NCBI GenBank assembly: GCA_021806615.1
Contig: JAJZRB010000001.1
Location: forward strand, 143,201-207,200
Length of the DNA: 64,000 nucleotides
DNA from: a bacterium
GTDB taxonomy: Bacteria > Patescibacteriota > Patescibacteriia > Patescibacteriales > UBA12465
Reading direction: 5' to 3'
The notes beneath the pieces are model-generated. The model did no database searches. It was not told where the DNA came from and saw nothing but the letters and a program-made list of their open reading frames with translations. Numbering within the stretch: position 1 is the first letter of the stretch; every line of letters begins with the position of its first letter. Positions 1-64,000 of this stretch are shown here, piece after piece. Made by a program: the position numbers and the translations under genes.

Positions 1-27
1 TCCTCCTCGGTAATCTGGGGACTGAAT

Positions 28-801
28 TTATAAATCAGAAATTTCTAGAATGAGCGGGTAGTGGTCTGAAATTTCAATTTCTTCAACCGTCATTTTCCGA
101 GCTGACAATCCTTGGCTCAAGAATATGAAATCAATCGCCTCGCCCTTAGGCCGAGTGCTAGGAATATTAAAAATGGCATTGATGTTATTAAAATGCTTAC
201 TGATCAGAGAAATGCTTTCCGTCCTTAAAAGAACATTAAAATCTCCGAGCAGGATACTGGGCATATTTTTCTCCTGTAATCTTTCGAGAATGAATTCGCT
301 TTGCCGGATAGACCGCTCTGAATCCAGTTTATCAGCAGACCAAGTGCCGTGGACATTAGCCACTTGGATGATGCTCCCGCCGACTTCAATATCGCATATT
401 TGCAGAGCGCGGCCGTGATCGTCACCGTTATAAAAATTGGTCCGATCGCGGTCAAATTCATAATTTTTGTGATAAAAATAATTATAGCCGTGGACGATCG
501 GATATTTTGATAAGATCAGCTTGCCTTGCTCGACCATGCCGCCGAAATCTTTGTTTCTTAATCCGGATGGTTCGGTATGCTTATCAGCGACCCATTCGGG
601 AGCGAAAAAATAATAAGGATAATCTTCCCCTAATATCCGCCGAATGGTTTCTTCCGATCGATACAGAGGATGTACGTTTGGATCCAATGGACGGACGACT
701 TCCTGCAAACAGACGATATCCGCGGCTTGAGCCTTCAGATATTCGCCGACTTGCCGGCTGTTATCTATCTTAATACCAATATTAAAGCTGATGATTTTCA
801 T
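28..801 (-). CDS. endonuclease/exonuclease/phosphatase (EEP) family protein
   Basis: 257-aa ORF. The N-terminal MKIISFNI..ADIVCLQEV and C-terminal ..SDHYPL pattern is typical of the EEP/DNase I-like fold. Confidence 0.8.
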   Translation of the reverse strand: MKIISFNIGIKIDNSRQVGEYLKAQAADIVCLQEVVRPLDPNVHPLYRSEETIRRILGEDYPYYFFAPEWVADKHTEPSGLRNKDFGGMVEQGKLILSKYPIVHGYNYFYHKNYEFDRDRTNFYNGDDHGRALQICDIEVGGSIIQVANVHGTWSADKLDSERSIRQSEFILERLQEKNMPSILLGDFNVLLRTESISLISKHFNNINAIFNIPSTRPKGEAIDFIFLSQGLSARKMTVEEIEISDHYPLILEISDL

Positions 802-859
802 ATTATGGCTATTTCCCTATATTAGACTGACATAATTTATTATAGCATTCCCCTCATAC

Positions 860-880
860 AAAAACAGCCCTTTCGGACTG
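860..880 (-). terminator. hairpin plus T-run after the cupin unit
   Basis: Minus-sense CAGTCC-GAAA-GGGCTG followed by TTTTTG. It lies 12 nt downstream of element E copy 1. Confidence 0.6.
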
Positions 881-892
881 TCTCTGTTTAGT

Positions 893-920
893 GAGCTCCT
901 TTTGGAGTTTGGTTATAAAT
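893..920 (-). repeat. 28-bp element E, copy 1
   Basis: gagctccttttggagtttggttataaat, identical to copies at 1409-1436 and 3089-3116. It lies 21 nt after the cupin stop codon. Confidence 0.9.
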
Positions 921-941
921 TTAGATAAATAGAAACTAAGC

Positions 942-1295
942 TTATTCAGTTCTCTCCGTTATTTCTTTATTTGGATCATAAGCGGGGGTATGGACTAAAA
1001 ACATCTTTAATACTCCGTTTATGGATTTATAATCATATTCAATATTTTTAGGAAGAATACAGACGTCCGACTTAGCAACATGAATTATTTCGTTATTAAT
1101 TTCAAATTCGCCCTCGCCGTCGATAATATAATAAATTCTATCACTTTCTGTAGCCTTGGTTTTACCATGACTGCCAGTAACTTCGAAATAGGCAGCGCTT
1201 GCTCTAGGAAATTCTTCTTTGGAGTTGAAGGCCCACCCCTTTAAGCCATTCCAGCCGAACTCTCGCGCATTTTTAAGTGTAAATTTCATATTCAC
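942..1295 (-). CDS. cupin domain protein
   Basis: 117-aa ORF with a single beta-barrel pattern (..YFEVTGSHGKTKATESDRIYYIIDGEGEF..ILPKNIEY..) resembling small cupins. Confidence 0.6.
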   Translation of the reverse strand: MNMKFTLKNAREFGWNGLKGWAFNSKEEFPRASAAYFEVTGSHGKTKATESDRIYYIIDGEGEFEINNEIIHVAKSDVCILPKNIEYDYKSINGVLKMFLVHTPAYDPNKEITERTE

Positions 1296-1374
1296 TTTTT
1301 ATATAAATTACATTTTTATTATATCATTTGAGGTAATTTTTATAAACTTTTCAAAAAGGTGTTTCTAGAGTATC

Positions 1375-1400
1375 AAAAAATGCCCTAAGATTAAGGCATT
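1375..1400 (-). terminator. hairpin plus T-run after the 228-aa ORF
   Basis: Minus-sense AATGCC-(10 nt loop)-GGCATT followed by TTTTTT. Confidence 0.6.
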
Positions 1401-1408
1401 GTTTGTTG

Positions 1409-1436
1409 GAGCTCCTTTTGGAGTTTGGTTATAAAT
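1409..1436 (-). repeat. 28-bp element E, copy 2
   Basis: Perfect copy located 5 nt after the TAG stop of ORF 1442..2128. Confidence 0.9.
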
Positions 1437-1441
1437 TAATA

Positions 1442-2128
1442 CTATTCATAATTAAGAATTATACCTTGCCCTCCTATAACAAAACCATTTCTATTACTTA
1501 AAGTTTGCTTCTTGGGATAATCTGGAACCAAGGTACGCAACAACTCATGAGTTATCTGCCTAATTGCAGCTAATTCTGCTCCTTTCACTGGTATCCATTT
1601 ATCACTGTAATCTCTGGAAACCCAGCCCAATGAATTGCTTCTACTAAGGCTTGCATATTTTTCATTTAATTCAGGGTCTACATGAGAACCGCCGTCTTGA
1701 TTGGCTACCGCAAGGACAATATCTTTGCGACTATAGCTATTCCCCAGCTTGTCATTAAAAATTATTTCACTCCAGTAATTCTCAAAGTCTATATACCCAG
1801 TAATATCGTTGGATGAATCGAAGTTTGGCACATAACCGCCAGCGTCTCCTATGAGTAGCCCGACCAATCCTGCATACCCTCCGACTAGCTGTTGATTGTC
1901 TGAAAGTTTTGGTGGCTTTACACAAGTACTTAAGAATTTAGTATCCTTTAAATTTAACTGACCCAACAATGAGTGTGATTTAAGCGTGTCATGTAAAAGA
2001 ATCCTTATAGTCGTCGCCATTCTTTTTGATTCCGATTCAAAACCTCTATCATACGCCTGGGCGGACAACTTCAAAAATTCAATTTGATCATTTAGCTGAT
2101 TTTGGAGATCGTCTAATGTTTGTTTCAT
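1442..2128 (-). CDS. hypothetical protein (228 aa), coupled to HEPN-like paralog A
   Basis: Long ORF whose start lies 10 nt after the stop of ORF 2139..3002. No family recognised. The C-terminal ..AAIRQITHELLR.. is only Rx3H, so it is not a canonical HEPN motif. Confidence 0.6.
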   Translation of the reverse strand: MKQTLDDLQNQLNDQIEFLKLSAQAYDRGFESESKRMATTIRILLHDTLKSHSLLGQLNLKDTKFLSTCVKPPKLSDNQQLVGGYAGLVGLLIGDAGGYVPNFDSSNDITGYIDFENYWSEIIFNDKLGNSYSRKDIVLAVANQDGGSHVDPELNEKYASLSRSNSLGWVSRDYSDKWIPVKGAELAAIRQITHELLRTLVPDYPKKQTLSNRNGFVIGGQGIILNYE

Positions 2129-2138
2129 AAAACCAATA

Positions 2139-3002
2139 TTATAAACTGACGTGTGGCAAAAAATCTAAAGATATTTTTTTAAATAAAGAAAGAAGATTCC
2201 CCTTTATCATCTTGCAATATTCAAACATGTCTGTACCACTCGGTAATTGAGGATTACGTAATATTTTTTTTCTATTATCTAAAACGAAAAGTTGTAGGCT
2301 ATAGACTTTTGATCGATGGGCGACCATATTGCGTAACTTATGAACCTCATCGATCCAATTATCAATCTCTGTCTCAAAAAGATCAGCTAATTTTCTTTCT
2401 TTGACTCCTTTACTCGCTCGTAAACTGGCGATAGTCTTCTCTCCAGCTTTTTGCCCACCTCTAAATCCGATTATCCATTCCTCTCCATCAAGACATGGGT
2501 AAAATATTTTCAAAAGATGAATTAGTACATCAAGAGAAGAATATACTTGCATTAGAAAGGATTCAAACTCAAACAGAATAACGTCATTAATAAATTCAGT
2601 TTCTGATAAATTCATAGGCAATTTCTCATAAACCGGGGGGACTAAATTTTTTATTTCATTCTCAATTAGGGAAAAACTGTAATTCACGGCTTGCATTTTA
2701 TGTCGGCAGTTTTCAATAGCAATATCCAAATTGTTCATTTTTTTATTATCCTTTAATTTACGTACAAATATGCCATTTAAAATTTTTTGCTCGTCAGAAT
2801 TTAAAACTGAATCTAAATCAGACATGGTTTTATTTACCGATTTATTTAAAACTTCTTTTTCTTCATCACTAATCCTAAAACCATCCATTCCCAAGTCTAT
2901 ATCCGAAAATAAGCCTACCGACTCTCTTCTGTACTGATCAAATCTAGAATCTGATAATAAGAGCTTGTCTCTCATAATGTTATAATAACTATCTTCTGGC
3001 AT
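2139..3002 (-). CDS. HEPN-like (RNxxxH) protein, paralog A
   Basis: The track ORF 2139..3155 was trimmed to Met52 (ATG at 3002). The longer form reads through a terminator hairpin and element E, and the trimmed N-terminus (MPEDSYYNIMRDKLLLSDSRFD) aligns with paralog B (MSRYKIMKDKILFSDRRFD). Shared motifs are ENCRHK, YSxxLIENE, ExESFxxQV, AGExT and LRNMVAHRS (R-N-x3-H). Confidence 0.7.
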   Translation of the reverse strand: MPEDSYYNIMRDKLLLSDSRFDQYRRESVGLFSDIDLGMDGFRISDEEKEVLNKSVNKTMSDLDSVLNSDEQKILNGIFVRKLKDNKKMNNLDIAIENCRHKMQAVNYSFSLIENEIKNLVPPVYEKLPMNLSETEFINDVILFEFESFLMQVYSSLDVLIHLLKIFYPCLDGEEWIIGFRGGQKAGEKTIASLRASKGVKERKLADLFETEIDNWIDEVHKLRNMVAHRSKVYSLQLFVLDNRKKILRNPQLPSGTDMFEYCKMIKGNLLSLFKKISLDFLPHVSL

Positions 3003-3031
3003 ACTATTAATTTTTTTAAAAATTAAAATAC

Positions 3032-3054
3032 AAAAACCCTCATTACGAGGGTTT
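3032..3054 (-). terminator. hairpin plus T-run after HEPN-like paralog B
   Basis: Minus-sense AAACCCTC-GTAAT-GAGGGTTT followed by TTGTATTTT. It is preceded by a second perfect palindrome, GGGGGTTTATAAACCCCC (3064-3081). Confidence 0.65.
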
Positions 3055-3065
3055 CTGTAGTCTGG

Positions 3066-3092
3066 GGGTTTATAAACCCCCGTAAATGGAGC
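3066..3092. repeat. 27-bp imperfect direct repeat, distal copy (DR-L)
   Basis: gggtttataaacccccgtaaatggagc matches 6222-6248 (ggatttataaatccccctatatggagc) at 23 of 27 positions in the same orientation. Confidence 0.7.
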
Positions 3093-3116
3093 TCCTTTTG
3101 GAGTTTGGTTATAAAT
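3089..3116 (-). repeat. 28-bp element E, copy 3
   Basis: Perfect copy. It overlaps the last three codons (P-Y-L) and the TAA stop of ORF 3109..3930. Confidence 0.9.
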
Positions 3117-3930
3117 ATGGCTCGTCGGAAATCCTTTTAAGTTCTGGCGAGACAAAATTGTCTAAAATAGTCTTATATAGATTCAGTAATTTATTGTATA
3201 TATCTTGACAATATCTAAGCACTTCCGTGTTATCAGGCATTAACGGTTTAACTACTTTTCCGCTACCAGATTCATAGACAAAACACGTAAAGCCCTTAAG
3301 CGCGGATCTATGGACTATATTATTACGTAATTCATTTAAATTCTGAATCCAAGTGTCTATTTGTTCATCAAAAAATTCTGCCATTTCAGAATTACCACCT
3401 TTTCTCACGAAATCGGCGGTAGTTTCGCCCGCCCTTCTGTCGCTCTTAAAACTTGCTTTATCATTACCTCTTTCATCAATATAAGGGTACAAGTATTTTA
3501 AAAGCTGCACAATAATATCTAAATTGCCTCGCACTTGAGATACGAATGATTCAGTTTCATTTATAAGCACTTCATTCATTAACTCTGCATATGGAAACAT
3601 CTTATTTTTTATCATTTCGGAATATTCTTCTATCTCCTGTTTAGTCGGCCCAAAGTTAACTTCATTTTCAATTAAAGCTAGAGAATATCTTGCGGCAGCT
3701 AACTTGTGTCTACAATTTTCTACTCTTACTCTTATATCATCTAGTAATTTTGATATTGCGATATGCTTTCCCGTGCCCGCCTCTTTCGTTGTGCGAGGTG
3801 GCCTATAAAACCCCTCTATTGGCATATCAAAAATTTTATTAATCTCCTCATAAACTGTATCAAATCTTCTGTCCGAAAACAGTATTTTGTCTTTCATAAT
3901 TTTATAGCGGCTCATATTAGTAAAAATCAT
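3109..3930 (-). CDS. HEPN-like (RNxxxH) protein, paralog B
   Basis: 273-aa ORF, a divergent paralog of 2139..3002, with LRNNIVHRS (R-N-x3-H), ENCRHK and ETESFVSQV motifs. An alternative start is Met6 at 3915. Confidence 0.7.
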   Translation of the reverse strand: MIFTNMSRYKIMKDKILFSDRRFDTVYEEINKIFDMPIEGFYRPPRTTKEAGTGKHIAISKLLDDIRVRVENCRHKLAAARYSLALIENEVNFGPTKQEIEEYSEMIKNKMFPYAELMNEVLINETESFVSQVRGNLDIIVQLLKYLYPYIDERGNDKASFKSDRRAGETTADFVRKGGNSEMAEFFDEQIDTWIQNLNELRNNIVHRSALKGFTCFVYESGSGKVVKPLMPDNTEVLRYCQDIYNKLLNLYKTILDNFVSPELKRISDEPYL

Positions 3931-3957
3931 CTATACAATAAAAGTCAGATTCCTTAA

Positions 3958-4245
3958 CTACTTGATAAAAGGAATTTTATCTAAAATATATCTTCTTTTT
4001 CTTTCTAACTCCTCGAAAATAAATTTATTTTTTTCTTTAATCTGTAAAATGCGTCCGTCCATAATACTCTGAAGGACCGGCTTTTGCTTCTCTGCCTCTA
4101 TCGCATTGTTTAATTCCTTATACTTAATTTTTAAGTCTCTTTCAATTATAACTACTCGCACATAGGACATTACAACATGAAAAATTGCTAAAACGGCAAA
4201 TAATTTTAAAAAATAATCTACATATTTAAATACAATGGTGAGCAT
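3958..4245 (-). CDS. small membrane protein (N-terminal TM helix plus charged coiled-coil tail)
   Basis: 95-aa ORF, 27 nt upstream of paralog B and 17 nt downstream of ORF 4263..4760. It has a hydrophobic FLKLFAVLAIFHVVMSYVRVVII segment followed by a K/E-rich helix. Confidence 0.5.
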   Translation of the reverse strand: MLTIVFKYVDYFLKLFAVLAIFHVVMSYVRVVIIERDLKIKYKELNNAIEAEKQKPVLQSIMDGRILQIKEKNKFIFEELERKRRYILDKIPFIK

Positions 4246-4262
4246 ATTTCAAAAGCTAAATT

Positions 4263-4760
4263 CTAGGTTCTTTTTTGCCAAAACGCTACGATAGCTAAAA
4301 TTATTGTCCCAACTGCCATTATCCAGGTGCCGAGCACCAGCCAGAAATTCATTTTACGCTGATTTTTCAGAGAATCAATGGCAGTATATTCTGCAGTTGA
4401 TATTTCATAACCACACAAATTACAGACAACGGTGGACGGATATGATTTTTCAGAAGTTTGTACAAAGGGCATGCGCTGGATAAATTTATGCTCACATCCA
4501 TTAACCTTAGATTGATTTTTTATAATACTAATTTCTCTCACCCCGAACTCTGTTATTCTTATGGCTCCATCTTCTCCCCAAATTATTTTTCCGCTATCAG
4601 CCATTCGGCGCATAAGAGCCTTAAATTTAACCATCTGAACATAATCACCACCTTTAACAAACTGATTTTCAAGTTTAGGATAAATTTGATTAAATTGAGG
4701 GCCGACTTCTTCGTTAATAATTTTAATTTGTTCTAAAATTTGCATCTCTTTTTCTTCCAT
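4263..4760 (-). CDS. C-terminally membrane-anchored protein with a CxH...CxxC zinc-ribbon-like motif
   Basis: 165-aa ORF with ..NGCEHKF..(22 aa)..VVCNLCGYE.. and a terminal TM helix FWLVLGTWIMAVGTIILAIVAFW. No family recognised. Confidence 0.55.
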   Translation of the reverse strand: MEEKEMQILEQIKIINEEVGPQFNQIYPKLENQFVKGGDYVQMVKFKALMRRMADSGKIIWGEDGAIRITEFGVREISIIKNQSKVNGCEHKFIQRMPFVQTSEKSYPSTVVCNLCGYEISTAEYTAIDSLKNQRKMNFWLVLGTWIMAVGTIILAIVAFWQKRT

Positions 4761-4820
4761 ATTTATAAACAGATTAACGCTTAAATTATTTTGATGTACT
4801 TATATCATCCCAATCATCGG

Positions 4821-5276
4821 TTATTTGCCACTTGGGTTATTATCTAATATTTTATAGGACAAATTTACATCCAACGGTGTCTCCGAAGCAACTTCAAATT
4901 TAGTACCTTTTTTTTGTAATATTCTATAGTAATATCTCCCACCCTCGGTTATCTGTATGCCCTGCATGTTTGTTATACTTCTTAATCTCTTTTCACCTTT
5001 TTTTGCCTTTAGGCCAACGGAAAATTCATTTAAAACTTCTCCCTTAGGATCCACGAGATCTATCTTTATTTCAGCTAAATTTTCCCTTGTATCGTCTTCG
5101 ATAGTCCAAAAACTAATAAGCTGAAGATTAAAAGGAATAACTAGCTTATCATTTTTAGACATCTTTTTCCTATCAATCATTAACTGCACTTCTTCAATAC
5201 AGTTAAATAAACTAAGGAGATTGGTTTGAGCATCTATTGATGATTTTTCACAAATTATTGACCAAATGTTTTTCAT
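4821..5276 (-). CDS. hypothetical protein (151 aa, predicted all-beta)
   Basis: ORF starting 11 nt after the XRE gene stop. No motif recognised. Confidence 0.5.
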   Translation of the reverse strand: MKNIWSIICEKSSIDAQTNLLSLFNCIEEVQLMIDRKKMSKNDKLVIPFNLQLISFWTIEDDTRENLAEIKIDLVDPKGEVLNEFSVGLKAKKGEKRLRSITNMQGIQITEGGRYYYRILQKKGTKFEVASETPLDVNLSYKILDNNPSGK

Positions 5277-5287
5277 ATTTTTATTAT

Positions 5288-5698
5288 TTATTTAGTAGAT
5301 ATATTATAAGCCTCATGCGATAAAACGTTGTCCCTTAATCTATCAGCGGTGTTATTTATCGTCCCACCGCCTGCGAATATAATGTTATATGGGATATTAA
5401 AATCTAAAATACTACTCCAGCTTTTATAACTAAAATTTAAAACACTTGCTATTCGATTAAGCAGTGCAAAACCAATATTAACATCTCCGCTCTCAACTCT
5501 TGAAATAACCTTCTGAGTCGTTTGAGCTTCTTTAGCTAACTTTTGCTGACTCATACCAAGAGCTTCTCTGGTATTATAAATCTCAACTCCCAACCTTATT
5601 CTTTCCATTGCTTCTCTTGAAAATTTTTCAAAATACTTACCCTTTCTGGCCTCTGCCATCGGATCAATATTTAATTTTTTGTTATTCATATTTTTCAT
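5288..5698 (-). CDS. XRE-family helix-turn-helix protein (HigA-like antitoxin candidate)
   Basis: 136-aa ORF. The HTH_3-type segment is ..LGMSQQKLAKEAQTTQKVISRVESGDVNIGFALLNRIA... It overlaps the upstream toxin-like gene by 17 nt. Confidence 0.75.
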   Translation of the reverse strand: MKNMNNKKLNIDPMAEARKGKYFEKFSREAMERIRLGVEIYNTREALGMSQQKLAKEAQTTQKVISRVESGDVNIGFALLNRIASVLNFSYKSWSSILDFNIPYNIIFAGGGTINNTADRLRDNVLSHEAYNISTK

Positions 5699-6107
5699 AA
5701 TTTTTTGGATTTAATTTAAAAATATTTAAATACTTCTCACCAATCTTGTTTTGTTTATCAACTTTTTTCTTCTCTCTGTCGGTATCATAATTGACAGGCT
5801 TCTCAAAAGCATGAAGAAGAACTATTTTTTCTTGATGTCGAAAATAAAGAATTCTAATAACTGTTGTTTCGTCTTTGGGATTCAATATTTCAAAACAACT
5901 ATAGCCATGTAATGGTTTAGAAATTGGAGGAGTCGGCCTACCTTCGTTGCCCTTAACATGCTGTATCTTAGCATCTATATTAGCTAGTATTTTCTGCTTT
6001 CTTTTAACAACTGCTTCTTTATCTCCTTTGTTTTCTCGATATTGTTTTAAATATTCCTTTACCGGGCAGTTTTTTGAACCTTTATCATAAAAATAAACAG
6101 GTTCCAT
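5682..6107 (-). CDS. RelE/HigB-like toxin of the Gp49 (DUF891) type
   Basis: 141-aa ORF. ..PVKEYL..AKIQHV..KPLHGYSCFEI..IRILYFRHQEKIVLLHAFEK.. follows the Gp49/RelE pattern. The toxin-first order matches higBA-type pairs. Confidence 0.7.
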   Translation of the reverse strand: MEPVYFYDKGSKNCPVKEYLKQYRENKGDKEAVVKRKQKILANIDAKIQHVKGNEGRPTPPISKPLHGYSCFEILNPKDETTVIRILYFRHQEKIVLLHAFEKPVNYDTDREKKKVDKQNKIGEKYLNIFKLNPKNYEKYE

Positions 6108-6136
6108 ATTTACATGATTAAATTGATTCTAACCTT

Positions 6137-6164
6137 ATTATATCCTATTGGATATAATTGTCAA
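6137..6164 (-). promoter_or_regulatory. near-consensus sigma70-type promoter with an embedded palindromic operator
   Basis: Minus-sense TTGACA (6164-6159), a 16-nt spacer, then TATAAT (6142-6137). A perfect inverted repeat TTATATCC-n4-GGATATAA (6138-6157) spans the spacer and the -10 element. Confidence 0.7.
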
Positions 6165-6172
6165 TACCAATT

Positions 6173-6200
6173 ACAAAAGCCCTCCCAAAATGGGAAGGCT
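6173..6200 (-). terminator. terminator of the tmRNA/tRNA-Leu/tRNA-Gly unit
   Basis: Minus-sense AGCCTTCCC-ATTTT-GGGAGGGCT (9-bp stem including one G-U pair) followed by TTTTG. Confidence 0.75.
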
Positions 6201-6221
6201 CTTGTAAACACTGGGACTTAT

Positions 6222-6248
6222 GGATTTATAAATCCCCCTATATGGAGC
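6222..6248. repeat. 27-bp imperfect direct repeat, tRNA-proximal copy (DR-R)
   Basis: It matches 3066-3092 at 23 of 27 positions. Positions 6243-6248 are the GCTCCA 3' terminus of tRNA-Gly. Confidence 0.7.
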
Positions 6249-6317
6249 GGGTAACGGGAATTGAACCCGTCTCTCGACCTTGGCAAGGTCGCATAATAGC
6301 CACTATACGATACCCGC
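6243..6317 (-). tRNA. tRNA-Gly(GCC), CCA encoded
   Basis: Hand-folded cloverleaf with acceptor GCGGGTA/TACCCGC, anticodon arm CGACC-TTGCCAA-GGTCG and T arm ACGGG-TTCAATT-CCCGT. Confidence 0.9.
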
Positions 6318-6336
6318 AAATTTGAAAAGCTGAAAG

Positions 6337-6420
6337 TGCCGCGGGCGGGAATCGAACCCGCACTGTATCGCTACAACTGGATTTTAAGTCCAGCGCGTCT
6401 GCCAGTTCCGCCACCGCGGC
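6337..6420 (-). tRNA. tRNA-Leu(TAA), long variable arm, no encoded CCA
   Basis: Acceptor GCCGCGG/CCGCGGC, anticodon arm CTGGA-CTTAAAA-TCCAG, T arm with GGTTCGATTCC. Confidence 0.9.
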
Positions 6421-6433
6421 TCTTTTGTCAATG

Positions 6434-6822
6434 TGGAGATGATGGGAGTTGAACCCATGTCCAGCCGGCTTACCTAAATACATTTACAAGATTAGGCCGA
6501 TTTCGTTTGTTTTAACTTTAATCATCAAAACCGGACGAAAAGCGACTAAAGCGATCTTTCTTTTGTTTCGACATACCCCGGAAAGAGCAAAATATATCTA
6601 TCCTCATGTTTATGACACCGGAAATGCGACTATGAAGACTCATCGCGCCCGATGGTTACGGCTTATTTTTATTAGGCCATAACTGGAGCATAGCTCGGAG
6701 TTAACCAAGTAAATGCTCTTGCCATAGATTTGGCATTTGTGTTTTTTTAGCCAGTTTGGCGTGATGACTAAGCACGTCCTGAATATTTAGATAGAATCCA
6801 GCTGTCGATTCCTTTCATCCCC
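6434..6822 (-). ncRNA. ssrA: tmRNA
   Basis: The 5' GGGGATG pairs with the 3' CATCTCC and includes G3-U70. The T arm is ATGGG-TTCAACT-CCCAT with discriminator A. An internal reading frame ends in TAATAA. It lies 26 nt downstream of smpB. Confidence 0.85.
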
Positions 6823-6848
6823 CTCCTGTCTGCCCCGGCCACGGGGCT

Positions 6849-7307
6849 TTAACGCCTTTTTGTTAAAGACCGCAAACTGCGCTCTACTTCTCGTTTTTTT
6901 ATCGCCTCGCGCTTATCATATTTCTTCTTTCCGCGCGCTACGGCGAACTCCAATTTCAGAAAACTATGATTAGTATATATTTGGAGAGGTATCAGTGTCA
7001 AGCCCTCGGTTTGCTGCCGGCCGATAAGGCGAGCGATCTCTCCCCGCTTCAATAATAACTTCCGTTCACGCCGGGGATCGTAGTCTGGTAGGGGACCGGC
7101 CTGCTTATAAGGCGAGATCTGGCAACCGATTAAATAAAGCTCCGGCCGGCTGTTTTTACGGCGCACGCTTATGAAGCTGCCCTTGAGGCTGAGTTGCCCG
7201 GCGCGGACTGCTTTGACTTCGTGGCCATACAGAACCAGGCCCGCCTCATATTTTTCCAGGAGCTCATAATCAAAGCTAGCTTTCTTGTTTTGCGCCAGTG
7301 GGGCCAT
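6849..7307 (-). CDS. smpB: SsrA-binding protein
   Basis: 152 aa with the ..NKKASFDYELLEKYEAGLVLYGHEVKA.. signature. It is adjacent to the tmRNA. Confidence 0.95.
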   Translation of the reverse strand: MAPLAQNKKASFDYELLEKYEAGLVLYGHEVKAVRAGQLSLKGSFISVRRKNSRPELYLIGCQISPYKQAGPLPDYDPRRERKLLLKRGEIARLIGRQQTEGLTLIPLQIYTNHSFLKLEFAVARGKKKYDKREAIKKREVERSLRSLTKRR

Positions 7308-8586
7308 AGTTCCATTCTTTTAGTTTGGCAATTACTTTTTCATTAGTCAAAACGTTTTCTAAATAGTGGTGGTAACCGTGTTCGCCCAGCATCTTCAAGA
7401 CCTCTTGATTGCCGGCGTACTGTTTTTTGAGTTCATCTATCTTAGCATGTATCTCCTCGTGGCTGACGGCAATCTTCTCAATGATAGCTAATTCCCTGAT
7501 AACGAGCGCTGATTTCACCCGCTTCACCGCATTGGGCGCAAATTCCAGCATCAAGGCGCCGCGATCTTTTTTCATGTGTTCCAGATATTCTTCAAACTTC
7601 CCTCCTTGGCGGACAATGCTCTGTTCCAGCTCCGCCAACATATTCTTAACCTCACTATCCACTAGGGTATCCGGCAAATCTCCGAATTTAGTATCGTCGA
7701 TTATTTTAGATAGCATAGCCGATTCGTTACGCAGTTCGACTTGGCGTTTTTTTTCGTTCGCTAGGCTATCACTCACGCCTTTTTTCAATTCCTCTAGGTT
7801 CTTCAGCTGGAAAAAAGCAGCGAAAGAATCGTCTAGCGGCGGTAATTCCCGCTCATAGACCTCTTTGACCTTAACTTCAAACTCTACTAATTTTCCGGCT
7901 AAGTTTTTCTGATGATGCTCGGCTGGGTAGGGCAATTCAAATTTCCTCGTTTCACCTTTCTTGGCGCCTAATAATTTCTTATCAAAACCGGGGACAAAAT
8001 ACTCCTTGCCTAACATGACGGCTAAGTCCTGATGCTGGCCGTCTTCTACCGGGACTTTATCTAAGAATAATTTTATGTCAGCTATGATCTTATCGCCTTC
8101 TCGCACCTCTCTATCGACGATTTTTTCTTGAGCGCGCATTTCTCTCAGATCTTCCAGCGCCTTACCCAATTCTTTATCGCTGACTACAGCTTCTTCTATT
8201 TTTAGATCTAAGCCTTTATATTTGCCGAGCGCAACTGTTGGCAAAACGGACAGGATGACTTTATATTCTAACGGATTATTGGGCGCTAATTTGGTCACGT
8301 TTATCTGCGGCTGGCCGATAGCCTGGCGATCCATGGTATTTTGGGAGATAACCTCATCAAGAGTCTTATTGATGGCTAAATGCGCCGCCTCTTCTAAAAT
8401 AGTCATTTCGCCAATTTTGGCTTTCAGGATATCCAACGGCACTTTGCCGGGCCGAAAGCCTTCTATCTTGACCGATTCGGAAACTTTCACCGCTCCTTTC
8501 TCGATATAAGGCGCCAGCTCTTCCGGACTGAGCTCTACCGTCAATTCAATCTGTGATTTCTCTAAATCTTTTTTAGTTACTTGCAT
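7276..8586 (-). CDS. tig: trigger factor
   Basis: 436 aa. The N-terminal domain carries the GFRPGKVP ribosome-binding motif. Confidence 0.93.
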   Translation of the reverse strand: MQVTKKDLEKSQIELTVELSPEELAPYIEKGAVKVSESVKIEGFRPGKVPLDILKAKIGEMTILEEAAHLAINKTLDEVISQNTMDRQAIGQPQINVTKLAPNNPLEYKVILSVLPTVALGKYKGLDLKIEEAVVSDKELGKALEDLREMRAQEKIVDREVREGDKIIADIKLFLDKVPVEDGQHQDLAVMLGKEYFVPGFDKKLLGAKKGETRKFELPYPAEHHQKNLAGKLVEFEVKVKEVYERELPPLDDSFAAFFQLKNLEELKKGVSDSLANEKKRQVELRNESAMLSKIIDDTKFGDLPDTLVDSEVKNMLAELEQSIVRQGGKFEEYLEHMKKDRGALMLEFAPNAVKRVKSALVIRELAIIEKIAVSHEEIHAKIDELKKQYAGNQEVLKMLGEHGYHHYLENVLTNEKVIAKLKEWNYGPTGAKQES

Positions 8587-8661
8587 ATATAGCGACTAGT
8601 TAGCATAAGCCGGTTCTGGCCGGCTTATACTACTATCTCTTTTATTTTTTATTTAATAGTA

Positions 8662-10659
8662 TTACAACAATAAGCCGACGATTAGTAAGGCGACGATATT
8701 TAAGACTTTGATCATCGGATTTATCGCCGGGCCGGCGGTGTCTTTATAAGGATCGCCGACAGTGTCTCCAGTAACGGCCGCCTTATGGGTATCAGATCCT
8801 TTGCCGCCGAAATTGCCCGCTTCAATATATTTTTTAGCATTATCCCAGGCGCCTCCGCCGGAAGTCATAGACACGGCGACAAAGATGCCGGTGACGATAG
8901 AGCCCACGAGCAATCCGCCTAAAGCCTCTAAACCATGGCTTTGGAAAGCAAAACCGACGATGATCGGAGCGGCTACCGGCAGAAGGGCCGGCAAGATCAT
9001 TTCCTTGATAGCGGCCTTCGTAACGATATCGACTGTCCGGCCATAATCCGGCTTTTCAGTCCCGCTCATAATTCCCGTCTTCTCCTTGAACTGGGCGCGC
9101 ACATCCTCTACGACCGCTCCGGCCGCCCGCCCGACAGCTTTCATAGCCATTGCGCCGAAAAGATAGGGCAATAAGCCACCGAGGAATAAGCCGATTAGAA
9201 CATAAGGATTATCGATCAAGAATTGAGCGTTCCCGCCAGCCTCCTTTATCTTGAAAGTAAAATCGGCGAAAAGAACTAAGGCGGCTAAGGCCGCAGAACC
9301 GATAGCATACCCTTTAGTTACAGCCTTAGTGGTATTTCCGACCGCGTCCAAAGGATCAGTGACATTGCGGACATCGTCGCCAAGCTCAGCCATTTCGGCA
9401 ATGCCGCCGGCATTATCGGTAATCGGCCCGTAAGCATCGATAGTAACGATGATTCCCGCCATGGACAGCATGGACATAGCGGCGACAGCAATGCCGTATA
9501 GGCCAGCCAGGGAATAAGCGCCTAATATAGCGGCCGAAATAGTGATGATCGGCCAAGCGGTAGATTGCATAGAAACGGCTAGGCCGGCGATGACATTAGT
9601 GCCGTGTCCGGTCTTAGAAGCTTCGGCGATGCTTTTAACCGGATTATATTTAGTTGAAGTATAATACTCGGTAATAACGACTAATAACCCGGTAACAGCT
9701 AGTCCGATAAGGCTCGCGAGATATATTTTCAGGCTCAAGCCGCCGATAATCATATATCTGGTTATCGGATAAAAAGCTAAAGCCGCCAAAACTCCGGCAA
9801 CAATCAGGCCTTTATATAGAGCGGCCATTATATTCTGGCTTTTGCCTAGGCGGATGAAAAAAATCGCGATAATAGAAGCGAGAATAGAAACCGCGCCTAA
9901 GACCAATGGGTAAAGGACTATGCTGGCATTACCGCCGAAAGTTAACCCGCCTAAAACCATGGCGGCGATAGAAGTGACGGCGTAAGTTTCAAATAAATCA
10001 GCCGCCATGCCAGCGCAATCGCCGACATTATCTCCGACATTATCGGCGATGACCGCTGGATTGCGCGGATCATCTTCCGGAATATCCACTTCTACTTTGC
10101 CGACTAGATCAGCGCCGACATCCGCTGCTTTGGTATAAATACCGCCGCCTAAGCGAGCGAAAATGGAAATCAAGGAACCGCCGAAAGCGAAGCCTATCAA
10201 AGCGTGCAGGTCATGGGTTATGAAGAAGAAAGATGACGTCCCTAATAGAGCTAAGCCGACTACGAGCATGCCGGTGACGCTTCCGCCTTTGACGGCGACG
10301 TCCAAGGCTTTCGCCAAACCGCCGCGAGCCGCTTCTGTCGTCCGGACATTAGCCCGGACGCTGACATACATCCCGATATAGCCGGCCAGGGCCGATAAAG
10401 CCGCGCCGACAATGAAAGCTAAGGCCGTCAACCAGCCGAGAGCCGGGATGAAACCGATGATTAGAAATAGAATAACGGCGACTAGCGCCACGGACTTATA
10501 CTGGCGATTCAAGAAAGCTTTGGCGCCATCCTGGATGGCGGCTGCGATCTCTTTCATTTTATCGTTGCCATCCGGCAAGCGGAGGATAGAGGCGATGACT
10601 ACGGCGCCGTAGATGAGAGCGGCGAAAGCGCTCCCCAAAATGAATAAATTGCTAAGCAT
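8662..10659 (-). CDS. hppA: membrane-bound proton-translocating pyrophosphatase (K+-independent type)
   Basis: 665-aa polytopic ORF with [29 protein letters not shown] and GNTTKA motifs. The Lys form of the last motif marks the K+-independent subfamily. Confidence 0.93.
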
Positions 10660-10669
10660 AGATTTTTAT

Positions 10670-11998
10670 TTATTCTTTTTTAGTTTTTTTTAAATTTTTA
10701 TTTTTGGTCTTCTTTTCGATCGGCGCCTTTTCTTCGGTTTGCTCTGCTGCCGCTTCTGGCACAGTCTCAACTTCAGCTTCTGCCGGATTGGACTGGACCC
10801 CCTCCTCAGCCTCGTCGCTGCTTAAAACCTTTTTCTCACCATCCTCTGAAGCTTCTATAATATCTATTTTCCAGCCAGTCAATCTCGCAGCTAAGCGGAC
10901 ATTCTGTCCGGCCTTACCAATAGCTAGAGATAGTTTATCAGGAGAAACTTTGACTATAGCTTTATGCTCCACATTATCAAGCTCTATAGACGCGACTTTA
11001 GCCGGAGCCAAGGAATTAGCTATGAATTTGGCAGAGTCTTCATTATATTCAATAATATCTATCTTTTCCCCTCCCAATTCACTGATGATAGTCTGGACGC
11101 GAGAGCCTCTCTGGCCGACGCAGGAACCGACCGGGTCGACATTATCAGCGTCCGTCCAAATAGCAACCTTAGACCGTGATCCTGCCTCCCGAGCTACGGC
11201 TTTGATTTCCACCAAGCCATTCGCTATTTCTGGAATTTCTAAATAAAAGACTTTGCGTAAAATTTCTTCGGAGCGGCGGGACAAGACTATTTCCGGCCCC
11301 TTATGCCCCTCACGCACTTCCTTTATAAAGACCTTGATCCGATCATTAGGATTATAGCGTTCGCTGTAAATTTGTTCTTCGGCCGGCAAGATGCCTATAG
11401 CCTTGCCTAAGTCAACAAAAACAAAGCGCCCTTCACGCCGTTGGACGATACCGGAAACAACCTCTCTTTCCTTGCCTTTGAATTCGCTAAATACCATATC
11501 GCGCTCCATCTCCCTCAACTTCTGAATGATAACCTGCTTGGCGGTCTGGGCGGCCATGCGGCCATAACTTTCTGGAATGGGCAAATCAGTCACTATCTCA
11601 TCGCCGATCTGGGCGTCATGCTTTAAGATCAGGGCCTCCTTGATTTGGATATCGGTTTTGGGATTGAATTTTTTCTTGTCTTCTTCGCCAGAGCTCTCTT
11701 CAATAAAAACTTCCGGACGGCCTTCTTCGCGCGGCGGCTCCTTCGGAGCCGGGCTATAAAGATTCTGCAACATTTCGGCTTCTTCTTGTTCTGGCAGATT
11801 ATCTACTACGGTTTTGACATCAAAAATCTGCGAATGGCCGGTCGCCGGATCAAATTTTACTCGTATATTCTGATTTCGTTCCCCATAATCTTTGCGGTAA
11901 GCGGCTGCTAAAGCGAGCTCGACCGCGCTGATAACGGATTGATAGTCTAAATTCTTCTCTTCGCACAATTGTTTTATAGCGCTGCTTATTTCGGACAT
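10670..11998 (-). CDS. nusA: transcription termination/antitermination factor NusA
   Basis: 442 aa with a NusA N-terminal domain, an S1 segment and two KH-like segments (..GSRVQTIISELGGEKIDII.., ..GKAGQNVRLAARLTGWKIDI..). Confidence 0.93.
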   Translation of the reverse strand: MSEISSAIKQLCEEKNLDYQSVISAVELALAAAYRKDYGERNQNIRVKFDPATGHSQIFDVKTVVDNLPEQEEAEMLQNLYSPAPKEPPREEGRPEVFIEESSGEEDKKKFNPKTDIQIKEALILKHDAQIGDEIVTDLPIPESYGRMAAQTAKQVIIQKLREMERDMVFSEFKGKEREVVSGIVQRREGRFVFVDLGKAIGILPAEEQIYSERYNPNDRIKVFIKEVREGHKGPEIVLSRRSEEILRKVFYLEIPEIANGLVEIKAVAREAGSRSKVAIWTDADNVDPVGSCVGQRGSRVQTIISELGGEKIDIIEYNEDSAKFIANSLAPAKVASIELDNVEHKAIVKVSPDKLSLAIGKAGQNVRLAARLTGWKIDIIEASEDGEKKVLSSDEAEEGVQSNPAEAEVETVPEAAAEQTEEKAPIEKKTKNKNLKKTKKE

Positions 11999-12127
11999 AT
12001 GGATAAAAATTAGATATTAAGACAAAAAGCTAATTGTAAGAACAACTAGCTTTCTATATACTATGATACCATAATCTGTAATTTTGTCAAAACGGAACAT
12101 TCAGCGATCAATCGAACAGAATAAAGC

Positions 12128-12559
12128 TCAATACGGCGTATAAGTCTGATAGTCTACGGAATTATTCGCCGCTCGGCTAAGGATAATTACCGTGAACCGG
12201 GTAATCGCCCAAGCCGCCAGGATAATAATCAAGCCGATAACCGCATTGCGTAGCATATCCAGGGCTCTTTGCGTTTTTTCCTCATTACCGGCAGCTGTCA
12301 TATAAAGGAACCCGGCGTAGATCGTAAAACCTAAGAAGATAATCCCTAAAAAACCCAGGACTACATTAATCACTCTAGCCACGGTAGTCCTGATATCGGT
12401 CGGCGTAGTATTGCCCATGGACGCACCGATTTCCTTTAATCCGGTCTGGCTATTAACCAGACTATTATCGGCCCAGGCCGGCGGAATGCTGGTTAAAAAC
12501 GCCAGGCTTAAAAACGTCAATAAAATAAAGGACAAAACATGCTTGTTAGTGAGGCGCAT
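12128..12559 (-). CDS. small secreted/membrane protein resembling TrbC/VirB2-type (T4SS pilin-like) proteins common in CPR genomes
   Basis: 143 aa with a signal-like N-terminus and two TM helices separated by ..MTAAGNEEKTQRALDML... Confidence 0.5.
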   Translation of the reverse strand: MRLTNKHVLSFILLTFLSLAFLTSIPPAWADNSLVNSQTGLKEIGASMGNTTPTDIRTTVARVINVVLGFLGIIFLGFTIYAGFLYMTAAGNEEKTQRALDMLRNAVIGLIIILAAWAITRFTVIILSRAANNSVDYQTYTPY

Positions 12560-12635
12560 AGCTTGACAATTAAAATATGATATAATTATACTAGACCTTT
12601 ATATTATATAAAAATACCTCTAAAAACACAAGAAA

Positions 12636-14111
12636 ATGAGCTTGGCGAAAAAAGTGGCCCACAATACCCTGATCCAAATATTCGGTAAAATCATTTCCAC
12701 GGTTTTAGGTCTTTTCGCCATCGCTCTTATCACTCGCTACTTAGGGCGCAGCGGCTTTGGCGAATATACGACCGTTCTTACTTTCCTGACCTTCTTCGCG
12801 GTTACGGCTGATTTCGGCCTGACCCTGGTGACCGTACAGATGATTAGCGGACGCGATTGGCCGGAAAATAAGGTTCTTAATAATCTCTTCGCCTTGCGCC
12901 TTGTTTCTTCTATCGCCTGCCTGATCTTAGCGCCGATAATCATAAACTTTTTTCCCTATAGCGCCGCGATAAAATTCGGCGTCTTCATTACTTTCATCTC
13001 TTTCCTTTTCCCGGCTCTTAACCAAGTAATTATCGGGCTATTCCAAAAAAGGTTAAGTATGAGCCGGGATACTATCGCCGAAGCTCTCAGCCGCCTGGTC
13101 CTGATCTCCGGCATCATCTTAACCGAAAGGTGGCAAGCGGGCTTGAACGGTATTCTCTTAGCTACGGTAGCTTCGGCTTTCACTAGCTTTATCTTCCACT
13201 ATTTCTTTTCTCTGAAATTCGCCTTCATCAAATTAGAATTTGACTGGTTGGTTTGGAAACAGATAATTTCCAAAGCATGGCCGCTGGCTATTACTATCGT
13301 CTTGAATCTGATCTATCTGCGGGCCGACACCCTTCTCCTGTCTCTCTTCCGCAATATCGAAGAAGTCGGCTTATACGGAGCAACGTACCGCGTTCTTGAT
13401 GTCTTGACGACCATCCCTTTCATGTTCGCCGGACTGATACTGCCTATTTTGACCGTTGCGTGGCTGGATAAACAATCGGCCTACTTCCAAAAAGTCCTGC
13501 AGAAATCTTTTGACGTCATGGCTATGATTGCCATCCCTCTTGTCGTCGGAGCACAATTTTTAAGCCGGCCGGTGATGACCTTCGCGGCCGGACGGGATTT
13601 CGCGGAATCTGGACGGATCTTACAGGTTCTGATCTTCGCCGTAGCCGCCATTTTCTTAGGAACTATGTTTTCGCATGCCGTCATCGCCTTAGATAAGCAG
13701 AAGACCATGATCGGTTTTTATGTCTTTGCCAGCTTAAGCTCCCTTATCGCCTATCTTATCCTTATTCCTCGTTTTTCTTATTTCGGCGCAGCGGCGGTCA
13801 CGATTTACAGTGAAACCATCATCGCTATTTTTTCCGCCTACTGCGTATTCAAATACAGCCGCTTCTTCCCGAACTTCAAGGTGGTCTTTAAATCCCTGCT
13901 TAGCGGGCTGGCCATGGGGGTATTCCTTTACTTTTTAGGCAACAAGTATCAAGATACTCTGGTCCGCCTCTTTGCCGTCATAATTAGCTCTTCTTTAATT
14001 TACGGTTTCTCCCTCTATATATTCGGGGGGATTAAGCAGTCGGAGCTAGCCGTTATCTTCAAAAGGAAAACGGCCAGCAGCGAGCCGAGTTATGGCGGCC
14101 CTAAGTTATAA
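12636..14111 (+). CDS. polysaccharide/lipid-linked oligosaccharide flippase (MOP superfamily, Wzx/MurJ-like)
   Basis: 491-aa ORF, hydrophobic throughout (about 12-14 TM segments). A TTGACA-containing promoter region lies upstream. Confidence 0.7.
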   Translation: MSLAKKVAHNTLIQIFGKIISTVLGLFAIALITRYLGRSGFGEYTTVLTFLTFFAVTADFGLTLVTVQMISGRDWPENKVLNNLFALRLVSSIACLILAPIIINFFPYSAAIKFGVFITFISFLFPALNQVIIGLFQKRLSMSRDTIAEALSRLVLISGIILTERWQAGLNGILLATVASAFTSFIFHYFFSLKFAFIKLEFDWLVWKQIISKAWPLAITIVLNLIYLRADTLLLSLFRNIEEVGLYGATYRVLDVLTTIPFMFAGLILPILTVAWLDKQSAYFQKVLQKSFDVMAMIAIPLVVGAQFLSRPVMTFAAGRDFAESGRILQVLIFAVAAIFLGTMFSHAVIALDKQKTMIGFYVFASLSSLIAYLILIPRFSYFGAAAVTIYSETIIAIFSAYCVFKYSRFFPNFKVVFKSLLSGLAMGVFLYFLGNKYQDTLVRLFAVIISSSLIYGFSLYIFGGIKQSELAVIFKRKTASSEPSYGGPKL

Positions 14112-14145
14112 GCTGCCTATTGAATTTTACTTGAACCATAATCAT

Positions 14146-14919
14146 ATGAAGCCAAATCCTGTTTTTAATCCGGATATTATCGCCGAAACCGCCGATTATT
14201 TGATAATAAATAAGCCGGCCGGTTTAGCGGTCCACGGGGGCGGCAATTTACAAGAGGCTACCCTGGCTGACTGGCTGATCCTTAATTATCCAAAAATAAG
14301 AAAAATCGGCGACGATCCGGCACGGCCCGGCTTAGTCCACCGCTTAGATAAAGACGTCAGCGGGCTTATGGTCATAGCCAAAAATCAAAAAAGTTTCAAC
14401 GATCTAAAGGAACAATTCAAAGATAGGAGCGTTAACAAAGAATATACCGCCTTGGTCTACGGCCGCTTGGCCAAAGACGAGGGCTTGATCGATTTCCCGA
14501 TCACCCGTTCTCGATCCGGACATAAGATGGCGGCTCTCCCGGCCAATACCGCCGAACTTTTAAGCCGCCGCCATCCGCGCGGACGCGATCAAGGGAATAT
14601 TGAAAGCTGGTTAAAATCTAGAGGCGCTTTGACTAAATTTACGGTTTTAAAAAGATTCGTAAATTATACCCTCTTACGGGTTAATATCAAAACAGGCCGG
14701 ACTCACCAGATCCGAGTCCATTTTTTTGCTTTAGGCTATCCATTGGTCGGCGACGACCTATATAATACTAAGAAAACCAAAGAAAAAAACAAAAAATTAG
14801 CGTTAAACAGGGTTTTTTTGGTAGCTGATCATCTCTCTTTCCGTGATTTAAAGGGCCAAAAACAACATTTTTCCCTCCCCCTTCCGTCTGAATTGGCCGC
14901 TGTCTTGCCGGCTCATTAA
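14146..14919 (+). CDS. RluA-family pseudouridine synthase
   Basis: HRLDKDVSGLMV catalytic motif and ..GRTHQIRVH... The start was moved to the ATG at 14146, because the track start at 14092 overlaps the flippase gene. Confidence 0.85.
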   Translation: MKPNPVFNPDIIAETADYLIINKPAGLAVHGGGNLQEATLADWLILNYPKIRKIGDDPARPGLVHRLDKDVSGLMVIAKNQKSFNDLKEQFKDRSVNKEYTALVYGRLAKDEGLIDFPITRSRSGHKMAALPANTAELLSRRHPRGRDQGNIESWLKSRGALTKFTVLKRFVNYTLLRVNIKTGRTHQIRVHFFALGYPLVGDDLYNTKKTKEKNKKLALNRVFLVADHLSFRDLKGQKQHFSLPLPSELAAVLPAH

Positions 14920-15017
14920 AGAATCTCTCTGAAAAAACGTGCAAATTTTGACGTTCCTATTTATTTTTACTATAATAAGGAGTGATATTTAAAAAAATCT
15001 AATAATTTTAAAAAATT

Positions 15018-16037
15018 ATGAAAAAATTCATAAAGAGTCTGTTCGCTCGCGAACGATTCACGCGAGTAACTCTCCCGATTATCCTAGTTATCGTTCTAGT
15101 CCTAATCGGATTATTCACTTTCCAAAAACCAGTTAAGAATTTGAGTGCGGATGAAGCTAAAACTAGAGCCGAAGACTTCATCAATAAATATCTCATGCAA
15201 GGCGGTACTAAAGCGACCGTCAAGGATATTACCACCGAATACGGCCTCTATAAACTGAAGGTGGATATCGTCAGCGATGTCGTTGACTCCTACTTGAGTA
15301 AAGACGGCAAATTATTCTTCCCTCAAGCTCTAGATATAGATAAATTAAGCAGTTCCGCCCCGGCAGCCGGTGGCAATGCCAATTCGGCCGGGCCAGTGGC
15401 AGAAGTCACCAAAAAGAGCGATAAACCAAGCATAGAACTATTCGTAATGAGCTACTGTCCGTATGGCACCCAGATCGAAAAAGGCATATTGCCGGTCTTG
15501 GCTACCTTAGGCAAAAAAGTTGACTTCAAATTAAAATTCGTAGACTACGCGATGCATGGTCAAAAAGAATTGCAAGAAAACCTGACTCAGTATTGTATTG
15601 AGAAGGAGCAGCCGGAAAAACTGGACAGCTACTTGACCTGTTTCTTGCAGGCCGGGGATTCCGCGTCTTGCGTAAGCTCTAACGGCGTCAACAAAACCAA
15701 GCTAGACGCTTGCGTGGCTAAGACTGACAAGGAATTCAAAGTAAATGATAACTTCAATAACAAAGTCGGATATAAGGGGAGCTATCCTGGCTTTGACATA
15801 AACAAGGATGATAACGCGAAGTATAATGTTGCGGGTTCTCCTACTTTGGTTATCAACGGGCAAGAGATCTCTAGCGGCCGAGATTCAGCGGCACTCCTGA
15901 AAACTATCTGCAGCGCTTTCAACAATCAGCCTAAAGAATGCCAGACATCCTTATCTAGCGCTTCGCCGACTCCGGGCTTCGGCTCAGGGACCCAAGACAA
16001 TAGCGGCGGCGCACCAGCGGCTAATTGCGGAAATTAA
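15018..16037 (+). CDS. membrane-anchored thioredoxin-fold (DsbA-like) protein
   Basis: 339 aa with an N-terminal TM helix and a DsbA-like region whose active-site position reads CPYG rather than CxxC. Confidence 0.5.
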   Translation: MKKFIKSLFARERFTRVTLPIILVIVLVLIGLFTFQKPVKNLSADEAKTRAEDFINKYLMQGGTKATVKDITTEYGLYKLKVDIVSDVVDSYLSKDGKLFFPQALDIDKLSSSAPAAGGNANSAGPVAEVTKKSDKPSIELFVMSYCPYGTQIEKGILPVLATLGKKVDFKLKFVDYAMHGQKELQENLTQYCIEKEQPEKLDSYLTCFLQAGDSASCVSSNGVNKTKLDACVAKTDKEFKVNDNFNNKVGYKGSYPGFDINKDDNAKYNVAGSPTLVINGQEISSGRDSAALLKTICSAFNNQPKECQTSLSSASPTPGFGSGTQDNSGGAPAANCGN

Positions 16038-16062
16038 AAACCACTCCTGGAAAAGAGGATAC

Positions 16063-16091
16063 AAAAAGACGGCTCTCGTAGCCGTCTTTTT
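16063..16091. terminator. bidirectional hairpin terminator
   Basis: AAAAAGACGGCT-CTCG-TAGCCGTCTTTTT lies between convergent genes. Confidence 0.7.
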
Positions 16092-16118
16092 AAAACCGTA
16101 TTTTTTAAGAGTCTATCT

Positions 16119-16448
16119 TTACAACCAGGCAGCCAATTCCCCCTTAAAGGTTTCTTTATTTCTCAACCCGATAAATTCCGCGACTACCTTCCCGCCCTTG
16201 AATAACTTCATATTCGGGATGCTCTGGATTTGATATTCCATAGCGAGATCCTGATTATCCCCGTCCTCGGTATTGATTTTGGCTACCTTGATTTTACCCG
16301 ACAGTTCCGTGGACAATTCGTCCAGGATAGGCGCCATCATCCGGCAGGGCATGCACCAAGGAGCCCAAAAATCTACCAAGACCGGCAGATCATTATTTAA
16401 GACCTCTTTGGCGAAGCTGTCTTTTTTTAATTCTACTACGTTAGACAT
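16119..16448 (-). CDS. trxA: thioredoxin
   Basis: 109 aa. The active site WAPWCMPC is a variant of WCGPC. Confidence 0.9.
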   Translation of the reverse strand: MSNVVELKKDSFAKEVLNNDLPVLVDFWAPWCMPCRMMAPILDELSTELSGKIKVAKINTEDGDNQDLAMEYQIQSIPNMKLFKGGKVVAEFIGLRNKETFKGELAAWL

Positions 16449-16467
16449 AAATTTATCTATTTAATTA

Positions 16468-16707
16468 TTATTTAATTATTTCTTTAAATATCTTTTCCAT
16501 TTGTTCCTGACTGCTCCGCGGCGATCCTAATAAACAGCGGTTGAATTCTTCACCGACTATTTTTTCCATTAAAGAGGCGATGGCTGATCGCGCCGCTTTT
16601 AATTGTATAAGCAAGGCGAAACAGTCTCGATTCTTATCGGCGAGCATCTTTTTTGCCCCTTCTAATTGGCCGACGACATTGTTAATACGCTGCTCGGGAG
16701 TTTTCAT
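16468..16707 (-). CDS. CsoR/RcnR/FrmR-family (DUF156) transcriptional repressor
   Basis: 79 aa with ..RINNVVGQLEGAKKML.. and two Cys residues 29 positions apart (C29, C58). Glu replaces the His ligand position. Confidence 0.8.
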   Translation of the reverse strand: MKTPEQRINNVVGQLEGAKKMLADKNRDCFALLIQLKAARSAIASLMEKIVGEEFNRCLLGSPRSSQEQMEKIFKEIIK

Positions 16708-16784
16708 GCTCTTATTATACCATACCCCTATGGGGTGTCAAGAGAGACAATTTTAATATATAATAAATAAAAAAATATACTTTT

Positions 16785-17495
16785 TTATTTTAATATAAGC
16801 CAATAATTAAATTCATCTTTCTTAAGCTCACTGATTTTGAAACCGGCTGCCAGGGCCAAGCGGCGTAATTCTCTCTTAGTAAAAGCGTGATAATAGCGTT
16901 CGCTCAGTTCTTCGCCGCTTGAATTCTTCCAGGAGAAGATGACATCTCCAAAGTCCAAGCGTTCTTCTTTCCGCAGCCAGTGGCTTTTAAGCCAAGTCTT
17001 TAATATCAGAAAACGGTAGTTCTTTCGTCGTATCGTCTTAGACCACATATTCCAAACGCTGATAATCACTTCGCCGCCGACTGCCAGCTTATTCTTCAGT
17101 TCTCTTAGGGCTTGGATCCGCAGGCTCTCGCTCGGGATATGCTGCCAGACAGCTAAACAGAAAATATGGGTGAAATCATGTCCGGAAATAGGCGACAGAT
17201 CCAGCAAGTCGGCCTGGACGAAACGATGCGAAGGATAATTCCTGCGAGCGAGCGTTAACATCTCCAAGCTATTATCTGCGCCCAAATACTCTATATCTTT
17301 GCCGGGCAAAGCGGCTAAGAGCCGTCCGTTGCCACAACCGACATCCAAAATTTTAGAACCGCCGCCTAGAGCGGCGCCGAGCTTGACGATTTCTGGCCAT
17401 AGCGGTTTCTTCCGGCTCACATCAAAATCAACGGCAATTTTTTCATAATTACTTTTTACCAATTTTAATAAATTATCAGCCGTCTCTTTCTCCAT
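16785..17495 (-). CDS. Trm9-like class I SAM-dependent methyltransferase
   Basis: 236 aa. Blocks match my recollection of yeast Trm9/ALKBH8-MT: NYEKIAVDFDVSRKKPLWP, LDVGCGNGRLL, VWNMW, DVIFSW, RYYHAFTKREL and NYWLILK. Confidence 0.7.
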   Translation of the reverse strand: MEKETADNLLKLVKSNYEKIAVDFDVSRKKPLWPEIVKLGAALGGGSKILDVGCGNGRLLAALPGKDIEYLGADNSLEMLTLARRNYPSHRFVQADLLDLSPISGHDFTHIFCLAVWQHIPSESLRIQALRELKNKLAVGGEVIISVWNMWSKTIRRKNYRFLILKTWLKSHWLRKEERLDFGDVIFSWKNSSGEELSERYYHAFTKRELRRLALAAGFKISELKKDEFNYWLILK

Positions 17496-17539
17496 AACTA
17501 ATAGCCAAATATCTGCTTAGCTAAATTAGACCCCCCCCC

Positions 17540-19324
17540 TTAACCCAGATATTCCTTGATCCGATAATCCTCCCGTCCGCTTTCCTTGTTACGCTGAAGC
17601 CGCAGGCAACTATCGCAGTGCCCGCAAGGCTTGGCTTCCGGGTCGCCAAAATATCTCAAGATATATTCTTGGCGGCAACCGAGATCATAAACGTAATTTT
17701 CCATTTCATCCAATTTTTCATAAGCCCGCGCCGCCTTGGTCTTTAAAGCCTTAAAATCCAAATTCAGGTCTTCTGAAGCCACGATCTTTAGGAGTTTGAT
17801 CTCCGTACCACGAAAGGGCGGGCGATATTCAACGAGATCTTTCTCGGCCAATTTCTTCACGGCCCGCAGCAAAGAATCCTTTTTAACCTTTAAAACAATA
17901 GCGACCTCTTCTGGATTAAACTCCCAGCCGGTGGCTAATTCCCGGTGATATTTCTCTTCTAGCTTATCGATTATTTCTCTTTGGCTCTTAGCGCGGGGGC
18001 TGAGAGCCGAACTGACTGACGCCCAGTCTTTTTTAAGCTTCAAGAATGAGTTGGAATTCTTTTCATTGGGACGCGTTATATAACCTTCTTTTTCTAATAT
18101 CTTCAAAGCGGTTCCGATGGCCATTTCCGGCAGAGCCGTTGATAGGTTTTGGACGATTTCGGCGTAAGTCAGGAGAATGGACGCTTCAGGATCTATCTCT
18201 AAGCCGGCGCGCCGGACTAAAAAATCATATATTTCAATAATGGCTTCCGGCTCAGGATTATCTCCCTTAATGAAAAATTCCCGCAAATAACGGTCTTGCT
18301 GATGATAAAACAAGATGCAGAAACTGAGTGCTCCGTCACGGCCGGCTCGTCCGGCCTCCTGGTAATAAGCCTCGATGGTCCCCGGCAAATCATGGTGAAT
18401 AACGAATCGAATATCCTTCTTATTGATTCCCAGACCGAAAGCGTTGGTAGCGACGACGACTTGAGCCTCTCCGCGCATGAATTGTTCTTGCACCCAATTA
18501 CGACTATTAGCATCCATGCCGGCATGATACCCCACGGCTTTGATATCATTATCCATCAAGACTTCTAAAATTTCATCGGCTTTAGCTCTGGTTCCGACAT
18601 AAATAATCCCAGCGCCCATGGCCGGATTAGTAGTCAGGAGGTTGACGATATTTTCAATCTTCTGTCCGTTCGCTGTGGGCACGACAGCGAACTGCAAATT
18701 CGGCCGAGCAAAGCCGGTAATGACTAATTCGCATTTTTTGAGCCCCAGCTGCTTGACGATGTCGTCTCTGACTTCCGGCGTGGCCGTGGCCGTCAAAGCG
18801 GCTACTGTCGGCGAACCGACATATTTGATCGCCTCTTTAAGCCGCAGATAACTCGGCCTAAAATCATGGCCCCATTGACTGATGCAATGAGCCTCATCAA
18901 TCGCAAACAGCGCGATTTTCAATTTCTTCAAAGCTGACAAAAAATTTTGATTATAGAAACGCTCCGGGGCGATATAAATTATTTTATAAACCCCCTCTTT
19001 GACCTGGTCCAAACGCTTTTCGGTCTCAGCTAACGAAATAGTCGAATTGATAAAAGTCGCCGGAATCCCGACTCTTTCCAGAGAATCGACCTGGTCTTTC
19101 ATCAGGGCGATAAGCGGAGAAACTACCAAAGTGACACCATCTAATATCAAGGCGGGTAATTGATAAATCAAAGATTTGCCGCCGCCTGTCGGTAGTACCA
19201 CGATCGTACTACGATCAGCCAATATATTATCGATCGCTCTTTCTTGGCCGGGCAGAAAAGATCCATAGCCAAAATGAATTTTCAGTAATTCCTTTAATTG
19301 TTGTTTCTTTTGGAGCATGTTCAT
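17540..19324 (-). CDS. recQ: RecQ-family ATP-dependent DNA helicase
   Basis: 594 aa with GGGKSLIYQLPA, IDEAHCISQWGHDFRP and AGRAGRDG motifs. A C-terminal CRQEYILRYFGD..CGHCDSC zinc motif is present. Confidence 0.9.
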   Translation of the reverse strand: MNMLQKKQQLKELLKIHFGYGSFLPGQERAIDNILADRSTIVVLPTGGGKSLIYQLPALILDGVTLVVSPLIALMKDQVDSLERVGIPATFINSTISLAETEKRLDQVKEGVYKIIYIAPERFYNQNFLSALKKLKIALFAIDEAHCISQWGHDFRPSYLRLKEAIKYVGSPTVAALTATATPEVRDDIVKQLGLKKCELVITGFARPNLQFAVVPTANGQKIENIVNLLTTNPAMGAGIIYVGTRAKADEILEVLMDNDIKAVGYHAGMDANSRNWVQEQFMRGEAQVVVATNAFGLGINKKDIRFVIHHDLPGTIEAYYQEAGRAGRDGALSFCILFYHQQDRYLREFFIKGDNPEPEAIIEIYDFLVRRAGLEIDPEASILLTYAEIVQNLSTALPEMAIGTALKILEKEGYITRPNEKNSNSFLKLKKDWASVSSALSPRAKSQREIIDKLEEKYHRELATGWEFNPEEVAIVLKVKKDSLLRAVKKLAEKDLVEYRPPFRGTEIKLLKIVASEDLNLDFKALKTKAARAYEKLDEMENYVYDLGCRQEYILRYFGDPEAKPCGHCDSCLRLQRNKESGREDYRIKEYLG

Positions 19325-19410
19325 TGGTTATAATACTATTGACAAAACATGTAAATAATTATAAAATCAAACGAATAAATAGTTAATATCACAAATACGG
19401 AAGGAATAAA

Positions 19411-19692
19411 ATGGCTCTTTTAAAATTATCCTGCGTACGAGCTATAGGGAGGAAAATACTCAAAGTGAAAAAAAGGAAGCCTTGGCTATTTTGGCTTTTT
19501 CTCTCTCTGAGCTTCATGGTAAGTTCTGTCCAAATTCGTCTCTATATAAGTAAGGCCGCGCTCGGCCAACAAATAATAGCGGCGGCAATAACTGCTATTT
19601 ACTGGCTCATTTTTCTTTTTATCCCTAAAATCTATATAGCCATTTGCGAAATCAAAAGAGTCATTAAGACTTTAGAGAATGATTCTTTTTAA
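19411..19692 (+). CDS. small membrane protein (hypothetical)
   Basis: 93 aa with 2 TM segments. GGAAGGA lies 6 nt upstream of the ATG, and TTGACA-17-TAAAAT lies further upstream. Confidence 0.45.
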   Translation: MALLKLSCVRAIGRKILKVKKRKPWLFWLFLSLSFMVSSVQIRLYISKAALGQQIIAAAITAIYWLIFLFIPKIYIAICEIKRVIKTLENDSF

Positions 19693-19733
19693 ATCAAAGC
19701 ATTTCATCCACTATCCTCTAACCGGAGACAACA

Positions 19734-19940
19734 ATGGAATCAATAATTAGACTAATAGCACTAGTATCGTCTCTCATGCTCGGCGGAGCAATTTATGAAA
19801 CTGTGCGCGCCGTTCTGCATGTGAAGGGCGCGGCCGACCCTCTCAGTATCATGGTATTTTACATCATGGGAATTTTCTGGGGAGGCGCGGCTATCTATCT
19901 CTATCGGCAGGAAAACAATAAGCTCTATAACGAGAGATAA
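19734..19940 (+). CDS. small membrane protein (hypothetical)
   Basis: 68 aa with 2 TM segments. A GGAGA Shine-Dalgarno sequence is present and a hairpin follows at 19949-19975. Confidence 0.45.
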   Translation: MESIIRLIALVSSLMLGGAIYETVRAVLHVKGAADPLSIMVFYIMGIFWGGAAIYLYRQENNKLYNER

Positions 19941-19975
19941 AATTCGATAACCATCCGCTTCAAGCAGATGGTTTT

Positions 19976-20770
19976 TTATTTCGGTCGACGCCTGAATATC
20001 TCCCAGACATTCTTGAATAAGAAAGCGATAGTCATCGGTCCGATGCCGCCCGGCACCGGCGTGATATAGCCGGCCTTCTCCTTTACATCTTCATAATCCA
20101 CATCGCCCCAAACCTTATCGCCCACCTGGCTGATACCGATATCAATGATAACTGCCCCATCCTTGACCATTTTGCTCTTGATATAGCGCGGCTGCCCTAG
20201 AGCGGTGACTAATAAATCAGCGTCTTCAGGCCTATCCTTAGGGACAATCTTAATCCCTCTCGCCGTCAATATCTCCTTGATTCCCAAGCCAAAAATCTCG
20301 GAATTATACAAAATACAAGCAGTTTTCAAATCGGCTCCAGGTCCTATCTCGTCTAGACAAGCTAAGATCGAAGCTAAAACCGGAGATAACAAATAATCGT
20401 GGCGATCTGGATGGAACCCATCAGCATCTTTGTTTGGATCAACCGCCGCGATAATCTTATTGGTATTAAATTTTTCCGGAAGCGGCAACTGGACGATAAT
20501 GCCATCGATTGATTCATCCTCATTTAAGAATTGAATGACTCGCAAGATCTCAGCTTCAGATACCTCGGCTTCTAGCTGATATAAATGAGTATCAATGCCC
20601 ACTAACTTACCCTCTCTCTCCTTAAGCGAGACATAAAGTTTGGAGTCAGCTCGTTCGCCTACTAGAATAATGGCCAAATTAGGTCTTTGGCCATTCAGCT
20701 TAGAAATATCTTGAGCGATGGAATCTTTCACTCGTTCAGCGATAGCTCGTCCGTCTATTTTCTTCACCAT
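19976..20770 (-). CDS. folD: bifunctional methylenetetrahydrofolate dehydrogenase/methenyl-THF cyclohydrolase
   Basis: 264 aa with ..LAIILVGERADSKLYV.. and ..ITPVPGGIGPMTIA... Confidence 0.93.
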   Translation of the reverse strand: MVKKIDGRAIAERVKDSIAQDISKLNGQRPNLAIILVGERADSKLYVSLKEREGKLVGIDTHLYQLEAEVSEAEILRVIQFLNEDESIDGIIVQLPLPEKFNTNKIIAAVDPNKDADGFHPDRHDYLLSPVLASILACLDEIGPGADLKTACILYNSEIFGLGIKEILTARGIKIVPKDRPEDADLLVTALGQPRYIKSKMVKDGAVIIDIGISQVGDKVWGDVDYEDVKEKAGYITPVPGGIGPMTIAFLFKNVWEIFRRRPK

Positions 20771-20794
20771 ATAGTCTTAAGCTCTTTTTAGTGA

Positions 20795-22039
20795 TTATTT
20801 AGTAGGAATCGGAAACCGATAGCAGAGCTTTTTCACTTCGTCTTTTAATGATTGCAATTCCTTCTCCGAGGCTTTATTGCCCAAAGCTCTGTCAATATAA
20901 GAAACAATCAATTTCATTTCTTCTTCCTTCATGCCGCGCGTAGTTACGGCTGGCGTGCCGACTCTCATTCCGGAAGGATTAAGCGGCGGATTAGGATCAT
21001 TGGGAATAGTGGATCGGGAAACGGAGACGCCGATCCTCTCCAAAACTTTTTCCGCTTCTTTCCCGGCCAAGCCTTTGTTGCCCAGATCAATCACCATCAG
21101 ATGGTTATCGGTCCCGCCGGAAATAATACGATAGCCGCGCCTCATGAATTCATCGGCCATAGCTTGGGCGTTCTTAATAATCTGTCCGGCGTATTCTTTA
21201 AATTCCGGCTTTAAAGCTTCGCCGAAAGCCACTGCCTTAGCGGCCGTAATGTGATTATGCGGCCCGCCCTGCATACCGGGGAACACCGCGCTGTTAACCT
21301 GTTTGGCATATTTCTCCTTGCACATGATAATGGCACCGCGCGGTCCTCGCAATGTTTTATGCGTCGTGGTAGAAACCACATCAAAAATCGGCACCGGATT
21401 ATCTAATTGTCTTGCGGCTATCAGGCCGGCGATATGGGCGATATCGGCAAAAGTATAAGCGCCGATCTCATCAGCTATATCCTGGAATCCTCGCCAGTCT
21501 ATTTCACGCGAATAGGCGCTGAATCCGGCGACGATCATTTTCGGTTTTTCCCGCAAAGCAATTTCCCGCACTGACTCCATATTTATTATCCCGCTTTCCG
21601 GATCAACCCCATATTGGACAAAATTATAAAGCCGACCGGAAAAATTCACGCTATGGCCGTGCGATAAATGGCCGCCATGGTCTAATTTCAAACCCAAGAC
21701 CTTATCGCCCGGATTTAAGAAAGCCATATAAACCGCGGCGTTGGCCGGGGAACCGGATAGCGGCTGGACATTAACGTGCTCAGCGGAAAATAATTCCTTC
21801 GCCCGTTCAATGGCCAGAGTCTCTATATCATCAATGTTGTAATTGCCGCCATAATAACGTCTGCCGGCATACCCTTCGCTATATTTATTGGTCAGAACGG
21901 TCGCCATCGCTTCTAACACGGCGGGCGAAACATAATTTTCCGAAGCAATAAGCTCGATTTCGTCATTCTGCCGCTGTTCTTCGGCCTTGATGATCTGCCA
22001 AACCGCCGGATCTTGCTTCGGTAAATAATCGTATTTCAT
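20795..22039 (-). CDS. glyA: serine hydroxymethyltransferase
   Basis: 414 aa with the PLP-lysine motif TTTHKTLRGPRG. Confidence 0.95.
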   Translation of the reverse strand: MKYDYLPKQDPAVWQIIKAEEQRQNDEIELIASENYVSPAVLEAMATVLTNKYSEGYAGRRYYGGNYNIDDIETLAIERAKELFSAEHVNVQPLSGSPANAAVYMAFLNPGDKVLGLKLDHGGHLSHGHSVNFSGRLYNFVQYGVDPESGIINMESVREIALREKPKMIVAGFSAYSREIDWRGFQDIADEIGAYTFADIAHIAGLIAARQLDNPVPIFDVVSTTTHKTLRGPRGAIIMCKEKYAKQVNSAVFPGMQGGPHNHITAAKAVAFGEALKPEFKEYAGQIIKNAQAMADEFMRRGYRIISGGTDNHLMVIDLGNKGLAGKEAEKVLERIGVSVSRSTIPNDPNPPLNPSGMRVGTPAVTTRGMKEEEMKLIVSYIDRALGNKASEKELQSLKDEVKKLCYRFPIPTK

Positions 22040-22086
22040 ATAGTTAAATCTTAAGTGAGCGCACTTGTTTTGTCAAAAATTATAAA

Positions 22087-22785
22087 TTATTGAAATTGCC
22101 TGAAAAGCGGGCCGTACATATCTTCCTTGATATCTATTCGCAACTCGTTCCGGGAAGTTCTTTCGGCATATTCTACCGGCGGGGCGCTTATTACGGCGAG
22201 CGGCTGTCTTTCAGCTCCTTCCCCCATGCACAAGACTGCGGCCGTTGCCAAGCTATCGGCCATATCGACGCGTGAAAAATGAAAAGGGCGGCCGAAAATA
22301 TCTAAAGTCCGGCGATAATCCTTAATACCCTTAAAACCAGCATAACCCAAAGCCACTCCGGTAATCCCGGCGCGCAGCGGGGCTGTACGGCTATCGGTAA
22401 TTATGACGCCCAGTCTTCTTAATTTGAATCGCCGTTGCAAATAAATACGGATCTTCCTGGCCGACCGGAAGCTGTCACGAGGCAACAGAATAATCTGGCC
22501 GTTCCCGTTGCTTTCGTCTACCCCGGCGCTAGCCATCACTACGCCGTCCTTGATTGTTAGGTAGGCCCATTTAGTCGGCAAAGCGAACTGGCTTTCAGCA
22601 CGGATGATCTTTTCCTTCCCCGCCCTATCGGTCTTCTCTTGGAAGCGTCCTTCGCTAAGAGCTACTATTTTGGAGGTCGCTATCAAGATATCCCCTTCCG
22701 TCAAATGAGATATATGTCGGCCGATGAACCGGAGAAGATTTTCGTTCGGCTGGAAAATAGCCGTTTTAATTGCTTTTATTTTCAT
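22087..22785 (-). CDS. CofE-like (F420-0:gamma-glutamyl ligase family) protein
   Basis: 232 aa. GDILIATSKIVALSEGR, AGVDESN, GVIITDSRTAPLRAG and LCMGEGAERQP follow the CofE-family pattern. Confidence 0.7.
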   Translation of the reverse strand: MKIKAIKTAIFQPNENLLRFIGRHISHLTEGDILIATSKIVALSEGRFQEKTDRAGKEKIIRAESQFALPTKWAYLTIKDGVVMASAGVDESNGNGQIILLPRDSFRSARKIRIYLQRRFKLRRLGVIITDSRTAPLRAGITGVALGYAGFKGIKDYRRTLDIFGRPFHFSRVDMADSLATAAVLCMGEGAERQPLAVISAPPVEYAERTSRNELRIDIKEDMYGPLFRQFQ

Positions 22786-23407
22786 ATTGCAAGAGATAAA
22801 TTCCTAAATAAGACAGCGGCGTATATAAAAATCCCATGGACACTTTATATAGCCACCATGGCAAGCTTATCAGTATTATGGTCCTGGCGGAATAGACGCC
22901 GCCGAAAGCGACGATCATAAAGATCAGGGTATCTAGAAATTGGGACCATAAATTAGATAGATTTGACTGTAGCCAGAAAGCGCGGCCGTCTAATCTCCTC
23001 TTGAAGAAGAAAAACGCCACAACATCCTGGTATTCACCGATAGTATAAGCTAATAAAGAGGCGAGGGACATTCTTAAAGAGACGCCAAAGACCGCATTAT
23101 AACCGCCTTGGAATTTCAAGCCGGCCTGGTCCCAAGGCAAAGCCAGGGCGATAAGAGAATAGAGCAAAAATAAGAAAATACTGAGCATGCCGGCTAAAAC
23201 AAAATTTTTAGCCATTTGCTTCCCATAAACTTGGCCTATAACGTCGGTAGTTAAAAAAACGAAGGGAAAAAAGAAGACGGCGACGGATAAATGGGTGCCG
23301 AAAATGAAAGGCATCAGCTTCAAACCAAGAGTATTAGCGGCCACCAGGGAAATCAAATAAAGCATTAAAGCGATAATTACCCTGAAATTAATGTTATCGG
23401 ATGGCAT
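22766..23407 (-). CDS. yhhQ: YhhQ/VUT-family (DUF165) transporter, queuosine-precursor transporter type
   Basis: 213 aa with 6 TM helices, and ..TIGEYQDVVAFFFFKR.. and ..QFLDTLIFMIVAF... It overlaps the next gene by 20 nt. Confidence 0.7.
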   Translation of the reverse strand: MPSDNINFRVIIALMLYLISLVAANTLGLKLMPFIFGTHLSVAVFFFPFVFLTTDVIGQVYGKQMAKNFVLAGMLSIFLFLLYSLIALALPWDQAGLKFQGGYNAVFGVSLRMSLASLLAYTIGEYQDVVAFFFFKRRLDGRAFWLQSNLSNLWSQFLDTLIFMIVAFGGVYSARTIILISLPWWLYKVSMGFLYTPLSYLGIYLLQYENKSN

Positions 23408-23541
23408 AGATAAAGATTAAATAAATAAAAACGCCCCAAAGGGCGTTTTACTTAAATAAAATCTACCCTTTGTTCAAAGAAATAAATAATCAGCTCTATT
23501 GAATCCGGACCAGGTCCTGGTGGTTTTGGTGATAAGCATAG
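23408..23541 (-). promoter_or_regulatory. yhhQ 5' leader with an intrinsic terminator and a competing antiterminator pairing
   Basis: Minus-sense terminator AAAACGCCC-TTTG-GGGCGTTTTT (23427-23449) ends about 20 nt before the ATG. Upstream CAAAGGG (23466-23472) can pair with the CCCTTTG of the terminator's 5' arm and loop. Confidence 0.5.
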
Positions 23542-23548
23542 TAAATCT

Positions 23549-23577
23549 ATTATAATCTACCAACCGAGAAAATACAA
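23549..23577 (-). promoter_or_regulatory. candidate promoter of yhhQ
   Basis: Minus-sense TTGTAT, 17-nt spacer, TATAAT. Confidence 0.5.
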
Positions 23578-23587
23578 GCGGAGCCGA

Positions 23588-25207
23588 TCAAACAATCTTA
23601 ACCATATAGGTTCCCCGCAATTTGTATCCAGTTTTCCTATAGTACCCTCTCGCCCCCACTCCGGAAATAACGGAAATATTTTTAATTCTATTCTTCCGGA
23701 CGATATCTTCCGCACCAGCTAATAATTTTTTTCCTAGACCGCTATGTTGGATCTTCTGGTTTCCGCCCAGAGGTACTAGTTCGCCATAAACATGCAGTTC
23801 TCGTATAAGGGCGGGCGATACTGGGCTGGTCTTATCGAGGCGTAAACGGCAAAAGCCATAGAGGATCTTGGCGTCATGGCTTTCCGCACTAATAAAATAT
23901 TCTTCTCCGCCGGATGCTGGATAGCTAATGGTCCGTAATTCGAAATCGGGCGCTGGTTGCCGTTCTTTAGCCTCCCGGCAACGGATACAATTACATTTCA
24001 CTCCTCGATCTTTCATGATTTGCCTTAAATTAGTAATTTTGTTTCCGGCGATGATTGATTCGCTCGGGATATCCCTGATCAAACGGATAATACGGACATA
24101 TGGGGGGACGAGCGCCTTGCACCGCACAATCAGGTTCTGCAGGACCCGATCAGAATATGGTTTATATTTTCCTTGCCGATACCAACTATATAATAAGCTC
24201 CCGGCTGTAACTACTGTGGGATAAAATTTTATCTGATCCGGCTGGAAACGCTCATCATTGAATAATCGTCGGAATAACAATAGGTCCTTAGCCGGAGTTG
24301 ACCCCGGTAGGGCCGGCATTAAATGATAAGTAATTTTAAAGCCATATTGTCTTAATAAAGAAGTGGCGTCGGCGATTTCTTTAACGCCGTGGCCCCTCTT
24401 ATTTAATTTTAAAATAGCATCATCAACTGCCTGGACTCCGATTTCCACACGCGTGCACCCGAGTTCGCGCATTTCTGACAATTCTTCCTTATTAATATAA
24501 TCCGGCCTAGTTTCTAACGTCAGCCCGATAATCTTATATCCCGCTTTTTCATTTTTATGCTGCTCCCTCCTTAAAGCCGCTTTCAAATGGGCTAAAGATA
24601 AATTTTGTTTATAAACAGCTTTCAAATCTGTCTGGAACCTGATTCCCGAGCCTGATTGAGAAAGAATAGCGCCTCTCATTCGGCTATAATCATTGGCGGC
24701 CCGGAAACAATTTAAAATATACCAATATTTATATCTTACCGGTAAATAGCTCCAAGTGCCGCCGATGACGATTATTTCGATTTTAGTGGGTTCATGCCCG
24801 TTATTTTCTAAAGATTTTAGCCGTAACGATACTTGCTTATACGGGTCGTAACCACAACGGATGGCTCTCATGACGGCCGGTTCATTCGATAGATAGCTGG
24901 TCGGCACATCGCTCTCATGCGGACAATAGGCGCAATTTCCAGGGCATGGATAAGGCTTGGTCAAAACAGCTATCGGCGCTATGCCGGACAAAGTTCTGAT
25001 AGAGCGTTTGCGTAATATTTTTTCTAGACTCTTTTGACGGTTAGCTCCGCTCGATAATAAAAGGCCATATCCTTGTAGAATATCGGAATTAGAAATAGCC
25101 GCTAAGCCATATTTTTTACAGACCGCTCTTTTCGCAGCCTCTAAATCATCGCGATTTTTTATATTACTAGCGTAATTTTCTAATAATTCCTTTATTGCTT
25201 CCCCCAT
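23588..25207 (-). CDS. elp3: Elp3-family radical SAM/GNAT tRNA uridine(34) modification enzyme homolog
   Basis: 539 aa with a radical-SAM CPGNCAYCP cluster motif, an ETRPDY block and a C-terminal acetyltransferase motif QHSGLGKKLL. Confidence 0.85.
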   Translation of the reverse strand: MGEAIKELLENYASNIKNRDDLEAAKRAVCKKYGLAAISNSDILQGYGLLLSSGANRQKSLEKILRKRSIRTLSGIAPIAVLTKPYPCPGNCAYCPHESDVPTSYLSNEPAVMRAIRCGYDPYKQVSLRLKSLENNGHEPTKIEIIVIGGTWSYLPVRYKYWYILNCFRAANDYSRMRGAILSQSGSGIRFQTDLKAVYKQNLSLAHLKAALRREQHKNEKAGYKIIGLTLETRPDYINKEELSEMRELGCTRVEIGVQAVDDAILKLNKRGHGVKEIADATSLLRQYGFKITYHLMPALPGSTPAKDLLLFRRLFNDERFQPDQIKFYPTVVTAGSLLYSWYRQGKYKPYSDRVLQNLIVRCKALVPPYVRIIRLIRDIPSESIIAGNKITNLRQIMKDRGVKCNCIRCREAKERQPAPDFELRTISYPASGGEEYFISAESHDAKILYGFCRLRLDKTSPVSPALIRELHVYGELVPLGGNQKIQHSGLGKKLLAGAEDIVRKNRIKNISVISGVGARGYYRKTGYKLRGTYMVKIV

Positions 25208-25284
25208 ATTTTTAGGTTATAATTAAACTATTAGCAGCGGTTAGCCAATTAACAATATAACATTTTTCTTAATTAGACAATAAT

Positions 25285-26436
25285 ATGAAAATCAAACCTT
25301 TAGCTGTCTTAGCATTTTTGGCTCTATTTTTATTTCCGTTAGCCGCTGTTAAGGCGGCTGATGCTAGGACCGGCAATACTGTTTACATACCGAAGGAGGA
25401 AATCGTCAATGGGAATCTCTACGCGGTGGGAGAAACGATAACCATAGACGGAACAATAAGCGGCGACTTGATCACCGTAGCCCAGACAGTGACGGTCAAT
25501 GGCCGGGTAGAGGGCGACGTCATCGCTCTCGGCCAGGATATTTTTATCAACGGTTCGGTGGGAGGCAATATCCGTATCGCTGGGAATACTCTAAATATCA
25601 ATGGCGATGTAGCCAGGAACGTTAATGTCTTTGGCGCTAAGGTCGTCTTAGGCCCGGATTCTCATATCGGTTGGGATGTTTATGTAGTCGGGGCTAACTC
25701 TGAAATAAGAGGAACTATTGACGGAAGCCTGGGCGGACAAGCGGGGCAAGCCTTAATCACCGGGAAAATAGGCAAAAACGTCAACTTGAAATTATCTGGG
25801 GACAGCCATACCGATCTGACCATCACTTCCGAAGCAATTATCAACGGCGATGTTACTTATAACAGCAAAAATGCGGCCAGCATTTCTCCTAAGTCATCGA
25901 TCGCCGGCAAAGTGCAGCAACAGTCTGCCGAAACCAAAAAATCTAATAGCGCCTGGTTGTGGCTATGGCAGAAATTGTTCTCCGTGTTTTCTGCTTTAGC
26001 GGTCGGCTTAGTGCTCATATTTATCGGTAAGAACATTAGCGCTAAAATTTTAGGAAAAATATCTGAGTCTCCCGCCAAAATGCTTTTGCCTGGCTTAGTC
26101 ATAATGTTTATCCTGCCGCCAATCGCCCTAGTCTTAATATTCACTCTGATCGGCATACCTCTAGCTCTCATGATCGGCGCCTGGTGGATATCGGCGACAT
26201 ATATCGCAAAGATTTACGCGGCTATTTTCATCGGGCAGTTTATCCTGAAAAAAATTATGGTCTCGAAAGAGTCGTCTTTGTCCTGGTCTCTCATCTTAGG
26301 AGTAATAATCTCCTGGCTTATATTTTCTATACCTTACGTCGGTTGGGTAATAAGCCTATTCGCAGCTTGGTTGGGGCTGGGGGCGATTTGGTTCTATACT
26401 ACGGAACAACTGGGAATAAATAACCAAGTAAAATAA
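25285..26436 (+). CDS. membrane protein with bactofilin-like (polymer-forming cytoskeletal) beta-helix repeats
   Basis: 383 aa. After a signal-like N-terminus come repeated ..GD(V/L)I..GQ.V.ING.V.G.. turns, then about 4 C-terminal TM helices. Confidence 0.55.
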   Translation: MKIKPLAVLAFLALFLFPLAAVKAADARTGNTVYIPKEEIVNGNLYAVGETITIDGTISGDLITVAQTVTVNGRVEGDVIALGQDIFINGSVGGNIRIAGNTLNINGDVARNVNVFGAKVVLGPDSHIGWDVYVVGANSEIRGTIDGSLGGQAGQALITGKIGKNVNLKLSGDSHTDLTITSEAIINGDVTYNSKNAASISPKSSIAGKVQQQSAETKKSNSAWLWLWQKLFSVFSALAVGLVLIFIGKNISAKILGKISESPAKMLLPGLVIMFILPPIALVLIFTLIGIPLALMIGAWWISATYIAKIYAAIFIGQFILKKIMVSKESSLSWSLILGVIISWLIFSIPYVGWVISLFAAWLGLGAIWFYTTEQLGINNQVK

Positions 26437-26440
26437 AATT

Positions 26441-27862
26441 ATGAAAATCAATCCAGACATATTCCGCGGCTACGATTTGCGCGGCATCGTCAATAAAGAT
26501 CTGAACCCGGACCTGGTTGAACATATCGGCAAGGCTTACGGCACTTATTTAAAAAGGCATAACGTAATCCGGGCAGTCGTCGGTCAGGACTGCCGCGCCA
26601 CCAGCCAAGAATATAGTGAAGCCATTATCAAGGGTCTGACTTGGGCCGGCATCAATGTCGTGGATATCGGCTTGAATATGGTAGGCACTTTCTATTGGGC
26701 GCAATATTATCTTAACTGCCAGGGAGGAGTCTTTGTCACCGCCTCGCATAATCCGGCCGAATATAACGGCTTTAAATTCGCTAATGGATTCTCGGAAACG
26801 TTAGTTTCCGACGGCATGCAAGAACTAAGAAAAATGGTAGAAACTGACGATTACGAAATAGGCCAACAATTAGGGATAATCACCAAACAAGACATCCGCG
26901 AAGTCTATTTTTCTGATTTGATCAAACGCTTCACCTTCCTCAAAAGATTTAAAGTCGTAGTAGACGCCAGTTGTGCCACGGCCGGAGTAATCGTCCCCGA
27001 TCTTTTGCGCCAAATCGGCTGTACGGTCATAGAAAGTAATTGCCAGATAGATCCGAGCTTTCCTCTCGGCACTCCAGACCCGACAGAAGTCAGCCTGGCT
27101 AACCGCTTACGCGATCGCGTCCTAGCAGAAAAAGCAGATATCGGCTTTTCCTACGACGCGGACGGCGACCGGATAGGCATCGTCGACGAACAGGGCGGGA
27201 TAATCTGGAATGACATCCTAGTGGCCTTATTCGCTTCTGATGTCTTAGAAAAACATCCCGGAGACATCATCATGTTCAACACCTTATGTTCTCGCACTGT
27301 CGTGGAAACAATATTGAATAAAGGCGGCCGCCCTTTTATGTGGCGGACTGGCCATTCCTTCTTAAAGAAGAAAAATCAAGAGGTCGGCGCCGCTTTCATC
27401 GGCGAGCTATCCGGACATTTTTTCTTTTCCAAAGATTTCTATAATCACGACGATGGATGCTATTCTACTCTGCGTCTGTTAAGCTACCTAGGGAGGAACA
27501 AACAAACCCTGTCGCAGCTAGTCGCCACTCTGCCGCATTATGATTCCAGCCCGGAAATAAAAGTCGGGACGCCTGATCACCTAAAGGTGCCGCTAATTGA
27601 AAAAATTTCCGTTATCTTAAAAAATGATTTTCCTAAAGCTGAAGTCATTGACGATGAAAGGGCCGGAGACGGCGTCCGTCTGGAAATGGAAGACGCGATG
27701 TTCGTCGTCCGCTATTCGCAAAACGGGCCTTATCTGACCGTAAAATTCGAAGCTAAGACGGCCGATCGCTATGGAGAGTTGAAACAATATATTAATAAAT
27801 TATTGCACCGATTCCCTGAAGTTGATTGGAGCTTCGGCGTCAATGTAGAAAGCTTAGAGTAA
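26441..27862 (+). CDS. phosphomannomutase/phosphoglucomutase
   Basis: 473 aa with the active-site TASHNPAEYNGFK and the metal loop FSYDADGDR. Confidence 0.9.
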   Translation: MKINPDIFRGYDLRGIVNKDLNPDLVEHIGKAYGTYLKRHNVIRAVVGQDCRATSQEYSEAIIKGLTWAGINVVDIGLNMVGTFYWAQYYLNCQGGVFVTASHNPAEYNGFKFANGFSETLVSDGMQELRKMVETDDYEIGQQLGIITKQDIREVYFSDLIKRFTFLKRFKVVVDASCATAGVIVPDLLRQIGCTVIESNCQIDPSFPLGTPDPTEVSLANRLRDRVLAEKADIGFSYDADGDRIGIVDEQGGIIWNDILVALFASDVLEKHPGDIIMFNTLCSRTVVETILNKGGRPFMWRTGHSFLKKKNQEVGAAFIGELSGHFFFSKDFYNHDDGCYSTLRLLSYLGRNKQTLSQLVATLPHYDSSPEIKVGTPDHLKVPLIEKISVILKNDFPKAEVIDDERAGDGVRLEMEDAMFVVRYSQNGPYLTVKFEAKTADRYGELKQYINKLLHRFPEVDWSFGVNVESLE

Positions 27863-27886
27863 GCAACAAACAAAAATCGGATAAAT

Positions 27887-27917
27887 AAAAAGAGCCTAAA
27901 TAGATAGGCTCTTTTTT
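27887..27917. terminator. bidirectional hairpin terminator
   Basis: AAAAAGAGCCTA-AATAGA-TAGGCTCTTTTTT. Confidence 0.7.
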
Positions 27918-27931
27918 ATTAGCTGAATCTT

Positions 27932-28192
27932 CTATTTGCGGCGCTCCACTTCGATAGTGCACTTATTCACCACGGCCGCTAAAGCGCCAATGGCGGCTAA
28001 AACCGGAGCGAAGACTGTCCCGACTACGGCAAAAGTCATCGGGATTTCCACCAGCACCTTTCCTTTTTCATTCTTGATGAGAATGCGGTGGACATTCCCC
28101 TCCTTGATCAATTCCTTGACTTTCTTCAAAACTTCATGGCCATAAACCTTGAATTGCTCCCGGGTTGATTCCTGTTGATTTCTTTTAGGCAT
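27932..28192 (-). CDS. DUF4342-like small protein
   Basis: 86 aa. ..EGNVHRILIKNEKGKVLVEIP.. is followed by a hydrophobic G/A-rich segment. Confidence 0.5.
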   Translation of the reverse strand: MPKRNQQESTREQFKVYGHEVLKKVKELIKEGNVHRILIKNEKGKVLVEIPMTFAVVGTVFAPVLAAIGALAAVVNKCTIEVERRK

Positions 28193-28229
28193 AGGTTAAA
28201 AATTATTTATTATCGATCTAACTATAAAA

Positions 28230-28634
28230 TTATTTTTTTATATTCCGCGATTGATAGGTCTGTTTGGATTTGCGGGTAATCGCCAAGATAGTCAAGACGG
28301 CGATATAAGAAGAAATCACGGATGAAGGAATATGGTAAGAATTGTGGTCGATGAATTCCGCCGCCACCAAGACAGCTAGAAGAATAGACCACATGATCAC
28401 GAATACTTCTCCTGGATGCTGGCGGCGATGGTGGTTATACCAACGCTCAAATTCTTTATTGCTGACATAAATTGCCAGGGCGCCGATATAGACGACAGAT
28501 ACTAGATCTAAAATCTCTTCGCTGGAATTACCAGAAAAAAAATCATAGATAATCACGAAAAAAAATAAAAAAGACCAGGCGTTTATCAGGTGGCGCCAGA
28601 AATCAAAGTTCGTCATCATCCCCTTTTTATTCAT
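28230..28634 (-). CDS. membrane protein (hypothetical)
   Basis: 134 aa with 4 predicted TM helices. Confidence 0.5.
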   Translation of the reverse strand: MNKKGMMTNFDFWRHLINAWSFLFFFVIIYDFFSGNSSEEILDLVSVVYIGALAIYVSNKEFERWYNHHRRQHPGEVFVIMWSILLAVLVAAEFIDHNSYHIPSSVISSYIAVLTILAITRKSKQTYQSRNIKK

Positions 28635-28701
28635 ATAGTTCTATTTTTGCTAGCTTTGGCTCTATATAAAGTATAACAAAGATATTTAAATTATAAAAAT
28701 A

Positions 28702-28729
28702 TTGACAAACGACGGCTCTCCTGTAAAAT
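28702..28729 (+). promoter_or_regulatory. candidate promoter for ORF 28783..29202
   Basis: TTGACA, 16-nt spacer, TAAAAT. It lies inside the 5' extension of the track ORF. Confidence 0.5.
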
Positions 28730-28782
28730 ATAAACACAATTATAGCCCACTAATCGTTCATTTAAAAGAAAGGTCCAGCCCT

Positions 28783-29202
28783 ATGAGAAAGAAAGGAATA
28801 AGCAGCCTCCAGGACATGGCGAGCTCTAACCGCCACATCTGTACCGATTGCCATTTGGTGTTCGCGCCCTATGATCCCAACAAGGTTCTCTATGCTCACC
28901 CGCAAGGATGGCATATAGAAATCTGCTATGATCATTTAATGGCGAGATTCAATCAACCGGGCACTTGCTTCGTGCCGATACCCAATAAAGCGCCGAAAAA
29001 TTTTGATCTGGTAAAGTATTTAAACGATACCAGGACAAATCTTCTGACCCAACCCCTAAGAACCAGAAGGACTCAAAAAACAATCAGGATTATTACTGAA
29101 TTGTTGGACGAGACAAAGCTTTCTAAGTACGTCGGCGGGGTAGCGGAATTCTTTTCAATCGGATTAAAAGAGATGGCTTGCCCCATCTTAATAACCGCTT
29201 AA
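28783..29202 (+). CDS. hypothetical Cys/His-rich protein
   Basis: The track ORF was trimmed to Met28, which is preceded by AAAGAAAGG and lies downstream of the promoter. The motif ..HICTDCH..CYDH.. is present. Confidence 0.5.
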   Translation: MRKKGISSLQDMASSNRHICTDCHLVFAPYDPNKVLYAHPQGWHIEICYDHLMARFNQPGTCFVPIPNKAPKNFDLVKYLNDTRTNLLTQPLRTRRTQKTIRIITELLDETKLSKYVGGVAEFFSIGLKEMACPILITA

Positions 29203-29284
29203 TTATCAAGGTTAGCTTCTTAGCTAACCTTTTTTAGTATAAAAAAGGGCTAAATTTAATTTAGCCCTAGTTTCGCAAATCACT

Positions 29285-29872
29285 CTAGATCTTATTTTCA
29301 TTGCCAGCCAATAACCGACCGATATTTTTTCTATGGCTATAGACTATAACCAATAAAAACAAGATGGATAGCAACGTTATCGGAAGATTATCCCCGGCCC
29401 AGGGATGGGTTTTGAATATTTGCGACAAAAAAATAACTGTCGCTCCGACCATCGACCCGAGAGAAACATATCTCGTTATCAAGACAATAACGATAAAAAT
29501 ACTGAGAGCGATGGCAATACCCACCGGGTTAAGAACAAAGAATACTCCGGTCGCTGTAGCCACCCCTTTGCCCCCTTTAAAATGAAAGAAAAGAGGAAGA
29601 AGATGACCGATGACAGCCATCAGCCCGATAGCGACTAGATGCCAATACGATAAACCCGCGAGATAGCCTAGCCAAACCGGGATAATGCCCTTAGACATAT
29701 CTAACAAAAGAACTGCCGCTCCAGCCTTTTTCCCAAGGACTCTAAATACGTTAGTGGCGCCGATATTGCCGCTGCCGATTTTTTTCAGGTCAATATCTTT
29801 CTTTTTAGCCACTAGGGGGCCAAAAGGGATAGAACCGACCAGATAAGAAAAGATGAGTATAGCGATAAGCAT
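29285..29872 (-). CDS. plsY: glycerol-3-phosphate acyltransferase PlsY
   Basis: 195 aa with GSGNIGATNVFRVLG and HLLPLFFHFKGGKGVAT motifs. Confidence 0.93.
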   Translation of the reverse strand: MLIAILIFSYLVGSIPFGPLVAKKKDIDLKKIGSGNIGATNVFRVLGKKAGAAVLLLDMSKGIIPVWLGYLAGLSYWHLVAIGLMAVIGHLLPLFFHFKGGKGVATATGVFFVLNPVGIAIALSIFIVIVLITRYVSLGSMVGATVIFLSQIFKTHPWAGDNLPITLLSILFLLVIVYSHRKNIGRLLAGNENKI

Positions 29873-29919
29873 TGTTGCCTCCCGTTTTAGATTGTTGATT
29901 AATGAACATTTATTAAATG

Positions 29920-29991
29920 GGTGCCTACTGGGAATCGAACCCAGGCTAGCGGGACCACAACCCGCCGTTCTACCATTAAACCATAGGCACC
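29920..29991 (-). tRNA. tRNA-His(GTG)
   Basis: Anticodon arm GCGGG-TTGTGGT-CCCGC. An encoded extra 5' G (G-1) sits opposite C73. Confidence 0.88.
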
Positions 29992-30015
29992 ATGCTGTAA
30001 TTTTATTGTGGAACG

Positions 30016-30087
30016 TACGCCCGGGGGGAGTCGAACCCTCGTCTAGAGCTTAGAAGGCTCCCGTTCTATCCGCTGAACTACGGGCGC
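30016..30087 (-). tRNA. tRNA-Arg(TCT)
   Basis: Anticodon arm GGAGC-CTTCTAA-GCTCT and T loop TTCGACT. There is one mismatch in the T stem and a G1-U72 pair. Confidence 0.8.
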
Positions 30088-30144
30088 AAAAAAATATAAA
30101 TAAATTTAGGTTAATATTAATAGAAATATCAACTACTGTCAAAT

Positions 30145-30978
30145 CTAGCTTTCCCTCTGTCTTAAAACTTCAAATAAGATAATAGCGGCAGAAACAGAAA
30201 CATTTAGAGAGTCAATACCCGATCGCATCGGTATCTTTATTTTTTCATCGGCCGCCCGCAACCACTCCTGGCCTAGACCCTCAGATTCTGACCCAAAAAT
30301 AACAGCCGACGGACCAATAAGATCGGTCTCAGTATACTTCTTACAATCAGCTGTAGTGGCTGCGGCAAAACTTTTTATTTTATGAGCCTTAAGCCACTCC
30401 ATTGTCTCTATAGCCGAAGCAGTGGCTATCGTTTGCGTAAAAAGTTGTCCCTCGCTGGCTCTGATTACGTTTGGATTATAAATATCGACTTGATTATCAT
30501 TAAGAATGATAGCGGTAACGCCCGCGGCGTAAGCGGTGCGTAAAACCGCCCCCAAGTTCCCAGGTTTTTCTATCCGCTCCAAAACAACAATCAAAGGCTT
30601 GGCGCCTAATCTAATATGGCTTAAATCCATGATTTTTTTCTTGACTACAGCTAAGAATCCGTCTGGCGACTCCTTATAGCAGATCTTATGAAAAACCGGG
30701 GATGAAACCTTGGTTATTTTTTCGATCAGAGCGGCAGAAAGATCCATTGACTCCCTGGAATCGTCCGCTAACTCTGAACAAAAAAATAAAGATTCAATAT
30801 TCCAACCCGCCTTAAGGGCTATCTCTATCTCCCTTCTGCCATCAATGATAAAATTATCATTTTTCTTCTTGACTCTATTTTTCCTTAAATTTATTAACTC
30901 TTTTATGGTCGGGTTGTGAGGACTATTAATAGTAATCATAGATAAATTATAACTCAAGATAATTTTATTATATAACAA
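30145..30978 (-). CDS. SpoU/TrmH-family RNA 2'-O-methyltransferase
   Basis: 277 aa with ..IEKPGNLGAVLRTA.. and ..IPMRSGIDSLNVSVSAAI... The start could instead be Met14 (30939). Confidence 0.85.
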   Translation of the reverse strand: MLYNKIILSYNLSMITINSPHNPTIKELINLRKNRVKKKNDNFIIDGRREIEIALKAGWNIESLFFCSELADDSRESMDLSAALIEKITKVSSPVFHKICYKESPDGFLAVVKKKIMDLSHIRLGAKPLIVVLERIEKPGNLGAVLRTAYAAGVTAIILNDNQVDIYNPNVIRASEGQLFTQTIATASAIETMEWLKAHKIKSFAAATTADCKKYTETDLIGPSAVIFGSESEGLGQEWLRAADEKIKIPMRSGIDSLNVSVSAAIILFEVLRQRES

Positions 30979-31010
30979 TTATGATATAATAACTATTATA
31001 ATTCTATATT

Positions 31011-33884
31011 ATGCCTATACCCTATTTAAAAGCCAAAACATCTTCCCCTTGGCGCGACTATAAAAATTATAAGGGATCACGACCGACCGACCGCCGGAAA
31101 AGAATAAGGTTAGCTAAAAAATTAGTTATATTCGCTTTATTTTCAGCCCTTATACTGCTCATCGTCGGATCTGTCTATGTGGCGGTTATTTCTAAAGATC
31201 TGCCCAACCCTAATCAATTAATAAACCGAGAGGTCGCCCAAAGCACTAAGATTTATGATCGTACAGGAGAGCACGTCTTATATGAAATAAGCGGCGATCA
31301 AAAAAGAACCTTAGTCGCTCTCAAAGACATCCCAAACTATGTCAAGGAAGCGACGATCGCGATCGAAGATAAAAATTTTTATAAACACGGCGCTTTCAGT
31401 ATTTGGGCTATGTTCCGCACCGCCATAACCAATGTCCTTTTCAGCCGTAGCGCCGGCGGCTCAACTTTGACGCAGCAATTCGTAAAGAATGCTATATTAA
31501 CCCCAGAAAAAACGTTAACTCGTAAAATCAAAGAGTTAGTGTTGTCTTACCGCCTGGAAAAAAAGTTTTCCAAAGACGAGATTCTCCAAATGTATCTAAA
31601 CGAGATCCCTTATGGTTCTAACGCTTACGGCGTAGAGGCGGCTGCTCAAAAATATTTTGGCAAAGACATCAAAGATGTAAGCCTGCCGGAAGCAGCGATA
31701 TTGGCCGCCATCGTCCAAACTCCGAGCCGTTATTCTCCCTACGGACCCAATAAAGACTTGCTTTTAAGTCGCAAGGACTATGTCTTGGATCTAATGGCCG
31801 AACAGGGTTATATTTCCGCCGTCGAAAGAGACGCGGCGAAAAAACAAGAAATAAAATTTAAAGGGCCGGAAACTAATATCACCGCCCCACATTTCGTCAT
31901 GTATATCAAGGATATTCTAGCGGAAAAGTACGGTGAAAAAATGGTAGAACAAGATGGGCTAAAGATCTACACGACCTTAGATCTATATAAGCAAAAAGCG
32001 GCAGAGGAGGTTATCGCAGCCAGGACTAAAGATTATCCCAAAAAATATAATGCCAATAACGCGGCCTTAGTGTCTATCGATCCTAAAACCGGACAAATTT
32101 TAGCCATGGTCGGAAGTCGTGATTTTTTTGATGATTCTATAGACGGCCAAGTTAATGTGGCGACTAGACCGCGACAGCCGGGATCTTCTATGAAACCTAT
32201 TGTTTACGCCGCCCTGTTTGAAAAAGGTTATACCCCGGATACTTTATTATATGATGTGGTGACTAATTTTTCTACTGATACCAATAAACCGTACGAACCG
32301 CACGACTACGACAATAAGGAGCGCGGACCGGTGACAATCAGACAGGCGCTAGCCGGGTCGCTGAATATACCAGCCGTCAAGGCTATTTACCTCGCGGGCA
32401 TCAACAGCGTCCTGGATCTGGCGGATAATCTGGGTTATACAACGCTCTACCCGCGTAGCCGCTTTGGCCTTTCTTTGGTCCTAGGCGGCGGAGAAGTAAA
32501 GTTATTAGAACACACCAACGCTTACAGCGCTTTCGCTCGTGACGGGCAAATTAGCCCTATTGTCAGCATCTTAAAGGTGGAGGACAAGGATGGGCGTATT
32601 ATTGAAGAATATAAGCCGAGTGATAAAAAAGCCATTGATTCAAAAATAGTCAGAATGGTTAATAGTGTCCTGACTGATAATGACGCCAGGTCTTTCGTCT
32701 TCGGAATTAAGAATTTTCTTAATCTCGGCGACCGCCCGGTCGCGGCCAAGACTGGGACAACAAACGATTTCCATGATGCTTGGACTATCGGCTACACCCC
32801 GTCTCTAGTCACCGGCGTCTGGGTCGGTAATAGTGATAACAAAGCTATGAAAAGAGGCGCAGACGGAAGCGTTGTCGCCGCCCCGATCTGGCATGATTAT
32901 ATGGCTCGAGTCTTAGGGGACACGCCAATAGAAACCTTCAAGGCGCCCGACGATTACAAGACCGGCAAGCCGATCCTTGACGGACGAATACCTTGGGAAA
33001 GTGTCAAAGTAGATATTAGCACTGGACAAAGAGCTTCGAGTTCTACGCCTTTGGAATTAATAAACGAAAAAACCGCTCCCGCCATCCACAATATCCTATA
33101 TTTCATAAATAAGGATGACCCCTTGGGGCCAGCACCGACTGACCCGAGCTCCGATCCACAATTCTCTCTTTGGGAAAACTCCGTTCAGTCTTGGGTAGAA
33201 AAAAACGCCACCTCATCCACCCTGTCTTCGCTTTTAGCTAGCTCTACGGACACGATGATTAACGGCAATAAAAATCCAACAGATAATAAATTTACCATTA
33301 AGATAGACTCTCCCTTATTGAACCAAACGATCAATACTCCGAATTTAGAGGTACAGATAGAAGCCGGGAATATGCCGAATATTATCCGCACCGAATATTA
33401 TATCAACAACAATCTCTGGGAAACTCAGATAGGCCTACCCAGCCATTTTATAAAGGGGATAGGCTTTTTGAATAACGGTTACCAAACACTGAAAGCCAGG
33501 GTTTGTGACAACACGGAATCTTGCAGTGAAACAAGCGTCAATTTCAATGTTCTAATCCCTAATAACCAAGTGAGTGCCGGGCGGAACTCCGTAAGAATAA
33601 CCAGCCCGACGGCCGGCACGGCGGCTCGAGGCATAGACTTTCCTTTGCCAGTCAAGCTCCAAATAGTCAGGCTGGCACGGGCCGCCCAAATTGATCTTTT
33701 AGTTAAAAGCAGCGACGGGACGATAACCACCCTTAAAAATACCGATAGCATAACGGGCGAGAACCCGCAGTTAACGTGGGATACGGCTCCGCCTCCCGGC
33801 GTCTACATCCTTTATGCCGAACTGCATGATTGGAACGGAGATATAATAAAGAGCAATGATATAAAAATAGTGATCAGCAAATAA
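31011..33884 (+). CDS. class A penicillin-binding protein (transglycosylase/transpeptidase) with a long C-terminal extension
   Basis: 957 aa with GT51 motifs EDKNFYKHGAF, GGSTLTQQ and RKIKE, and transpeptidase motifs SSMK and KTGTT. Confidence 0.92.
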   Translation: MPIPYLKAKTSSPWRDYKNYKGSRPTDRRKRIRLAKKLVIFALFSALILLIVGSVYVAVISKDLPNPNQLINREVAQSTKIYDRTGEHVLYEISGDQKRTLVALKDIPNYVKEATIAIEDKNFYKHGAFSIWAMFRTAITNVLFSRSAGGSTLTQQFVKNAILTPEKTLTRKIKELVLSYRLEKKFSKDEILQMYLNEIPYGSNAYGVEAAAQKYFGKDIKDVSLPEAAILAAIVQTPSRYSPYGPNKDLLLSRKDYVLDLMAEQGYISAVERDAAKKQEIKFKGPETNITAPHFVMYIKDILAEKYGEKMVEQDGLKIYTTLDLYKQKAAEEVIAARTKDYPKKYNANNAALVSIDPKTGQILAMVGSRDFFDDSIDGQVNVATRPRQPGSSMKPIVYAALFEKGYTPDTLLYDVVTNFSTDTNKPYEPHDYDNKERGPVTIRQALAGSLNIPAVKAIYLAGINSVLDLADNLGYTTLYPRSRFGLSLVLGGGEVKLLEHTNAYSAFARDGQISPIVSILKVEDKDGRIIEEYKPSDKKAIDSKIVRMVNSVLTDNDARSFVFGIKNFLNLGDRPVAAKTGTTNDFHDAWTIGYTPSLVTGVWVGNSDNKAMKRGADGSVVAAPIWHDYMARVLGDTPIETFKAPDDYKTGKPILDGRIPWESVKVDISTGQRASSSTPLELINEKTAPAIHNILYFINKDDPLGPAPTDPSSDPQFSLWENSVQSWVEKNATSSTLSSLLASSTDTMINGNKNPTDNKFTIKIDSPLLNQTINTPNLEVQIEAGNMPNIIRTEYYINNNLWETQIGLPSHFIKGIGFLNNGYQTLKARVCDNTESCSETSVNFNVLIPNNQVSAGRNSVRITSPTAGTAARGIDFPLPVKLQIVRLARAAQIDLLVKSSDGTITTLKNTDSITGENPQLTWDTAPPPGVYILYAELHDWNGDIIKSNDIKIVISK

Positions 33885-33894
33885 TTAAATATAT

Positions 33895-33920
33895 AAAAAC
33901 AGCCTAAAATGGCTGTTTTT
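33895..33920. terminator. bidirectional hairpin terminator
   Basis: AAAAACAGCC-TAAAAT-GGCTGTTTTT lies between the convergent PBP gene and dnaN. Confidence 0.75.
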
Positions 33921-33944
33921 ATAATAAAATATTTTCTATGGCTG

Positions 33945-35069
33945 TTATTGTCTGATCGGCATTACTATATATAAGTATTTATCGTCTTTTTCCGGTTTTA
34001 ACAAACAAGGAGTAGTACTATTTAAAATATTGATTTTTACCCTTTCATCGGCAATATTATTTAAACCATCTATCAGATAGCGATAATTGATTGTTATCTC
34101 ATTATCATCGCCCTTGATATCGGCGAGAACTTCTATCTGGCTTTCGCCGCTTGCGCCGGAAAAAGCAGAAACAATAATTTTATTTTTAACGAAACGCAAC
34201 GCGACATCGTTGATACCGGTTTTAGAAAACAGCGCCGCCGCTTTAACCGCCCGGGATAATTCTTGTCGTTCAACCAAAACATCAGTTTGGCTCTTGACTG
34301 GAATAATCTGCTTATAATCCGGGTAGTGGCCGTTAATCAGCCGGGAAATCAGATCAACCGAGTCAACCGTAAATAATATTTGGTTTTCCGCCAAATAAAT
34401 TTTTAGTTCTTGTTCCTCGCTTTGTCCGCTACCATAAAAATTATTAAGCACTCTTAATAGTTCTTGGGTTGTCCTGGCCGGCACGATAACTTTATGTTCT
34501 TCATTTATATCCGACCCACTTATACTGATTTCTCTTTCCGCCAAGCGATAACTGTCCGTGGCCGCCAGGTGAAGGCTGTTTTTATTAAAAGAAAACAATA
34601 CGCCGGTCAACTCTACTCGGTTTTCACTTGTAGAAACAGCAAAAACTACGCTTTCTAAAGCTTTTTTAAAATCATCGGCTTGGCAGCTATAATAATTATC
34701 TTTAGGAATAGATGGTATCAGCGGAAACTCTTTTGACGACTCACCCTTTATTTTTGTTTTATAACTGCCGCACTCCACCTTTAATTCCCCGTCTTTCTCC
34801 TCTAATTTGACCTTTTCGCCGCCGCTCAACAAAGAAACATATTCGGATATCAGCTTGGAGTCTACGGTGAATTGTCCTTCCTGTTCTATCTTGCCGCGCA
34901 ACTGGTAAACTATGCCTATTTCCAGGTTAGTGCTAATCAACTCAATGTTCCCGTTTTCTGTTTTAATTAAGACATTGTTAAGAATCGGCAAGTTAATATT
35001 CTTAGCCGTTACATGCCCGACGATATTTAAACCCCTTTTTAAATTTTCTTGCAAGCTGATAAGACGCAT
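33945..35069 (-). CDS. dnaN: DNA polymerase III beta sliding clamp
   Basis: 374 aa, immediately downstream of dnaA, with a typical three-domain length and a ..MPIRQ C-terminus. Confidence 0.92.
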   Translation of the reverse strand: MRLISLQENLKRGLNIVGHVTAKNINLPILNNVLIKTENGNIELISTNLEIGIVYQLRGKIEQEGQFTVDSKLISEYVSLLSGGEKVKLEEKDGELKVECGSYKTKIKGESSKEFPLIPSIPKDNYYSCQADDFKKALESVVFAVSTSENRVELTGVLFSFNKNSLHLAATDSYRLAEREISISGSDINEEHKVIVPARTTQELLRVLNNFYGSGQSEEQELKIYLAENQILFTVDSVDLISRLINGHYPDYKQIIPVKSQTDVLVERQELSRAVKAAALFSKTGINDVALRFVKNKIIVSAFSGASGESQIEVLADIKGDDNEITINYRYLIDGLNNIADERVKINILNSTTPCLLKPEKDDKYLYIVMPIRQ

Positions 35070-35330
35070 ATGATTAGCTGCCTATTATATTATTAATTCT
35101 TTAATTAGTAATTAATAATAGTAATAAGGGCGGGGATAACTGTTTGTTTTTATATATTTTCTATTTTTTATTGGGAACTTTTAAGATTTTATAGTTAATA
35201 ACCTATAGTATTAAATGTTAATTGTTTTCGCGAGATTGTTGATAAATAAATTTGTTTTTTAATTATCAACAACTTATTATAACTTATCTCCCGGAAACTA
35301 ACAGCCTTTCAACAAGATATAAACATCTGG
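35070..35330. other. candidate oriC segment (dnaA-dnaN intergenic region)
   Basis: The noncoding stretch is very AT-rich. DnaA-box-like 9-mers are tgttgataa (35237-35245) and ttatcaaca (35263-35271), each 8/9 to TTATCCACA, plus cggggataa (35131-35139, 7/9). Confidence 0.55.
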
Positions 35331-36728
35331 TTAATAGGGCGTGTTAAAAAGCTGACGGATAGATTCGATTTCCTGTTTGGCCTTTTCATTGCCCTGTTCG
35401 GATATTTCTTGGTGGATTTTGTTATAAGAATGCATGGCTGTTGTATGGTCGCGGCCACCCAACTCCGCCCCGATCGTCGGGTAAGAGGTGCCTATTTCTT
35501 CCCGGATCAGAAAGATGGCTATTTGTCTGGGCCAAACCAATTCTTTTTTACGCCCCTTGCCGACTAAATCCTTATATGTCACATTATAAAATTTCGCTGT
35601 TGCTTCTATCACGTCTTTCGGGGTTAGTGATTTTATTTGAATATTGGAAACGTAGTCATTCAATATCTCCTTGACGCTTTTCAGGGTTGGCGCCACTCCC
35701 TTGAATTGATGAGAAACAATAACCTTAGTCAAGGCCCCCTCTAGCTCCCTGATGTTATTCTTAACGTGTTCCGCCAGATAAGCTAAAAGTTCCTTTTCCA
35801 TAGGAAAGCCTCGCTCAATAGATTTTTTTTCTAAAATAGCGATCTTAGTCTCAATGTCTGGCTTCCCCACATCGGCAACCATGCCAGATTCAAACCGTGA
35901 TATCAGGCGGCTTTCAATGGCCGGGATAGCTTTAGGTGGCCGGTCGGAGGTAAGGACTATCTGTTTGTCATTTTGCTGTAATTCATTAAAGGTGTGGAAG
36001 AACTCTTCTTGGGTTCCATCTTTTCCGCCCATAAATTGGACGTCGTCTACTAATAAGAGGTCGACATTGCGATAAAGATTTTTAAATTCTTTTGCTTTGC
36101 CGCTTTTTACCGCCTGGATATAATTATTGGTGAATTTTTCGCTGGTGACATATAGGATTTTATCGGTTTTTTTAGCCACCGCGTTTCCAATTGCTTGTAA
36201 TAAATGTGTTTTTCCTAACCCGACCCCGCCATAGATAAATAACGGGTTATAGGATTTGCCTAATTTATCAATAATGGCCAGACAGGCCGCATGGGCCAAT
36301 TCGTTTCCGCGTCCAACTATAAAATTTTCAAAGACGTAGCGCGGATTTAGTCCAAATTTATTAATACCATTATTGTTGTTTTCTGCCGGGGCGTTAAACG
36401 TCTCTTTTTTAACAGGAGGAATCTGTTTGTCTTCTTTGGAGTCTCCGTGACTGTTCGCTATAATCGTCCCGCCGGTTCGTCGTAATTCTATCTTATAGAT
36501 TATTTCTTTTATTTTCTGCTTGGTTATATTTTCTAAGGCGCTTAAAATATTCTTGTGGTATTTCTCTTCTAGCCATTTTTTAACGAAAGCATTAGGAACA
36601 CACACAATAACCCTGTCGTTCTCAAACGAAGAAATGAAAGTATCTTTAAACCAGGTTACGAAATTGGCTCTTGATAAATTAACCTCAATCTCGCCTAAAA
36701 CGGCCTGCCAAATTTGTTCGCTGTTCAT
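35331..36728 (-). CDS. dnaA: chromosomal replication initiator DnaA
   Basis: 465 aa with Walker A GGVGLGKTHLL and the C-terminal DNA-binding signature ..GGRDHTTAMHSYNKI... Confidence 0.96.
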   Translation of the reverse strand: MNSEQIWQAVLGEIEVNLSRANFVTWFKDTFISSFENDRVIVCVPNAFVKKWLEEKYHKNILSALENITKQKIKEIIYKIELRRTGGTIIANSHGDSKEDKQIPPVKKETFNAPAENNNNGINKFGLNPRYVFENFIVGRGNELAHAACLAIIDKLGKSYNPLFIYGGVGLGKTHLLQAIGNAVAKKTDKILYVTSEKFTNNYIQAVKSGKAKEFKNLYRNVDLLLVDDVQFMGGKDGTQEEFFHTFNELQQNDKQIVLTSDRPPKAIPAIESRLISRFESGMVADVGKPDIETKIAILEKKSIERGFPMEKELLAYLAEHVKNNIRELEGALTKVIVSHQFKGVAPTLKSVKEILNDYVSNIQIKSLTPKDVIEATAKFYNVTYKDLVGKGRKKELVWPRQIAIFLIREEIGTSYPTIGAELGGRDHTTAMHSYNKIHQEISEQGNEKAKQEIESIRQLFNTPY

Positions 36729-36969
36729 AATAGGGTAATAAAGGTAGCTTCTCAGGCTTAATTTAAATAAAAATAATAGATCGGATAGTCAACTTATGGT
36801 AGCTTAATTATATTAGATAAACTATTTTACCACAAGCGAGCGCTTTGTTTAAAATATGTTAATAATTAGTGGATAACTATCAATGGTTAAGCTATATTGT
36901 TTGTTGACTCCTCCAGATAAAGATGTTATGTTGTATGCGAAGATAATAATAAAATAAAATTAAAGACTT
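36729..36969. other. dnaA-rpmH divergent intergenic region (second candidate oriC/promoter segment)
   Basis: AT-rich, with a DnaA-box-like agtggataa (36868-36876, 8/9). The rpmH promoter candidate is TTGACT-17-TATGTT. Confidence 0.45.
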
Positions 36970-37107
36970 ATGCCGAAAAGGACCTATCAGCCGAATAAGC
37001 GCCGTGCTAAGAAAAAACATGGTTTTTTAAAGAGAATGGCGACTAAAGACGGCCGCGAAGTTTTAAAGCGCCGGAGACAAAAGGGTCGTAAGAAACTGTC
37101 AAAATAA
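36970..37107 (+). CDS. rpmH: 50S ribosomal protein L34
   Basis: Hand-translated 45-aa ORF not in the track: [45 protein letters not shown]. Confidence 0.93.
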
Positions 37108-37125
37108 CGTTAATTTTGACGCCCT

Positions 37126-37467
37126 GTGTTAAAGAAAGACAATAGAATGCTGAAAAATAAAGATTTTGACCGGGCTTTCAAGCTCGGCCAATCTTTTTAT
37201 GGTAAAATATTAGGGTTGAAATCGGCCGATAATGATCTTTTAAAGACTAGATTGGGAATTCTAATAAGCACTAAAGTCAGCAAGAAGGCAGTCATTAGAA
37301 ATCATTTTAGACGTCAAATTAGAGAAATAGTAAGAAAAGAACTCCCTCTTCTCAAAAACGGTAAAGATCTGGTTATTATAGTTTTTCCTCAAATATTAGA
37401 TAAAAAATTTGATGAAATAGAAAAGATATTAGTAAGTATTTTTAATCGTTTAAAATTGTATAAATAG
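37126..37467 (+). CDS. rnpA: ribonuclease P protein component
   Basis: 113 aa, basic, at the conserved position after rpmH. The start is either GTG at 37126 or ATG at 37147. Confidence 0.88.
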   Translation: MLKKDNRMLKNKDFDRAFKLGQSFYGKILGLKSADNDLLKTRLGILISTKVSKKAVIRNHFRRQIREIVRKELPLLKNGKDLVIIVFPQILDKKFDEIEKILVSIFNRLKLYK

Positions 37468-37487
37468 ACTAATATTAGTTAAATTAA

Positions 37488-37745
37488 ATGTATAAATATT
37501 TTAAATATTGGCCGAGAAGAACAATAGTATTTTTGATCAAGCTTTATCAAATAACCCTGTCTTTTGATCATGGGCCGTTAAAGATTTTTTATCCGCACGG
37601 TTTCTGCCGTTTTACCCCCTCTTGCTCTCAATATGGAATAGAAGCTTTTTCTAAATACGGAATAGTCAAAGGCGGCGTTCTGACCAGCTGGCGCATATTA
37701 CGCTGTAATCCTTGGAATAAAGGCGGATATGATCCTGTAAAGTAG
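37488..37745 (+). CDS. yidD: membrane protein insertion efficiency factor YidD
   Basis: 85 aa with ..[18 protein letters not shown]...RILRCNPW... Confidence 0.92.
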
Positions 37746-37794
37746 CACTATCATTTTAGTCGTTGGGCTAAAGATTAAATATAAACAATTTCTT

Positions 37795-38550
37795 ATGTCA
37801 CAAATTTTTACCGCCATTTTTTATCAACCGATTTTAAACCTCTTGATTTTTCTTTATAATACTGTCGCTTTGCACGATTTGGGTTTGGCTATTATTTTAC
37901 TCACAGTAGTTATCCGTTTGGTTTTTTGGCCGTTGAGCAAGTCTTCGATAAAATCTCAAAAAGCGTTACAAGATTTGCAGCCAAAAATAGAAGAGCTGAA
38001 AAAGAAATTTAACAATGATAAGGTGGAGCTTAGCCGGGCGACCATGGAATTATATAAAGAGAACAAGGTCAATCCATTCTCTTCTTGTCTCCCCTTATTG
38101 ATCCAATTGCCTTTTTTATTTGCTGTTTATCGGGTTTTTCGTGACGGGATTGGAAATAAACTAGATTTTGTCTACCCCTTTATTAGTCGTCCAGAAGTTA
38201 TTAACACCCTTTCTTTCGGTTTTTTGGATTTGGTTAAACCTAATATACCCCTGGCCATTCTAGCCGGCTTGGCTCAATTTTGGCAGGCTAAGATGATGAT
38301 TACCACTAAGCCGGCAATAGACACTCCGGGCTCTAAGGACGAAAGCATGGCCGCTATAATGAATAAGCAGATGCTCTATTTTATGCCGGCGATTACCGTT
38401 TTTATCGGTCTGTCCTTGCCGGGAGGATTAACCCTGTATTGGTTCGTCCTAACTTTTTTGACCGCCGTTCAACAGTTGATAACTTTTCATAAAAAAACCG
38501 GAGCCTCTTCAGGCGCCGGGAACACAATTGAAGGCGAACTTATAAAATAA
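37795..38550 (+). CDS. yidC: membrane insertase YidC (short form)
   Basis: 251 aa with a 5-TM core and ..MELYKENKVNPFSSCLPLLIQLPF... Confidence 0.92.
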   Translation: MSQIFTAIFYQPILNLLIFLYNTVALHDLGLAIILLTVVIRLVFWPLSKSSIKSQKALQDLQPKIEELKKKFNNDKVELSRATMELYKENKVNPFSSCLPLLIQLPFLFAVYRVFRDGIGNKLDFVYPFISRPEVINTLSFGFLDLVKPNIPLAILAGLAQFWQAKMMITTKPAIDTPGSKDESMAAIMNKQMLYFMPAITVFIGLSLPGGLTLYWFVLTFLTAVQQLITFHKKTGASSGAGNTIEGELIK

Positions 38551-38551
38551 T

Positions 38552-40480
38552 CTAATGATTTATAGAATCACTGCTTGAGGCGGCCGGTAAATCGGCCGCT
38601 TTTTGGTTGGGGCTGGTAGAAGTCGCCTCATTTGATAGCCTGATGTTTTCCAAGGTGCTACTAGCCGTAGAACTGGCGGTTTTGCCGATTAAGCATACTC
38701 CCTGCCAAGGAATATAGTGAGACTTGAAACGACGCTCGTGAGTCGGGGTGCTGGTAGCCCCTTCCGGGTATACTACCTTGTAGTCAAAATAAGCATCAGC
38801 GCCATTGTGCGAGCTTTCCGTGCATTTTTTCTCTCCCGGCTTCAAATCCTCGCTTTCTATTATTTTTGTCGGTTCTGGTTTGACGATATTATAAATGATC
38901 GGGTCGGTGGTAGTCGCGGTACGCCCGTCTTTTGTGCCCCAAAAATCAAAATATAAATCATCTTTGATGATACGGGCCTGGATGAGAATATAATTACCGG
39001 TATCATTTATAAAACGTAAATCCGGTTGTGGTATATAAATGGTAGCATCCGTCCCCGCCGGTTCGTAATAAGAAACGCGGTATGAATGGTTTTGGCGCAT
39101 TGTAATCGGCAAGCCGGAAGCTAAGGCGGTCCTAAAAATAGTCGTGCCTATTTGGCATAATCCGCCGCCGAATTCGGGAACGGTTTTATTTCCTTTGATT
39201 ACCAATTCCGGCAAATATCCAGTTTTATCGCTAACGTCGCCGAGAGTTTTGATCAATGAGAATTCCTCGTTAGGCTTGATTAATAGGCCATGCAGGGCAG
39301 CTGCGCCTACGGTAATATTGTGACGGCGGTTAGCTGGCGATCCCGTAAACTTAGAATGCCCCGTTCCGATTATCTCCTTAATAGATAGGTCGTTCTCCGG
39401 GTTAAGATTTTCCGCTGTGACATCTTTGATTATTAAGCTTATTTCATTTTTTCCGGCCAGCAAAGAATTACTGATTGCAGAAGCGCTAGCCTCTAAATCA
39501 AGGGCTCGTCCATTTTTACCGGTTTGCCAGCTGGTTACGCGCCCATCTTTTATTTCAAAACGTGGCAGGATGGCTTCCCGGTCTATTTCCGGCGCGATAA
39601 CTGTTCGTAAATATTCCTTGATTTTATCCAGATCAAAATTAAGTTCAAGCCGCCCGCTGTTACTTTGGACGCTGGCCCAAGTAATGAGATGGTCGGGCTT
39701 GATTACCCAATATTCGGTTGAAGTGCTGTTATCATTTTCGGGACGGCGCAAGATCAAACTGCCGCGGCCGACTATTGCTTGTATCTCCGGCTCTAATAAA
39801 TCTAGGTCCGATTGTTTGACGCTCGGGTATTTAGAGCGGGTTCTGATTAGTATTGTGTTATTTTGCAGATTATCTAAATTCATTTTTATCTCTTCCAACG
39901 CTTGCCCATAGTTTATTTCTTTTCCCGGACGTTCTAAGTTGCGGCTTAATTTAAGCTGGCCGTTTTTAGAATTAGCAGTTGAAAAATAAGCGTTTTCAGG
40001 ATTAATGTTTAATTCTGGAAAATTATCCGCCAGGAAGGATTTGACAGCGTCGTCATTTAAGCTGTAAGTTGCCGTAACGTGGTTTGGCCCCGGTAAAAAC
40101 AAGATGCGCCACAGATAGCTTGGGAAATCCCGTTCCGACTTATTCCCGTAGGCATTCGATAAAGTCTCTTCTAAATCGAAAGAGACGGCCGAATAAGATA
40201 AATCAGAGTCAAAGGAGGCGATCGTTGTGCTTAAAACAGAAGATTTGCCGTTATATTGGAATTTTAATCCGTCTAACTCTATTTTTTTGATATGTTCAGA
40301 TAGTAGTCCGCGCGCCTCGTCCAGCGTTTTTCCGCCTAAGTCCAAGCCGCCTATCCATGTACCCGGATAAATGCGTCCTTGGTAGTGGCTCCAGCTGAGA
40401 TAACCGGTAATAAAAAAAGCCGCTATTATAATCAATGCGGAGATAATGATTGTTTTTATCGCCCAAGGACTGAATTTCAT
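38552..40480 (-). CDS. VanW-family protein with N-terminal membrane anchor
   Basis: 642 aa. The VanW-like block is ..GGGLCQIGTTIFRTALASGLPITMRQNHSYRVSYY... Confidence 0.8.
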   Translation of the reverse strand: MKFSPWAIKTIIISALIIIAAFFITGYLSWSHYQGRIYPGTWIGGLDLGGKTLDEARGLLSEHIKKIELDGLKFQYNGKSSVLSTTIASFDSDLSYSAVSFDLEETLSNAYGNKSERDFPSYLWRILFLPGPNHVTATYSLNDDAVKSFLADNFPELNINPENAYFSTANSKNGQLKLSRNLERPGKEINYGQALEEIKMNLDNLQNNTILIRTRSKYPSVKQSDLDLLEPEIQAIVGRGSLILRRPENDNSTSTEYWVIKPDHLITWASVQSNSGRLELNFDLDKIKEYLRTVIAPEIDREAILPRFEIKDGRVTSWQTGKNGRALDLEASASAISNSLLAGKNEISLIIKDVTAENLNPENDLSIKEIIGTGHSKFTGSPANRRHNITVGAAALHGLLIKPNEEFSLIKTLGDVSDKTGYLPELVIKGNKTVPEFGGGLCQIGTTIFRTALASGLPITMRQNHSYRVSYYEPAGTDATIYIPQPDLRFINDTGNYILIQARIIKDDLYFDFWGTKDGRTATTTDPIIYNIVKPEPTKIIESEDLKPGEKKCTESSHNGADAYFDYKVVYPEGATSTPTHERRFKSHYIPWQGVCLIGKTASSTASSTLENIRLSNEATSTSPNQKAADLPAASSSDSINH

Positions 40481-40507
40481 AGCATCTGAGTCCAGATTAA
40501 GCTTTAG

Positions 40508-40927
40508 CTAATCTTTGCTTTTGACTTTGATTTGGCCGGGATGATTTTTATAGAGAGTTATAGTCAATACGCCGTTTTCCAGTTCGGCTTCTACCCGCTT
40601 GTTGTCTACTTCGGCCGGGAGTATTATAGAGCGCGAAAAAGAGCCCCAGTAACATTCACGGTATAAATAGTCTTCTTCTTTTATTTCTTCGCCGGCCGTT
40701 CGTGTACCTTTAATGGTGAGAAGATCGTGGTGGAGAGAGATTTTTAAATCTTCAGGCTTGGCTCCAGCGATCGTTGATTTAATAATAATTTTCTTAGCCG
40801 TCTGGTACACGTCAATGGCTAATTGGCCCTCAGCTTCTGGTTCCTCATAGTTAAGCCATTCATCGGTCGGCATTTGTCCGTTTTCAGCGACGAGATCGGT
40901 CGCTTTATTATTTTTATGGAAAATCAT
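40508..40927 (-). CDS. Hsp20/alpha-crystallin small heat shock protein
   Basis: 139 aa with ..AIDVYQT.. and ..AELENGVLTITL... Confidence 0.9.
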   Translation of the reverse strand: MIFHKNNKATDLVAENGQMPTDEWLNYEEPEAEGQLAIDVYQTAKKIIIKSTIAGAKPEDLKISLHHDLLTIKGTRTAGEEIKEEDYLYRECYWGSFSRSIILPAEVDNKRVEAELENGVLTITLYKNHPGQIKVKSKD

Positions 40928-40982
40928 ATTTTTATCTTATCTATAATTTACCAATTTTTGGATGGAAAGTAAATATGCCAGC

Positions 40983-41013
40983 AAAAAACACGCCTTTAAC
41001 AGCGTGTTTTTTT
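40983..41013 (-). terminator. terminator after the tRNA-Ile/tRNA-Val pair
   Basis: Stem ACACGC/GCGTGT flanked by an A-run and a T-run, immediately 3' of tRNA-Val. Confidence 0.7.
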
Positions 41014-41014
41014 G

Positions 41015-41091
<77 letters not shown>

Positions 41092-41114
41092 ATTTGAATC
41101 AACAGTAATTGTTG

Positions 41115-41188
41115 TGGGCATAGATGGACTTGAACCATCGACCCCCGCTTTATAAGAGCGGTGCTCTAACCAACTGAGCTATATGCCC
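41115..41188 (-). tRNA. tRNA-Ile(TAT)
   Basis: Full hand fold: acceptor GGGCATA/TATGCCC, D arm GCTC-AGTTGGTTA-GAGC, anticodon arm CCGCT-CTTATAA-AGCGG, T arm GATGG-TTCAAGT-CCATC, discriminator A. Confidence 0.85.
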
Positions 41189-41261
41189 ATCATTATAATG
41201 GCCGGCTGAAAAGAATGCAAGAATAGGAGTATAGAGAGGTTGCGGCAGTTATTTTATATCA

Positions 41262-42425
41262 TTATAAAGTTAATTTATCAAGTTTATTCTTTAGATTTTT
41301 GATTATGGTTACAGCGGCAGCCTCTAATTTTAAGTCCAGCGTAGCTTGGGCTGACTTGAGCGTGCCGAGAGGAGAATATTCTTTGAGAAATTCAAGGGCG
41401 TTTATATTCTTGAGAGAATAGATGATCAGTCTAGTCCGGCTCCCCGCTTCTTCATAGAGTATGGCTATGATTTTCGTGTTGGGGACTGTCGCTATGAGCT
41501 CATCTACAATATCCGCCAGCTCCGTCGCCTCTGCCCCGGATTTTTGGAAGTCATCGGCCTTCAATTCGGACCAGAGGAGCTCCCCGTTATTTTCTGATTT
41601 TAGATTATTCAATATTTTTCCCCAGAGCCGCAAAGAAGCCAGGCTGCGCGAACGGTATAGACGATTGACTATTTCTTCTCGCCGCGCGCCGCGCGCGATA
41701 AGTTCAGAGGTGCTGAGCAATGTGCGGGGCGTTAGGTTCGGCGTTTTAAAATTTCTAGTTTCTTGGATTATGCCTGTTAAAAGACAGGTGGCGATATCCT
41801 CGTCAATCAGGTCAGATTTATAATTTTTTAAGAGATAAAATAAGATTTCCGAGCTAGCGACCGCATTTAGGTCAATAAAATTAATTTGGCCGAATTCTTC
41901 ATTGGCTGGATGATGATCGATATTGATAATCGTGGTTTTGTAGAAAAATTCAATATTGTCATCATACGTACGACCTAAGAATTCTAAGTCGCTTAGGCCC
42001 AAAGTGATAATCAGATCGTATTTGAATTCCCCGGCTCTCGCGCTGACATCTTCAGGCTTGAACCAGCCCGTAGTAGGCGAGATTATAAAATTAAGCTGAT
42101 TATTATCTATAGCGTATTTAATTTGACTGACTTTAGCTTGGCTAATGTTAAGAGAAACAATGAATCTTCGCAAATTATTAAGTTTTTCTTTGATTTCTTG
42201 ATAGGCAGGCAGAAAAGATAATGGGGATTTATTGTTATCGCCCTTAAATCCCACAATTTCAGTTTCGTGCCCTAGTTTTTTTAAGAATAAGAAGAGGGCT
42301 AGCGCCGCAGCCATAGCGTCGGCTCTGTCGGCGGGAGCGCTCGCTGCTTCATCATTAGGAAAAACCACTAAAATATTTTTAGATTTTTCTAGTTGACGAA
42401 AGATTTGTTGTTCTAAGTTTAGCAT
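41262..42425 (-). CDS. DHH-family phosphoesterase (NrnA-like)
   Basis: 387 aa with the ..IINIDHHPANEEFG.. DHH motif and a DHHA1-like C-terminal half. Confidence 0.8.
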   Translation of the reverse strand: MLNLEQQIFRQLEKSKNILVVFPNDEAASAPADRADAMAAALALFLFLKKLGHETEIVGFKGDNNKSPLSFLPAYQEIKEKLNNLRRFIVSLNISQAKVSQIKYAIDNNQLNFIISPTTGWFKPEDVSARAGEFKYDLIITLGLSDLEFLGRTYDDNIEFFYKTTIINIDHHPANEEFGQINFIDLNAVASSEILFYLLKNYKSDLIDEDIATCLLTGIIQETRNFKTPNLTPRTLLSTSELIARGARREEIVNRLYRSRSLASLRLWGKILNNLKSENNGELLWSELKADDFQKSGAEATELADIVDELIATVPNTKIIAILYEEAGSRTRLIIYSLKNINALEFLKEYSPLGTLKSAQATLDLKLEAAAVTIIKNLKNKLDKLTL

Positions 42426-42523
42426 TTATTTCCGCTAAAAAATTACCAGGATTGCTATAATCCCAACTCTCCAATATATAGTTATTTTGCCTCAAAGTCA
42501 AGGTCTAAAAGCCTATTCTTTCA

Positions 42524-42552
42524 TTGACTTGAGCCTGTTTTTTTGGTAATTT
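42524..42552 (+). promoter_or_regulatory. candidate valS promoter
   Basis: TTGACT (42524-42529), 17-nt spacer, TAATTT (42547-42552). The ATG lies 6 nt further on. Confidence 0.5.
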
Positions 42553-42558
42553 TAAATT

Positions 42559-45201
42559 ATGACTTATGAATTAGACAAGATTTACGACCCAGCCTCTAAT
42601 GAGGATAAAATCTATAAAAGATGGGAAGAATCAGGGCTTTTTAACCCCGATAATTTAAGTTTGTCAAAAGATTCCCCTAGTTATACTATTGTGTTGCCAC
42701 CTCCCAATATTACCGATAAATTGCATATGGGACATGCCGCCACCCTAGCCATTGAAGATCTTTTGATCCGCTACCATCGTTTACGAGGTTTCAGGACTTT
42801 ATGGCTGCCGGGAACGGATCATGCCGCCATTGCCACCCAGAATGTCGTAGAGAAAAAAATATTAAAAGAGAGTGGTAAAACTAGGCAAGATCTAGGTCGG
42901 GAAAAATTTTTGGAAGAGGTCTGGAAATTTTTACGGGTAACTCAAGGAGAGATCCTTCATCAATCGCGTAAGATGGGGGCCTCTCTAGATTGGTCTCGTC
43001 TGGCCTTCACTTTAGACGAACCGCGACAATTAGCGGTTCGGACGATGTTCAAAGAGATGTATGATGAAGGCGTTATCTATCGCGGCGAGCGAGTGGTCAA
43101 TTGGTGCCCTCGCTGCCACTCTACTTTAGCTGATGACGAGGTTGAATATAAAGAGAAGGTCGGCAAACTATACACCTTTAAATATGATCATGATTTTCCG
43201 CTGCCTATTTCTACGACTAGGCCGGAAACCAAACTGGGCGATGTCGCCGTCGCCGTCAATCCTAAAGATCGGCGTTACCATGAATATATCGGGAAAGATT
43301 TTAAAGTAGATTTTTGCGGGCAGACGCTTCAGATTAAAATCATTGCCGATCATAATGTCGATCCGGAGTTCGGCACCGGCGCCTTAGGAGTGACCCCGGC
43401 TCATTCGGCCGTTGATGCCCAGATGGCGATCAATAATAATTTGCCGGTAATCAAGGTCATCGATGAAGACGGAAAAATCAGCGGCGGTTTTGGAGCTTAT
43501 TCTGGCTTAGACGTCGATTCGGCGCGCGAAAAGATTGTCTTAGAGTTACGCGCGCGCGGCCTTTTGATATCCGAAGAAGAAATCAATAATAACTTATCGG
43601 TTTGTTATCGTTGCGGCACGCCGATTGAACCCCTGCCTTCTCGCCAATGGTTTATTTCCGTTGATAAAAAGATCCCCCGTTTAGGGAATAAATCATTGAA
43701 AGAAAAAGCGATGGCAGTAGCGCTTGACGGACAAATAAAATTTTTGCCCGATCGCTTTACTAAGAGATATTTAGATTGGATGGATAATCTGCATGATTGG
43801 TGCATTTCGCGGCAGATTTGGTTCGGTCACCAGATACCGGTCTGGTATCGCGGCGAAGAGATTTATGTCGGCTTAGATGCCCCTGATGGGAATGATTGGC
43901 AGCAAGACCCCGACACTCTCGATACCTGGTTTTCTTCCGGCATGTGGACCTTCTCTACTTTAGGCTGGCCCGTTAATTATCAGAAGGGACAAAAAATCGG
44001 AGATTTAGCTCAATTTCATCCTACTCAGGTTTTGGAGACAGGCTATGAAATCATTACTCTTTGGGTTTCGCGCATGATCATGATGTCCCTTTTCGCCCTA
44101 AATGAAATTCCCTTTTCTCAGGTTTATCTCCATGGCATGATATTGGACCAAAACGGCAAGAAAATGTCCAAATCTAAAGGTAACGGCATCAATCCTTTAG
44201 ACATGATTGCTAAATTTGGGACCGACGCGACCCGTTTAGCGGTTTTGACTGGGTCAACCCCTGGAAACGATTCTCGTTTTAGTGAGGATAAAGTTGAAGC
44301 GAAGAGAAACTTTATAAATAAGCTTTGGAATATCTCACGTTTTATCTTAGCGACGACAGGGGAGAAATTCTTGGCGACGCGGGCAGAATATCGCCCCGCG
44401 CCCAAGACAGCCGCCGATAGCTGGATCATAGGCGAATTAGATAGCTTGATTACGCGCATCTCCAGTCATTTGGATAATCTTAATTTTTCTTTAGCCGCTG
44501 AAGACCTCCATGATTTTACCTGGAATAAACTGGCTGATTGGTATTTAGAAATAGCTAAATTTGAAAGAAATAAAGAAGAAGTGTTGGTCTATCTTTTAAA
44601 GAATGTTTTAAAGCTATGGCACCCTTTTATTCCTTTTGTGACCGAAAATATTTGGCAGAGTTTCAATGATAGTTTGCTCATGGTAGAAAAGTGGCCGCAA
44701 GGGACCGGCGTCAGCGACAATAACCAAAAAATAGTAAAAGACGCCCAGATAATTTCCTTGACCATCAGTTTGATCCAAAAGATTAGGGATGCGCGCGCTA
44801 AGCATAAGATTGAGCCGACTAGAAAGATTTCGGCCGTTATTTACGCCCATAGCTTGGCCGATGAGCTCGTTGGCCAGGACATCTTGTTCAAAAATTTGCG
44901 GACCGGCATTGATGGCTTACGGATAATAAAAGAAGGCGAGAAGATTAAAGACGCAATTTATATTTTGGACGGTGAAGTAGAGGTCTATTTAATCGGTGCT
45001 ATAGATGCTGGTCAAGAGAAGCGACGTTTGGCTAAAGAGCAAGCTAATTTAGAAAAATTGATTGCCGGCCAGTCGCAAAAAATTTCTAATCCAGATTTTA
45101 CCGATCGGGCGCCGGCCCATATTGTCGATATAGAAAAGAACAAGTTGTCTGTTTACCAAGCCGAGCTGGACAAGATATTAAAAATAATGGGAACTTTATG
45201 A
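42559..45201 (+). CDS. valS: valyl-tRNA synthetase
   Basis: 880 aa with a HIGH-type LHMGHA, KMSKS and a C-terminal coiled coil. Confidence 0.96.
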   Translation: MTYELDKIYDPASNEDKIYKRWEESGLFNPDNLSLSKDSPSYTIVLPPPNITDKLHMGHAATLAIEDLLIRYHRLRGFRTLWLPGTDHAAIATQNVVEKKILKESGKTRQDLGREKFLEEVWKFLRVTQGEILHQSRKMGASLDWSRLAFTLDEPRQLAVRTMFKEMYDEGVIYRGERVVNWCPRCHSTLADDEVEYKEKVGKLYTFKYDHDFPLPISTTRPETKLGDVAVAVNPKDRRYHEYIGKDFKVDFCGQTLQIKIIADHNVDPEFGTGALGVTPAHSAVDAQMAINNNLPVIKVIDEDGKISGGFGAYSGLDVDSAREKIVLELRARGLLISEEEINNNLSVCYRCGTPIEPLPSRQWFISVDKKIPRLGNKSLKEKAMAVALDGQIKFLPDRFTKRYLDWMDNLHDWCISRQIWFGHQIPVWYRGEEIYVGLDAPDGNDWQQDPDTLDTWFSSGMWTFSTLGWPVNYQKGQKIGDLAQFHPTQVLETGYEIITLWVSRMIMMSLFALNEIPFSQVYLHGMILDQNGKKMSKSKGNGINPLDMIAKFGTDATRLAVLTGSTPGNDSRFSEDKVEAKRNFINKLWNISRFILATTGEKFLATRAEYRPAPKTAADSWIIGELDSLITRISSHLDNLNFSLAAEDLHDFTWNKLADWYLEIAKFERNKEEVLVYLLKNVLKLWHPFIPFVTENIWQSFNDSLLMVEKWPQGTGVSDNNQKIVKDAQIISLTISLIQKIRDARAKHKIEPTRKISAVIYAHSLADELVGQDILFKNLRTGIDGLRIIKEGEKIKDAIYILDGEVEVYLIGAIDAGQEKRRLAKEQANLEKLIAGQSQKISNPDFTDRAPAHIVDIEKNKLSVYQAELDKILKIMGTL

Positions 45202-45578
45202 CTTTGGGCAAATATCTAGGAGTAATGTTGGCGTTAACCATCATCTGTTGGGGGATCTTCTTCTTTGTCGCCAATATAGTAGATCCGACCGCCACTAATT
45301 GGCTGGGTTTCGTTCTTTTTTATTTAGCGCTTTTTATTTCTTTGAGCGGCACGGCCGCGCTGGCCGGTTTCGTCTTTCGTTTCGTCGCCCTGAAGAAAGA
45401 GCTCGCCTTTAATCTGGTTAGGCTCGCTTTTCGTCAATCATTCCTTTTCTCGCTATTCGTGGTGATCTTATTAATTCTAAAATCTCAGAGCTTATTCAAT
45501 TGGCTTAATCTGTCTTTGTTGGTCATTATTTTTACAATTTGGGAACTGTTTTCTATTAGTTACCAAAAGAATCGTTAA
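45198..45578 (+). CDS. membrane protein (hypothetical)
   Basis: 126 aa with 4 TM helices. Its start overlaps the valS stop (ATGA). Confidence 0.55.
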   Translation: MTLGKYLGVMLALTIICWGIFFFVANIVDPTATNWLGFVLFYLALFISLSGTAALAGFVFRFVALKKELAFNLVRLAFRQSFLFSLFVVILLILKSQSLFNWLNLSLLVIIFTIWELFSISYQKNR

Positions 45579-45589
45579 ATATAAAGTAT

Positions 45590-46618
45590 ATGAAAGAAAA
45601 ATTAAATAAGTTGAGGGATGAATTTTTGGAACAGCTGGCGCAAGCTAAGGATAGCGACTATCTGCATGAATTGGAATTAAAATACCTGTCCCGTAAGGGA
45701 GAATTAAGCCAGATCATGCGTAGCTTGAAAGATTTGAGCCTTGATTTACGCCAAGAGATAGGTGAATTAGCCAATAATGTAAAACTGGAACTGCAGAGCA
45801 AATTTGCTGAAATGAGCCAGACTATAAATAATTATTCCAATAAATCCGGTAAGATAGATATTACTTTGCCGGGCGGGAGGATCCCCCAGGGGCATCTTAA
45901 TCCCATTACTTTGGTCCAGCAGGAAATGGAAGATATTTTTATCTCTTTAGGCTTCAAGATTTTAGATGGTCCGGAGCTGGAAAGCGATTACTATAATTTT
46001 ACCGCGCTTAATATCCCGCCTACTCATCCGGCGCGCGATATGCAAGATACTTTTTATGTCGATCTTAAAAATAAGGACGGCCAGTATGATCTCTTAATGC
46101 GGACCCAGACTTCGCCTGTTCAGATCAGGGCGATGCAGAAATATGGCGCGCCGCTTAGAGCGCTCATCCCGGGACGCTGTTTTCGCAGTGAGGCGACGGA
46201 CGCCAGGCATGAGCATACTTTTTACCAGGTGGAAGGGTTATTGATTGATAAAAATATCAATTTCTCTAATCTCAAAAGCTTATTAGAGATAGTCGGCCAG
46301 AAATTGTTCGGTCAGAACACTAAATTACGCATGCGTCCGAAGTTCTTTCCTTTCGTTGAACCCGGCAACAACGGTGAATATACCTGTTTCTTATGCCAGG
46401 GCCAAGGTTGCCGTGTTTGTAAATATACCGGCTGGTTAGAGATAGTGGGCGCCGGCTTAGTCCATCCAGCAGTGCTGAAGGCTGGCGGCCTAAACCCCGA
46501 TATTTATTCCGGGCTAGCCTTTGGCTTCGGCTTAAACCGTCTTGCGATGCTTAAATATAATATCAATGATGTCCGTCTGTTTAATAATGGCGACCTTAAA
46601 TTTTTAGAACAATTCTAA
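45590..46618 (+). CDS. pheS: phenylalanyl-tRNA synthetase alpha subunit
   Basis: 342 aa with class II motifs including ..HPARDMQDTFY.. and ..GFGLNRLAML... Confidence 0.96.
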   Translation: MKEKLNKLRDEFLEQLAQAKDSDYLHELELKYLSRKGELSQIMRSLKDLSLDLRQEIGELANNVKLELQSKFAEMSQTINNYSNKSGKIDITLPGGRIPQGHLNPITLVQQEMEDIFISLGFKILDGPELESDYYNFTALNIPPTHPARDMQDTFYVDLKNKDGQYDLLMRTQTSPVQIRAMQKYGAPLRALIPGRCFRSEATDARHEHTFYQVEGLLIDKNINFSNLKSLLEIVGQKLFGQNTKLRMRPKFFPFVEPGNNGEYTCFLCQGQGCRVCKYTGWLEIVGAGLVHPAVLKAGGLNPDIYSGLAFGFGLNRLAMLKYNINDVRLFNNGDLKFLEQF

Positions 46619-46627
46619 AAGATTTAT

Positions 46628-49063
46628 ATGTATATTTCTTATAATTGGTTAAAAGACTTCGTCAAAATACCGGCTAAGATCAAACCGGGAGAGGTCGCTT
46701 CTGAATTGACAAAGCATACCGTGGAGGTCGAAGGAGTGACAGGCCAGGCTGAACAATATGATAAGATCGTGGTCGGCAAAGTCTTGGAAGTACATAAGCA
46801 TCCTAATGCCGATCGTCTGCGCCTGACTGTGGTTGATGTAAAAAATCAAAGATTAAACATCGTTTGCGGCGCGCCGAATGTCGCGGCTGGCCAATTGGTG
46901 CCGGTTGCCCTAGTCGGAGCGCAGCTGCCTAATGGCGCCAGTATCCAAGAATCGATTATCCGTGGCGAAAAATCAAGCGGCATGATTTGTGCTGAAGACG
47001 AATTAGGTTTAGGGAAGGATCATGAAGGTATTTTAGTTTTAAAAAATAGTGCTAAGATTGGCGAAAAATTTGCTCAATATTTAAAAGCTAACGATGTAGT
47101 TTTTGAAGTAGATAATAAATCCTTATCCAACCGCCCTGATTTATTGAACCATTATGGCCTGGCGCGCGAATTAGCGGCTATATTTAATTTGTCGCTTAAG
47201 CCATATGATAAATTCTTTAAGCGGACCTGGAAATTCTTAGGAGCCAAAGAAAATAGACTGTCAGTTAAAGTTGAAGATCCGGCTCTTTGTCCGCGTTATT
47301 CGGCGGTGCGGGTAGATAATGTTACTGTTAAGGAATCGCCGGAATGGCTTAAAGAGCGCTTGATTGCTATTGGCCAGCGCCCGATCAATAATATTGTTGA
47401 TTTAACCAATTACGTCATGTTTGATTGCGGCCAGCCGCTTCACGCCTTTGACGCTGCAAAAGTCCAGAAAATCGTAGTCCGGCGAGCCGCCAAGAATGAC
47501 AGCTTAGAAACGTTAGACGAAAAAGAGAGAATTTTAGATAATGATGATTTATTGATTACTGACGGTCGCAAGGCTTTGGCCATAGCCGGTATCATGGGAG
47601 GGAGAGATGGCGGCGTAAGCTCAGAGACAAAGTCATTGATTTTAGAATCAGCAAATTTTGCAGCTTCAGGCATTCGTCGGACATCTCAGAAGTTAGGCTT
47701 GCGAACCGAAGCGTCGCTACGTTTTGAAAAATCCCTAGATCCTAACTTGACCGAAGTCGCTCTCCTGCGCTTTTTGACGCTGCTTGAAGAAATCGATACG
47801 GAGATTACAATCGGCAGCTCCCTATTAGACGTCAGCGCCGGCGCTTCGTCTGAACTTGCAATCGATTTAGATCTTAATTGGCTCAGTAGTAAGATTGGGC
47901 AGGAAATTCCCAAGGAAACCGTTATTAACAGTCTGAAGAAATTGGGTTTTATTATTGAAAATGGTGGCAAGAAAGAGGTAAATTTAAGGGTTATCGTTCC
48001 TTCTTGGCGCGCCACCAAGGATATTGCCAATAAGGAGGACCTAGCCGAGGAAGTCCTGCGTCTCTATGGTTATGACAACATCGTTTCGCGTTTGCCGGTT
48101 TTAGCGATGACCCCCCCAGAAATCAATGAAGAAAAACGGTTAGAGAGGCGGATTAAAAATATCCTGGCCCTTAAATATAATTTTAATGAGGCCTATAATT
48201 ATTCCTTTGTCGGGGAAGAACAATTAAAAAAATTGAATATTGATTTTTTCCAGCATCTGAAATTAGTTAACCCGTTAGCAGAGACCCAATCATTGCTTCG
48301 CCAATCCCTTATCCCCGGTCTTGCTAATAACGTCAAGGCTAATCAATTTAAAAGCGATGATTTTGGTTTTTTTGAAATTGGCAGCGTTTTCTTCAATGCC
48401 CCCGGGAATTTTAAAAAGGATGCTACCGGAGACGATTTTTTGCCTTATCAAGAGAAGCGTCTCGGTTTAGTCTTGGCTGGCGGCGGAGACCTATTTGATC
48501 GTTTAAAAGGGATTATCGGCAGCTTATGCCGGAATTTAATGACTTACGAGACGGAAGTTGAATTTTCCGCCCTGGATAACGCTCCCGGTTGGTCTGATAG
48601 GCAGGCTGTGGCCAAGATTATTGTTTTAGGGCAGGAGTTGGGCCTGATAGCTAAGATGAACCCCGAGGTCAGTGAAAATTTAAATCTTAAGAAAGACGTG
48701 GCTTTAGCGGAAATGAATTTTGATTTGCTGATTAAGATGTTATTGAATTTGCCTTCTTTCCGTTTCCAAGAAGCGCCTAAATATCCGCCGGTCATTAGGG
48801 ACCTAGCTTTTGTCGTCGGTGAAAAAATACTGTATAATGATTTAAGGCAAGCCATATATCATTTTAATCCTTTGATTAGGTCAGTCGAGCTGTTTGATGT
48901 CTATGTCGGCAGCAAATTGCTGATCGGCGAGAAAAGCCTGGCTTTTCATATTTTTTATCAGTCCGCGGATAGGACACTGGTAGCTTCGGAGGTAGATAAG
49001 ATCCAGAAAGAACTGATTGATTACCTGAATAAAAAATTCGAAGTACGCCTAAGAGACTTTTAA
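46628..49063 (+). CDS. pheT: phenylalanyl-tRNA synthetase beta subunit
   Basis: 811 aa with an N-terminal tRNA-binding (EMAP-like) domain, then B3/4 and B5 blocks. Confidence 0.95.
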   Translation: MYISYNWLKDFVKIPAKIKPGEVASELTKHTVEVEGVTGQAEQYDKIVVGKVLEVHKHPNADRLRLTVVDVKNQRLNIVCGAPNVAAGQLVPVALVGAQLPNGASIQESIIRGEKSSGMICAEDELGLGKDHEGILVLKNSAKIGEKFAQYLKANDVVFEVDNKSLSNRPDLLNHYGLARELAAIFNLSLKPYDKFFKRTWKFLGAKENRLSVKVEDPALCPRYSAVRVDNVTVKESPEWLKERLIAIGQRPINNIVDLTNYVMFDCGQPLHAFDAAKVQKIVVRRAAKNDSLETLDEKERILDNDDLLITDGRKALAIAGIMGGRDGGVSSETKSLILESANFAASGIRRTSQKLGLRTEASLRFEKSLDPNLTEVALLRFLTLLEEIDTEITIGSSLLDVSAGASSELAIDLDLNWLSSKIGQEIPKETVINSLKKLGFIIENGGKKEVNLRVIVPSWRATKDIANKEDLAEEVLRLYGYDNIVSRLPVLAMTPPEINEEKRLERRIKNILALKYNFNEAYNYSFVGEEQLKKLNIDFFQHLKLVNPLAETQSLLRQSLIPGLANNVKANQFKSDDFGFFEIGSVFFNAPGNFKKDATGDDFLPYQEKRLGLVLAGGGDLFDRLKGIIGSLCRNLMTYETEVEFSALDNAPGWSDRQAVAKIIVLGQELGLIAKMNPEVSENLNLKKDVALAEMNFDLLIKMLLNLPSFRFQEAPKYPPVIRDLAFVVGEKILYNDLRQAIYHFNPLIRSVELFDVYVGSKLLIGEKSLAFHIFYQSADRTLVASEVDKIQKELIDYLNKKFEVRLRDF

Positions 49064-49080
49064 GTTTAATTGGAAAATAT

Positions 49081-49374
49081 ATGTTTTATACATCATCTGA
49101 TATTTTGCATCTAGTTTTGGCTGTTTGTGCCGCCGCCTTGACCCTGTTTATATGTTGGGCGATTTATTATTTTATCGTTAGCGCCCAGACGATCTATCGC
49201 TTAGTGAAGAGAGTAGAGGATGGCGTAGCCAGGGCCGAGGAGATAATGGACATCGTCAGGGAGAAACTAAAGAATAGCAGCGCTTATTTTATGATTCTTG
49301 GTGAAATAGCTAAAAAAGCTATGGAATTTGTTCAAGAAAAGAAAAACAAGAGAAACATCAGACAGAAGAAATAG
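49081..49374 (+). CDS. small membrane protein (hypothetical)
   Basis: 97 aa with one N-terminal TM helix and a charged tail. Confidence 0.45.
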   Translation: MFYTSSDILHLVLAVCAAALTLFICWAIYYFIVSAQTIYRLVKRVEDGVARAEEIMDIVREKLKNSSAYFMILGEIAKKAMEFVQEKKNKRNIRQKK

Positions 49375-49391
49375 CCGTTTAGTCGATAATT

Positions 49392-49419
49392 AAAAAGAGC
49401 CCGGAAACGGGCTCTTTTT
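49392..49419. terminator. bidirectional hairpin terminator
   Basis: AAAAAGAGCCCG-GAAA-CGGGCTCTTTTT. Confidence 0.8.
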
Positions 49420-49428
49420 AATATCGTT

Positions 49429-51657
49429 TTATTTTTTATAGCCGCAGCCTTTGTTGCTACATTTTATTTCTCCATTTTTATCGGTGATAAGTAGCGCCTC
49501 GCAGTCTGGACATTTTTCCCCTGTCGGCTGGCCCCAATAAGCGTTCTTGCATTTTGGATAATTACTGCAAGCCCAGAAAGCGCCTCGTCGGCTGAATTTT
49601 TTGATAATTTTACCATCTCCGCAAATCGGACACGGCACTTCTTTCCCGTCTCCAATCTGGGCGATATTCTTTATATTCTTACACTTCGGATAAGCAGAAC
49701 AGGCTAGGAAAGGGCCGTATTTTCCGGTGCGCACCTTCATTGGAGAGCCGCATTTCTCGCAAGTTTCTCCAGCATATTTTTTTTCTAACTCCAGGGTTTT
49801 CTCATCCGGTTCCTTTTTAGCATAGGCGCCGTTTTCACCTGGCAGCTTTTTTATATTTCGGCACTCCGGGAAAGCGCTGCAAGCTAAGAATTTTCCATAA
49901 CGCCCGGTCTTAATGATCATTGGCGCGCCGCATTTATCACAGATTTCGCTTGATGTTTCTTCTGGCATAATATCTTTTTTATTAATTTCTTCGTACTTAT
50001 TTTGTAGATTGCTATGGAAATCCTGATAAAACTCATTAATGACCGGCGGCCAAGCCTGATCTCCGCGCGCTATAGAATCTAGATCATTCTCCATTTTAGC
50101 CGTGAATTTATAGTCGACGATTTTCGGAAAATGCTTAGTCAATAGATCTACCACGACAAAAGCGATATCCGTCGGTTTTAATTTTTTATTTTCATCACGC
50201 TCCACATAATTGCGGATAATGATAGTGTTAATAGTCGGCGCATATGTTGACGGACGGCCGATGCCATGTTTTTCCAGTTCTTTTACTAGACTGGCGTCTG
50301 AATAGCGAGCTGGCGGATTAGTCTCATGTTTGTCAGAGCGTAAAGCTAAAAGATTAATGGCTTGATTTTCTTTTAAGGCTGGCAATTCTTGTTCTTTAGT
50401 TTTTTCCGGCCAAACTTTTAGATAGCCGGGGAAAACGATAGTTTGTCCTGTGGCGCGAAAAATGTAAATTTCTTTCCCGTCTAAAGCCTGGGTATCCACC
50501 GTCGTCGCCGCCAGTTTGGCTCCCGGCATCTGGCTCGCTACCGCCCTCTGCCAGATTAGGCGGTATAAGCGTTCCTGATTCTTATCTATTTTTCCGGCGA
50601 GCATTTCCGGCGTAACCTGTGCCTCGGTAGGCCTAATAGCCTCGTGAGCTTCTTGGGCGTTTTTGCTCTTAGTTTTGAATGCCCGTCCACCAGTTAAAGC
50701 ATATTCAGAACCCATAGTCTTCTTTAACCAATCATGCGCTTCCGCCATAAATTTCGGCGACAAATTGAGAGAATCGGTACGCATGTAGGTGATATGCCCT
50801 TCTTCGTATAATTTCTGGGCGACGACCATGGTTTGCTTGGCGCTGAAGCCTAGGTGGCGATTGGCTGATTGCTGCAAGGTCGATGTCGTAAATGGCGCAG
50901 ATGGATTTTTATTTATTTGTTTTTTATCGATTTTATTTATAGTATAGACAGCATCAGCTAATATTTTTTTTAATTCATCCGCTTCCGGCTTTTTTATGGT
51001 TAGCTTATTAAAAGTTTTATTACGGATTTTATACAGATCGGCGGTAAATTTTTCTTCACTTTTATTTCCAGACAGATCAGCGGAGATGCTCCAGTATTCT
51101 TCACGGATAAAAGCCTTTATTTCTTGTTCGCGTTCTACGATCAAGCGTGTGGCCACGCTTTGCACCCGTCCGGCTGACAAGCCTTTCGCCACCTTTTTCC
51201 ATAAGAAAGGAGATAATTCATAACCAACCAGACGATCTAAAATCCGGCGCGCCTGTTGGGCGTCGACTAGATTCGGATTTATCTGGCGTGGTTTTTGCAG
51301 AGCTTGCAGTATGGCGTCTTTGGTAATTTCGTGGAAAACTATTCTTTTTGTTTTCTGTTCGTCCAAGCCCAGAGCTTTAACCAGGTGCCAGGCTATAGCC
51401 TCCCCTTCTCTGTCTTCATCAGAAGCTAGAATAACCTCGGCTGACTTTTTAGCCGCCGATTTCAGGGCGCTGACCGTTTTTTTCGCTTTGGTCGGTATAA
51501 TATATCTAGGTTGGAAGCCGTTGGGGATATCTATGCCCATCTCGCTTTTTGGCAAATCGCGAATGTGGCCGAAAGAAGATTCCACTAAATATTTTTTATC
51601 TAGGAATTTACTGATTGTCTTAGCTTTAGTCGGCGACTCGACGATGATGAGATCCAT
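49429..51657 (-). CDS. topA: DNA topoisomerase I
   Basis: 742 aa with the Toprim N-terminus MDLIIVESPTKAKTI and four C-terminal Cys4 zinc ribbons. Confidence 0.96.
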   Translation of the reverse strand: MDLIIVESPTKAKTISKFLDKKYLVESSFGHIRDLPKSEMGIDIPNGFQPRYIIPTKAKKTVSALKSAAKKSAEVILASDEDREGEAIAWHLVKALGLDEQKTKRIVFHEITKDAILQALQKPRQINPNLVDAQQARRILDRLVGYELSPFLWKKVAKGLSAGRVQSVATRLIVEREQEIKAFIREEYWSISADLSGNKSEEKFTADLYKIRNKTFNKLTIKKPEADELKKILADAVYTINKIDKKQINKNPSAPFTTSTLQQSANRHLGFSAKQTMVVAQKLYEEGHITYMRTDSLNLSPKFMAEAHDWLKKTMGSEYALTGGRAFKTKSKNAQEAHEAIRPTEAQVTPEMLAGKIDKNQERLYRLIWQRAVASQMPGAKLAATTVDTQALDGKEIYIFRATGQTIVFPGYLKVWPEKTKEQELPALKENQAINLLALRSDKHETNPPARYSDASLVKELEKHGIGRPSTYAPTINTIIIRNYVERDENKKLKPTDIAFVVVDLLTKHFPKIVDYKFTAKMENDLDSIARGDQAWPPVINEFYQDFHSNLQNKYEEINKKDIMPEETSSEICDKCGAPMIIKTGRYGKFLACSAFPECRNIKKLPGENGAYAKKEPDEKTLELEKKYAGETCEKCGSPMKVRTGKYGPFLACSAYPKCKNIKNIAQIGDGKEVPCPICGDGKIIKKFSRRGAFWACSNYPKCKNAYWGQPTGEKCPDCEALLITDKNGEIKCSNKGCGYKK

Positions 51658-51670
51658 AGGCGTAAATAAT

Positions 51671-52810
51671 TTAATTTAAAGCATAGCCGGATCCAGTATT
51701 TTTAGCAAGTCCGGAGATTTCCAATATACTTAGTGTACTATTTATGGTTGCCGTGTCAAGTTCGGTTTTTTTGATTATTTCATCGGCCGTAATTACTTCA
51801 GCTCTGGCGGTGGCCCGTTTAATGAGATCGTAGACTATGGCCTCGACTTTATTATTCGGCCGGTGATTATTATTTTCCCCGGCTCTTATTGTCTTTTTTT
51901 TAAGTCCAATCTGAAAATTTTCCAGGATATCTTCAGCGCCGGTAACGACTCGCGCCCCGGCTTTTATAAGCTGGTTAGGACCGGTCGAGAGATCGGAAAA
52001 GATGTTTCCCGGTATAGCTAATACATCTCGATTCTGCTCTAACGCATAGTTGGCGGTAATCAGGGCGCCGGATTTGCCACGAGCCTCAACGACTAACGTA
52101 CAAGATGAAAGTCCGGATATAATCCGGTTGCGTTGCGGAAAATTTTGTTTATAGGGAGGCATATCGGGTGGGAATTCTGATATTATGGCCCCGCCTGAGG
52201 ATATTATGTCGGCTGCTAAGCGGCGATTAGCGCGAGGATAAAGGCAGTTATCGTTTAAACCAGATCCTAGGACTGCCAGTGTCCTACCCTGCGCTTTGAG
52301 AGCGGCGCAGTGAGCCAGGGTGTCGACGCCTAAAGCCAATCCGCTGACTATTTCAATACCTGCTGTTGCTACGATTGACAGCAATGTGGCGCTGATTTTT
52401 TCGGCATAAGCGGTTGGCCGGCGGGAGCCTACGACAGACAGGCGTTTCCGATCATGAGGGTCAGCCAGATTTCCTCTATAATACAAAATTGGCGGAGGAA
52501 CGCTTATTTCTTTAAGCATCTCGGGATAATCTGTTTCGCTCCAGGTGCAATAATTTATTTGTTTTTTTTCCAGGATATCCGGTATCCCATTAAGATTGAA
52601 AGTCTTACGCCAGACAACAAATTCTTCGCTGATCTTAGGGTTTAGCCCAGCCTCTATTAATCCTTGGCTATCAGCGCGCCAAGCATCGGCTAGGCTGGGA
52701 AAGAGTTCCTCTATCCTTTTTAGTCTCATCGGGCCTATTTTTTGGAAATGGTTAAAACCGAGATGATATAATCTATTTTCATAAAAGCCTCGGTTACTGT
52801 ATTTCAACAT
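51671..52810 (-). CDS. dprA: DNA processing protein DprA
   Basis: 379 aa with ..VVGSRRPTAYAEK.. and ..GLALGVDTLAH... Confidence 0.9.
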   Translation of the reverse strand: MLKYSNRGFYENRLYHLGFNHFQKIGPMRLKRIEELFPSLADAWRADSQGLIEAGLNPKISEEFVVWRKTFNLNGIPDILEKKQINYCTWSETDYPEMLKEISVPPPILYYRGNLADPHDRKRLSVVGSRRPTAYAEKISATLLSIVATAGIEIVSGLALGVDTLAHCAALKAQGRTLAVLGSGLNDNCLYPRANRRLAADIISSGGAIISEFPPDMPPYKQNFPQRNRIISGLSSCTLVVEARGKSGALITANYALEQNRDVLAIPGNIFSDLSTGPNQLIKAGARVVTGAEDILENFQIGLKKKTIRAGENNNHRPNNKVEAIVYDLIKRATARAEVITADEIIKKTELDTATINSTLSILEISGLAKNTGSGYALN

Positions 52811-52847
52811 ATTTTGGCAGTTTAAAAATAAAATCCTCCTAAATTTT

Positions 52848-53420
52848 TTAGGAGGATTTTATGTCTGTTAAGTATTTATTTTTTAATTCGGAGAATATCT
52901 GTGGCAAACGATTCTTTTCTTCTTGATTGAACGCGGTCAGTACAAACTTATCTGGCGGGAGATGATTTTTTAATAATCCATTTTTTATGCCTATGCGCCA
53001 GCGAGTGAATTTCTGCGTCTTTAAGTAATTGATGATAGATTTTACTCCATTGTGACCGGCGCTGCCTGAATCAGTAGCGACTTTATAAACGCCGAAATCG
53101 AGATCTAAATCGTCGTGGATAACTGTCAGAATGCCATTCAGATCAGCATCTTTCCGCTTGATCAAGCCGAAATTCTTAGGCAATAATTTATAGAAATTCA
53201 AGATTTTTTGTACGGCCATCCCGGAATTATTCATGAAAGTCAGGGGTTTGACGAAAATTACATTTCCGCTCTCGTAGATAAATGAATTGAATTTCTTATC
53301 CAGCCGCCAAGGCACATCGCCCAAAAAATTATCTATAGCCAGCCAAGCGACGTTGTGACGAGTATTCTTATATTGTTCCCCGGGGTTTCCCAGGCCGACG
53401 ACTATTCTCATACTATTCAT
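52848..53420 (-). CDS. pth: peptidyl-tRNA hydrolase
   Basis: 190 aa with ..IVVGLGNPG..Y..TRHN... The start may be Met4. Confidence 0.93.
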   Translation of the reverse strand: MNSMRIVVGLGNPGEQYKNTRHNVAWLAIDNFLGDVPWRLDKKFNSFIYESGNVIFVKPLTFMNNSGMAVQKILNFYKLLPKNFGLIKRKDADLNGILTVIHDDLDLDFGVYKVATDSGSAGHNGVKSIINYLKTQKFTRWRIGIKNGLLKNHLPPDKFVLTAFNQEEKNRLPQIFSELKNKYLTDIKSS

Positions 53421-54813
53421 TATAAGTGGTATGCGATTTTTTGTCTTTAGTCACGCGGATATGAAGTGGCGTGCCAGTGAAACCATGTCTTTCCCTCAGG
53501 CGGTTTTCCATAAAGCGGACATAAGAAAAATGTAGATTATCATTAGGGCCGATACGTAAGGCGAAGGATGGCGGATTGTTCTTAACCTGGCGGAATTCAT
53601 ATAGATGCGGAGCGCGCAGCCCCTTGCCTTTAGCCGGTTTATGGATTTTAACGACGGCTTTCATAAATTTTTCACATTGCGAATCGCTGAGCATCAATTT
53701 CCTTTGTTCGCTTATCTCTAATATTAAATCTAAAATTTTGTTTACTTTTTCTCCGGTTTTGGCCGAAATAAACTGAATAGGCGCCCAAGTCGCAAATGGC
53801 AGTCGGTCATAAATTTCCTGGGTCATTTTTTTAGTATCGCGATTGCTGAGCTTGTCCCATTTATTGGCGATAAAAATAAGGCTCTTGCCACGTTCTACTA
53901 TTTCTTGAACCAGCTTAGCGTCTTGGTGGGCGATGGGTTCGCTAATGTCTATGACCAATAAAGCGATGTCAGCCCTATCTAGAGAGCTCAGGCTTTTTAA
54001 TATCCCGTATTTCTCCAAATTATCAGTTTTTTTGCCTTGTTTAGAGATGCCGGCCGTATCTATAAGGCTGATATTATATTCATGATAATTAATTTCCGTG
54101 TTTTGCGGTTCGCGCGTAGTGTGCGGCAGGGGGCTCACGATGACTCGCTCATATCCTAAAATTGCGTTTAAAAGAGAAGATTTTCCGACATTTGGCTTGC
54201 CGATGATACAGGCTTTTATCGGCGTAGCGTTTATTTTTTCAATTATTTTTTTATTTTTTTTATTGCGATCTATCCTGTCTATGATAATATCCAATAAATC
54301 TCCCGTTCCTGTGCCGGTAGCGGCGGAGACAGTGAAGGGCTCTCCTATCCCCAGCTTATTGAATTGAGCCGCTTCAGAGACAAACCTTCCGCTGTCTACT
54401 TTATTGGCGATAAGTAATATTTTGTTTAGGTAATTTGCATTCTTTTTAAGGCCGGCCGCTAATTCCCTGTCTTCCGGCAGTAGTCCCGCTTTCGCGTCCA
54501 CCAGAAATAATATTAAATCCGCCTGGTTTAAATAGGAAAAAGCCTGCTTTTGCGTTTGACTATCGATGTCATCAGCATTAGTCTTCTTTCCGTTTAGGAT
54601 CCGTGCGTCAATTAGGCCGGCGGTATCTATGAGGTTAAAAGCGCTGTTGGCCCATTCTACTGTGCTCAGATTGCTGTCCCTGGTGGTTCCGGCGATATCT
54701 GAAACTAAAGCCTGTTTTTTTTCAGTCAGGCAATTGAATAATGTTGATTTCCCTACATTAGTTCGTCCGCAGATGACTATTAGGGGCAGATTTTTTTTAG
54801 TTTTAACGGCCAT
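53413..54813 (-). CDS. der: ribosome-associated GTPase Der (EngA)
   Basis: Two G domains (GRTNVGKSTLFN, GKPNVGKSSLLN) plus a KH-like C-terminus. The track ORF was trimmed to Met28 (ATG at 54813), just after the stop of the upstream gene. Confidence 0.92.
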   Translation of the reverse strand: MAVKTKKNLPLIVICGRTNVGKSTLFNCLTEKKQALVSDIAGTTRDSNLSTVEWANSAFNLIDTAGLIDARILNGKKTNADDIDSQTQKQAFSYLNQADLILFLVDAKAGLLPEDRELAAGLKKNANYLNKILLIANKVDSGRFVSEAAQFNKLGIGEPFTVSAATGTGTGDLLDIIIDRIDRNKKNKKIIEKINATPIKACIIGKPNVGKSSLLNAILGYERVIVSPLPHTTREPQNTEINYHEYNISLIDTAGISKQGKKTDNLEKYGILKSLSSLDRADIALLVIDISEPIAHQDAKLVQEIVERGKSLIFIANKWDKLSNRDTKKMTQEIYDRLPFATWAPIQFISAKTGEKVNKILDLILEISEQRKLMLSDSQCEKFMKAVVKIHKPAKGKGLRAPHLYEFRQVKNNPPSFALRIGPNDNLHFSYVRFMENRLRERHGFTGTPLHIRVTKDKKSHTTYNE

Positions 54814-54814
54814 A

Positions 54815-56290
54815 TTATTCGGCTTTGTTGGCGTCGGTGCCCAGAATAAGAATAAAGTCCGGTATCTCTGGCGTGGATGTCGTAGAACTGGCATTTTGGT
54901 AGCTGCTTATCCATGCCGGCCAAGAATAAGCGAGTGAAGCGTTGGTTGTTCTCTTTAAAACATCTAAAGATTTTTTCTTATTTCCGCCACTTAAGTCATA
55001 AATGGTTGTCTGGGTAAAATTTCTCTCCGGCGCATTACCGATTTTTATGATATTGAATTTAGATTGTTCTAGAGATACCGCAGTTTTCCCGGCTAAGCCC
55101 GAGATCCATGTTCCATTCAGAATTAAGATTTTAGCGCCGTCAGTAATTATTTCCGGCTGGCTCGGAATATTGATGACATTATTTGTAGAAAAAATATTCT
55201 GCACTAGTTTTTTTATTTCTGAAAAATTGCCTGATCGCGGCGTGAGGATGTAGGCCCCATCTTCCCCTGTGCCTGATATAAGCAGGCCGTCCGGAGCATC
55301 ACTCAAGACTTTGTTGATGATCTGTGAGCGATTAACATCCTTGAAGATGTCCCAGAGACGTAAAATTTCCCAAGCGCTTAGATTAGTAGAGATATTCTTA
55401 TTTAATTCATTGGCTAATTTTGTTATCATGACCGGGTTCAACAGAGTACGAGTTGAAAATAATTTATCCTTAATTGCTTCTAGGACTAATTGCTGCCGTC
55501 GCGCGCGAGCAAAATCCGAACCTTCTGATCCCGCGGCATGTCGGCTACGCGCGTATTTTAAAGCCGTCGCTCCATTCATGGTTTGTAAGCCTTTATCAAA
55601 ATGTAGGTGCTGATAACGGGCGTAATAGTTAGGATTATCTTCTTGGCCGAAGATTGGATAGGAATAATCGTCTAAGGTGTTTTCTACATTCACCTCGATT
55701 CCGCCCAGCTGGTCAATAATATTAGAAAATCCGTTGAAATCAACGCGTACGTAATAATCAATTGGTGTCTGCAATAATTCAGAAATAGCCTGAGCCGTGG
55801 CCGCTCCGCCGCTTCCTGGAGTTTTTTGTTCGGCGTAAGCGTTAATACTATTTATTTTTCGCCAATTACTGACTGGAGTGACTAAATCGCGCGGGATAGA
55901 AATCAGCGATATCTGTTTAGTCGACGGTTTGAAACTGGCCAAGATGATGGTATCTGTTAAGTAGGCCCCGTCATGCCCCTCGCCGCCCATGCCTAAGAGC
56001 AGGATATTTATTCTATCACTATCTTCCCCGTTTAGTTTATTATCGGAGCTCGGGACTAAATGCCTCAATTTATTAAAGACATTATTTTCTGTAAACCAAT
56101 TAGTCGCATTTTGGCTAGACATGATAATCCGTCCGGAAAAAACTAAGGCGATAGCAATAATCGCGATGGTGTAAGAAACGATCCGCTTTCTTTTTTTATT
56201 GTTGAGGAGCAGATCTTCGTCTTCTTGGCTGAGCACTCCCCGCCTTTCACGTTTCTCTTCCTCTTCCATTTTTTGCTTAAAGTCAATCAT
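54815..56290 (-). CDS. LytR-CpsA-Psr (LCP) family protein
   Basis: N-terminal TM helix and an LCP core (..RINILLLGMGGEGHDG..SIPRDL..). The track ORF was trimmed to Met15 (56290) because the longer form runs into tRNA-Pro. Confidence 0.85.
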   Translation of the reverse strand: MIDFKQKMEEEEKRERRGVLSQEDEDLLLNNKKRKRIVSYTIAIIAIALVFSGRIIMSSQNATNWFTENNVFNKLRHLVPSSDNKLNGEDSDRINILLLGMGGEGHDGAYLTDTIILASFKPSTKQISLISIPRDLVTPVSNWRKINSINAYAEQKTPGSGGAATAQAISELLQTPIDYYVRVDFNGFSNIIDQLGGIEVNVENTLDDYSYPIFGQEDNPNYYARYQHLHFDKGLQTMNGATALKYARSRHAAGSEGSDFARARRQQLVLEAIKDKLFSTRTLLNPVMITKLANELNKNISTNLSAWEILRLWDIFKDVNRSQIINKVLSDAPDGLLISGTGEDGAYILTPRSGNFSEIKKLVQNIFSTNNVINIPSQPEIITDGAKILILNGTWISGLAGKTAVSLEQSKFNIIKIGNAPERNFTQTTIYDLSGGNKKKSLDVLKRTTNASLAYSWPAWISSYQNASSTTSTPEIPDFILILGTDANKAE

Positions 56291-56296
56291 AAAATG

Positions 56297-56367
56297 TCGG
56301 GCTGCCGGGAATTGAACCCGGATTACACGCACCCGAAGCGTGCGTAATACCGTTATACCACAGCCCG
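56297..56367 (-). tRNA. tRNA-Pro(CGG)
   Basis: Acceptor CGGGCTG/CAGCCCG, anticodon arm CACGC-TTCGGGT-GCGTG. Confidence 0.88.
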
Positions 56368-56388
56368 TTTATTCTAAATAACAGCGTG

Positions 56389-56461
56389 TGGACTTGAGGG
56401 GACTCGAACCCCTTACCTCTGCAATGCGAATGCAGCGCTCTACCAGATGAGCTACAAGCCC
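56389..56461 (-). tRNA. tRNA-Ala(CGC)
   Basis: Acceptor GGGCTTG/CAAGTCC with G3-U70, anticodon arm CTGCA-TTCGCAT-TGCAG. Confidence 0.88.
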
Positions 56462-56475
56462 GTTTAGCTTGATTA

Positions 56476-56549
56476 TGGTCGGGGTGCCGGGAATTGAACC
56501 CGGGCTACATGCACCCCATGCATGCGTACTACCGTTATACTACACCCCG
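56476..56549 (-). tRNA. tRNA-Pro(GGG), CCA encoded
   Basis: Acceptor CGGGGTG/CACCCCG, anticodon arm CATGC-ATGGGGT-GCATG. Confidence 0.88.
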
Positions 56550-56696
56550 ATTATAAGCCTGGAGCCAGGTATGTGCAAGTCCGGCCTTTTTATAGCTAAA
56601 TTAAGAAAAAAAAGGATTATAACCCTTCGGATTTCATCTTACCAACAAGAGATTATTTTTTCAAGTCCGATTCCGACAGAATTTATATGTCATTAT

Positions 56697-56725
56697 TTGC
56701 CAAAAATTTATCCTTAACATACAAT
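56697..56725 (+). promoter_or_regulatory. candidate trpS promoter
   Basis: TTGCCA (56697-56702), 17-nt spacer, TACAAT (56720-56725). The ATG lies 7 nt further on. Confidence 0.5.
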
Positions 56726-56732
56726 TATATAT

Positions 56733-57722
56733 ATGCCAACAATAAAAACAATTTTTTCTGGTATCCAGCCGAGCGGGCGTCTTAATATTGGTAATTATAT
56801 CGGAGCTATTTCGCAATGGGTAGAAATGCAGTCTCATTATAATTGCATTTTTTCCGTAGTCGACTATCATGCTATCACCGTCAAACAGGACTCGGAAGAA
56901 TTAAGAAAAAGAATTTTAGAAGTTACTAAGATCTACTTGGCGGCTGGCATTGACCCGGAAAAATCCATTATTTTCCAACAGTCTGCTATTCCGGCTCATA
57001 CGGAATTGGCTTGGATTTTTAATTGCTATGGGACCCATATGTCTGATTTGAATAAGATGACGCAGTTTAAGGATAAATCAGGCAAGAATCAAGAGTCGGT
57101 CAGCGTTGGATTATATGATTATCCGGTTCTGATGGCGGCTGATATCTTGTTATATGATACAGATATTGTTCCAGTAGGCGAAGATCAGAAACAACATGTA
57201 GAATTAGCGCGCGATATCGCTCGCCGTTTTAACAATGAGTTTGGCGATATTTTTAAGATCCCGCAAGCGGTAGTGCGCCAGGAAGGCGCTAAGATCATGT
57301 CTCTCTTGGATCCGACTAGAAAAATGAGCAAAAGCGACGATAACCAGAATAACTGTATTGCTTTACTGGATGATGTGGCATCAGCTCAAAAAAAGATAAT
57401 TCGGGCCGTAACTGATTCCGGATCAGAAATTGTTTATGACCCTCTTCATAAGCCGGCAATCGCCAATTTATTGACTATATACGCCCAATTAGGTAATCGT
57501 CAGATTAAACGCCTGGAAAAGGATTATGCCGATAAAGGTTATGGCGATTTTAAAAAGGATTTGGCAGATATCGTCCTTAAATTTTTAACGGATTTTCAAA
57601 GTAAATATAATAAAATATCTGATAATGACGCTCGAGAAATTTTAGAAGATGGACGGAAGAAGATAGAAAAAATCGCCAATGGAAAAATGGAAAGAGTCAG
57701 AAAATCCATCGGTGTAAGATAG
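56733..57722 (+). CDS. trpS: tryptophanyl-tRNA synthetase
   Basis: 329 aa with ..GIQPSGRLNIGNYIG.. and KMSKS. Confidence 0.96.
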   Translation: MPTIKTIFSGIQPSGRLNIGNYIGAISQWVEMQSHYNCIFSVVDYHAITVKQDSEELRKRILEVTKIYLAAGIDPEKSIIFQQSAIPAHTELAWIFNCYGTHMSDLNKMTQFKDKSGKNQESVSVGLYDYPVLMAADILLYDTDIVPVGEDQKQHVELARDIARRFNNEFGDIFKIPQAVVRQEGAKIMSLLDPTRKMSKSDDNQNNCIALLDDVASAQKKIIRAVTDSGSEIVYDPLHKPAIANLLTIYAQLGNRQIKRLEKDYADKGYGDFKKDLADIVLKFLTDFQSKYNKISDNDAREILEDGRKKIEKIANGKMERVRKSIGVR

Positions 57723-57739
57723 AATATTCTATATTGACT

Positions 57740-57764
57740 AAAAAACCGCCTGAGGGCGGTTTTT
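57740..57764. terminator. bidirectional hairpin terminator (trpS / 16S)
   Basis: AAAAAACCGCC-TGAG-GGCGGTTTTT. Confidence 0.75.
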
Positions 57765-57892
57765 GTGTATCATGAGTAATGAATTTCGAGTCTAATTGGC
57801 ATCAATTCGTTGCTATCTCGCGATAGCCACTCCAGCATCATGCCGGAGGCGACTAATTCTTCTTCCACGTGGAAAGAAGAATTTTCTCCCTA

Positions 57893-59375
<1,483 letters not shown>

Positions 59376-59602
59376 TTGATTGGCTCTAATTATGAAAGCT
59401 TGCGCTTTCTATATATAGTTCCGTTTTTAAAACGGATAAAATTTTTGTTATTCGAATTGATGCCAATTAGCACCAAAATATAACCATCACCATGATTGTG
59501 CTATATGAAATTTTTAATGTTCCGAAATAGACAGAAAAAAACAAAGATATAAAAGATATCTTGTCTTTATGCTTATATTCTGTTTTATTTTTAATAACCT
59601 TA

Positions 59603-59631
59603 TTTTATACTAATAAAAAAATGCTGTCAAG
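59603..59631 (-). promoter_or_regulatory. candidate 16S rRNA promoter
   Basis: Minus-sense TTGACA (59631-59626), 17-nt spacer, TAAAAT (59608-59603). Confidence 0.55.
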
Positions 59632-59657
59632 AGCTGGTTTTTTGAATGAAATTTTGT

Positions 59658-59686
59658 TTGACTTTTCGCTATTTTTAAGCTATAAA
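59658..59686 (+). promoter_or_regulatory. candidate infC operon promoter
   Basis: TTGACT, 17-nt spacer, TATAAA. It diverges from the 16S promoter. Confidence 0.55.
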
Positions 59687-59738
59687 TATATCTAGAATTA
59701 CTAATTTACTAATCTCATAAGAAGTTCAAAACAAAACC

Positions 59739-60296
59739 ATGCGTATTAAATATCACAGAGTAGAACGCAAAGAAGAGCCGGTTTTTAAAGCTAATACCCA
59801 GATTCGGGTGCCAGAGGTGTTCTTGATTGACGAAGAAAATGAGGCTATCGGCAAGATATCAACCATTGAGGCCATACGTATGGCTGAGGAGGCCGGGCTA
59901 GATTTGGTTGAAGTAAACCCCAAAGCAGAGCCCCCGGTTGTAAAAATTGTCAATTTAGGGCAACTGAAATATGAGCGTGAAAAACAGGCCCACCGTCAAA
60001 AAATGCAACAAAAAAAGACAGAGACCAAAAATATACGTCTCTCTTTCCGCATTAGTGAGCACGATTTAAGCATGCGCGTCGCCCAAGCAGAAAAATTCTT
60101 GTTAAAAGATAATAAAATCAAAGTAGAGCTTATTTTACGTGGCCGAGAAAGGCAGCATCCGCAAAAGGCTGTAGAGATAATTAATAGCTTCGTGACCAAA
60201 CTTAAGACCTTGTCTGAATTGATTATTGAGACTGAACAGCCCTTGACAAATCAGGGCGGAAGATTTACTATTATATTGATAAATAAAAAGCAATAA
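59739..60296 (+). CDS. infC: translation initiation factor IF-3
   Basis: 185 aa with ..IRVPEVFLIDEENEAIG..EAGLDLVEVNP... Confidence 0.93.
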   Translation: MRIKYHRVERKEEPVFKANTQIRVPEVFLIDEENEAIGKISTIEAIRMAEEAGLDLVEVNPKAEPPVVKIVNLGQLKYEREKQAHRQKMQQKKTETKNIRLSFRISEHDLSMRVAQAEKFLLKDNKIKVELILRGRERQHPQKAVEIINSFVTKLKTLSELIIETEQPLTNQGGRFTIILINKKQ

Positions 60297-60340
60297 AGTT
60301 AAATCAGGTATCTGCCTGTTTTTTTAATCTGGAAATTAAT

Positions 60341-60538
60341 ATGCCAAAAATCAAGACTCATCAAGCCACTGTTAAGCGTTTTAAGAAGACGTCCAGGAAT
60401 AAATTGACGCAGCGTAAAGCCGGACAAGATCATTTTAACGCGCGAGAATCAGGCAACGCGACACGTAAAAAACGTTTAGATATTTTGACTCATAAAACTA
60501 TTGAGAAGACCATTAAACAGTTAACCCCCTATAATTAA
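60341..60538 (+). CDS. rpmI: 50S ribosomal protein L35
   Basis: 65 aa, MPKIKTHQATVKRFKKT... Confidence 0.93.
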   Translation: MPKIKTHQATVKRFKKTSRNKLTQRKAGQDHFNARESGNATRKKRLDILTHKTIEKTIKQLTPYN

Positions 60539-60562
60539 TAAGATTAATTAGAAATTGCCAAT

Positions 60563-60910
60563 ATGCCTAGAGTAAAACGCGGAATGTCCCATGTTAAAAA
60601 GAGACGCAAGATTTTGAAAGATGTCAAAGGATATAAATGGGGTCGTAAGAAATTGATAAAATTAGCAAAAACCGCCCGCACTAAAGCCGGAGCGCATGCT
60701 TATGTCGATCGTCGTAAGAAAAAGAGAACGATGCGCGGTTTGTGGCAAATAAAGATAAGCGCCTTTGTTCGAGAACATGGCCTGTCTTATTCTCGCTTTA
60801 TTGGTCTCTTGAAAGCCAATAAAATCGAAGTCGATCGAAAAATTTTGGCCGATTTGGCCGTTAATAACAAAGAAGTATTGTCCGCCATGCTTTCCAAGCT
60901 GTCTAAATAA
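60563..60910 (+). CDS. rplT: 50S ribosomal protein L20
   Basis: 115 aa, MPRVKRGMSHVKKRRKILK... Confidence 0.95.
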   Translation: MPRVKRGMSHVKKRRKILKDVKGYKWGRKKLIKLAKTARTKAGAHAYVDRRKKKRTMRGLWQIKISAFVREHGLSYSRFIGLLKANKIEVDRKILADLAVNNKEVLSAMLSKLSK

Positions 60911-60911
60911 T

Positions 60912-61133
60912 ATGCTATTTGAAATTAAAATCGCACAAGTTATCGTCGCGGTTCTCTTGATGGCTGCTATCTTGATGCAGAATAGAGGGACCGGGTTAGG
61001 CGGCGCATTTGGCGGCACGGGCGGAGTCTATCTGACTAAACGTGGCCTAGAGAAAAAGCTTTTTATTGCTACTGTAGTTTTAGCTATAATATTCATACTC
61101 TTATCTTTGGGAGTCTTCTTTATCAAAGCCTAG
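60912..61133 (+). CDS. secG: preprotein translocase subunit SecG
   Basis: 73 aa with two TM helices flanking a G-rich loop, ..LMQNRGTGLGGAFGGTGG... Confidence 0.8.
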   Translation: MLFEIKIAQVIVAVLLMAAILMQNRGTGLGGAFGGTGGVYLTKRGLEKKLFIATVVLAIIFILLSLGVFFIKA

Positions 61134-61139
61134 CTTTTT

Positions 61140-62921
61140 GTGGACTTACTTAAAACTAAAATTTCCTCTATTTATAAGCGGGTAAAATCGGTTTGGCCCT
61201 TTTTCGGTTTTTCTGATGATTCAATCGCCAAATCAGATGATTTAGACAAGAAATTAGTTTATAATCTTTCTGCCCGTAAAATTCCCAGCGGCGGGCAATT
61301 AAAGCATTTAAATAAGTTTTTAAACCCTCGGGAATTCTTGATAATAAAAATTTGTTTATTAGTCATCGTCCTGAATTTAGTTTATCTGGGTTTTGGTTTT
61401 GTCCAAAAGCATTTGCAGTATCTCCCTCTGGCTGGCGGAGAATATATTGAAGGGGTGGTCGGCTATCCTCGCACTATCAATCCTCTTTATGCTGTAAATC
61501 GCGATGTAGACAGCGATTTGAGCAGCCTAGTTTATTCCAGTCTGTTTAGATATGACCAGTACGGGCATTTAGTTAATGATTTAGCGGATAGTTTGAATAT
61601 CAGTCCTGACAGCAAGGAATATCTGGTCAAGATCAAAGATGGCGTTAAATGGCATAATGGAGGCAGGCTGACAGCCGATGATGTCTTATTTACATTTAAT
61701 CTTATCCAGAATCCTGATTATCATTCTCCTCTTCGCCAGAACCTGGCAGGCGTCAGTGCTGAAAAGATCGATGGAACGACCATTAAATTTAAATTGAGCG
61801 AGCCCTACGCTCCCTTCCCGGAACTTTTAACTTTTGGAATCCTGCCAAAAAATTTGTGGGGAGATATCAGTCCCAGTGCCGCCGTTTTATCAGATTTGAA
61901 CCTGAAGCCTATTGGTTCCGGGCCCTTTAAATTCAAATCATTAGTGAAAAATTCCAGCGGCGACTTGAAAGATTATTATTTGGTCGCTAACGATGATTAT
62001 TACGGCCAAACCCCTTATCTGAAAACCATTGATTTTAAATTTTTTGTAGATTATAACGAAGCGATCAAGGCCCTGAATGATAACCAGATATTTGGCCTGA
62101 GTTATCTGCCGTTCGATTATCGTAAAAGCTTATTAGCTAAAGATTCTTTGCGTTTGCATGAATTGATCCAGCCGCAGATCGTGTCTATATTTTTTAATAG
62201 CGATAAAAATAAGGCTTTGGCTGATAAAAATTTAAGAGTGGCTTTGGCCTCGGCTCTAGATAAAGACCAGATTATTAATGATGTTTTCGCCGGCTCTTAT
62301 CAGCGGGCAGACGGGCCGCTCCTATCGGAGAATTGGGCTTATAATGATCTCATCACTAAATATAATTATGATCCGGCAGCTGCTACCGCCGCTTTGAAAA
62401 ATAAATCATTGTCCATAGTTCTCACCGTTATTGATTCAGGCAGCAATGTGGCGGCCGCCACTAAGATAAAAAATTATTGGGAAGCCGTCGGCATCAAAGT
62501 TGATCTAAAAATCATTTCCGGAGAACAAGCCGCCAATATTATTCGAGACCGTGATTTTGAAGCTCTGTTATATGGCGAGGCCGTCGGTGGCGATCCCGAC
62601 GTCTATGCTTTCTGGCACTCCAGCCAGATAGGCGCTAAGGGATTAAATCTAGCTAATTATAATAATCCGGCCGTAGATAAGCTCTTGGTCGAAGCTAGGG
62701 GTACCGCCGATATTAATGAGCGCCTTGCCAAATATAAGAAATTTCAAGAAATTATTACGACTGATTTGCCGGCAATATTCTTATATTCACCGAGCTATAC
62801 TTATCCCCAGGAGCAGCAGCTACAGGGCTTCTCCGGCACGGTGGCGATAGAGCCGGCTGACCGTTTTGGCAGTATTAGCGATTGGTATTTGAAAACTAAG
62901 AAAAAATTAACTTGGGATTAG
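61140..62921 (+). CDS. ABC-transporter family-5 (peptide/nickel type) solute-binding protein, membrane-anchored
   Basis: 593 aa with a GTG start, an N-terminal TM helix and an SBP_bac_5-like body. No permease or ATPase genes are adjacent. Confidence 0.75.
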   Translation: MDLLKTKISSIYKRVKSVWPFFGFSDDSIAKSDDLDKKLVYNLSARKIPSGGQLKHLNKFLNPREFLIIKICLLVIVLNLVYLGFGFVQKHLQYLPLAGGEYIEGVVGYPRTINPLYAVNRDVDSDLSSLVYSSLFRYDQYGHLVNDLADSLNISPDSKEYLVKIKDGVKWHNGGRLTADDVLFTFNLIQNPDYHSPLRQNLAGVSAEKIDGTTIKFKLSEPYAPFPELLTFGILPKNLWGDISPSAAVLSDLNLKPIGSGPFKFKSLVKNSSGDLKDYYLVANDDYYGQTPYLKTIDFKFFVDYNEAIKALNDNQIFGLSYLPFDYRKSLLAKDSLRLHELIQPQIVSIFFNSDKNKALADKNLRVALASALDKDQIINDVFAGSYQRADGPLLSENWAYNDLITKYNYDPAAATAALKNKSLSIVLTVIDSGSNVAAATKIKNYWEAVGIKVDLKIISGEQAANIIRDRDFEALLYGEAVGGDPDVYAFWHSSQIGAKGLNLANYNNPAVDKLLVEARGTADINERLAKYKKFQEIITTDLPAIFLYSPSYTYPQEQQLQGFSGTVAIEPADRFGSISDWYLKTKKKLTWD

Positions 62922-62985
62922 CCCATCTTTAACGATCCGGTTCCTCCCTAGTTTATATAACTCAAAAAACTTAATAAAGAAATGT

Positions 62986-64000
62986 ATGTTTGTGAAAGAA
63001 CAAAGTCCGATTACTGACTTGCGGGAAGCAAGGCCCAGTTTTCGGAAAAATTTTTCTGCCCGCCCTGTCCGCCAACGCGACAGATCGGCTGCCCGCAATT
63101 TTTCTGCCGGGCGATTGAAAGATGAAAAAAAGGGGATGGCTTTAGCCAACCCAGTGCGACGCGGCGAAGGAAATTCTTTGCGCGTTATGGTTTTAGGCGG
63201 CCTGGAAGAAGTGGGCCGCAACATGACGGTTATCGAATACAATAAAGAGATAATCATTATTGACATGGGCTTGCAATTCCCAGAAGAGGATATGCCAGGC
63301 ATCGACTATATAATCCCCGACGCCTCTTACTTGAAAGATAAGAAGGACTGGATAAAGGGAGTCATTATCACCCATGGCCATTACGACCATATCGGAGGCA
63401 TCCCCCATATTATGGGAGAAATCGGCAATCCGCCTATGTTTATGGGTAAAATGACGGCCGGTTTAGTACGGAAACGCCAGCAAGAGCATAAAACCGCCCC
63501 AGCCTTAAAAATAAAAGAAATAGATGAGACTCATTCTCTCAAATTAGGTTCGTCTTTTCGTGTAGAATTTTTGCGAGTTAACCACTCTATTCCTGATTGT
63601 TTTGCCATAGTTGTTAAGACGGAAGTCGGGACGGTTATCCATACGGGCGATTTTAAAATTGATTTTTCTCCGGTTAATGACAAGCCGGCAGACTTGAATC
63701 GCATCGCTCAGATTGGCGCGCAGGGCGTCTTGATGCTGATGGCTGATTCGACTGACGCCACTCACCCCGGCTATCAGTTATCCGAATCTACTATCGGAGA
63801 AGAAATCGGCAAGCTAGTCGAAAAGATAGACGGCCGGATAATTATCGGCACCTTTGCTTCGCAGCTAAGCCGCGTTCAGAAGATCTTTGATTTGGCTGAA
63901 AAATATGGACGTCGCGTCAGTTTGCAAGGGAGAAGCATGAACGATAATGTGACTATCGCCCATGAAATCGGCTACCTCAAGTTCAGCCCCCATATTTTGG
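62986..64000 (+). CDS. rnj: ribonuclease J (5' part; ORF runs off the window end)
   Basis: Hand-translated open frame from the ATG at 62986 with ..VMVLGGLEEVGRNMTVIEY..IIIDMG.. and the metallo-beta-lactamase motif THGHYDHIGG. It is not in the track because no stop falls inside the window. Confidence 0.88.
   Translation, partial: MFVKEQSPITDLREARPSFRKNFSARPVRQRDRSAARNFSAGRLKDEKKGMALANPVRRGEGNSLRVMVLGGLEEVGRNMTVIEYNKEIIIIDMGLQFPEEDMPGIDYIIPDASYLKDKKDWIKGVIITHGHYDHIGGIPHIMGEIGNPPMFMGKMTAGLVRKRQQEHKTAPALKIKEIDETHSLKLGSSFRVEFLRVNHSIPDCFAIVVKTEVGTVIHTGDFKIDFSPVNDKPADLNRIAQIGAQGVLMLMADSTDATHPGYQLSESTIGEEIGKLVEKIDGRIIIGTFASQLSRVQKIFDLAEKYGRRVSLQGRSMNDNVTIAHEIGYLKFSPHIL

Follow-up and report, generated by a model that had tools for sequence, protein, structure and literature searches.

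A probable tandem array of gene cassettes bounded by a 28-nt site downstream of tRNA-Gly in a Patescibacteria genome

Is the AT-rich stretch that follows a tRNA-Gly gene in a Patescibacteria (CPR) genome one island that has lost its integrase, or a stack of units acquired separately? We analysed 64 kb of DNA around this locus (hereafter the window). The compositional shift claimed by the first-pass annotation is borne out: the GC content of positions 802–6242 is 0.332, compared with a mean of 0.432 (sd 0.018, minimum 0.383) in 210 other 5.4-kb windows; the tetranucleotide L1 distance is 0.335 vs. 0.144±0.024 (maximum 0.216), about 8 SD out; and GC3 is 0.21–0.34 in the island genes vs. 0.49–0.56 in smpB, tig, and hppA. 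As also stated there, all ten island ORFs (10/10) lie on the minus strand, and neither Pfam/NCBIfam searches of the island ORFs nor a crude motif scan of 60 greedily selected non-overlapping window ORFs of at least 80 aa returned an integrase, transposase, or relaxase. The accessory island is real and was acquired horizontally, and its description as a non-housekeeping island of foreign composition, at a tRNA-linked hot spot and with no recombinase of its own, is supported.

The geometry of the locus had been described less accurately. ARAGORN and Rfam place tRNA-Gly(GCC) at 6243–6317, tRNA-Leu(taa) at 6336–6420, and tmRNA at 6433–6822, all on the minus strand; therefore, the island abuts the 3′ end of tRNA-Gly and lies downstream of the tRNAs, which had been called 5′ of it. 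The tRNA-Gly 3′ end, ...ACCCGCTC(CA), forms the proximal boundary and appears to be the insertion point. tRNA-Leu and tmRNA, previously counted as part of the hot spot, have no visible role, the target being specifically the tRNA-Gly 3′ end: in one relative (L090) the array stands behind tRNA-Asp/tRNA-Gly with no tRNA-Leu between, and tmRNA is not visible in the stretch of L090 examined.

Within the island, three exact 28-nt direct repeats, ATTTATAACCAAACTCCAAAAGGAGCTC on the minus strand, had been overlooked, and the earlier description is to that extent incomplete. The copies (R3, 3089–3116; R2, 1409–1436; R1, 893–920; zero expected by chance) share one orientation and occur nowhere else in the 64 kb; each is preceded by a gene and followed by an intrinsic terminator and a promoter, and they close cassettes 1, 2, and 3 (3154, 1680, and 516 bp, respectively). 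The picture of a single island thereby gives way to a stack of four or more units, set off by an exact site and with all their features on the minus strand.

Cassette 1 opens with a trailer of type A (6165–6242; CATATAGGGGGATTTATAAATCC... plus an intrinsic terminator hairpin at 6207–6171), a type also found after tRNA-Gly or 28-mers in other genomes, and a perfect sigma-70 promoter (TTGACA-16-TATAAT, 6137–6164; 12/12 match). A Gp49/HigB-like putative toxin (5682–6107, 141 aa; PF05973, E 1.6e-4, below the curated cut-off) overlaps by 17 nt an HTH_3 (Xre-type) putative antitoxin or regulator (5288–5698, 136 aa; PF01381, E 2.7e-10), whose matches to NCBIfam antitoxin models lie below cut-off (Y4mF, E 1.9e-11, 43.7 bits vs. 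71.65; HigA, E 2e-3, 17.9 bits vs. 47.7). Next come o151 (4821–5276; a weak DUF6941 match, no significant family), the Cys-rich o165 with a C-terminal TM segment (4263–4760), and o95 with a TM segment and coiled coil (3958–4245), the latter two also matching no significant family; we assign all three to cassette 1 because they are packed with gaps of 10–60 nt. HEPN-like paralog A (3109–3930, 273 aa, RNNIVH motif) ends the cassette, its stop codon lying inside R3. No site interrupts part of cassette 1 (six or seven genes over 3.1 kb), a point against the cassette reading.

Cassette 2 consists of the R3 trailer, also of type A (3029–3088; palindrome GGGGGTTTATAAACCCCC plus terminator 3059–3029), HEPN/AbiD-like paralog B (2139–3002, 287 aa from the ATG at 3002, RNMVAH motif; PADLOC AbiD E 4e-5, Abi_2 E 2e-3), and o228 as its second gene (1442–2128; no match in Pfam, PADLOC, or NCBIfam). 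The 100-nt stretch formed by R3 and its trailer is 89–91% identical to its counterparts in L094 and L096. Paralogs A and B are 32% identical (E 3e-40) and both carry the Rx4H motif; the family of paralog B is rare (9 clusters), with homologs within a type I R-M operon and beside an MmeI-type R-M gene. In cassette 3, the R2 trailer, type D (1318–1408; terminator 1400–1379, cupin extended −10 promoter TG-TATAAT at 1346–1318), precedes a sole gene for a small cupin-fold protein (942–1295, 117 aa), which scores just over the curated cut-off for AraC_binding, a cupin-type ligand-binding domain (E 3.6e-5), and below it for Cupin_2 (E 4.9e-4).

Cassette 4 extends the array past the left border previously drawn at about 800. 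It comprises the R1 trailer, type C (839–892; terminator CAGTCC-GAAA-GGGCTG-TTTTT at 880–860, extended −10 TGCTATAAT at 847–839), and an endonuclease/exonuclease/phosphatase-family (EEP) gene (28–801, 257 aa; PF03372, E 3e-16). The GC content of this gene (0.43) is core-like, yet it is cassette-borne elsewhere, with a 28-mer after it in L095 and as the second cassette in L081, which carries the same combination of type C trailer and EEP gene. We count it as a cassette here too because in the window's own strain, seen in contig L101, the array ends at maf, ~43 nt past the EEP stop and beyond the window edge. The 28-mer expected after EEP is absent in this strain, probably through deletion; at positions 1–35, ATTTATAA is joined directly to what is left of a type A trailer, its distal part (…CCCCAGATTACCGAGG).

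L101 comes from an independent run (SRR13189623) on another sample, is 100% identical to window positions 1–6300, from tRNA-Gly to EEP, and continues 2.6 kb further into maf; this identity gives no sign of ongoing mobility in the window genome. It also bears on whether foreign AT-rich DNA was chimerically joined to a CPR contig at the tRNA during assembly or binning. Many related contigs do break within 500 nt of tRNA-Gly, as such an artefact would have it; with L101 and the same architecture in ~20 assemblies, including contigs of 473 and 492 kb, we give it next to no probability.

The gene content of 802–6242 is as first described, and the family matches there are all weak, with no convincing match for o151, o165, o95, and o228 in Pfam, PADLOC, or NCBIfam. 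The cargo is predicted to comprise toxin–antitoxin and defence-like genes: judging from sequence, the putative TA pair, the two putative HEPN RNases, the cupin, the EEP protein, and the ORFs with no family match most likely serve phage defence or addiction.

Comparison with relatives reveals how the locus varies. More than 25 relatives keep the order smpB-ssrA-tRNA-Leu-tRNA-Gly, each with different content downstream, which is the outcome predicted for the comparison that the first-pass annotation had proposed; L012 has an essentially empty site, in which tRNA-Gly is followed by ~310 nt and then maf, with no array, and maf is the array end in both the window strain and L088. Behind tRNA-Gly, ~20 independent related assemblies carry 1–5 copies of the 28-mer in the same orientation among unrelated genes (median unit 833 bp, range 226–4559; 65/73 ORFs co-oriented). 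A PWM scan of 1.36 Mb (the window plus 99 loci) at a threshold of at least 16 bits found 52 copies, compared with a null rate of about one match per 1.4 Mb; 50 of these lie co-oriented in arrays with every visible tRNA-Gly upstream, the exceptions being lone matches in L086 and L097. By the same scan, the 10 kb upstream of smpB held no copy in 80 relatives. The 473- and 492-kb contigs match the pattern at the tRNA-Gly locus only. The consensus is ATTTATAACCAAAC(T/C)(G/C)CAAAAGGAGCTC; it is conserved at 27/28 positions between species whose trigger factors are only ~73% identical, implying selection on the 28-mer itself.

These comparisons largely refute the decaying single island of the first-pass annotation, in which the repeats would be an incidental regulatory motif associated with 3′-UTRs or terminators. 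Foreign composition, the tRNA flank, and the missing integrase agree with that reading, as does an AAGGAG within the 28-mer, which lies between stop codon and terminator and so could be transcribed. We nevertheless consider it very unlikely: the repeats are exact, locus-specific, kept across species around unrelated cargo, and coincident with homology breakpoints; many copies have terminators on both flanks; no copy of the tRNA 3′ end was found within the island; and Rfam returned no match to the 28-mer. Moreover, if 28-mer and trailer formed a single sRNA unit, they would be expected to travel together, but they segregate independently. Between the two earlier options, “mobilised in trans” fits better than “decayed”.

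The junctions point to how the units may move. The only stretch common to the 28-mer and the tRNA-Gly 3′ end is GCTC, and after it the tRNA-Gly junction is equivalent to the 28-mer junctions to the nucleotide: trailers of the same sequence types, at least five in number, follow both, in exact register in 40/55 similar tRNA-Gly/28-mer pairs, some 100% identical over 32 nt. Where the same cassette is found in two genomes, homology begins right after GCTC (F22 and F23) and ends where the 28-mer ends (F13). The trailers that follow the 28-mer of F9 likewise differ, which is compatible, although homology there fades 33–57 nt earlier. Up to and including the final 28-mer base, L084 and L091 share 97.5% identity; past it they are unrelated. 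Even strains 99.4% identical (L001 and L098) do not carry the same cassettes between two 28-mers, and they are further set apart by a 218-nt unit bounded by tRNA-Gly 3′-end repeats. The 28-mer has no dyad symmetry and no conserved hairpin; sharing only GCTC with the tRNA-Gly end, the partner sites thus resemble no characterised att pair, a weakness of the cassette reading.

In our view, the space between tRNA-Gly(GCC) and maf, a core gene, was probably filled by site-specific insertion, catalysed in trans, of four or more gene cassettes, each acquired independently and now standing in tandem. Each cassette would run from a trailer with an intrinsic terminator through its own promoter and one to seven genes to the 28-bp end site; it would be excised between two “...GCTC↓” junctions (arrow, point of joining) and re-inserted at such a junction, usually the tRNA-Gly 3′ end, so that older cassettes would be pushed away from the tRNA and each newcomer would give the tRNA operon a new terminator. 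The array does not encode the enzyme, which would thus have to act in trans. Read from the tRNA, the trailers in the window are of types A, A, D, and C, with a remnant of A before maf; serial insertion at the tRNA junction predicts exactly this order, which suggests the direction and order of insertion given above. A simple cassette scheme does not account for the many different genes that stand behind a trailer of one and the same type.

DNA uptake occurs in CPR bacteria, and exchange might instead proceed through RecA-dependent crossovers in shared anchors (tRNA-Gly/tmRNA, 28-mers, common trailers, maf) with no dedicated enzyme. The recent L001/L098 exchange breaks inside the 28-mer, with a 7-nt duplication, as homologous recombination rather than cassette movement would have it; the L084/L091 breakpoint fits a crossover anywhere in the identical 28-mer; dprA lies in the window (51671–52810, identified by reading the N-terminal sequence of the ORF); and no recombinase was found in the window or in the ~20 arrays, apart from an rve gene, IS481/IS3-like, next to L099 and, in L084 and L091, Y1 transposases of IS200 type, a scarcity that also counts against the cassette scheme. 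However, crossovers explain neither how the same 28-mer came to stand at the 3′ end of unrelated genes nor how at least five trailer types were joined at the same nucleotide to tRNA-Gly and 28-mer, which share 4 nt, and the interspecies conservation of the 28-mer implies selection on a site. We regard homologous recombination alone as unlikely, and infer that a site-specific enzyme makes the junctions.

The cassette array is best read as something other than a canonical integron or a single decayed island, and we found no description of such an integron-like, integrase-less layout in the literature searched. Like integrons (attI with attC arrays, including sedentary chromosomal integrons and CALINs), it is a co-oriented array of small (~0.3–3 kb), mostly single-gene cassettes whose cargo is accessory, TA, or of no known function, with a conserved site at each cassette end, the boundary at the 3′ edge of that site, and insertion apparently at one fixed primary site; CALINs, too, can lack a nearby integrase. 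Unlike integrons, the window array yielded no IntI, its primary site is a tRNA gene 3′ end, its host phylum is Patescibacteria, no cassette depends on Pc, each having a terminator and promoter of its own, and the site is a non-palindromic 28 bp, whereas attC is an imperfect hairpin of 57–141 nt with R''/L''/L'/R' boxes and a GTTRRRY core.

With tRNA-targeting islands that grow by tandem accretion, CIMEs, and SCCmec-type composites, the array shares insertion at the 3′ end of a conserved gene left intact and elements stacked in direct orientation with direct repeats between them; CIMEs likewise lack a recombinase and are mobilised in trans. Relatives (L002, L012, L023, and others) show the classical form at the same tRNA-Gly, with exact 16-nt copies of the tRNA 3′ end bounding inserts of 0.2–8.9 kb. 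In the window's clade, by contrast, the repeat is not a tRNA-end copy, the units are gene-sized rather than 10–100 kb, and an integrase-bearing “master” element was seen in none of the ~20 arrays. Xer-dependent elements (IMEX at dif; pdif modules of Acinetobacter plasmids) also have 28-bp sites delimiting integrase-less modules, which a host-encoded recombinase moves, and IMEX form arrays in direct orientation; but our 28-mer has no 11-6-11 dyad structure or resemblance to dif, the locus lies ~30 kb from oriC rather than at the terminus, a tRNA end takes the place of a second 28-mer as the proximal site, and pdif sites alternate in orientation.

The IS200/IS605 family and PATEs resemble the array in having no target duplication, no inverted ends, strict orientation, a fixed tetranucleotide 5′ of the insertion, and a hairpin near each left end, terminator-like as in IS200. 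The cassettes might be non-autonomous relatives moved by single-strand (HUH/Y1) transposition, inserting 3′ of GCTC on the lagging-strand template, with the terminal GCTC regenerating the target and so yielding tandem arrays. Complete IS200-type units (Y1_Tnp, E 1e-33) do lie directly 5′ of 28-mers in L084 and L091, and the element's top strand in the window is the lagging-strand template. Against this, the borders of those IS appear to be TTAT↓...T(T/C)AT↓ and not GCTC; their end hairpins (ACCACCSGC...) differ from the heterogeneous trailer hairpins; the 28-mer offers no right-end hairpin; the transposase is missing from the window and occurs in only two of ~20 related loci; conservative recombination is suggested instead by the 16-nt duplications of the tRNA end seen in relatives; and, to our knowledge, cargo-carrying tandem arrays are not a behaviour of this family. 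We consider this route improbable. The direction of replication was deduced from dnaA/dnaN, at 34–37 kb in the window, alongside the GC-skew minimum.

Our analysis shows that the region directly behind tRNA-Gly(GCC) (802-6242) differs in composition from its surroundings: its GC content is 0.332, compared with a mean of 0.432 (s.d. 0.018) and a minimum of 0.383 for 210 other 5.4-kb windows of the same 64 kb; its strand-symmetrised tetranucleotide distance to the remaining window is 0.335 vs. 0.144 ± 0.024 (8 s.d. out); and GC3 is 0.21-0.34 for its genes vs. 0.49-0.56 for smpB, tig and hppA. All ten of its ORFs lie on the minus strand, in agreement with the first-pass annotation, which had described an AT-rich, all-minus-strand island. 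The tmRNA (6433-6822), tRNA-Leu(taa) (6336-6420) and tRNA-Gly(gcc) (6243-6317) genes occupy the minus strand as well, so the island begins right after the tRNA-Gly 3′ end; its first base is the base directly following ...GCTCCA, and the tRNA gene is intact. Family scans concur with the gene content read earlier (a cupin, two HEPN-like paralogs, a TA-like pair and four unrecognised ORFs), all matches being weak, and bear out the reported lack of a recombinase, finding no integrase, transposase or relaxase among the island ORFs. Tyrosine, serine and HUH recombinase motifs are likewise absent from a greedily selected set of 60 window ORFs, non-overlapping and 80 aa or longer; tblastn gives no match to an IS200 transposase in the window; and the island, the window and the arrays examined contain no integrase gene of their own beside an att site.

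The earlier reading of foreign DNA at a tRNA gene holds, but it overlooked three exact 28-nt repeats. On the minus (gene) strand, the sequence ATTTATAACCAAACTCCAAAAGGAGCTC occurs in three co-oriented copies (3089-3116, 1409-1436 and 893-920); no further copy exists in the 64 kb even at three mismatches, and none arises in 100 shuffles. Each copy lies directly 3′ of a gene: the stop codon of HEPN-A (3109-3930) is inside the site, and the sites behind o228 (1442-2128) and the cupin gene follow at +5 and +21 nt, respectively. An intrinsic terminator stands 4-35 nt past each copy, and the promoter of the next gene comes after the terminator, with TG-extended −10 boxes before the cupin and EEP genes and a perfect TTGACA-16-TATAAT promoter past the terminator of tRNA-Gly. 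The 28-mers divide the locus into four minus-strand units: unit 1 (6242-3089; 3154 bp, seven genes), unit 2 (3088-1409; 1680 bp, HEPN-B and o228), unit 3 (1408-893; 516 bp, the cupin gene) and unit 4 (892 leftwards, EEP). A search of 1-7000 against Rfam at a permissive threshold returned only the tmRNA and the tRNAs, and no family for the 28-mer/trailer unit; we rejected the idea that 28-mer and terminator form an sRNA gene, because each segregates independently of the other from genome to genome.

In the window and in about 35 relatives, the sequence after the ...GCTC of tRNA-Gly belongs to the same few terminator-bearing trailer types that follow the ...GCTC of the 28-mer: type A (CATTTACGGGGGTTTATAAACCCCCAG..., with terminator), type B (CAAACGAGAAACRCCATTTTATTGGTG...), type C (ACRAAACAGAGRCAGTCCGAAAGGGCTG...) and the further types D, E and F. 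This handful of types stands before many unrelated genes. We paired junctions of different classes (real tRNA end, 16-nt tRNA-end copy and 28-mer), taking the pairs with 72% identity or more over the 32 nt that follow. Offset zero gives the best register in 40 of 55, 14 of 17 and 11 of 16 cross-class pairs, and linker indels of 1-3 nt account for the off-register pairs. Some pairs reach 100% identity, one case being the trailer of tRNA-Gly in L004, a GTDB genome, and those after 28-mers in contigs L096 and L098. The only sequence common to the 28-mer and the tRNA end is GCTC.

Cassettes that occur in two genomes delimit the mobile unit. For F22 (L088/L096) and F23 (L001/L088), homology starts immediately past GCTC, showing that the trailer moves together with the downstream gene; the EEP gene is again accompanied by a type C trailer in both the window and L081. 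At the other end, homology of F13 (L083/L096) stops at the end of the 28-mer, which therefore moves with the upstream gene, and L084 and L091 share 97.5% identity across the 200 nt that finish with the final base of the 28-mer, past which they are unrelated. The trailers past the 28-mer of F9 (L081/L099) differ, which is compatible, and homology is already fading 33-57 nt earlier. These limits define a cassette as trailer/terminator, promoter, gene(s) and 28-mer, in that order.

The window reads tRNA/A-cassette 1-28-mer/A-cassette 2-28-mer/D-cassette 3-28-mer/C-EEP-(remnant of A)-maf, with maf, a core gene, lying beyond the window. Starting from an ancestral tRNA/A-maf, serial insertion at the tRNA junction would produce this order of trailers. 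The 28-mer is missing after the stop codon of the EEP gene (28-801), which encodes a nuclease/phosphatase-family protein; there, ATTTATAA is fused to the distal half of a type A trailer; the same EEP gene retains its 28-mer in contig L095. As the octamer ATTTATAA is common to the start of the 28-mer and the type A trailer palindrome, the structure fits a deletion between two such octamers. We also considered ATTTATAA as a crossover core: it accounts for the deletion after EEP, but trailers B-F lack it. The simplest account of the junctions, and in our judgement a probable one, is conservative site-specific joining immediately after ...GCTC by a putative enzyme encoded elsewhere in the genome, integron-like in logic.

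The site recurs in other genomes at the same locus. In the GTDB genomes L001 and L004, the 28-mer stands behind tRNA-Gly in the same orientation, with 1-5 mismatches and different genes around it. A degenerate-pattern scan of a metagenome collection yielded 19 loci; 17 show the typical succession of gene end, 28-mer and terminator, with at least two copies in 11 of the 17, and the remaining two matches (a TARA contig and L087) look like chance. The upstream flank of the arrays, where visible, is tmRNA-tRNA-Leu-tRNA-Gly, the exception being L090 with tRNA-Asp-tRNA-Gly, which points to tRNA-Gly itself as the partner. A position weight matrix derived from the copies gave 52 matches scoring 16 bits or more in 1.36 Mb (about one per 1.4 Mb in shuffled sequence, maximum 18 bits); with two exceptions they lie in arrays in which every visible tRNA-Gly is upstream and co-oriented. 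The lone match in L086 is a real copy at the usual gene end, with neither a second site nor a visible tRNA-Gly, and that in L097 is probably chance. Contigs of 473 and 492 kb, each a large part of a CPR genome, match the pattern at the tRNA-Gly locus only. Across 20 loci, sites lie 226-4559 bp apart (median 833 bp), and of 73 ORFs with 80 aa or more, 65 point in the direction of the tRNA. Viral contigs contain no match, exact or degenerate, and thus offer no evidence for a phage attP. The 28-mer or its “ATAACCA” core is largely absent from relatives L002, L006, L007 and L010-L015, indicating that only one sub-clade uses the site.

L101, a contig of the same strain that comes from a separate sequencing run, matches window positions 1-6300 at 100% identity. 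This identity and the locus-specific occurrence of the site across assemblies, including the 473- and 492-kb contigs, largely exclude both a single decayed island, one of the two options given in the first-pass annotation, and an assembly artefact. L101 extends 2.6 kb further and shows the EEP stop codon, 43 nt, maf, and then DUF3232 and core-like genes. In relative L012, tRNA-Gly is followed by about 310 nt and maf (74% identical), and the array of L088 likewise ends at maf; in this comparison, L101 and the window represent the occupied state and L012 the empty one. A search with smpB retrieved Patescibacteria MAGs, several labelled Falkowbacteria, at up to 82% identity. The order hppA-tig-smpB-tmRNA-tRNA-Leu-tRNA-Gly is conserved in at least 25 relatives; the content past tRNA-Gly, often AT-rich too, differs in each, and the island genes are downstream of tRNA-Gly in none of about 25. 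The first-pass annotation had raised the possibility of different cargo at this place, and this is what the relatives show. Contigs end within 500 nt of tRNA-Gly in 8 of the 30 best relatives (L003, L005, L008, L009, L014, L016, L019 and L020) and in L100, of the window's own species, and L081 starts there; such breaks are consistent with strain or population heterogeneity, or repeats, at the locus. In the more distant relatives L017, L021, L022, L028 and L030, an infC-rpmI-rplT block and its downstream genes directly follow tRNA-Gly, and in the window they lie 53 kb from it on the opposite strand (59652-64000, plus; the block itself at 59.7-61 kb), so that the tRNA-Gly junction is also the breakpoint of a large rearrangement.

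Recent change is visible between L001 and L098, which are 99.4% identical over 2.4 kb: between two 28-mers, one contains a single 466-nt unit and the other two cassettes totalling 1.5 kb; the left breakpoint falls within the 28-mer, and a hybrid site of 35 nt is present in L098. Homologous recombination following DNA uptake would yield such a breakpoint and could shuffle cassettes via 28-mers, trailers and the tRNA, and the dprA-like (51671-52810, minus) and recQ-like (17540-19324, minus) genes, identified by N-terminal sequence reading only, would be relevant to it if they confer a DNA-uptake and -processing capacity. However, it cannot place 28-mers behind unrelated genes, nor can it make identical junctions for left partners that share only 4 nt, and we regard it as an unlikely explanation of the arrays.

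In relatives, the tRNA-Gly 3′ end also shows the classical insertion signature. The window contains no second copy of TTCCCGTTACCCGCTC, the tRNA 3′ end, as attL/attR at up to two mismatches. Exact 16-nt copies of this end, from T-loop to discriminator, occur in L002, L003, L012, L013, L018, L023, L024, L098 and L099, bounding inserts of 174 nt to 8.85 kb; in L098, a 218-nt unit between such copies lies directly behind tRNA-Gly and is absent from L001. The larger inserts contain no integrase. Among them, L002:11037-14742 (3.7 kb) encodes a large P-loop protein resembling, as judged by sequence alone, a KAP-family NTPase, and L023:11600-20450 (8.85 kb), which encodes an HUH rolling-circle Rep (PF23343), an AIPR protein and a pair of DNA methyltransferases, may derive from an RCR plasmid or a phage that integrated here. 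These inserts make tRNA-Gly a general landing site for integrase-less elements in this family, and the window's sub-clade uses another terminal site, the 28-mer. A conserved element of about 165 nt (Z element) forms a unit of its own right behind tRNA-Gly or, in L099, behind a 28-mer cassette (L003:11104-11267, L012:5898-6062, L013:11114-11276, L018:1465-1619, L098:177-340 and L099:7346-7517). It opens with GGGAATCGAAC, in which the T-loop region of tRNA-Gly appears in reverse complement, and closes with an exact tRNA-Gly 3′-end copy; RNAalifold predicts 48 pairs from five sequences, 20 with compensatory changes; and it matches no Rfam family. L098 has the Z element and L001 lacks it; candidate identities are a structured RNA and a miniature integrative element.

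The arrays resemble several known systems in part. As in a classical tRNA island, DNA of foreign composition is inserted at the 3′ end of an intact tRNA gene, with an empty site in L012; unlike such an island, the window array has neither a flanking tRNA-3′-end repeat nor its own integrase. As in an integron, small co-oriented cassettes each end in the same site, but no intI recombinase with attI and Pc is found among the window's 60 ORFs or beside any array, and the cassettes carry their own promoters. Integron attC sites are imperfect palindromes of 57-141 nt that fold as ssDNA and carry R″/R′ (RYYYAAC/GTTRRRY). We rejected such a fold for the 28-mer, whose ssDNA folds leave the first 22 nt unpaired with a sole 4-bp CTCC/GGAG stem, which the commonest variant (CTGC) no longer has; the hairpin of the trailer is a separate structure, and no GTTRRRY stands at the 28-mer boundary. 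Sites of the dif type comprise 28 bp with two partly palindromic 11-bp arms around a 6-bp centre; the length matches, but by inspection the 28-mer lacks dyad symmetry and agrees with the XerD arm consensus at only about 7 of 11 positions, its information content, lowest at positions 15-16, is not restricted to a centre, and oriC is about 30 kb away; we rejected a site of this type. CRISPR arrays consist of short direct repeats with spacers of 25-50 nt and cas genes nearby, whereas the 28-nt repeats here are spaced 226-4559 nt apart with genes inside, and no cas genes were seen; spacing and content led us to discard the CRISPR reading. Quite possibly, though we hold this tentatively, the arrays constitute a previously undescribed integron-like gene-capture platform in Patescibacteria made of different parts: the tRNA-Gly(GCC) 3′ end would be the fixed insertion site; a conserved, non-palindromic 28-bp sequence would mark the end of every cassette; each cassette would supply its own terminator and promoter; and the putative trans-encoded enzyme would join the ...GCTC junctions. 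A full-text literature search returned no account of arrays like these, whether in Patescibacteria or beyond.

Orientation at the locus can be set against replication. The genes dnaN (33945-35069, minus) and dnaA (35331-36728, minus), rnpA/yidD/yidC-like ORFs on the plus strand from 37126, the minimum of the cumulative GC skew near 35-36 kb and a local fall in GC to 0.35 mark 33945-37500 as the likely replication origin region. The array would thus lie about 30 kb away from oriC, its genes pointing in the direction of replication. Strict orientation, on the lagging-strand template, would suit a single-strand mechanism of the IS200/IS605 type, as would the lack of target duplication and inverted ends, the fixed 4-mer before the insertion, the terminator-like left-end hairpins and the transposases (PF01797) directly 5′ of 28-mers in L084 and L091. 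Elements derived from IS200/IS605 have similar subterminal hairpins at both ends, recognised by the Y1 transposase; every cassette unit has a left-end hairpin, drawn from at least five unrelated sequences, and the right-end hairpin is absent or variable. However, the IS borders are apparently of the TTAT type, the IS hairpins differ from the trailers, and Y1_Tnp occurs among the arrays in L084 and L091 only, most arrays lacking the IS. We therefore consider this mechanism very unlikely, and the IS200-type element more likely a passenger that targets cassette ends. The complete elements directly 5′ of 28-mers (L084:2300-2948; L091:500-1146 and L091:1-199) comprise a Y1 transposase (E 1e-33), similar end hairpins (ACCACCSGC...), an RBS-sequestering hairpin and inferred borders directly after TTAT and directly after T(T/C)AT. 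The two L091 copies are only 73% identical, which suggests that cassette 3′ ends have been targeted repeatedly.

The cargo is varied and partly defence-like. Cassette 1 runs from the consensus promoter through a HigB-like/HTH pair and three small proteins, two with predicted transmembrane segments (o151 has none), to HEPN-A. The pair consists of a Gp49/HigB-like ORF (5682-6107, minus; E 1.6e-4, below the Pfam cut-off) and an Xre-type ORF (5288-5698, minus) with an HTH_3 match, the putative toxin gene coming first and the two overlapping by 17 nt. Type II toxin-antitoxin modules of the HigBA kind have a small gene for a RelE/HigB-fold toxin ahead of, and overlapping, the gene for an HTH antitoxin. 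HEPN/Abi_2 (AbiD/AbiF) RNases have an Rx4-6H catalytic motif in an all-alpha C-terminal domain. HEPN-A and HEPN-B (2139-3002, minus), which are 32% identical (E 3e-40), both contain an Rx4H motif; their matches are weak (Abi_2 E 2e-3, AbiD E 4e-5). The HEPN-B family is rare: a set of 5.8 billion proteins contains nine clusters of it. In L104 a homolog is flanked by the hsdS and hsdR genes of a type I R-M operon, and in L102 the neighbour is an MmeI-type enzyme; these R-M surroundings support a defence role for HEPN-B as a putative abortive-infection RNase. The cupin ORF (942-1295, minus) has a weak family match, and o228, o165, o151 and o95 have nothing significant in PADLOC, NCBIfam or Pfam. 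Other arrays carry a nucleoside phosphorylase, Schlafen/AlbA_2, MerR, an AAA ATPase with a trypsin-like protease, methyltransferases, a solute-binding protein, an FAD oxidoreductase, the IS200-type transposase, PEP-utilising-enzyme-like proteins (by reading of the sequence) and many ORFs without a family. A same-strand array of small ORFs in contig L103 (4049-6707) includes a HEPN-B homolog and has four copies of a 17-nt repeat of its own, AATAACCACCTCGGCGG, after genes. This repeat and the 28-mer have ATAACCA in common, and the two may be sister types of cassette site.

CPR/Patescibacteria genomes are very small and are thought to be poor in mobile elements and in room for accessory genes. 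If our reading is correct, a dedicated locus for stacking and exchanging gene-sized, self-expressing cassettes would be a main route to defence and niche genes for these bacteria, giving tiny-genome, host-dependent organisms a swappable gene set, and would represent a second case of integron-like cassette capture with a mechanism of its own. The arrays occur in about 20 independent assemblies with strain-level differences, and the locus would account for the frequent assembly breaks just past tRNA-Gly. The site is well defined, comprising 28 bp and the end of tRNA-Gly with junctions precise to the nucleotide, which makes a search for the enzyme directly testable, and the enzyme, if found, would be a compact new site-specific insertion system.

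Two further RNA genes of the window deserve mention. ARAGORN places a tRNA-Ile with anticodon TAT (UAU), uncommon in bacteria, at 41114-41188 (minus) beside tRNA-Val(gac). The tag peptide that it predicts from the tmRNA is AKSMARAFTWLTPSYAPVMA, ending in PVMA, where tmRNA tags usually have an ALAA-type end; the tags of relatives follow the same ...FTW..PSYAPV(M/L)A pattern.

Follow-up and report, generated by a model that had tools for sequence, protein, structure and literature searches.

In pdif modules and IMEX, the host supplies the recombinase, and sites of 28 bp flank small modules in which toxin-antitoxin or resistance genes are common. In the tycheposon islands of Prochlorococcus, each new integration at a given tRNA drives the older elements further inward (10.1101/2020.12.28.424599), and elements that have lost the integrase and retained the att sites are described as CIMEs (PMC5704250). 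The attP sites of large serine recombinases are imperfect dyads of about 50 bp, with half-sites of about 24 to 25 bp and an outer motif at about positions 16 to 24 (PMC3783163). CPR bacteria (Patescibacteria) have very small genomes, and gene exchange among them is little understood. In the window analysed here (a stretch of 64 kb from a CPR bacterium of the Falkowbacteria), we found a compact hotspot beside a tmRNA and a tRNA-Gly at which near-identical strains differ by whole defence-type cassettes, with base-precise boundaries marked by a repeat that is no tRNA fragment.

The repeat is a 28-mer, GAGCTCCTTTTGGAGTTTGGTTATAAAT on the plus strand, present at 893-920, 1409-1436 and 3089-3116 with no mismatches and always in direct orientation. 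A scan of the 64-kb window found no fourth match, even at three mismatches, and a match was obtained in 0 of 100 shuffled sequences (chance expectation 0). The sequence-only reading of this DNA, which had described three perfect copies in unrelated surroundings, is confirmed on both counts; identity reaches over 30 nt between copies 3 and 2 and over 29 nt between copies 2 and 1, but no further. In gene sense, every copy is placed 0-21 nt past a stop codon, as had also been noted: the cupin stop (942-944, minus strand) is 21 nt before copy 1, that of a 228-aa ORF (1442-1444, minus strand) is 5 nt before copy 2, and the TAA of HEPN-like B (3109-3111) is inside copy 3. The different hairpin and T-run said to stand behind each copy were recovered at 1400-1379 and 3059-3029 by a terminator scan and at about 885-855 by folding, and the palindrome GGAGCTCC and the CTCC-AAAA-GGAG mini-hairpin that had been pointed out are both within the 28-mer. 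The remark that two copies end in the terminal hexamer of the tRNA-Gly proved to concern the key feature; tRNA-Gly(GCC) (6243-6317) terminates in GCTCCA, and the sense-strand ends are ...GCTCCA in copies 2 and 3 and ...GCTCAC in copy 1. An assembly artefact is excluded, because an independent assembly (L005, Logan SRR13189623) carries the arrangement of the window at 100% identity.

The genes upstream of the array are those of trigger factor, smpB, tmRNA, tRNA-Leu and tRNA-Gly, the tRNA-Gly being the last gene of the conserved block smpB-tmRNA-tRNA-Leu-tRNA-Gly. It is intact (ARAGORN, Rfam), and strain-specific DNA begins one base past its CCA, at window position 6242. The segments closed by the 28-mer, called cassettes below, are co-oriented, measure 516, 1,680 and 3,156 bp and follow in the order tRNA-Gly, D (3.16 kb), C (1.68 kb), B (0.52 kb) and terminator A. 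A terminator opens every cassette, and promoter-like sites are present in D (12/12) and B (10/12). From the tRNA end to the distal end, the parts are:

6243..6317, minus strand: tRNA-Gly(GCC) (ARAGORN, Rfam); its 3' terminus GCTCCA, 6243-6248, is the proximal anchor (putatively attB-like)
6168..6242, minus strand: leader D, CATATAGGGGGATTTATAAATCC plus terminator hairpin 6207-6171 (terminator scan), opening the tRNA-proximal cassette D; a homologue of leader C (alignment A1)
3117..6167, minus strand: cargo of cassette D (ORFs, Pfam, promoter scan)
6164-6137, minus strand: sigma-70-like promoter of cassette D, perfect at 12/12 (promoter scan)
5682-6107, minus strand: Gp49-like toxin gene of cassette D (ORF and Pfam)
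5288-5698, minus strand: HTH_3 antitoxin-like gene of cassette D (ORF and Pfam)
Within cassette D, minus strand: further ORFs of 151, 165 and 95 aa (ORF list)
3109-3930, minus strand: HEPN-like B of cassette D (ORF and Pfam), with its stop within copy 3
3089..3116, minus strand: 28-mer copy 3, in gene sense ATTTATAACCAAACTCCAAAAGGAGCTC, then CA; distal end of cassette D
3022..3088, minus strand: leader C, with CATTTAC, the palindrome GGGGGTTTATAAACCCCC at 3064-3081 and a terminator at 3059-3029
1437..3021, minus strand: cargo of cassette C, HEPN-like A at 2139-3002 (weak Abi_2/AbiD) and the 228-aa ORF at 1442-2128
1409..1436, minus strand: 28-mer copy 2, distal end of cassette C and right limit of the difference between the window and L007
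1370..1408, minus strand: leader B, CAACAAACAATGCC..., with a terminator at 1400-1379
921..1369, minus strand: cargo of cassette B, with its own promoter-like site at 1346-1318 (10/12) and the cupin gene at 942-1295
893..920, minus strand: 28-mer copy 1, the terminal copy
845..892, minus strand: leader/terminator A, ACTAAACAGAGACAG plus hairpin and T-run (fold; alignment A2)

The cargo of the array consists mostly of phage-defence or toxin-type genes.

Only about five independent genomes are known to carry the 28-mer, and it is restricted to a single locus, the variable region that follows smpB-tmRNA-tRNA-Leu-tRNA-Gly. Of 185,579 species-representative genomes, only one (L001, with one match in a 473-kb contig) contains an exact 23-mer from it, and there is no match elsewhere among the GTDB representatives. 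An exact 21-mer retrieved only two JGI metagenome contigs, L002 and L003, of which L003 is the same contig as L001; the matches in L001 and L002 lie at the syntenic site, behind tmRNA-tRNA-Leu-tRNA-Gly. A dispersed repeat of the REP/BIME or MITE type was rejected, with three copies in 2.3 kb, none in the other 61 kb and metagenome matches at the same locus.

Within a comparison set of eight related genomes or strains, presence and absence of cassettes vary at the strain level, and the DNA that distinguishes near-identical strains (98-99.9% at the nucleotide level) lies solely between a 28-mer and the tRNA end. Up to the last base of tRNA-Gly, L007, L008 and L011 share 98.3% identity with the window (over 11 kb in L007, whose identity ends exactly at 6243), and from copy 2 on they share 98.9% (L007 resumes at window position 1438). 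Between tRNA-Gly and copy 2 there are 4.8 kb in the window versus 768 bp, with one 123-aa gene, in these three strains, from which the cargo of cassette C is missing. Over 2,522 aligned positions, L004 and the window differ at 3, two of which lie in the last 11 nt of L004; there, leader C and not leader D stands directly after tRNA-Gly. Judging by these 11 nt at a contig end, the 3,156-bp segment 6242-3087 (cassette D) appears to be absent from L004.

The same comparison shows that the tRNA end and the 28-mer interchange before the same flanks, switching at GCTC(CA). Leader C is found behind the tRNA-Gly 3' end in L001, L012 and L004 and behind 28-mer copy 3 in the window; leader A stands behind the tRNA-Gly end in L013, L014, L017 and L021-23 and behind the 28-mer in the window, L001, L002, L007 and L012, the last four having a counterpart of copy 1 with the same downstream flank. 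Leader B follows a variant of the 28-mer in L001 and L007, and immediately next to the tRNA-Gly end other genomes have leader A, C or E. In both alignments (A1 and A2), the homology on the right side is unbroken while the left partner switches at GCTC, and GCTC(CA) is the sole sequence common to the 28-mer and the tRNA-Gly terminus; against the 3' part of tRNA-Gly, the 28-mer matches at 10 of 28 aligned positions, four of which are the GCTC itself (alignment A2). The cargo behind a given leader varies, being HEPN-A with the 228-aa ORF (window), a 431-aa PDC-S59 ATPase (L001) or a HEPN-B homologue (L012) behind leader C, and the cupin (window) or a 389-aa ORF (L001) behind leader B. On its other side, the 28-mer block is sharply cut off at one and the same base where it meets seven unrelated cargo ends.

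These boundary units are far better conserved than the core genes, with 88-100% identity for the 28-mer and its flanking units versus about 71% for the core. Between L001 and the window, whose core DNA is about 71% identical, identity reaches 97% over 69 nt for the 28-mer with A, 88% over 89 nt for leader C and 88% over 89 nt for the variant 28-mer with B; leader C and the 3' flank of tRNA-Gly in L001 and L012 are 88-94% identical. The comparisons support the view that the segments bounded by the 28-mer are cassettes, each probably carrying a recombination site at its 3' end.

The sequence-only reading had left two explanations side by side, a cassette boundary and a shared 3'-UTR RNA motif; the strain comparison upholds the former, and variants that break the hairpin speak against the latter. 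An RNA element selected at the ends of transcription units for stability, processing or the binding of a regulator would suit a sequence that in the window is always placed, on the sense strand, between a stop codon and an intrinsic terminator, and whose 4-bp hairpin is present in all predicted folds. However, the three natural variants, CTGC in L001, CCGC in L007 and AAAG for GGAG in L012, all break this hairpin with no compensating change, and a structured 3'-UTR motif was rejected. Moreover, in L002 the element stands after the upstream gene's own strong hairpin and U5. A known RNA family was likewise rejected: in the window, Rfam 15 at the gathering threshold matched only tRNAs, the tmRNA and 16S, with nothing at the 28-mer, and the region 780-3200 gave no match even at E<=1. 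An RNA role would also leave the substitution of the tRNA-Gly end before the same flanks unexplained, and we give this explanation very little credence.

It seems fairly likely instead that each cassette brings the 28-mer as its own arm of a site-specific recombination site and that cassettes devoid of an integrase accrete at the tRNA-Gly. The last bases of the 28-mer, GCTC(CA), would be the exchange point. An integrated cassette would consist of a leader with a terminator, its own promoter and cargo, and the 28-mer, and a circular form would join the 28-mer through GCTC(CA) to the leader of the same cassette (attP-like). This circle would recombine with the tRNA-Gly 3' end (attB-like), leaving tRNA-Gly joined to the leader on the near side and the 28-mer joined to the previous flank on the far side. 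With repeated integration the cassettes would pile up, each ending in a 28-mer, so that the newest adjoins the tRNA and its predecessors are pushed farther downstream. Such a cycle would involve a dedicated recombinase acting in trans, a circular intermediate and insertion always at the tRNA-proximal position. It counts against this reading that the 28-mer bears no further relation to the tRNA-Gly arm (10/28), which is unusual for tyrosine integrases.

The same arrangements might have arisen passively, the 28-mers and terminators being relics of one old duplication that provide portable homology; cassettes would then come and go by RecA-type or replication-slippage recombination between short repeats and by allelic replacement after natural transformation, with no dedicated recombinase. 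Direct repeats of 28-30 bp can sustain deletion, the flanking tRNA and cupin regions could allow homologous recombination to transfer the strain differences, and allelic replacement after DNA uptake could spread existing arrangements among strains. The window ORFs scanned include no recombinase, and a DprA gene, linked to natural transformation, is located at 51671-52810. We nevertheless consider this origin unlikely, since the tRNA-Gly end and the 28-mer share only 4-7 bases at the junction, which is too short for homologous recombination, the block has its sharp edge at the same base whatever the cargo, and it is 100% conserved between genomes with only about 71% identity in their core DNA. 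A neutral relic is disfavoured because the 28-mer block stayed conserved while the terminator stems drifted.

The tRNA-Gly site is a proven integration hotspot. In relatives, xis and a tyrosine integrase are found directly beside the same tRNA-Gly, one element of 7.4 kb is bounded by a 21-nt tRNA-Gly repeat, and classical tRNA repeats of 17-21 nt occur at this locus in L017 and L002. In the integrase-bearing relatives, sequence A comes directly after tRNA-Gly, where it overlaps, on the opposite strand, the stop codon of the integrase. One could suppose that the array derives from decayed integrase-bearing islands of this kind, each cassette once a complete element whose integrase was lost, with the 28-mer as the element-side sequence next to attR of one family: such elements sit at the same site, the terminator behind copy 1 overlaps the stop codon of their integrase, and the CIME route is documented (PMC5704250). 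However, the elements of the relatives are bounded by the 21-nt tRNA repeat used by the only integrase family seen at this site, and no 28-mer was found in the 10 kb of them examined. Cassettes D and C are also lacking in strains with 98-99.9% identity, so that an integrase would have had no time to decay, tblastn detects no integrase fragments in the window, and 516-bp cassettes with the same sharp 28-bp end would be hard to obtain by independent deletions. Decay of this sort is therefore improbable.

As for the enzyme, no recombinase gene was found in or beside the array nor among 30 window ORFs searched with Pfam, and Phage_integrase had no match in the cassette ORFs or in 20 other ORFs of the window, which covers 64 kb of a 610,567-bp contig. 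A large serine recombinase was found neither among the annotated genes of the relatives' loci examined nor among the window ORFs scanned, and no circular or empty-site molecule was directly observed.

Symmetry is seen around the proposed exchange point. Copy 3 and leader C form a 47-bp imperfect dyad (3069-3115) centred on GAGCTC, with concentric inverted repeats I2 (3084-3099) and I3 (3069-3075 / 3109-3115) whose centres fall at 3091.5-3092, and this centre may well be where exchange occurs. The 28-mer forms an imperfect dyad of 47-50 bp with leaders of the C or D type, and none with leaders A and B. By analogy, a dyad with few shared central bases might hint at a site nearer to the att sites of large serine recombinases than to those of classical tRNA-targeting tyrosine integrases. 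More tentatively still, the locus could be an integron-like platform of CPR bacteria anchored at a tRNA, in which the tRNA-Gly 3' end plays the part of attI and the 28-mer with its dyad-related leader (about 50 bp) that of attC, while an unlinked recombinase, possibly of the serine type and not IntI, shuttles defence or toxin cassettes of sub-kilobase size to 3 kb into and out of the array, with a terminator and promoter insulating each of them; we hold this to be possible but doubtful.

If a recombinase for the 28-mer exists, it would represent a new cassette-capture system that explains the strain-level variation of defence genes in these bacteria, and genetic tools for these organisms, which now have none, could be built on its short, well-defined pair of recombination sites. 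Should there be no such enzyme, the locus would still be a clean natural example of short conserved boundary units organising a defence island. The integron-like platform, if true, would be a second, independently evolved form of cassette capture, in minimal genomes with few known mobile elements.

Membership in a described class of repeats or sites (a REP/MITE-type dispersed repeat, an integron attC or a Xer/dif-type 28-bp site, as in IMEX or pdif-like modules) has next to no probability. The length is that of dif, the position after stop codons recalls REP and attC, and the cassette-like organisation recalls integrons and pdif modules; however, in every collection scanned the 28-mer occurs at one locus only, and its copies all share one orientation. 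It had been judged from the outset not to fit attC, and this holds: the cores RYYYAAC and GTTRRRY are lacking (the nearest are TTATAAC, 5/7, and GTTTATA, 4/7), and the homology switch, at GCTC(CA), falls at the centre of the dyad and not between G and TT at its 3' edge. A dif site was rejected on reading the sequence, as the arms ATTTATAACCA and AAAAGGAGCTC have no inverted symmetry and no 11-6-11 structure, and also on its position, dnaA and dnaN being at 33.9-36.7 kb, about 30 kb from the array, which is not at the terminus. In comparison with pdif modules and IMEX, the array is without XerC/XerD-type 11-6-11 arms, has all its sites in direct orientation and is located close to oriC beside a tRNA instead of at dif or on a plasmid.

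Against the att sites of large serine recombinases, a possible likeness is that the two partners share few central bases, as the tRNA arm and the 28-mer share only GCTC(CA). In these terms, the 28-mer would be one half-site plus the centre, with TTTATAACC as the outer motif; in the tRNA-Gly arm, no shifted outer motif could be convincingly recognised by reading the sequence. The array differs in that symmetry is seen only with the C- and D-type leaders and that no serine recombinase gene was seen.

With integrons, the array shares small co-oriented cassettes of one or a few genes, a putative recombination site at each 3' end, a newest cassette that adjoins a fixed primary site (in the proposed cycle) and a recombinase that, if it exists, is not borne by the cassettes. 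It differs from them in that no IntI was found beside it and that it has no R''/R' cores and no attC hairpin; its primary site would be the end of a tRNA gene, with exchange presumably at GCTC(CA), and its cassettes open with a terminator, D and B having promoter-like sites of their own, whereas integron cassettes are mostly promoterless.

The tycheposons and the ICE/IME/CIME tandems of Firmicutes, like the array, integrate at the 3' end of tRNA/tmRNA clusters (10.1101/2020.12.28.424599; PMC5704250). In them, as would be the case here, older units are pushed away from the tRNA and units devoid of an integrase retain their boundary sites, and their adaptive or defensive cargo also differs between close strains. 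The array likewise shows presence and absence of units with a recognisable empty site, as seen in L007, L008 and L011 and in the tRNA-Gly to leader C junction of L004, L001 and L012. Their separators are partial copies of the tRNA, typically of about 40 nt, whereas the 28-mer that divides the array bears no relation to the tRNA beyond GCTC(CA). The units of the tycheposons and ICE/IME/CIME tandems measure roughly 10-20 kb in contrast to 0.5-3.2 kb here, and unlike them the units of the array have no integrase or replication module and reside in a CPR bacterium. We conclude that the array is a variant of the known tandem accretion anchored at a tRNA, integron-like in its outcome.

We found the 28-mer GAGCTCCTTTTGGAGTTTGGTTATAAAT (in the minus-strand gene sense, ATTTATAACCAAACTCCAAAAGGAGCTC) at window positions 893-920, 1409-1436 and 3089-3116 (copies 1, 2, and 3) with no mismatches. 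Allowing up to three mismatches brings up no other site in the 64-kb window, and 100 shuffles that preserved dinucleotide composition produced no match. Identity extends over 30 nt between copies 3 and 2 and over 29 nt between copies 2 and 1, and is lost abruptly on both sides. Copy 1 lies 21 nt past the stop codon of a cupin gene, copy 2 lies 5 nt past that of a 228-aa ORF, and copy 3 includes the TAA of the HEPN-like B gene; a distinct hairpin and T-run follows each of them. An independent assembly (L005) matches the window at 100% across 6.3 kb, all three copies included. Together, these results show that the sequence-only reading had described the element accurately (three exact copies, located after stop codons, with differing hairpins and T-runs behind them). 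A Shine-Dalgarno or small-ORF role of the AAAGGAG contained in the 28-mer was considered and dropped, as reading of the sequence revealed no start codon at a usable distance in any copy.

The copies close three units (cassettes D, C, and B) stacked after a tRNA-Gly gene. Every gene in the array region is on the minus strand, and the order along that strand is as follows:

7307..6849, minus strand, smpB, downstream of the trigger factor gene
6822..6433, minus strand, tmRNA, after smpB
minus strand, tRNA-Leu, between tmRNA and tRNA-Gly(GCC)
6317..6243, minus strand, tRNA-Gly(GCC), ending in GCTCCA
minus strand, Gp49-like/HTH_3 toxin-antitoxin pair, after tRNA-Gly and behind a TTGACA-16-TATAAT promoter
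minus strand, three small ORFs, then HEPN-like B, then 28-mer copy 3, after the toxin-antitoxin pair
minus strand, HEPN-like A (weak Abi_2/AbiD) and the 228-aa ORF, then 28-mer copy 2, after copy 3
minus strand, cupin, then 28-mer copy 1, after copy 2
minus strand, endonuclease/exonuclease/phosphatase-family gene, after copy 1

The Gp49-like (DUF891) toxin and HTH_3 antitoxin-like genes (5288-6164, minus strand) overlap by 17 nt, and their promoter (6164-6137) is perfect, the sole 12/12 match in the region. The genes dnaN and dnaA (33945-36728, minus strand) are about 30 kb from the array, which places this hotspot near the replication origin. The window also carries a full 16S rRNA gene (57894-59375, minus strand) flanked by protein ORFs, with a tRNA cluster (56296-56549) about 1.3 kb off on its 3' side. 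No 23S rRNA match was obtained anywhere in the window, including the 4.6 kb past the 16S 5' end, and the rRNA genes are apparently not linked.

An exact 23-mer of the element was found in a single one of 185,579 species-representative genomes, that of Candidatus Falkowbacteria GW2011_GWF2_43_32 (L001), and an exact 21-mer in two JGI metagenome contigs, L002 and L003 (the latter being the same contig as L001). In both L001 and L002 the element is located just downstream of the same tmRNA-tRNA-Leu-tRNA-Gly cluster. Additional syntenic loci were gathered through SmpB homologues and then searched by approximate 28-mer matching, which gave a second copy with one mismatch in L001, one perfect and one three-mismatch copy in L007, L008, and L011 (SmpB 99% identical to that of the window), and a two-mismatch copy in L012 (SmpB 88%), all of them at the same locus and in the same orientation. 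The 28-mer is part of one variable region in a narrow clade. Random spread through genomes, against which a check had been proposed earlier, is not what the scanned genome and metagenome collections show, the 28-mer being confined to one syntenic locus; a dispersed-repeat reading was rejected, as the 23-mer and 21-mer scans matched only this locus in two other genomes.

The sequence directly after GCTC, which we call the leader, carries a hairpin in each of its types: A (ACTAAACAGAGACAG), B (CAACAAACAATGCC), C (CATTTACGGGGGTTTATAAACCCCC), D (CATATAGGGGGATTTATAAATCC), and E (CAATAAAAAAGAACAGG). Leader C comes after copy 3 in the window and directly after the tRNA-Gly 3' end in L001 and L012, as it also does in the contig L004 across the 11 nt up to the contig end. 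Leader A comes after the 28-mer in the window, L001, L002, L007, and L012, and directly after tRNA-Gly in L013, L014, L017, and L021 to L023. In the alignments of both leaders the right side is homologous throughout and the left side is either the tRNA or the 28-mer, which have only GCTC in common, sometimes with CA in addition (10 of 28 aligned positions overall). These alignments show that the tRNA-Gly end and the 28-mer are interchangeable partners, with the exchange point inside GCTC(CA). With so few matching positions, and no T-arm/acceptor register that fits, the 28-mer was rejected as a diverged 3' fragment of a tRNA or tmRNA. The CCA of tRNA-Gly is genome-encoded (GCTCCA) in the window (6243-6248), L001, L007, L012, and L014, and is not in L013 (11026-11032), L017, and L021 (GCTCAC) or in L002 (5396-5400, GCTCAA), a single-base change exactly at the cassette exchange point.

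This swap is not predicted by an RNA role, and a structured 3'-UTR RNA, the other suggestion made from the sequence, is unlikely. The CTCC/GGAG stem is broken in all three natural variants with no compensation, the L002 element comes after the gene's own hairpin and U5, and neither a match nor a known RNA family for the 28-mer was found in Rfam. The element also lacks the defining features of attC, dif, and REP/MITE sequences, in agreement with the earlier statement that it is not attC.

Closely related strains differ precisely at these boundaries. L007 and the window share 98.3% identity across an 11,065-nt stretch that stops exactly with the final base of tRNA-Gly, and 98.9% identity across 1,438 nt beginning exactly at copy 2; between these two points there are 768 bp in L007 (made up of leader E, a block rich in G+C, and a gene for 123 aa) versus 4.8 kb in the window. 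L004 and the window disagree at 3 of 2,522 positions, of which two lie within the last 11 nt of L004, where leader C, not leader D, directly follows tRNA-Gly; absence of the 3,156-bp cassette D would be expected to give this arrangement. Several assemblies break in or at tRNA-Gly, as would be expected at a point of divergence between co-existing strains.

The G+C-rich block, of about 170 nt, is located directly after the tRNA-Gly terminator in L007 (11100-11275, plus strand) and L002 (about 5185-5350, minus strand), both A+T-rich elsewhere, and is absent from the window. The two blocks are 78% identical and form two hairpins whose stems are wholly different in L007 and L002 yet paired (i.e., covariation), with a folding z-score of -3.8 on the tRNA-sense strand and no Rfam match. 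Since the tRNA-Gly 3' end is repeated at the terminus of the L002 block (ATTCCCGTTACCCGCTC), this block looks like a miniature integrated element with an undescribed structured RNA.

At a greater distance, core DNA of L001 and the window is about 71% identical, whereas identity reaches 97% over 69 nt for the 28-mer together with leader A, 88% over 89 nt for leader C, and 88% over 89 nt for the variant 28-mer together with leader B. The stems of terminator A vary with compensating changes, and the 28-mer is invariant. Arrangements that already exist could pass from strain to strain by passive homologous recombination, but this process cannot create a junction on 4 to 7 common bases and leaves the invariance of the 28-mer across about 29% nucleotide divergence unexplained.

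The genes behind a given leader change from genome to genome. In the window, leader C stands before HEPN-like A and the 228-aa ORF, and leader B before the cupin. In L001, leader C is followed by a 431-aa ATPase that matches PDC-S59, a PADLOC candidate system (E 8e-66), leader A by a trypsin-like protease (PDC-S45-like), and leader B by a 389-aa ORF. In L012, a HEPN-like B homologue comes after leader C. The cassette cargo is of the defence or toxin type. Distant homologues of HEPN-like B (63% and 49% identical) are not beside tRNA-Gly and have no 28-mer, and they end in ...EPYL* with TATTTGTAA (e.g., L024:5800-5815); hence, the first 8 nt of copy 3 (ATTTATAA) coincide with the native end of the gene (window 3109-3122), and the cassette boundary in front of HEPN-like B may have formed at this short similarity.

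We propose that each unit consists of a leader with its terminator, cargo that often has its own promoter, and the 28-mer. In a circular form, the 28-mer would be joined through GCTC(CA) to its own leader, and the circle would recombine with the tRNA-Gly 3' end to leave tRNA-Gly|leader at one junction and 28-mer|previous flank at the opposite one. Repeated integration would stack units with the newest adjoining the tRNA. Such stacking would account for the three copies in direct orientation, their positions after stop codons and the differing terminators behind them, as well as for the direct repeats of 30 bp that flank cassette C, the repeat of 7 bp (GCTCCAT) that flanks cassette D, and the fact that A- and B-led units are ordered differently in L001 and in the window.

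Copy 3 and leader C form two concentric inverted repeats centred at 3091.5-3092, in the middle of GAGCTC, the inner one being AAATGGAGCT/AGCTCCTTTT (3084-3099) and the outer one TTTATAA/TTATAAA (3069-3075 and 3109-3115; outer motif TTTATAACC). The junctions, as an independent line, had placed the exchange point at this very centre. In leader D the motif recurs with unchanged spacing, and the dyad symmetry is absent with leaders A and B. A dyad of about 47 to 50 bp, with a tRNA-arm partner that has only the central bases in common, resembles the sites of large serine integrases, in which a dimer contacts 50 bp of attP, the outer motif is at half-site positions 16 to 24, and the central dinucleotide is the sole required identity (PMC3783163). 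By this analogy, we infer that the 28-mer might be one serine-integrase-type half-site together with the centre; its abrupt outer limit would then be accounted for.

A Pfam scan of 30 ORFs of the window, those of the cassettes included, found no recombinase gene, and no serine recombinase gene was seen there or among the annotated genes of the related loci. In relatives, a conserved tyrosine integrase (76 to 84% identical between genomes) lies directly beside tRNA-Gly in L013 (11034-12203, minus strand), L014, L017, and L021 to L023 (10001 to about 11200, plus strand). An HTH_17 excisionase-like gene precedes it at several of these sites. The final 12 codons and the stop of the integrase gene are on the strand opposite leader A (the tRNA-Gly terminator), and the cargo of these elements is defence-like (OLD-like TOPRIM/AAA_15, RelA_SpoT, and a 1,373-aa protein with a faint NPHP3_N match). 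Homologues of the L013-type integrase occur at the same tRNA-Gly in four further genomes, and the tRNA-Gly 3' end is a classical integration hotspot in relatives. However, the sole complete integrase element (L017, 7.4 kb) is bounded by a 21-nt tRNA-Gly repeat, no 28-mer was found at up to seven substitutions in the 10 kb of the integrase elements that the search covered, and tblastn found no L013-type copy in the window; therefore, this family is not evidently the enzyme acting on the 28-mer, although it might act in trans. Upstream of tRNA-Gly, a 220-aa protein with an N-terminal HTH_23/Sleeping-Beauty-type HTH is coded in L012 (11038-11700, plus strand) and L021 (11288-11950, minus strand); in L012 it is between tRNA-Leu and tRNA-Gly, where the window has a gap of only 18 nt, and the gene may be a small mobile insertion.

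A phage or plasmid origin was considered and rejected. Viral contigs were scanned twice with DNA patterns, which yielded either no match or a single chance match within a helicase gene, and viral scans guided by protein sequences (the 228-aa ORF, the 431-aa protein of L001, and the integrase of L013) found nothing. A blastn search with the 103 nt of copy 3 and leader C had no match in phages and only chance 35-nt matches in enterobacterial plasmids.

A full-text literature search on integrons or attC in Patescibacteria yielded only resistome surveys. Units that have lost their integrase but kept their att sites are known as CIMEs (PMC5704250), and in outcome the cassette array corresponds to the tandem accretion described for tRNA-associated islands. 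However, the separator here does not derive from a tRNA, the units have the size of integron cassettes and all lack an integrase, a terminator immediately follows the exchange point in each unit, and the host is a CPR bacterium.

Follow-up and report, generated by a model that had tools for sequence, protein, structure and literature searches.

Two closely spaced defence-type genes in a low-GC island: a predicted HEPN-superfamily RNase and a tail-less member of the phrog_7805 family

Introduction

The described proteins closest to the 287-aa product of the locus reported here (HEPN A) are those of the AbiD/AbiF (Abi_2) and Cthe_2314-like HEPN families, which HEPN A resembles in its size (about 280 aa), in consisting of one protein only, and in the presence of an RNxxxH motif in its C-terminal half. 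However, HEPN A scores below the curated cut-offs of these families, differs from AbiD/AbiF by a conserved N-terminal beta-hairpin/DxRFD segment and an ENCRHK motif that are specific to its own clade and, in contrast to the type III systems of AbiF and AbiV, has no repeat or ncRNA antitoxin upstream (PMC13064643). A tight coupling of a HEPN gene to a second small gene, here one encoding a 228-aa protein, is likewise found in the HEPN-MNT toxin-antitoxin (TA) systems of types II and VII, but the present pair differs from these in gene order and sizes, lacks conservation, and has a partner other than a nucleotidyltransferase.

HEPN genes embedded in restriction-modification (R-M) operons have been described as second-line suicide nucleases (PMC3710099). 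As with the restriction-linked ORFs of the PrrC/RloC type, relatives of both genes were found in the hsdS-X-hsdR slot of type I R-M operons, and one relative of the 228-aa protein is encoded directly behind an RloB-like gene, at a distance of 26 nt. Unlike PrrC/RloC, neither HEPN A nor the 228-aa protein has an ABC-ATPase N-domain, and the island that carries them contains no R-M genes.

Further comparisons concern the SEC-C motif. A canonical SEC-C forms the C-terminus of 228-aa relatives, which they share with the C-terminal metal-binding domain of SecA and with the SEC-C proteins YecA and YchJ, but this likeness is confined to about 22-40 residues, the 228-aa core is unrelated to these proteins, and the copy studied here is tail-less. 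Rugutis, encoded by the Lactococcus lactis plasmid pUCCL633A, is a validated, Abi-like single-gene antiphage protein made up of a SEC-C motif and a domain of novel fold (PMC11381338). The 228-aa family follows the same logic, a SEC-C plus a domain without PDB neighbour, although the SEC-C is N-terminal in Rugutis and is lacking from the protein studied here. Plasmid pUCCL633A carries both Rugutis and a 228-aa homologue, 6.3 kb apart. Rugutis was rejected as a member of either family because the cores are not homologous and the SEC-C alone aligns. The motif also recurs in the PADLOC PDC-S12 and E2 models, and matches to these were discarded as evidence of a known system since they cover only SEC-C residues.

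Results

An E-bounded cassette in a low-GC island

The two genes lie in a low-GC, hypervariable island located 3' of a tmRNA/tRNA-Leu/tRNA-Gly cluster within a 64-kb window, i.e., the whole stretch of DNA that was analysed. The GC content of the island is 32-36%, compared with about 44% across the remaining window, and a horizontal origin is therefore indicated. Both ORFs were called on the minus strand (Table 1) and are real genes, since searches recovered homologues of each from other sources (best E-values 1e-90 and 1e-107). HEPN A starts at the ATG at 3002, as shown by homologues that align from residue 1; a longer version starting from a TTG at 3155 was rejected, as it would cross element E and two hairpins. 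HEPN A stops with a TAA at 2141-2139 and the 228-aa ORF opens with an ATG at 2128, so that the 10-nt separation reported in an earlier, sequence-only reading of this DNA is directly visible. Neither a Shine-Dalgarno sequence nor a terminator was found in this spacer, which is compatible with co-transcription and coupled translation of both genes.

Element E (TTTATAACCAAACTCCAAAAGGAGCTC, 27 nt) is present in three exact copies in the 64 kb, all on the minus strand and with zero mismatches, compared with an expectation of zero copies in shuffled sequence. The copies are located 0-22 nt past a stop codon, each is followed by a different terminator hairpin, and the E-to-E period of the cassette is 1680 bp. 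The region preceding HEPN A contains nothing but E and two terminator hairpins, the latter predicted to insulate the cassette from HEPN B, and the intergenic RNA of this region (3003-3125) gave a fold z of -5.6. Thus, two intrinsic terminators and two exact E copies bracket the gene pair, bearing out the earlier description of a discrete cassette of about 1.7 kb. HEPN B is the last gene in the older part of the island; public gene calls start it at a later ATG, resulting in a protein of 262 aa.

Table 1. Features of the cassette and its surroundings (window coordinates)
Feature	Position	Strand	Remarks
Element E copy 1	893-919	-	Follows the cupin gene (942-1295)
Next E-bounded insert (context)	893..1295	-	117-aa cupin gene (942-1295), then E copy 1 and a terminator
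Intrinsic terminator after E copy 2	1379..1400	-	Terminator-like hairpin
Element E copy 2	1409..1435	-	Begins 6 nt past the stop of the 228-aa gene; downstream border of the cassette
228-aa protein	1442..2128	-	Tail-less member of the 'W..R..DGGxH' family (phrog_7805); core domain complete
Spacer between HEPN A stop and 228-aa start	2129..2138	-	10 nt, 'tattggtttt'
HEPN A	2139..3002	-	287 aa; predicted HEPN-superfamily RNase; motif R224-N-M-V-A-H229
Two hairpins after E copy 3	3029..3081	-	GGGGGTTTATAAACCCCC at 3081-3064; intrinsic terminator at 3059-3029
Element E copy 3	3089..3115	-	Upstream border of the cassette; contains the final two codons of HEPN B and its stop
HEPN B	3109..3930	-	Paralogous to HEPN A; 273 aa when read from the ATG at 3930; stop codon inside E copy 3

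Two related metagenome contigs have preserved the first E copy together with its flank, and in these E plus flank forms the distal border of an equivalent tig-smpB-tmRNA island with different cargo. The element was found in only three genomes and in zero viral contigs. It was rejected as a known RNA, having no match in Rfam, and as a tRNA 3'-end att duplicate, since the neighbouring tRNA genes have 3' ends that do not resemble it. Inspection of E did not reveal an attC-like RYYYAAC/GTTRRRY pair, and the island yielded neither a recombinase nor an integrase gene; an integron gene cassette was rejected on these grounds.

HEPN A and its relatives

Comparison of HEPN A with the product of the upstream gene, HEPN B, by BLASTP gave 32% identity (E 3e-40), in agreement with the paralogy proposed earlier, and the RNNIVH motif of HEPN B was found aligned to the invariant R224/N225/H229 of HEPN A. 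Eight close homologues of HEPN A were identified, and R224-N225-x3-H229 is invariant across the 10-sequence clade; the 287-aa protein thus contains the Rx4-6H motif required of the HEPN superfamily. HEPN A and HEPN B appear to represent a new HEPN clade of small size, in which RNxxxH is invariant. A profile search with HEPN A retrieved 173 relatives. Conservation of R224 and H229 was at least 90% over 149 profile hits. Among these 149 remote relatives, seven match HEPN_Cthe2314 (PF18730; best 2.7e-6) and three match HEPN_Apea. HEPN A itself was matched by PADLOC AbiD over the motif region (4.3e-5) and by Pfam Abi_2 over residues 197-267 (E 1.3e-3, 19.5 bits vs. a cut-off of 25.6). The HEPN-like character assigned earlier to the 287-aa protein is therefore upheld by the invariant motif, the AbiD match and the families matched by its relatives.

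The AF2 model of HEPN A is all-alpha, with long helices (pLDDT 78). A Foldseek search against PDB retrieved nothing at E <0.3, a HEPN-MNT chain appearing only at E 4, and no significant match to PDB was obtained by sequence search. SEC-C is present in 30 of the 149 distant relatives and not in HEPN A.

Regarding genomic location, one HEPN A homologue (P0102, locus L089) lies between hsdS and hsdR, and another (P0100) 15 nt behind a gene for an MmeI-type enzyme. Close homologues were located 5-15 nt behind unrelated genes, without a partner of the 228-aa type downstream, and the closest one (64% identity) is followed by non-coding DNA. Analysis of positions 700-6300 with TRF revealed no repeat array, and without repeats an ncRNA antitoxin of type III preceding HEPN A was rejected.

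The 228-aa protein and its family

The 228-aa protein matched phrog_7805 in PHROG over residues 2-200 (1.2e-46), and 95 homologues were collected. The sequence-only reading had presented this protein as a partner without any placeable motif; instead, it belongs to a conserved, usually solitary family whose members normally carry a SEC-C tail. The segments quoted in that reading (GGYAGLVGLLIGDAGGYV, DGGSHVD, and IRQITHE) are all present: DGGxH is an invariant family signature and the G-rich stretch is not conserved. All family-invariant residues (W119, R134, D145, G146, G147, and H149) are kept in the 228-aa protein, and the invariant polar cluster comprises R42/H46/D47, R134, D145-G-G-x-H149-x-D151, and R190/Q191/E195. 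A C-terminal SEC-C zinc knuckle was detected in 71 of the 95 members (75%) and is missing from the window copy, in which E copy 2 stands where relatives run on for about 33 aa as a SEC-C tail.

Across all 95 members, SEC-C alone was matched in Pfam, and the core has no Pfam model. The window protein had no match in Pfam, NCBIfam or PADLOC, including no nucleotidyltransferase and no known antitoxin domain, and the family sequence profile retrieved from PDB only SEC-C tails (SecA, YchJ, and 2i9w). The AF2 model (pLDDT 93.8, pTM 0.92) consists of a helical bundle with a beta-sheet insert. Foldseek searches with this model found nothing in PDB at E <1, and chains of AbiV (HEPN), which appeared at E 6-10 with a probability <0.1, were dismissed as noise; a search of BFVD found only one uncharacterised Gordonia phage homologue. 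Comparison of the 228-aa and HEPN-A families with hhalign detected no homology beyond SEC-C. Both HEPN A and the 228-aa protein are devoid of the SEC-C carried by many of their relatives, from which a lineage-specific interdependence could follow.

The family is sporadically distributed over many phyla, with 112 hits among 185,579 species genomes, two of them in archaea, and its members are carried by no fewer than 112 species genomes, 73 viral contigs, and 23 plasmids. Several members are associated with restriction genes, being located between hsdS and hsdR in three loci (L004, L006, and L007), between hsdM and hsdR in L005, after hsdR-M-S on the Lactococcus plasmid pNCDO184J, and next to a Type ISP enzyme gene in another case; in L010, only an hsdS-like fragment was found upstream. 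On the Pseudomonas aeruginosa plasmid pPUV-9, a relative is flanked on one side by a metallophosphoesterase/ATPase pair and on the other by an ABC-3C system, and on 6-kb Lactiplantibacillus plasmids it is the lone cargo gene, adjoining an integrase. Phages J-1, JuJu, and BrayBeast carry relatives in lysogeny or moron slots, and a tyrosine integrase was found <400 nt from the relative in 26 of 73 IMG/VR contigs. Recurrent neighbour families of the 228-aa gene were confined to closely related loci. A link between the cupin of the window and the cupin near the pUCCL633A homologue was rejected, as the two cupins are unrelated.

The four closest relatives from Patescibacteria (P0003, P0005, P0008, and P0009; 58-65% identity) are encoded directly 3' of secA and are translationally coupled to it. 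In L085 the two genes overlap by 11 nt, and the other three junctions have gaps of 1, 7, and 14 nt. Two loci (L081 and L082) share the gene order murB-hpf-secA-X-NUDIX-secDF. In L001 and L081, the tail of the family member is nearest to that of its own SecA (26/40 and 31/40 identities), compared with at most 22 identities to any other tail, and in these two genomes it is a copy of the tail of the adjacent SecA. Other close relatives (P0002, P0006, and P0007) are located away from secA. Coupling to the housekeeping gene secA, as seen in four close relatives, would be odd for a suicide effector.

Co-occurrence of the two genes

In 80 genome loci of the 228-aa family, phmmer searches with HEPN A and HEPN B retrieved nothing at a threshold of E <= 10. 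With an HMM of the HEPN-A superfamily, no match (E <= 1) was obtained in 89 genome, metagenome, phage, and plasmid loci of this family, nor in its 73 IMG/VR loci, and the HMM of the 228-aa family had zero matches in six loci of HEPN-A homologues. Co-occurrence was thus 0/162 in one direction and 0/6 in the other. A second instance of the pair at P0101 was rejected because the downstream 225-aa gene is unrelated to the 228-aa protein. The pairing is, accordingly, unique to the window among the loci surveyed. Their absence together from these other loci therefore argues for two independent genes rather than a TA pair. The sequence-only reading had itself named a lack of co-occurrence as grounds for refutation, and its HEPN-plus-partner TA or abortive-infection module did not survive this check.

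Discussion

On balance, we lean towards two stacked, functionally independent, solitary defence-type genes as the best explanation of this cassette, and not towards a conserved two-gene module. Cassette accretion would have stacked two single-protein genes of the abortive-infection/defence type in the island, and both would be co-transcribed between the two terminators. Dimerization of HEPN A may form a composite R..H active site, and, on an appropriate trigger, the predicted RNase would cleave cellular or phage RNA, halting growth. The invariant polar cluster of the 228-aa family is a candidate hydrolytic or ligand-binding site. The SEC-C motif of SecA binds SecB or ribosomes, and for this reason the knuckle found in most 228-aa relatives may be a targeting or sensing module. 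The data support the assignment of both genes to defence-island-type families, and the genomic context suggests a defence role for both. As a point against stacking, the 10-nt spacing, the common transcription unit, and the E-bounded segment also fit a true two-gene module.

Such a module, recently assembled in this lineage, with HEPN A as toxin and the 228-aa protein as antitoxin or sensor, or the reverse, is in our opinion unlikely. The short gap without terminator, the enclosure of both genes by the same terminators and E copies, and the absence from both of the SEC-C of their relatives are in line with it, and adjacent partners are common for HEPN toxins (PMC3710099). Against it, the two families do not co-occur in the surveyed loci even at profile sensitivity, the partner has no MNT or other known antitoxin domain, close homologues of HEPN A follow unrelated genes without such a partner downstream, and the 228-aa family shows an enzyme-like invariant cluster and travels as lone cargo on small plasmids. 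The tight secA junctions, the synteny around secA in L081 and L082, and the two tails nearest to their own SecA raise a different alternative, according to which the 228-aa family would serve mainly as an accessory factor associated with SecA in Patescibacteria, and the window copy would be a displaced, tail-less paralogue without defence role, accidentally adjacent to HEPN A. This also seems improbable, given the sporadic spread of the family over many phyla, its frequent presence in prophages, plasmids, R-M operons, and defence islands, the close relatives not near secA, and the location of the window copy in a low-GC island with no secA within the 64-kb window.

The three exact E copies past stop codons, each with its own terminator hairpin, the same E and flank bordering the equivalent island with other cargo, and the end of the 228-aa gene at E, exactly where relatives enter the SEC-C tail, would fit an integron-like or att-like cassette in which E is the recombination site that captured both genes, whose main role would be to stabilise the element (addiction). 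We regard this as very unlikely: neither a recombinase nor an integrase gene was detected in the island, E has no attC-like core sites, and it was found in only three genomes and no viral contig. Furthermore, this explanation concerns the arrival of the genes and does not conflict with a defence function.

A more elaborate scenario, which we consider decidedly improbable, would make the 228-aa family a new-fold defence effector whose SEC-C tail is an integrated decoy of the C-terminal zinc finger of the host SecA, with local duplication or gene conversion maintaining the resemblance. The SEC-C motifs on Rugutis, PDC-S12, HEPN-A relatives, and the 228-aa family would then be guards sensing attack on SecA or the ribosome, and the tail-less window copy would have been rewired with a HEPN RNase as a lineage-specific two-component system. 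Such a decoy would explain the secA-coupled copies with tails matching their own SecA.

Returning to the favoured reading of two stacked, independent genes, its adoption removes a plausible-looking but unsupported TA call and draws attention to a widespread, unannotated family, without Pfam model or PDB structural neighbour, that repeatedly occupies classic defence slots (between hsdS and hsdR, at the integrase side of prophages, and in plasmid defence islands). Homologues of the 228-aa protein are found in culturable hosts, including Lactococcus plasmids, the L. casei phage J-1, and P. aeruginosa megaplasmids, and the predicted anti-phage role is therefore directly testable. Finally, the recurrence of SEC-C knuckles on unrelated defence-type proteins, together with the copies of the adjacent SecA tail in two genomes, points to a possible, so far undescribed, link between the Sec/ribosome interface and phage defence.

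Border element and layout of the low-GC island

The window opens with 6.2 kb of low-GC DNA (31-36%, against about 44% elsewhere in the window) that lies 3' of tRNA-Gly, tRNA-Leu, tmRNA, smpB and tig and carries all its genes on the minus strand. Three copies of the 27-nt element E (TTTATAACCAAACTCCAAAAGGAGCTC) were found here with zero mismatches, whereas none would be expected by chance. They lie 0-22 nt after the stop codons of the cupin gene, the 228-aa gene (6 nt in this case) and the gene for HEPN B, and a hairpin terminator comes next, a different one in every case. Since every copy sits behind a stop codon and is followed by a terminator, the pair formed by HEPN A (287 aa) and the 228-aa gene is a discrete unit of 1680 bp, flanked by E3 plus terminators upstream and E2 plus a terminator downstream. 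The self-contained cassette described in the sequence-only reading was thus upheld, as was the close spacing of the two ORFs, measured as exactly 10 nt. The true start of HEPN A is the ATG at 3002, judging from its eight homologues, which align from residue 1.

Outside the window, the 22-nt core of E was found only in two metagenome contigs, and it was absent from the viral contigs searched. Both contigs share the window's tig-smpB-tmRNA synteny, but their cargo differs: one carries a 431-aa ATPase-like ORF, the other a 121-aa membrane ORF. The five copies over three genomes are invariant, always 0-22 nt past a stop codon and ahead of a terminator hairpin. Because E and the flank of window copy E1 border the island distally in both contigs despite the different cargo, E is a conserved element at the border of a hypervariable island. 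The window contains two additional inserts bounded by E, the HEPN A/228-aa pair and the lone cupin gene.

At the tRNA-proximal end, the Gp49/HigB-like and HTH_3 genes probably constitute a type II toxin-antitoxin pair. The three small genes that precede HEPN B may belong with it; their 95-aa and 165-aa products contain hydrophobic segments, and the 151-aa product matches DUF6941 weakly. The tmRNA tag peptide given by ARAGORN (AKSMARAFTWLTPSYAPVMA) is unusually long and lacks the customary terminal LAA.

Features of the island and regions compared (window coordinates unless a contig is named)
Feature	Position	Strand	Remark
E1	893-919	minus
E2	1409-1435	minus
E3	3089-3115	minus
Cupin gene (117 aa)	942-1295	minus	a 516-bp insert by itself, from E2 to E1
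228-aa gene	1442-2128	minus
HEPN A	2139-3002	minus
HEPN B	3109-3930	minus
Three small genes	3958-5276	minus	no confident family
Gp49/HigB-like gene (141 aa) overlapping HTH_3 gene (136 aa)	5288-6107	minus
tRNA-Gly	6243-6317
tmRNA	6433-6822	minus	ARAGORN
E core, metagenome contig L094	4584-4605
E core, metagenome contig L095	2421-2442
Tail comparison, L001	5868-5987 vs 6694-6813
Tail comparison, L081	4880-4999 vs 5724-5843
Tail comparison, L085	1080-1135

The two protein families

The 228-aa protein, in which no motif had been placed, proved to be no orphan, with 95 homologues at E <= 1e-20 and a match to phrog_7805 at 1.2e-46. Relatives occur in 112 species genomes among the bacterial and archaeal genomes scanned, 73 IMG/VR contigs, 9 phage records and 23 plasmid records. 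W119, R134, D145, G146, G147 and H149 are invariant, and D27, R42, H46, R190, Q191 and E195 nearly so. Pfam has no model over the core of the 95 members, 71 of which end in a SEC-C motif, a zinc knuckle as in the SecA tail; relatives run on into this tail of about 33 residues exactly where the window copy, which has no SEC-C, stops. A very confident AF2 model (pLDDT 93.8, pTM 0.92) predicts long helices (5-27, 33-45, 134-144, 184-200) and a beta-sheet insert. Foldseek found no PDB neighbour with E < 1, and its only BFVD match was an uncharacterised homologue from a Gordonia phage.

Four of the closest relatives (P0003, P0005, P0008 and P0009; 58-65% identity) are encoded directly after secA, in L001, L085 and, within the synteny murB-hpf-secA-X-NUDIX-secDF, L081 and L082. 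With gaps of 1, 7 and 14 nt and an 11-nt overlap in L085, these Patescibacteria genes are, on sequence grounds, translationally coupled to secA. The tails of the relative and its own SecA have in common an extension past SEC-C (CGLINSxEHQxNLAK) in L001 and a linker ahead of it (IKxKxRTAEGEK) in L081, where nucleotide identity is about 80% over 135 nt. Self-matches reached 26/40 (L001) and 31/40 (L081), against <=22 to any other tail; none was shown for L082. Of the three relatives next to secA that have a tail, two thus carry a copy of the neighbouring SecA's tail. As these features are lineage-specific and common to the own SecA, they suggest local duplication of, or gene conversion from, the SecA tail in L001 and L081.

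HEPN A is indeed a paralogue of the 273-aa HEPN B (32% identity, E 3e-40). Its HEPN-like assignment is reasonable on motif and profile evidence, while structure contributed no significant match, either by Foldseek of the all-alpha AF2 model (pLDDT 78) or by PDB sequence search. Library matches are weak yet over the expected region (PADLOC AbiD, 4.3e-5; Pfam Abi_2, 1.3e-3). The clade is small: 5.8 billion proteins yielded 8 close homologues. R224-N225-x3-H229 and an ENCRHK motif are among its invariant features. A profile search over 1.84 billion representatives retrieved 173 relatives, across which conservation of R224 and H229 is at least 90%. Among the 149 scanned, 7 matched HEPN_Cthe2314, 3 HEPN_Apea and 30 (distant, within P0125-P0231) SEC-C, which was N-terminal, near residue 10, in 22 of the 23 located by motif scan. 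Profile-profile comparison found nothing in common between the two families beyond SEC-C.

Genomic neighbourhoods

Both families occur as lone genes in the vicinity of restriction systems and mobile elements, as seen from their hsdS-hsdR, MmeI-type, integrase, plasmid and phage contexts. Members of the 228-aa family lie between hsdS and hsdR (L004, L006, L007), between hsdM and hsdR (L005), behind an hsdS-like fragment only (L010), after hsdR-M-S on Lactococcus plasmid pNCDO184J, 26 nt behind an RloB-like gene, beside a Type ISP enzyme and near AbiEii. On a P. aeruginosa megaplasmid a member lies between an ATPase/metallophosphoesterase pair and an ABC-3C system; others occur on 6-kb Lactiplantibacillus plasmids, together with an integrase, and in phages J-1, JuJu and BrayBeast, within the lysogeny or moron region. 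In 26 of the 73 IMG/VR contigs (L108-L180) a tyrosine integrase lies within 400 nt, usually at the contig end; in most cases it follows the gene on the same strand, at the end of the prophage, which gives the gene-int-att arrangement of Lactobacillus phage J-1. Among 150 immediate neighbours, Methylase_S, Phage_integrase and HTH_3 were the top Pfam families, and HSDR_N, nSTAND3 and Mrr_cat also appeared. HEPN A homologues were found between hsdS and hsdR, 15 nt behind an MmeI-type enzyme, and behind pyrH.

A matching niche has been described for PrrC, RloC and other HEPN nucleases (PMC3710099). The single-gene Abi-like systems match likewise, for example Rugutis, in which a SEC-C motif is joined to a novel fold (PMC11381338). 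Rugutis and a 228-aa homologue are 6.3 kb apart on Lactococcus lactis plasmid pUCCL633A; Rugutis was rejected as a homologue of either family, similarity being limited to SEC-C, and the cupin near that homologue is unrelated to the window cupin. SEC-C is common to unrelated sets: HEPN A relatives, the 228-aa family (C-terminal), Rugutis, and the PADLOC PDC-S12 and E2 models.

Readings of the gene pair

The sequence-only reading likened the pair to a HEPN-plus-partner toxin/antitoxin or abortive-infection module. This was not supported, since all co-occurrence tests run were negative. When every ORF of 80 genome loci of the 228-aa family was searched by phmmer, neither HEPN A nor HEPN B gave a match at E <= 10; HEPN-A superfamily HMMs found none at E <= 1 in 89 such loci, a count leaving out the window's own duplicate contig, and none in the 73 viral loci; and six loci of HEPN-A homologues contained no match to the 228-family HMM. 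Upstream of the nearest HEPN A homologue (64% identity) lies a promoter-like region of its own and downstream non-coding DNA, and neighbours of the 228-aa family recur only among closely related loci. A toxin-antitoxin pair specific to this lineage is accordingly improbable.

We lean modestly towards two independent defence-type genes: cassette accretion would have stacked HEPN A and the 228-aa gene, which would be co-transcribed yet functionally independent. That the 228-aa family is instead a SecA-linked housekeeping accessory factor draws on the tail self-matches in L001 and L081, which equally feed a decoy reading; no secA was found in the window, and we consider this role unlikely. Least probable is that the unit is cargo of an E-cassette system; no recombinase genes were found in the island, and E matched no Rfam family. 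The most valuable by-product is the 228-aa family itself, a widespread candidate defence family with a predicted new fold and, in L001 and L081, a copy of the neighbouring SecA's tail.
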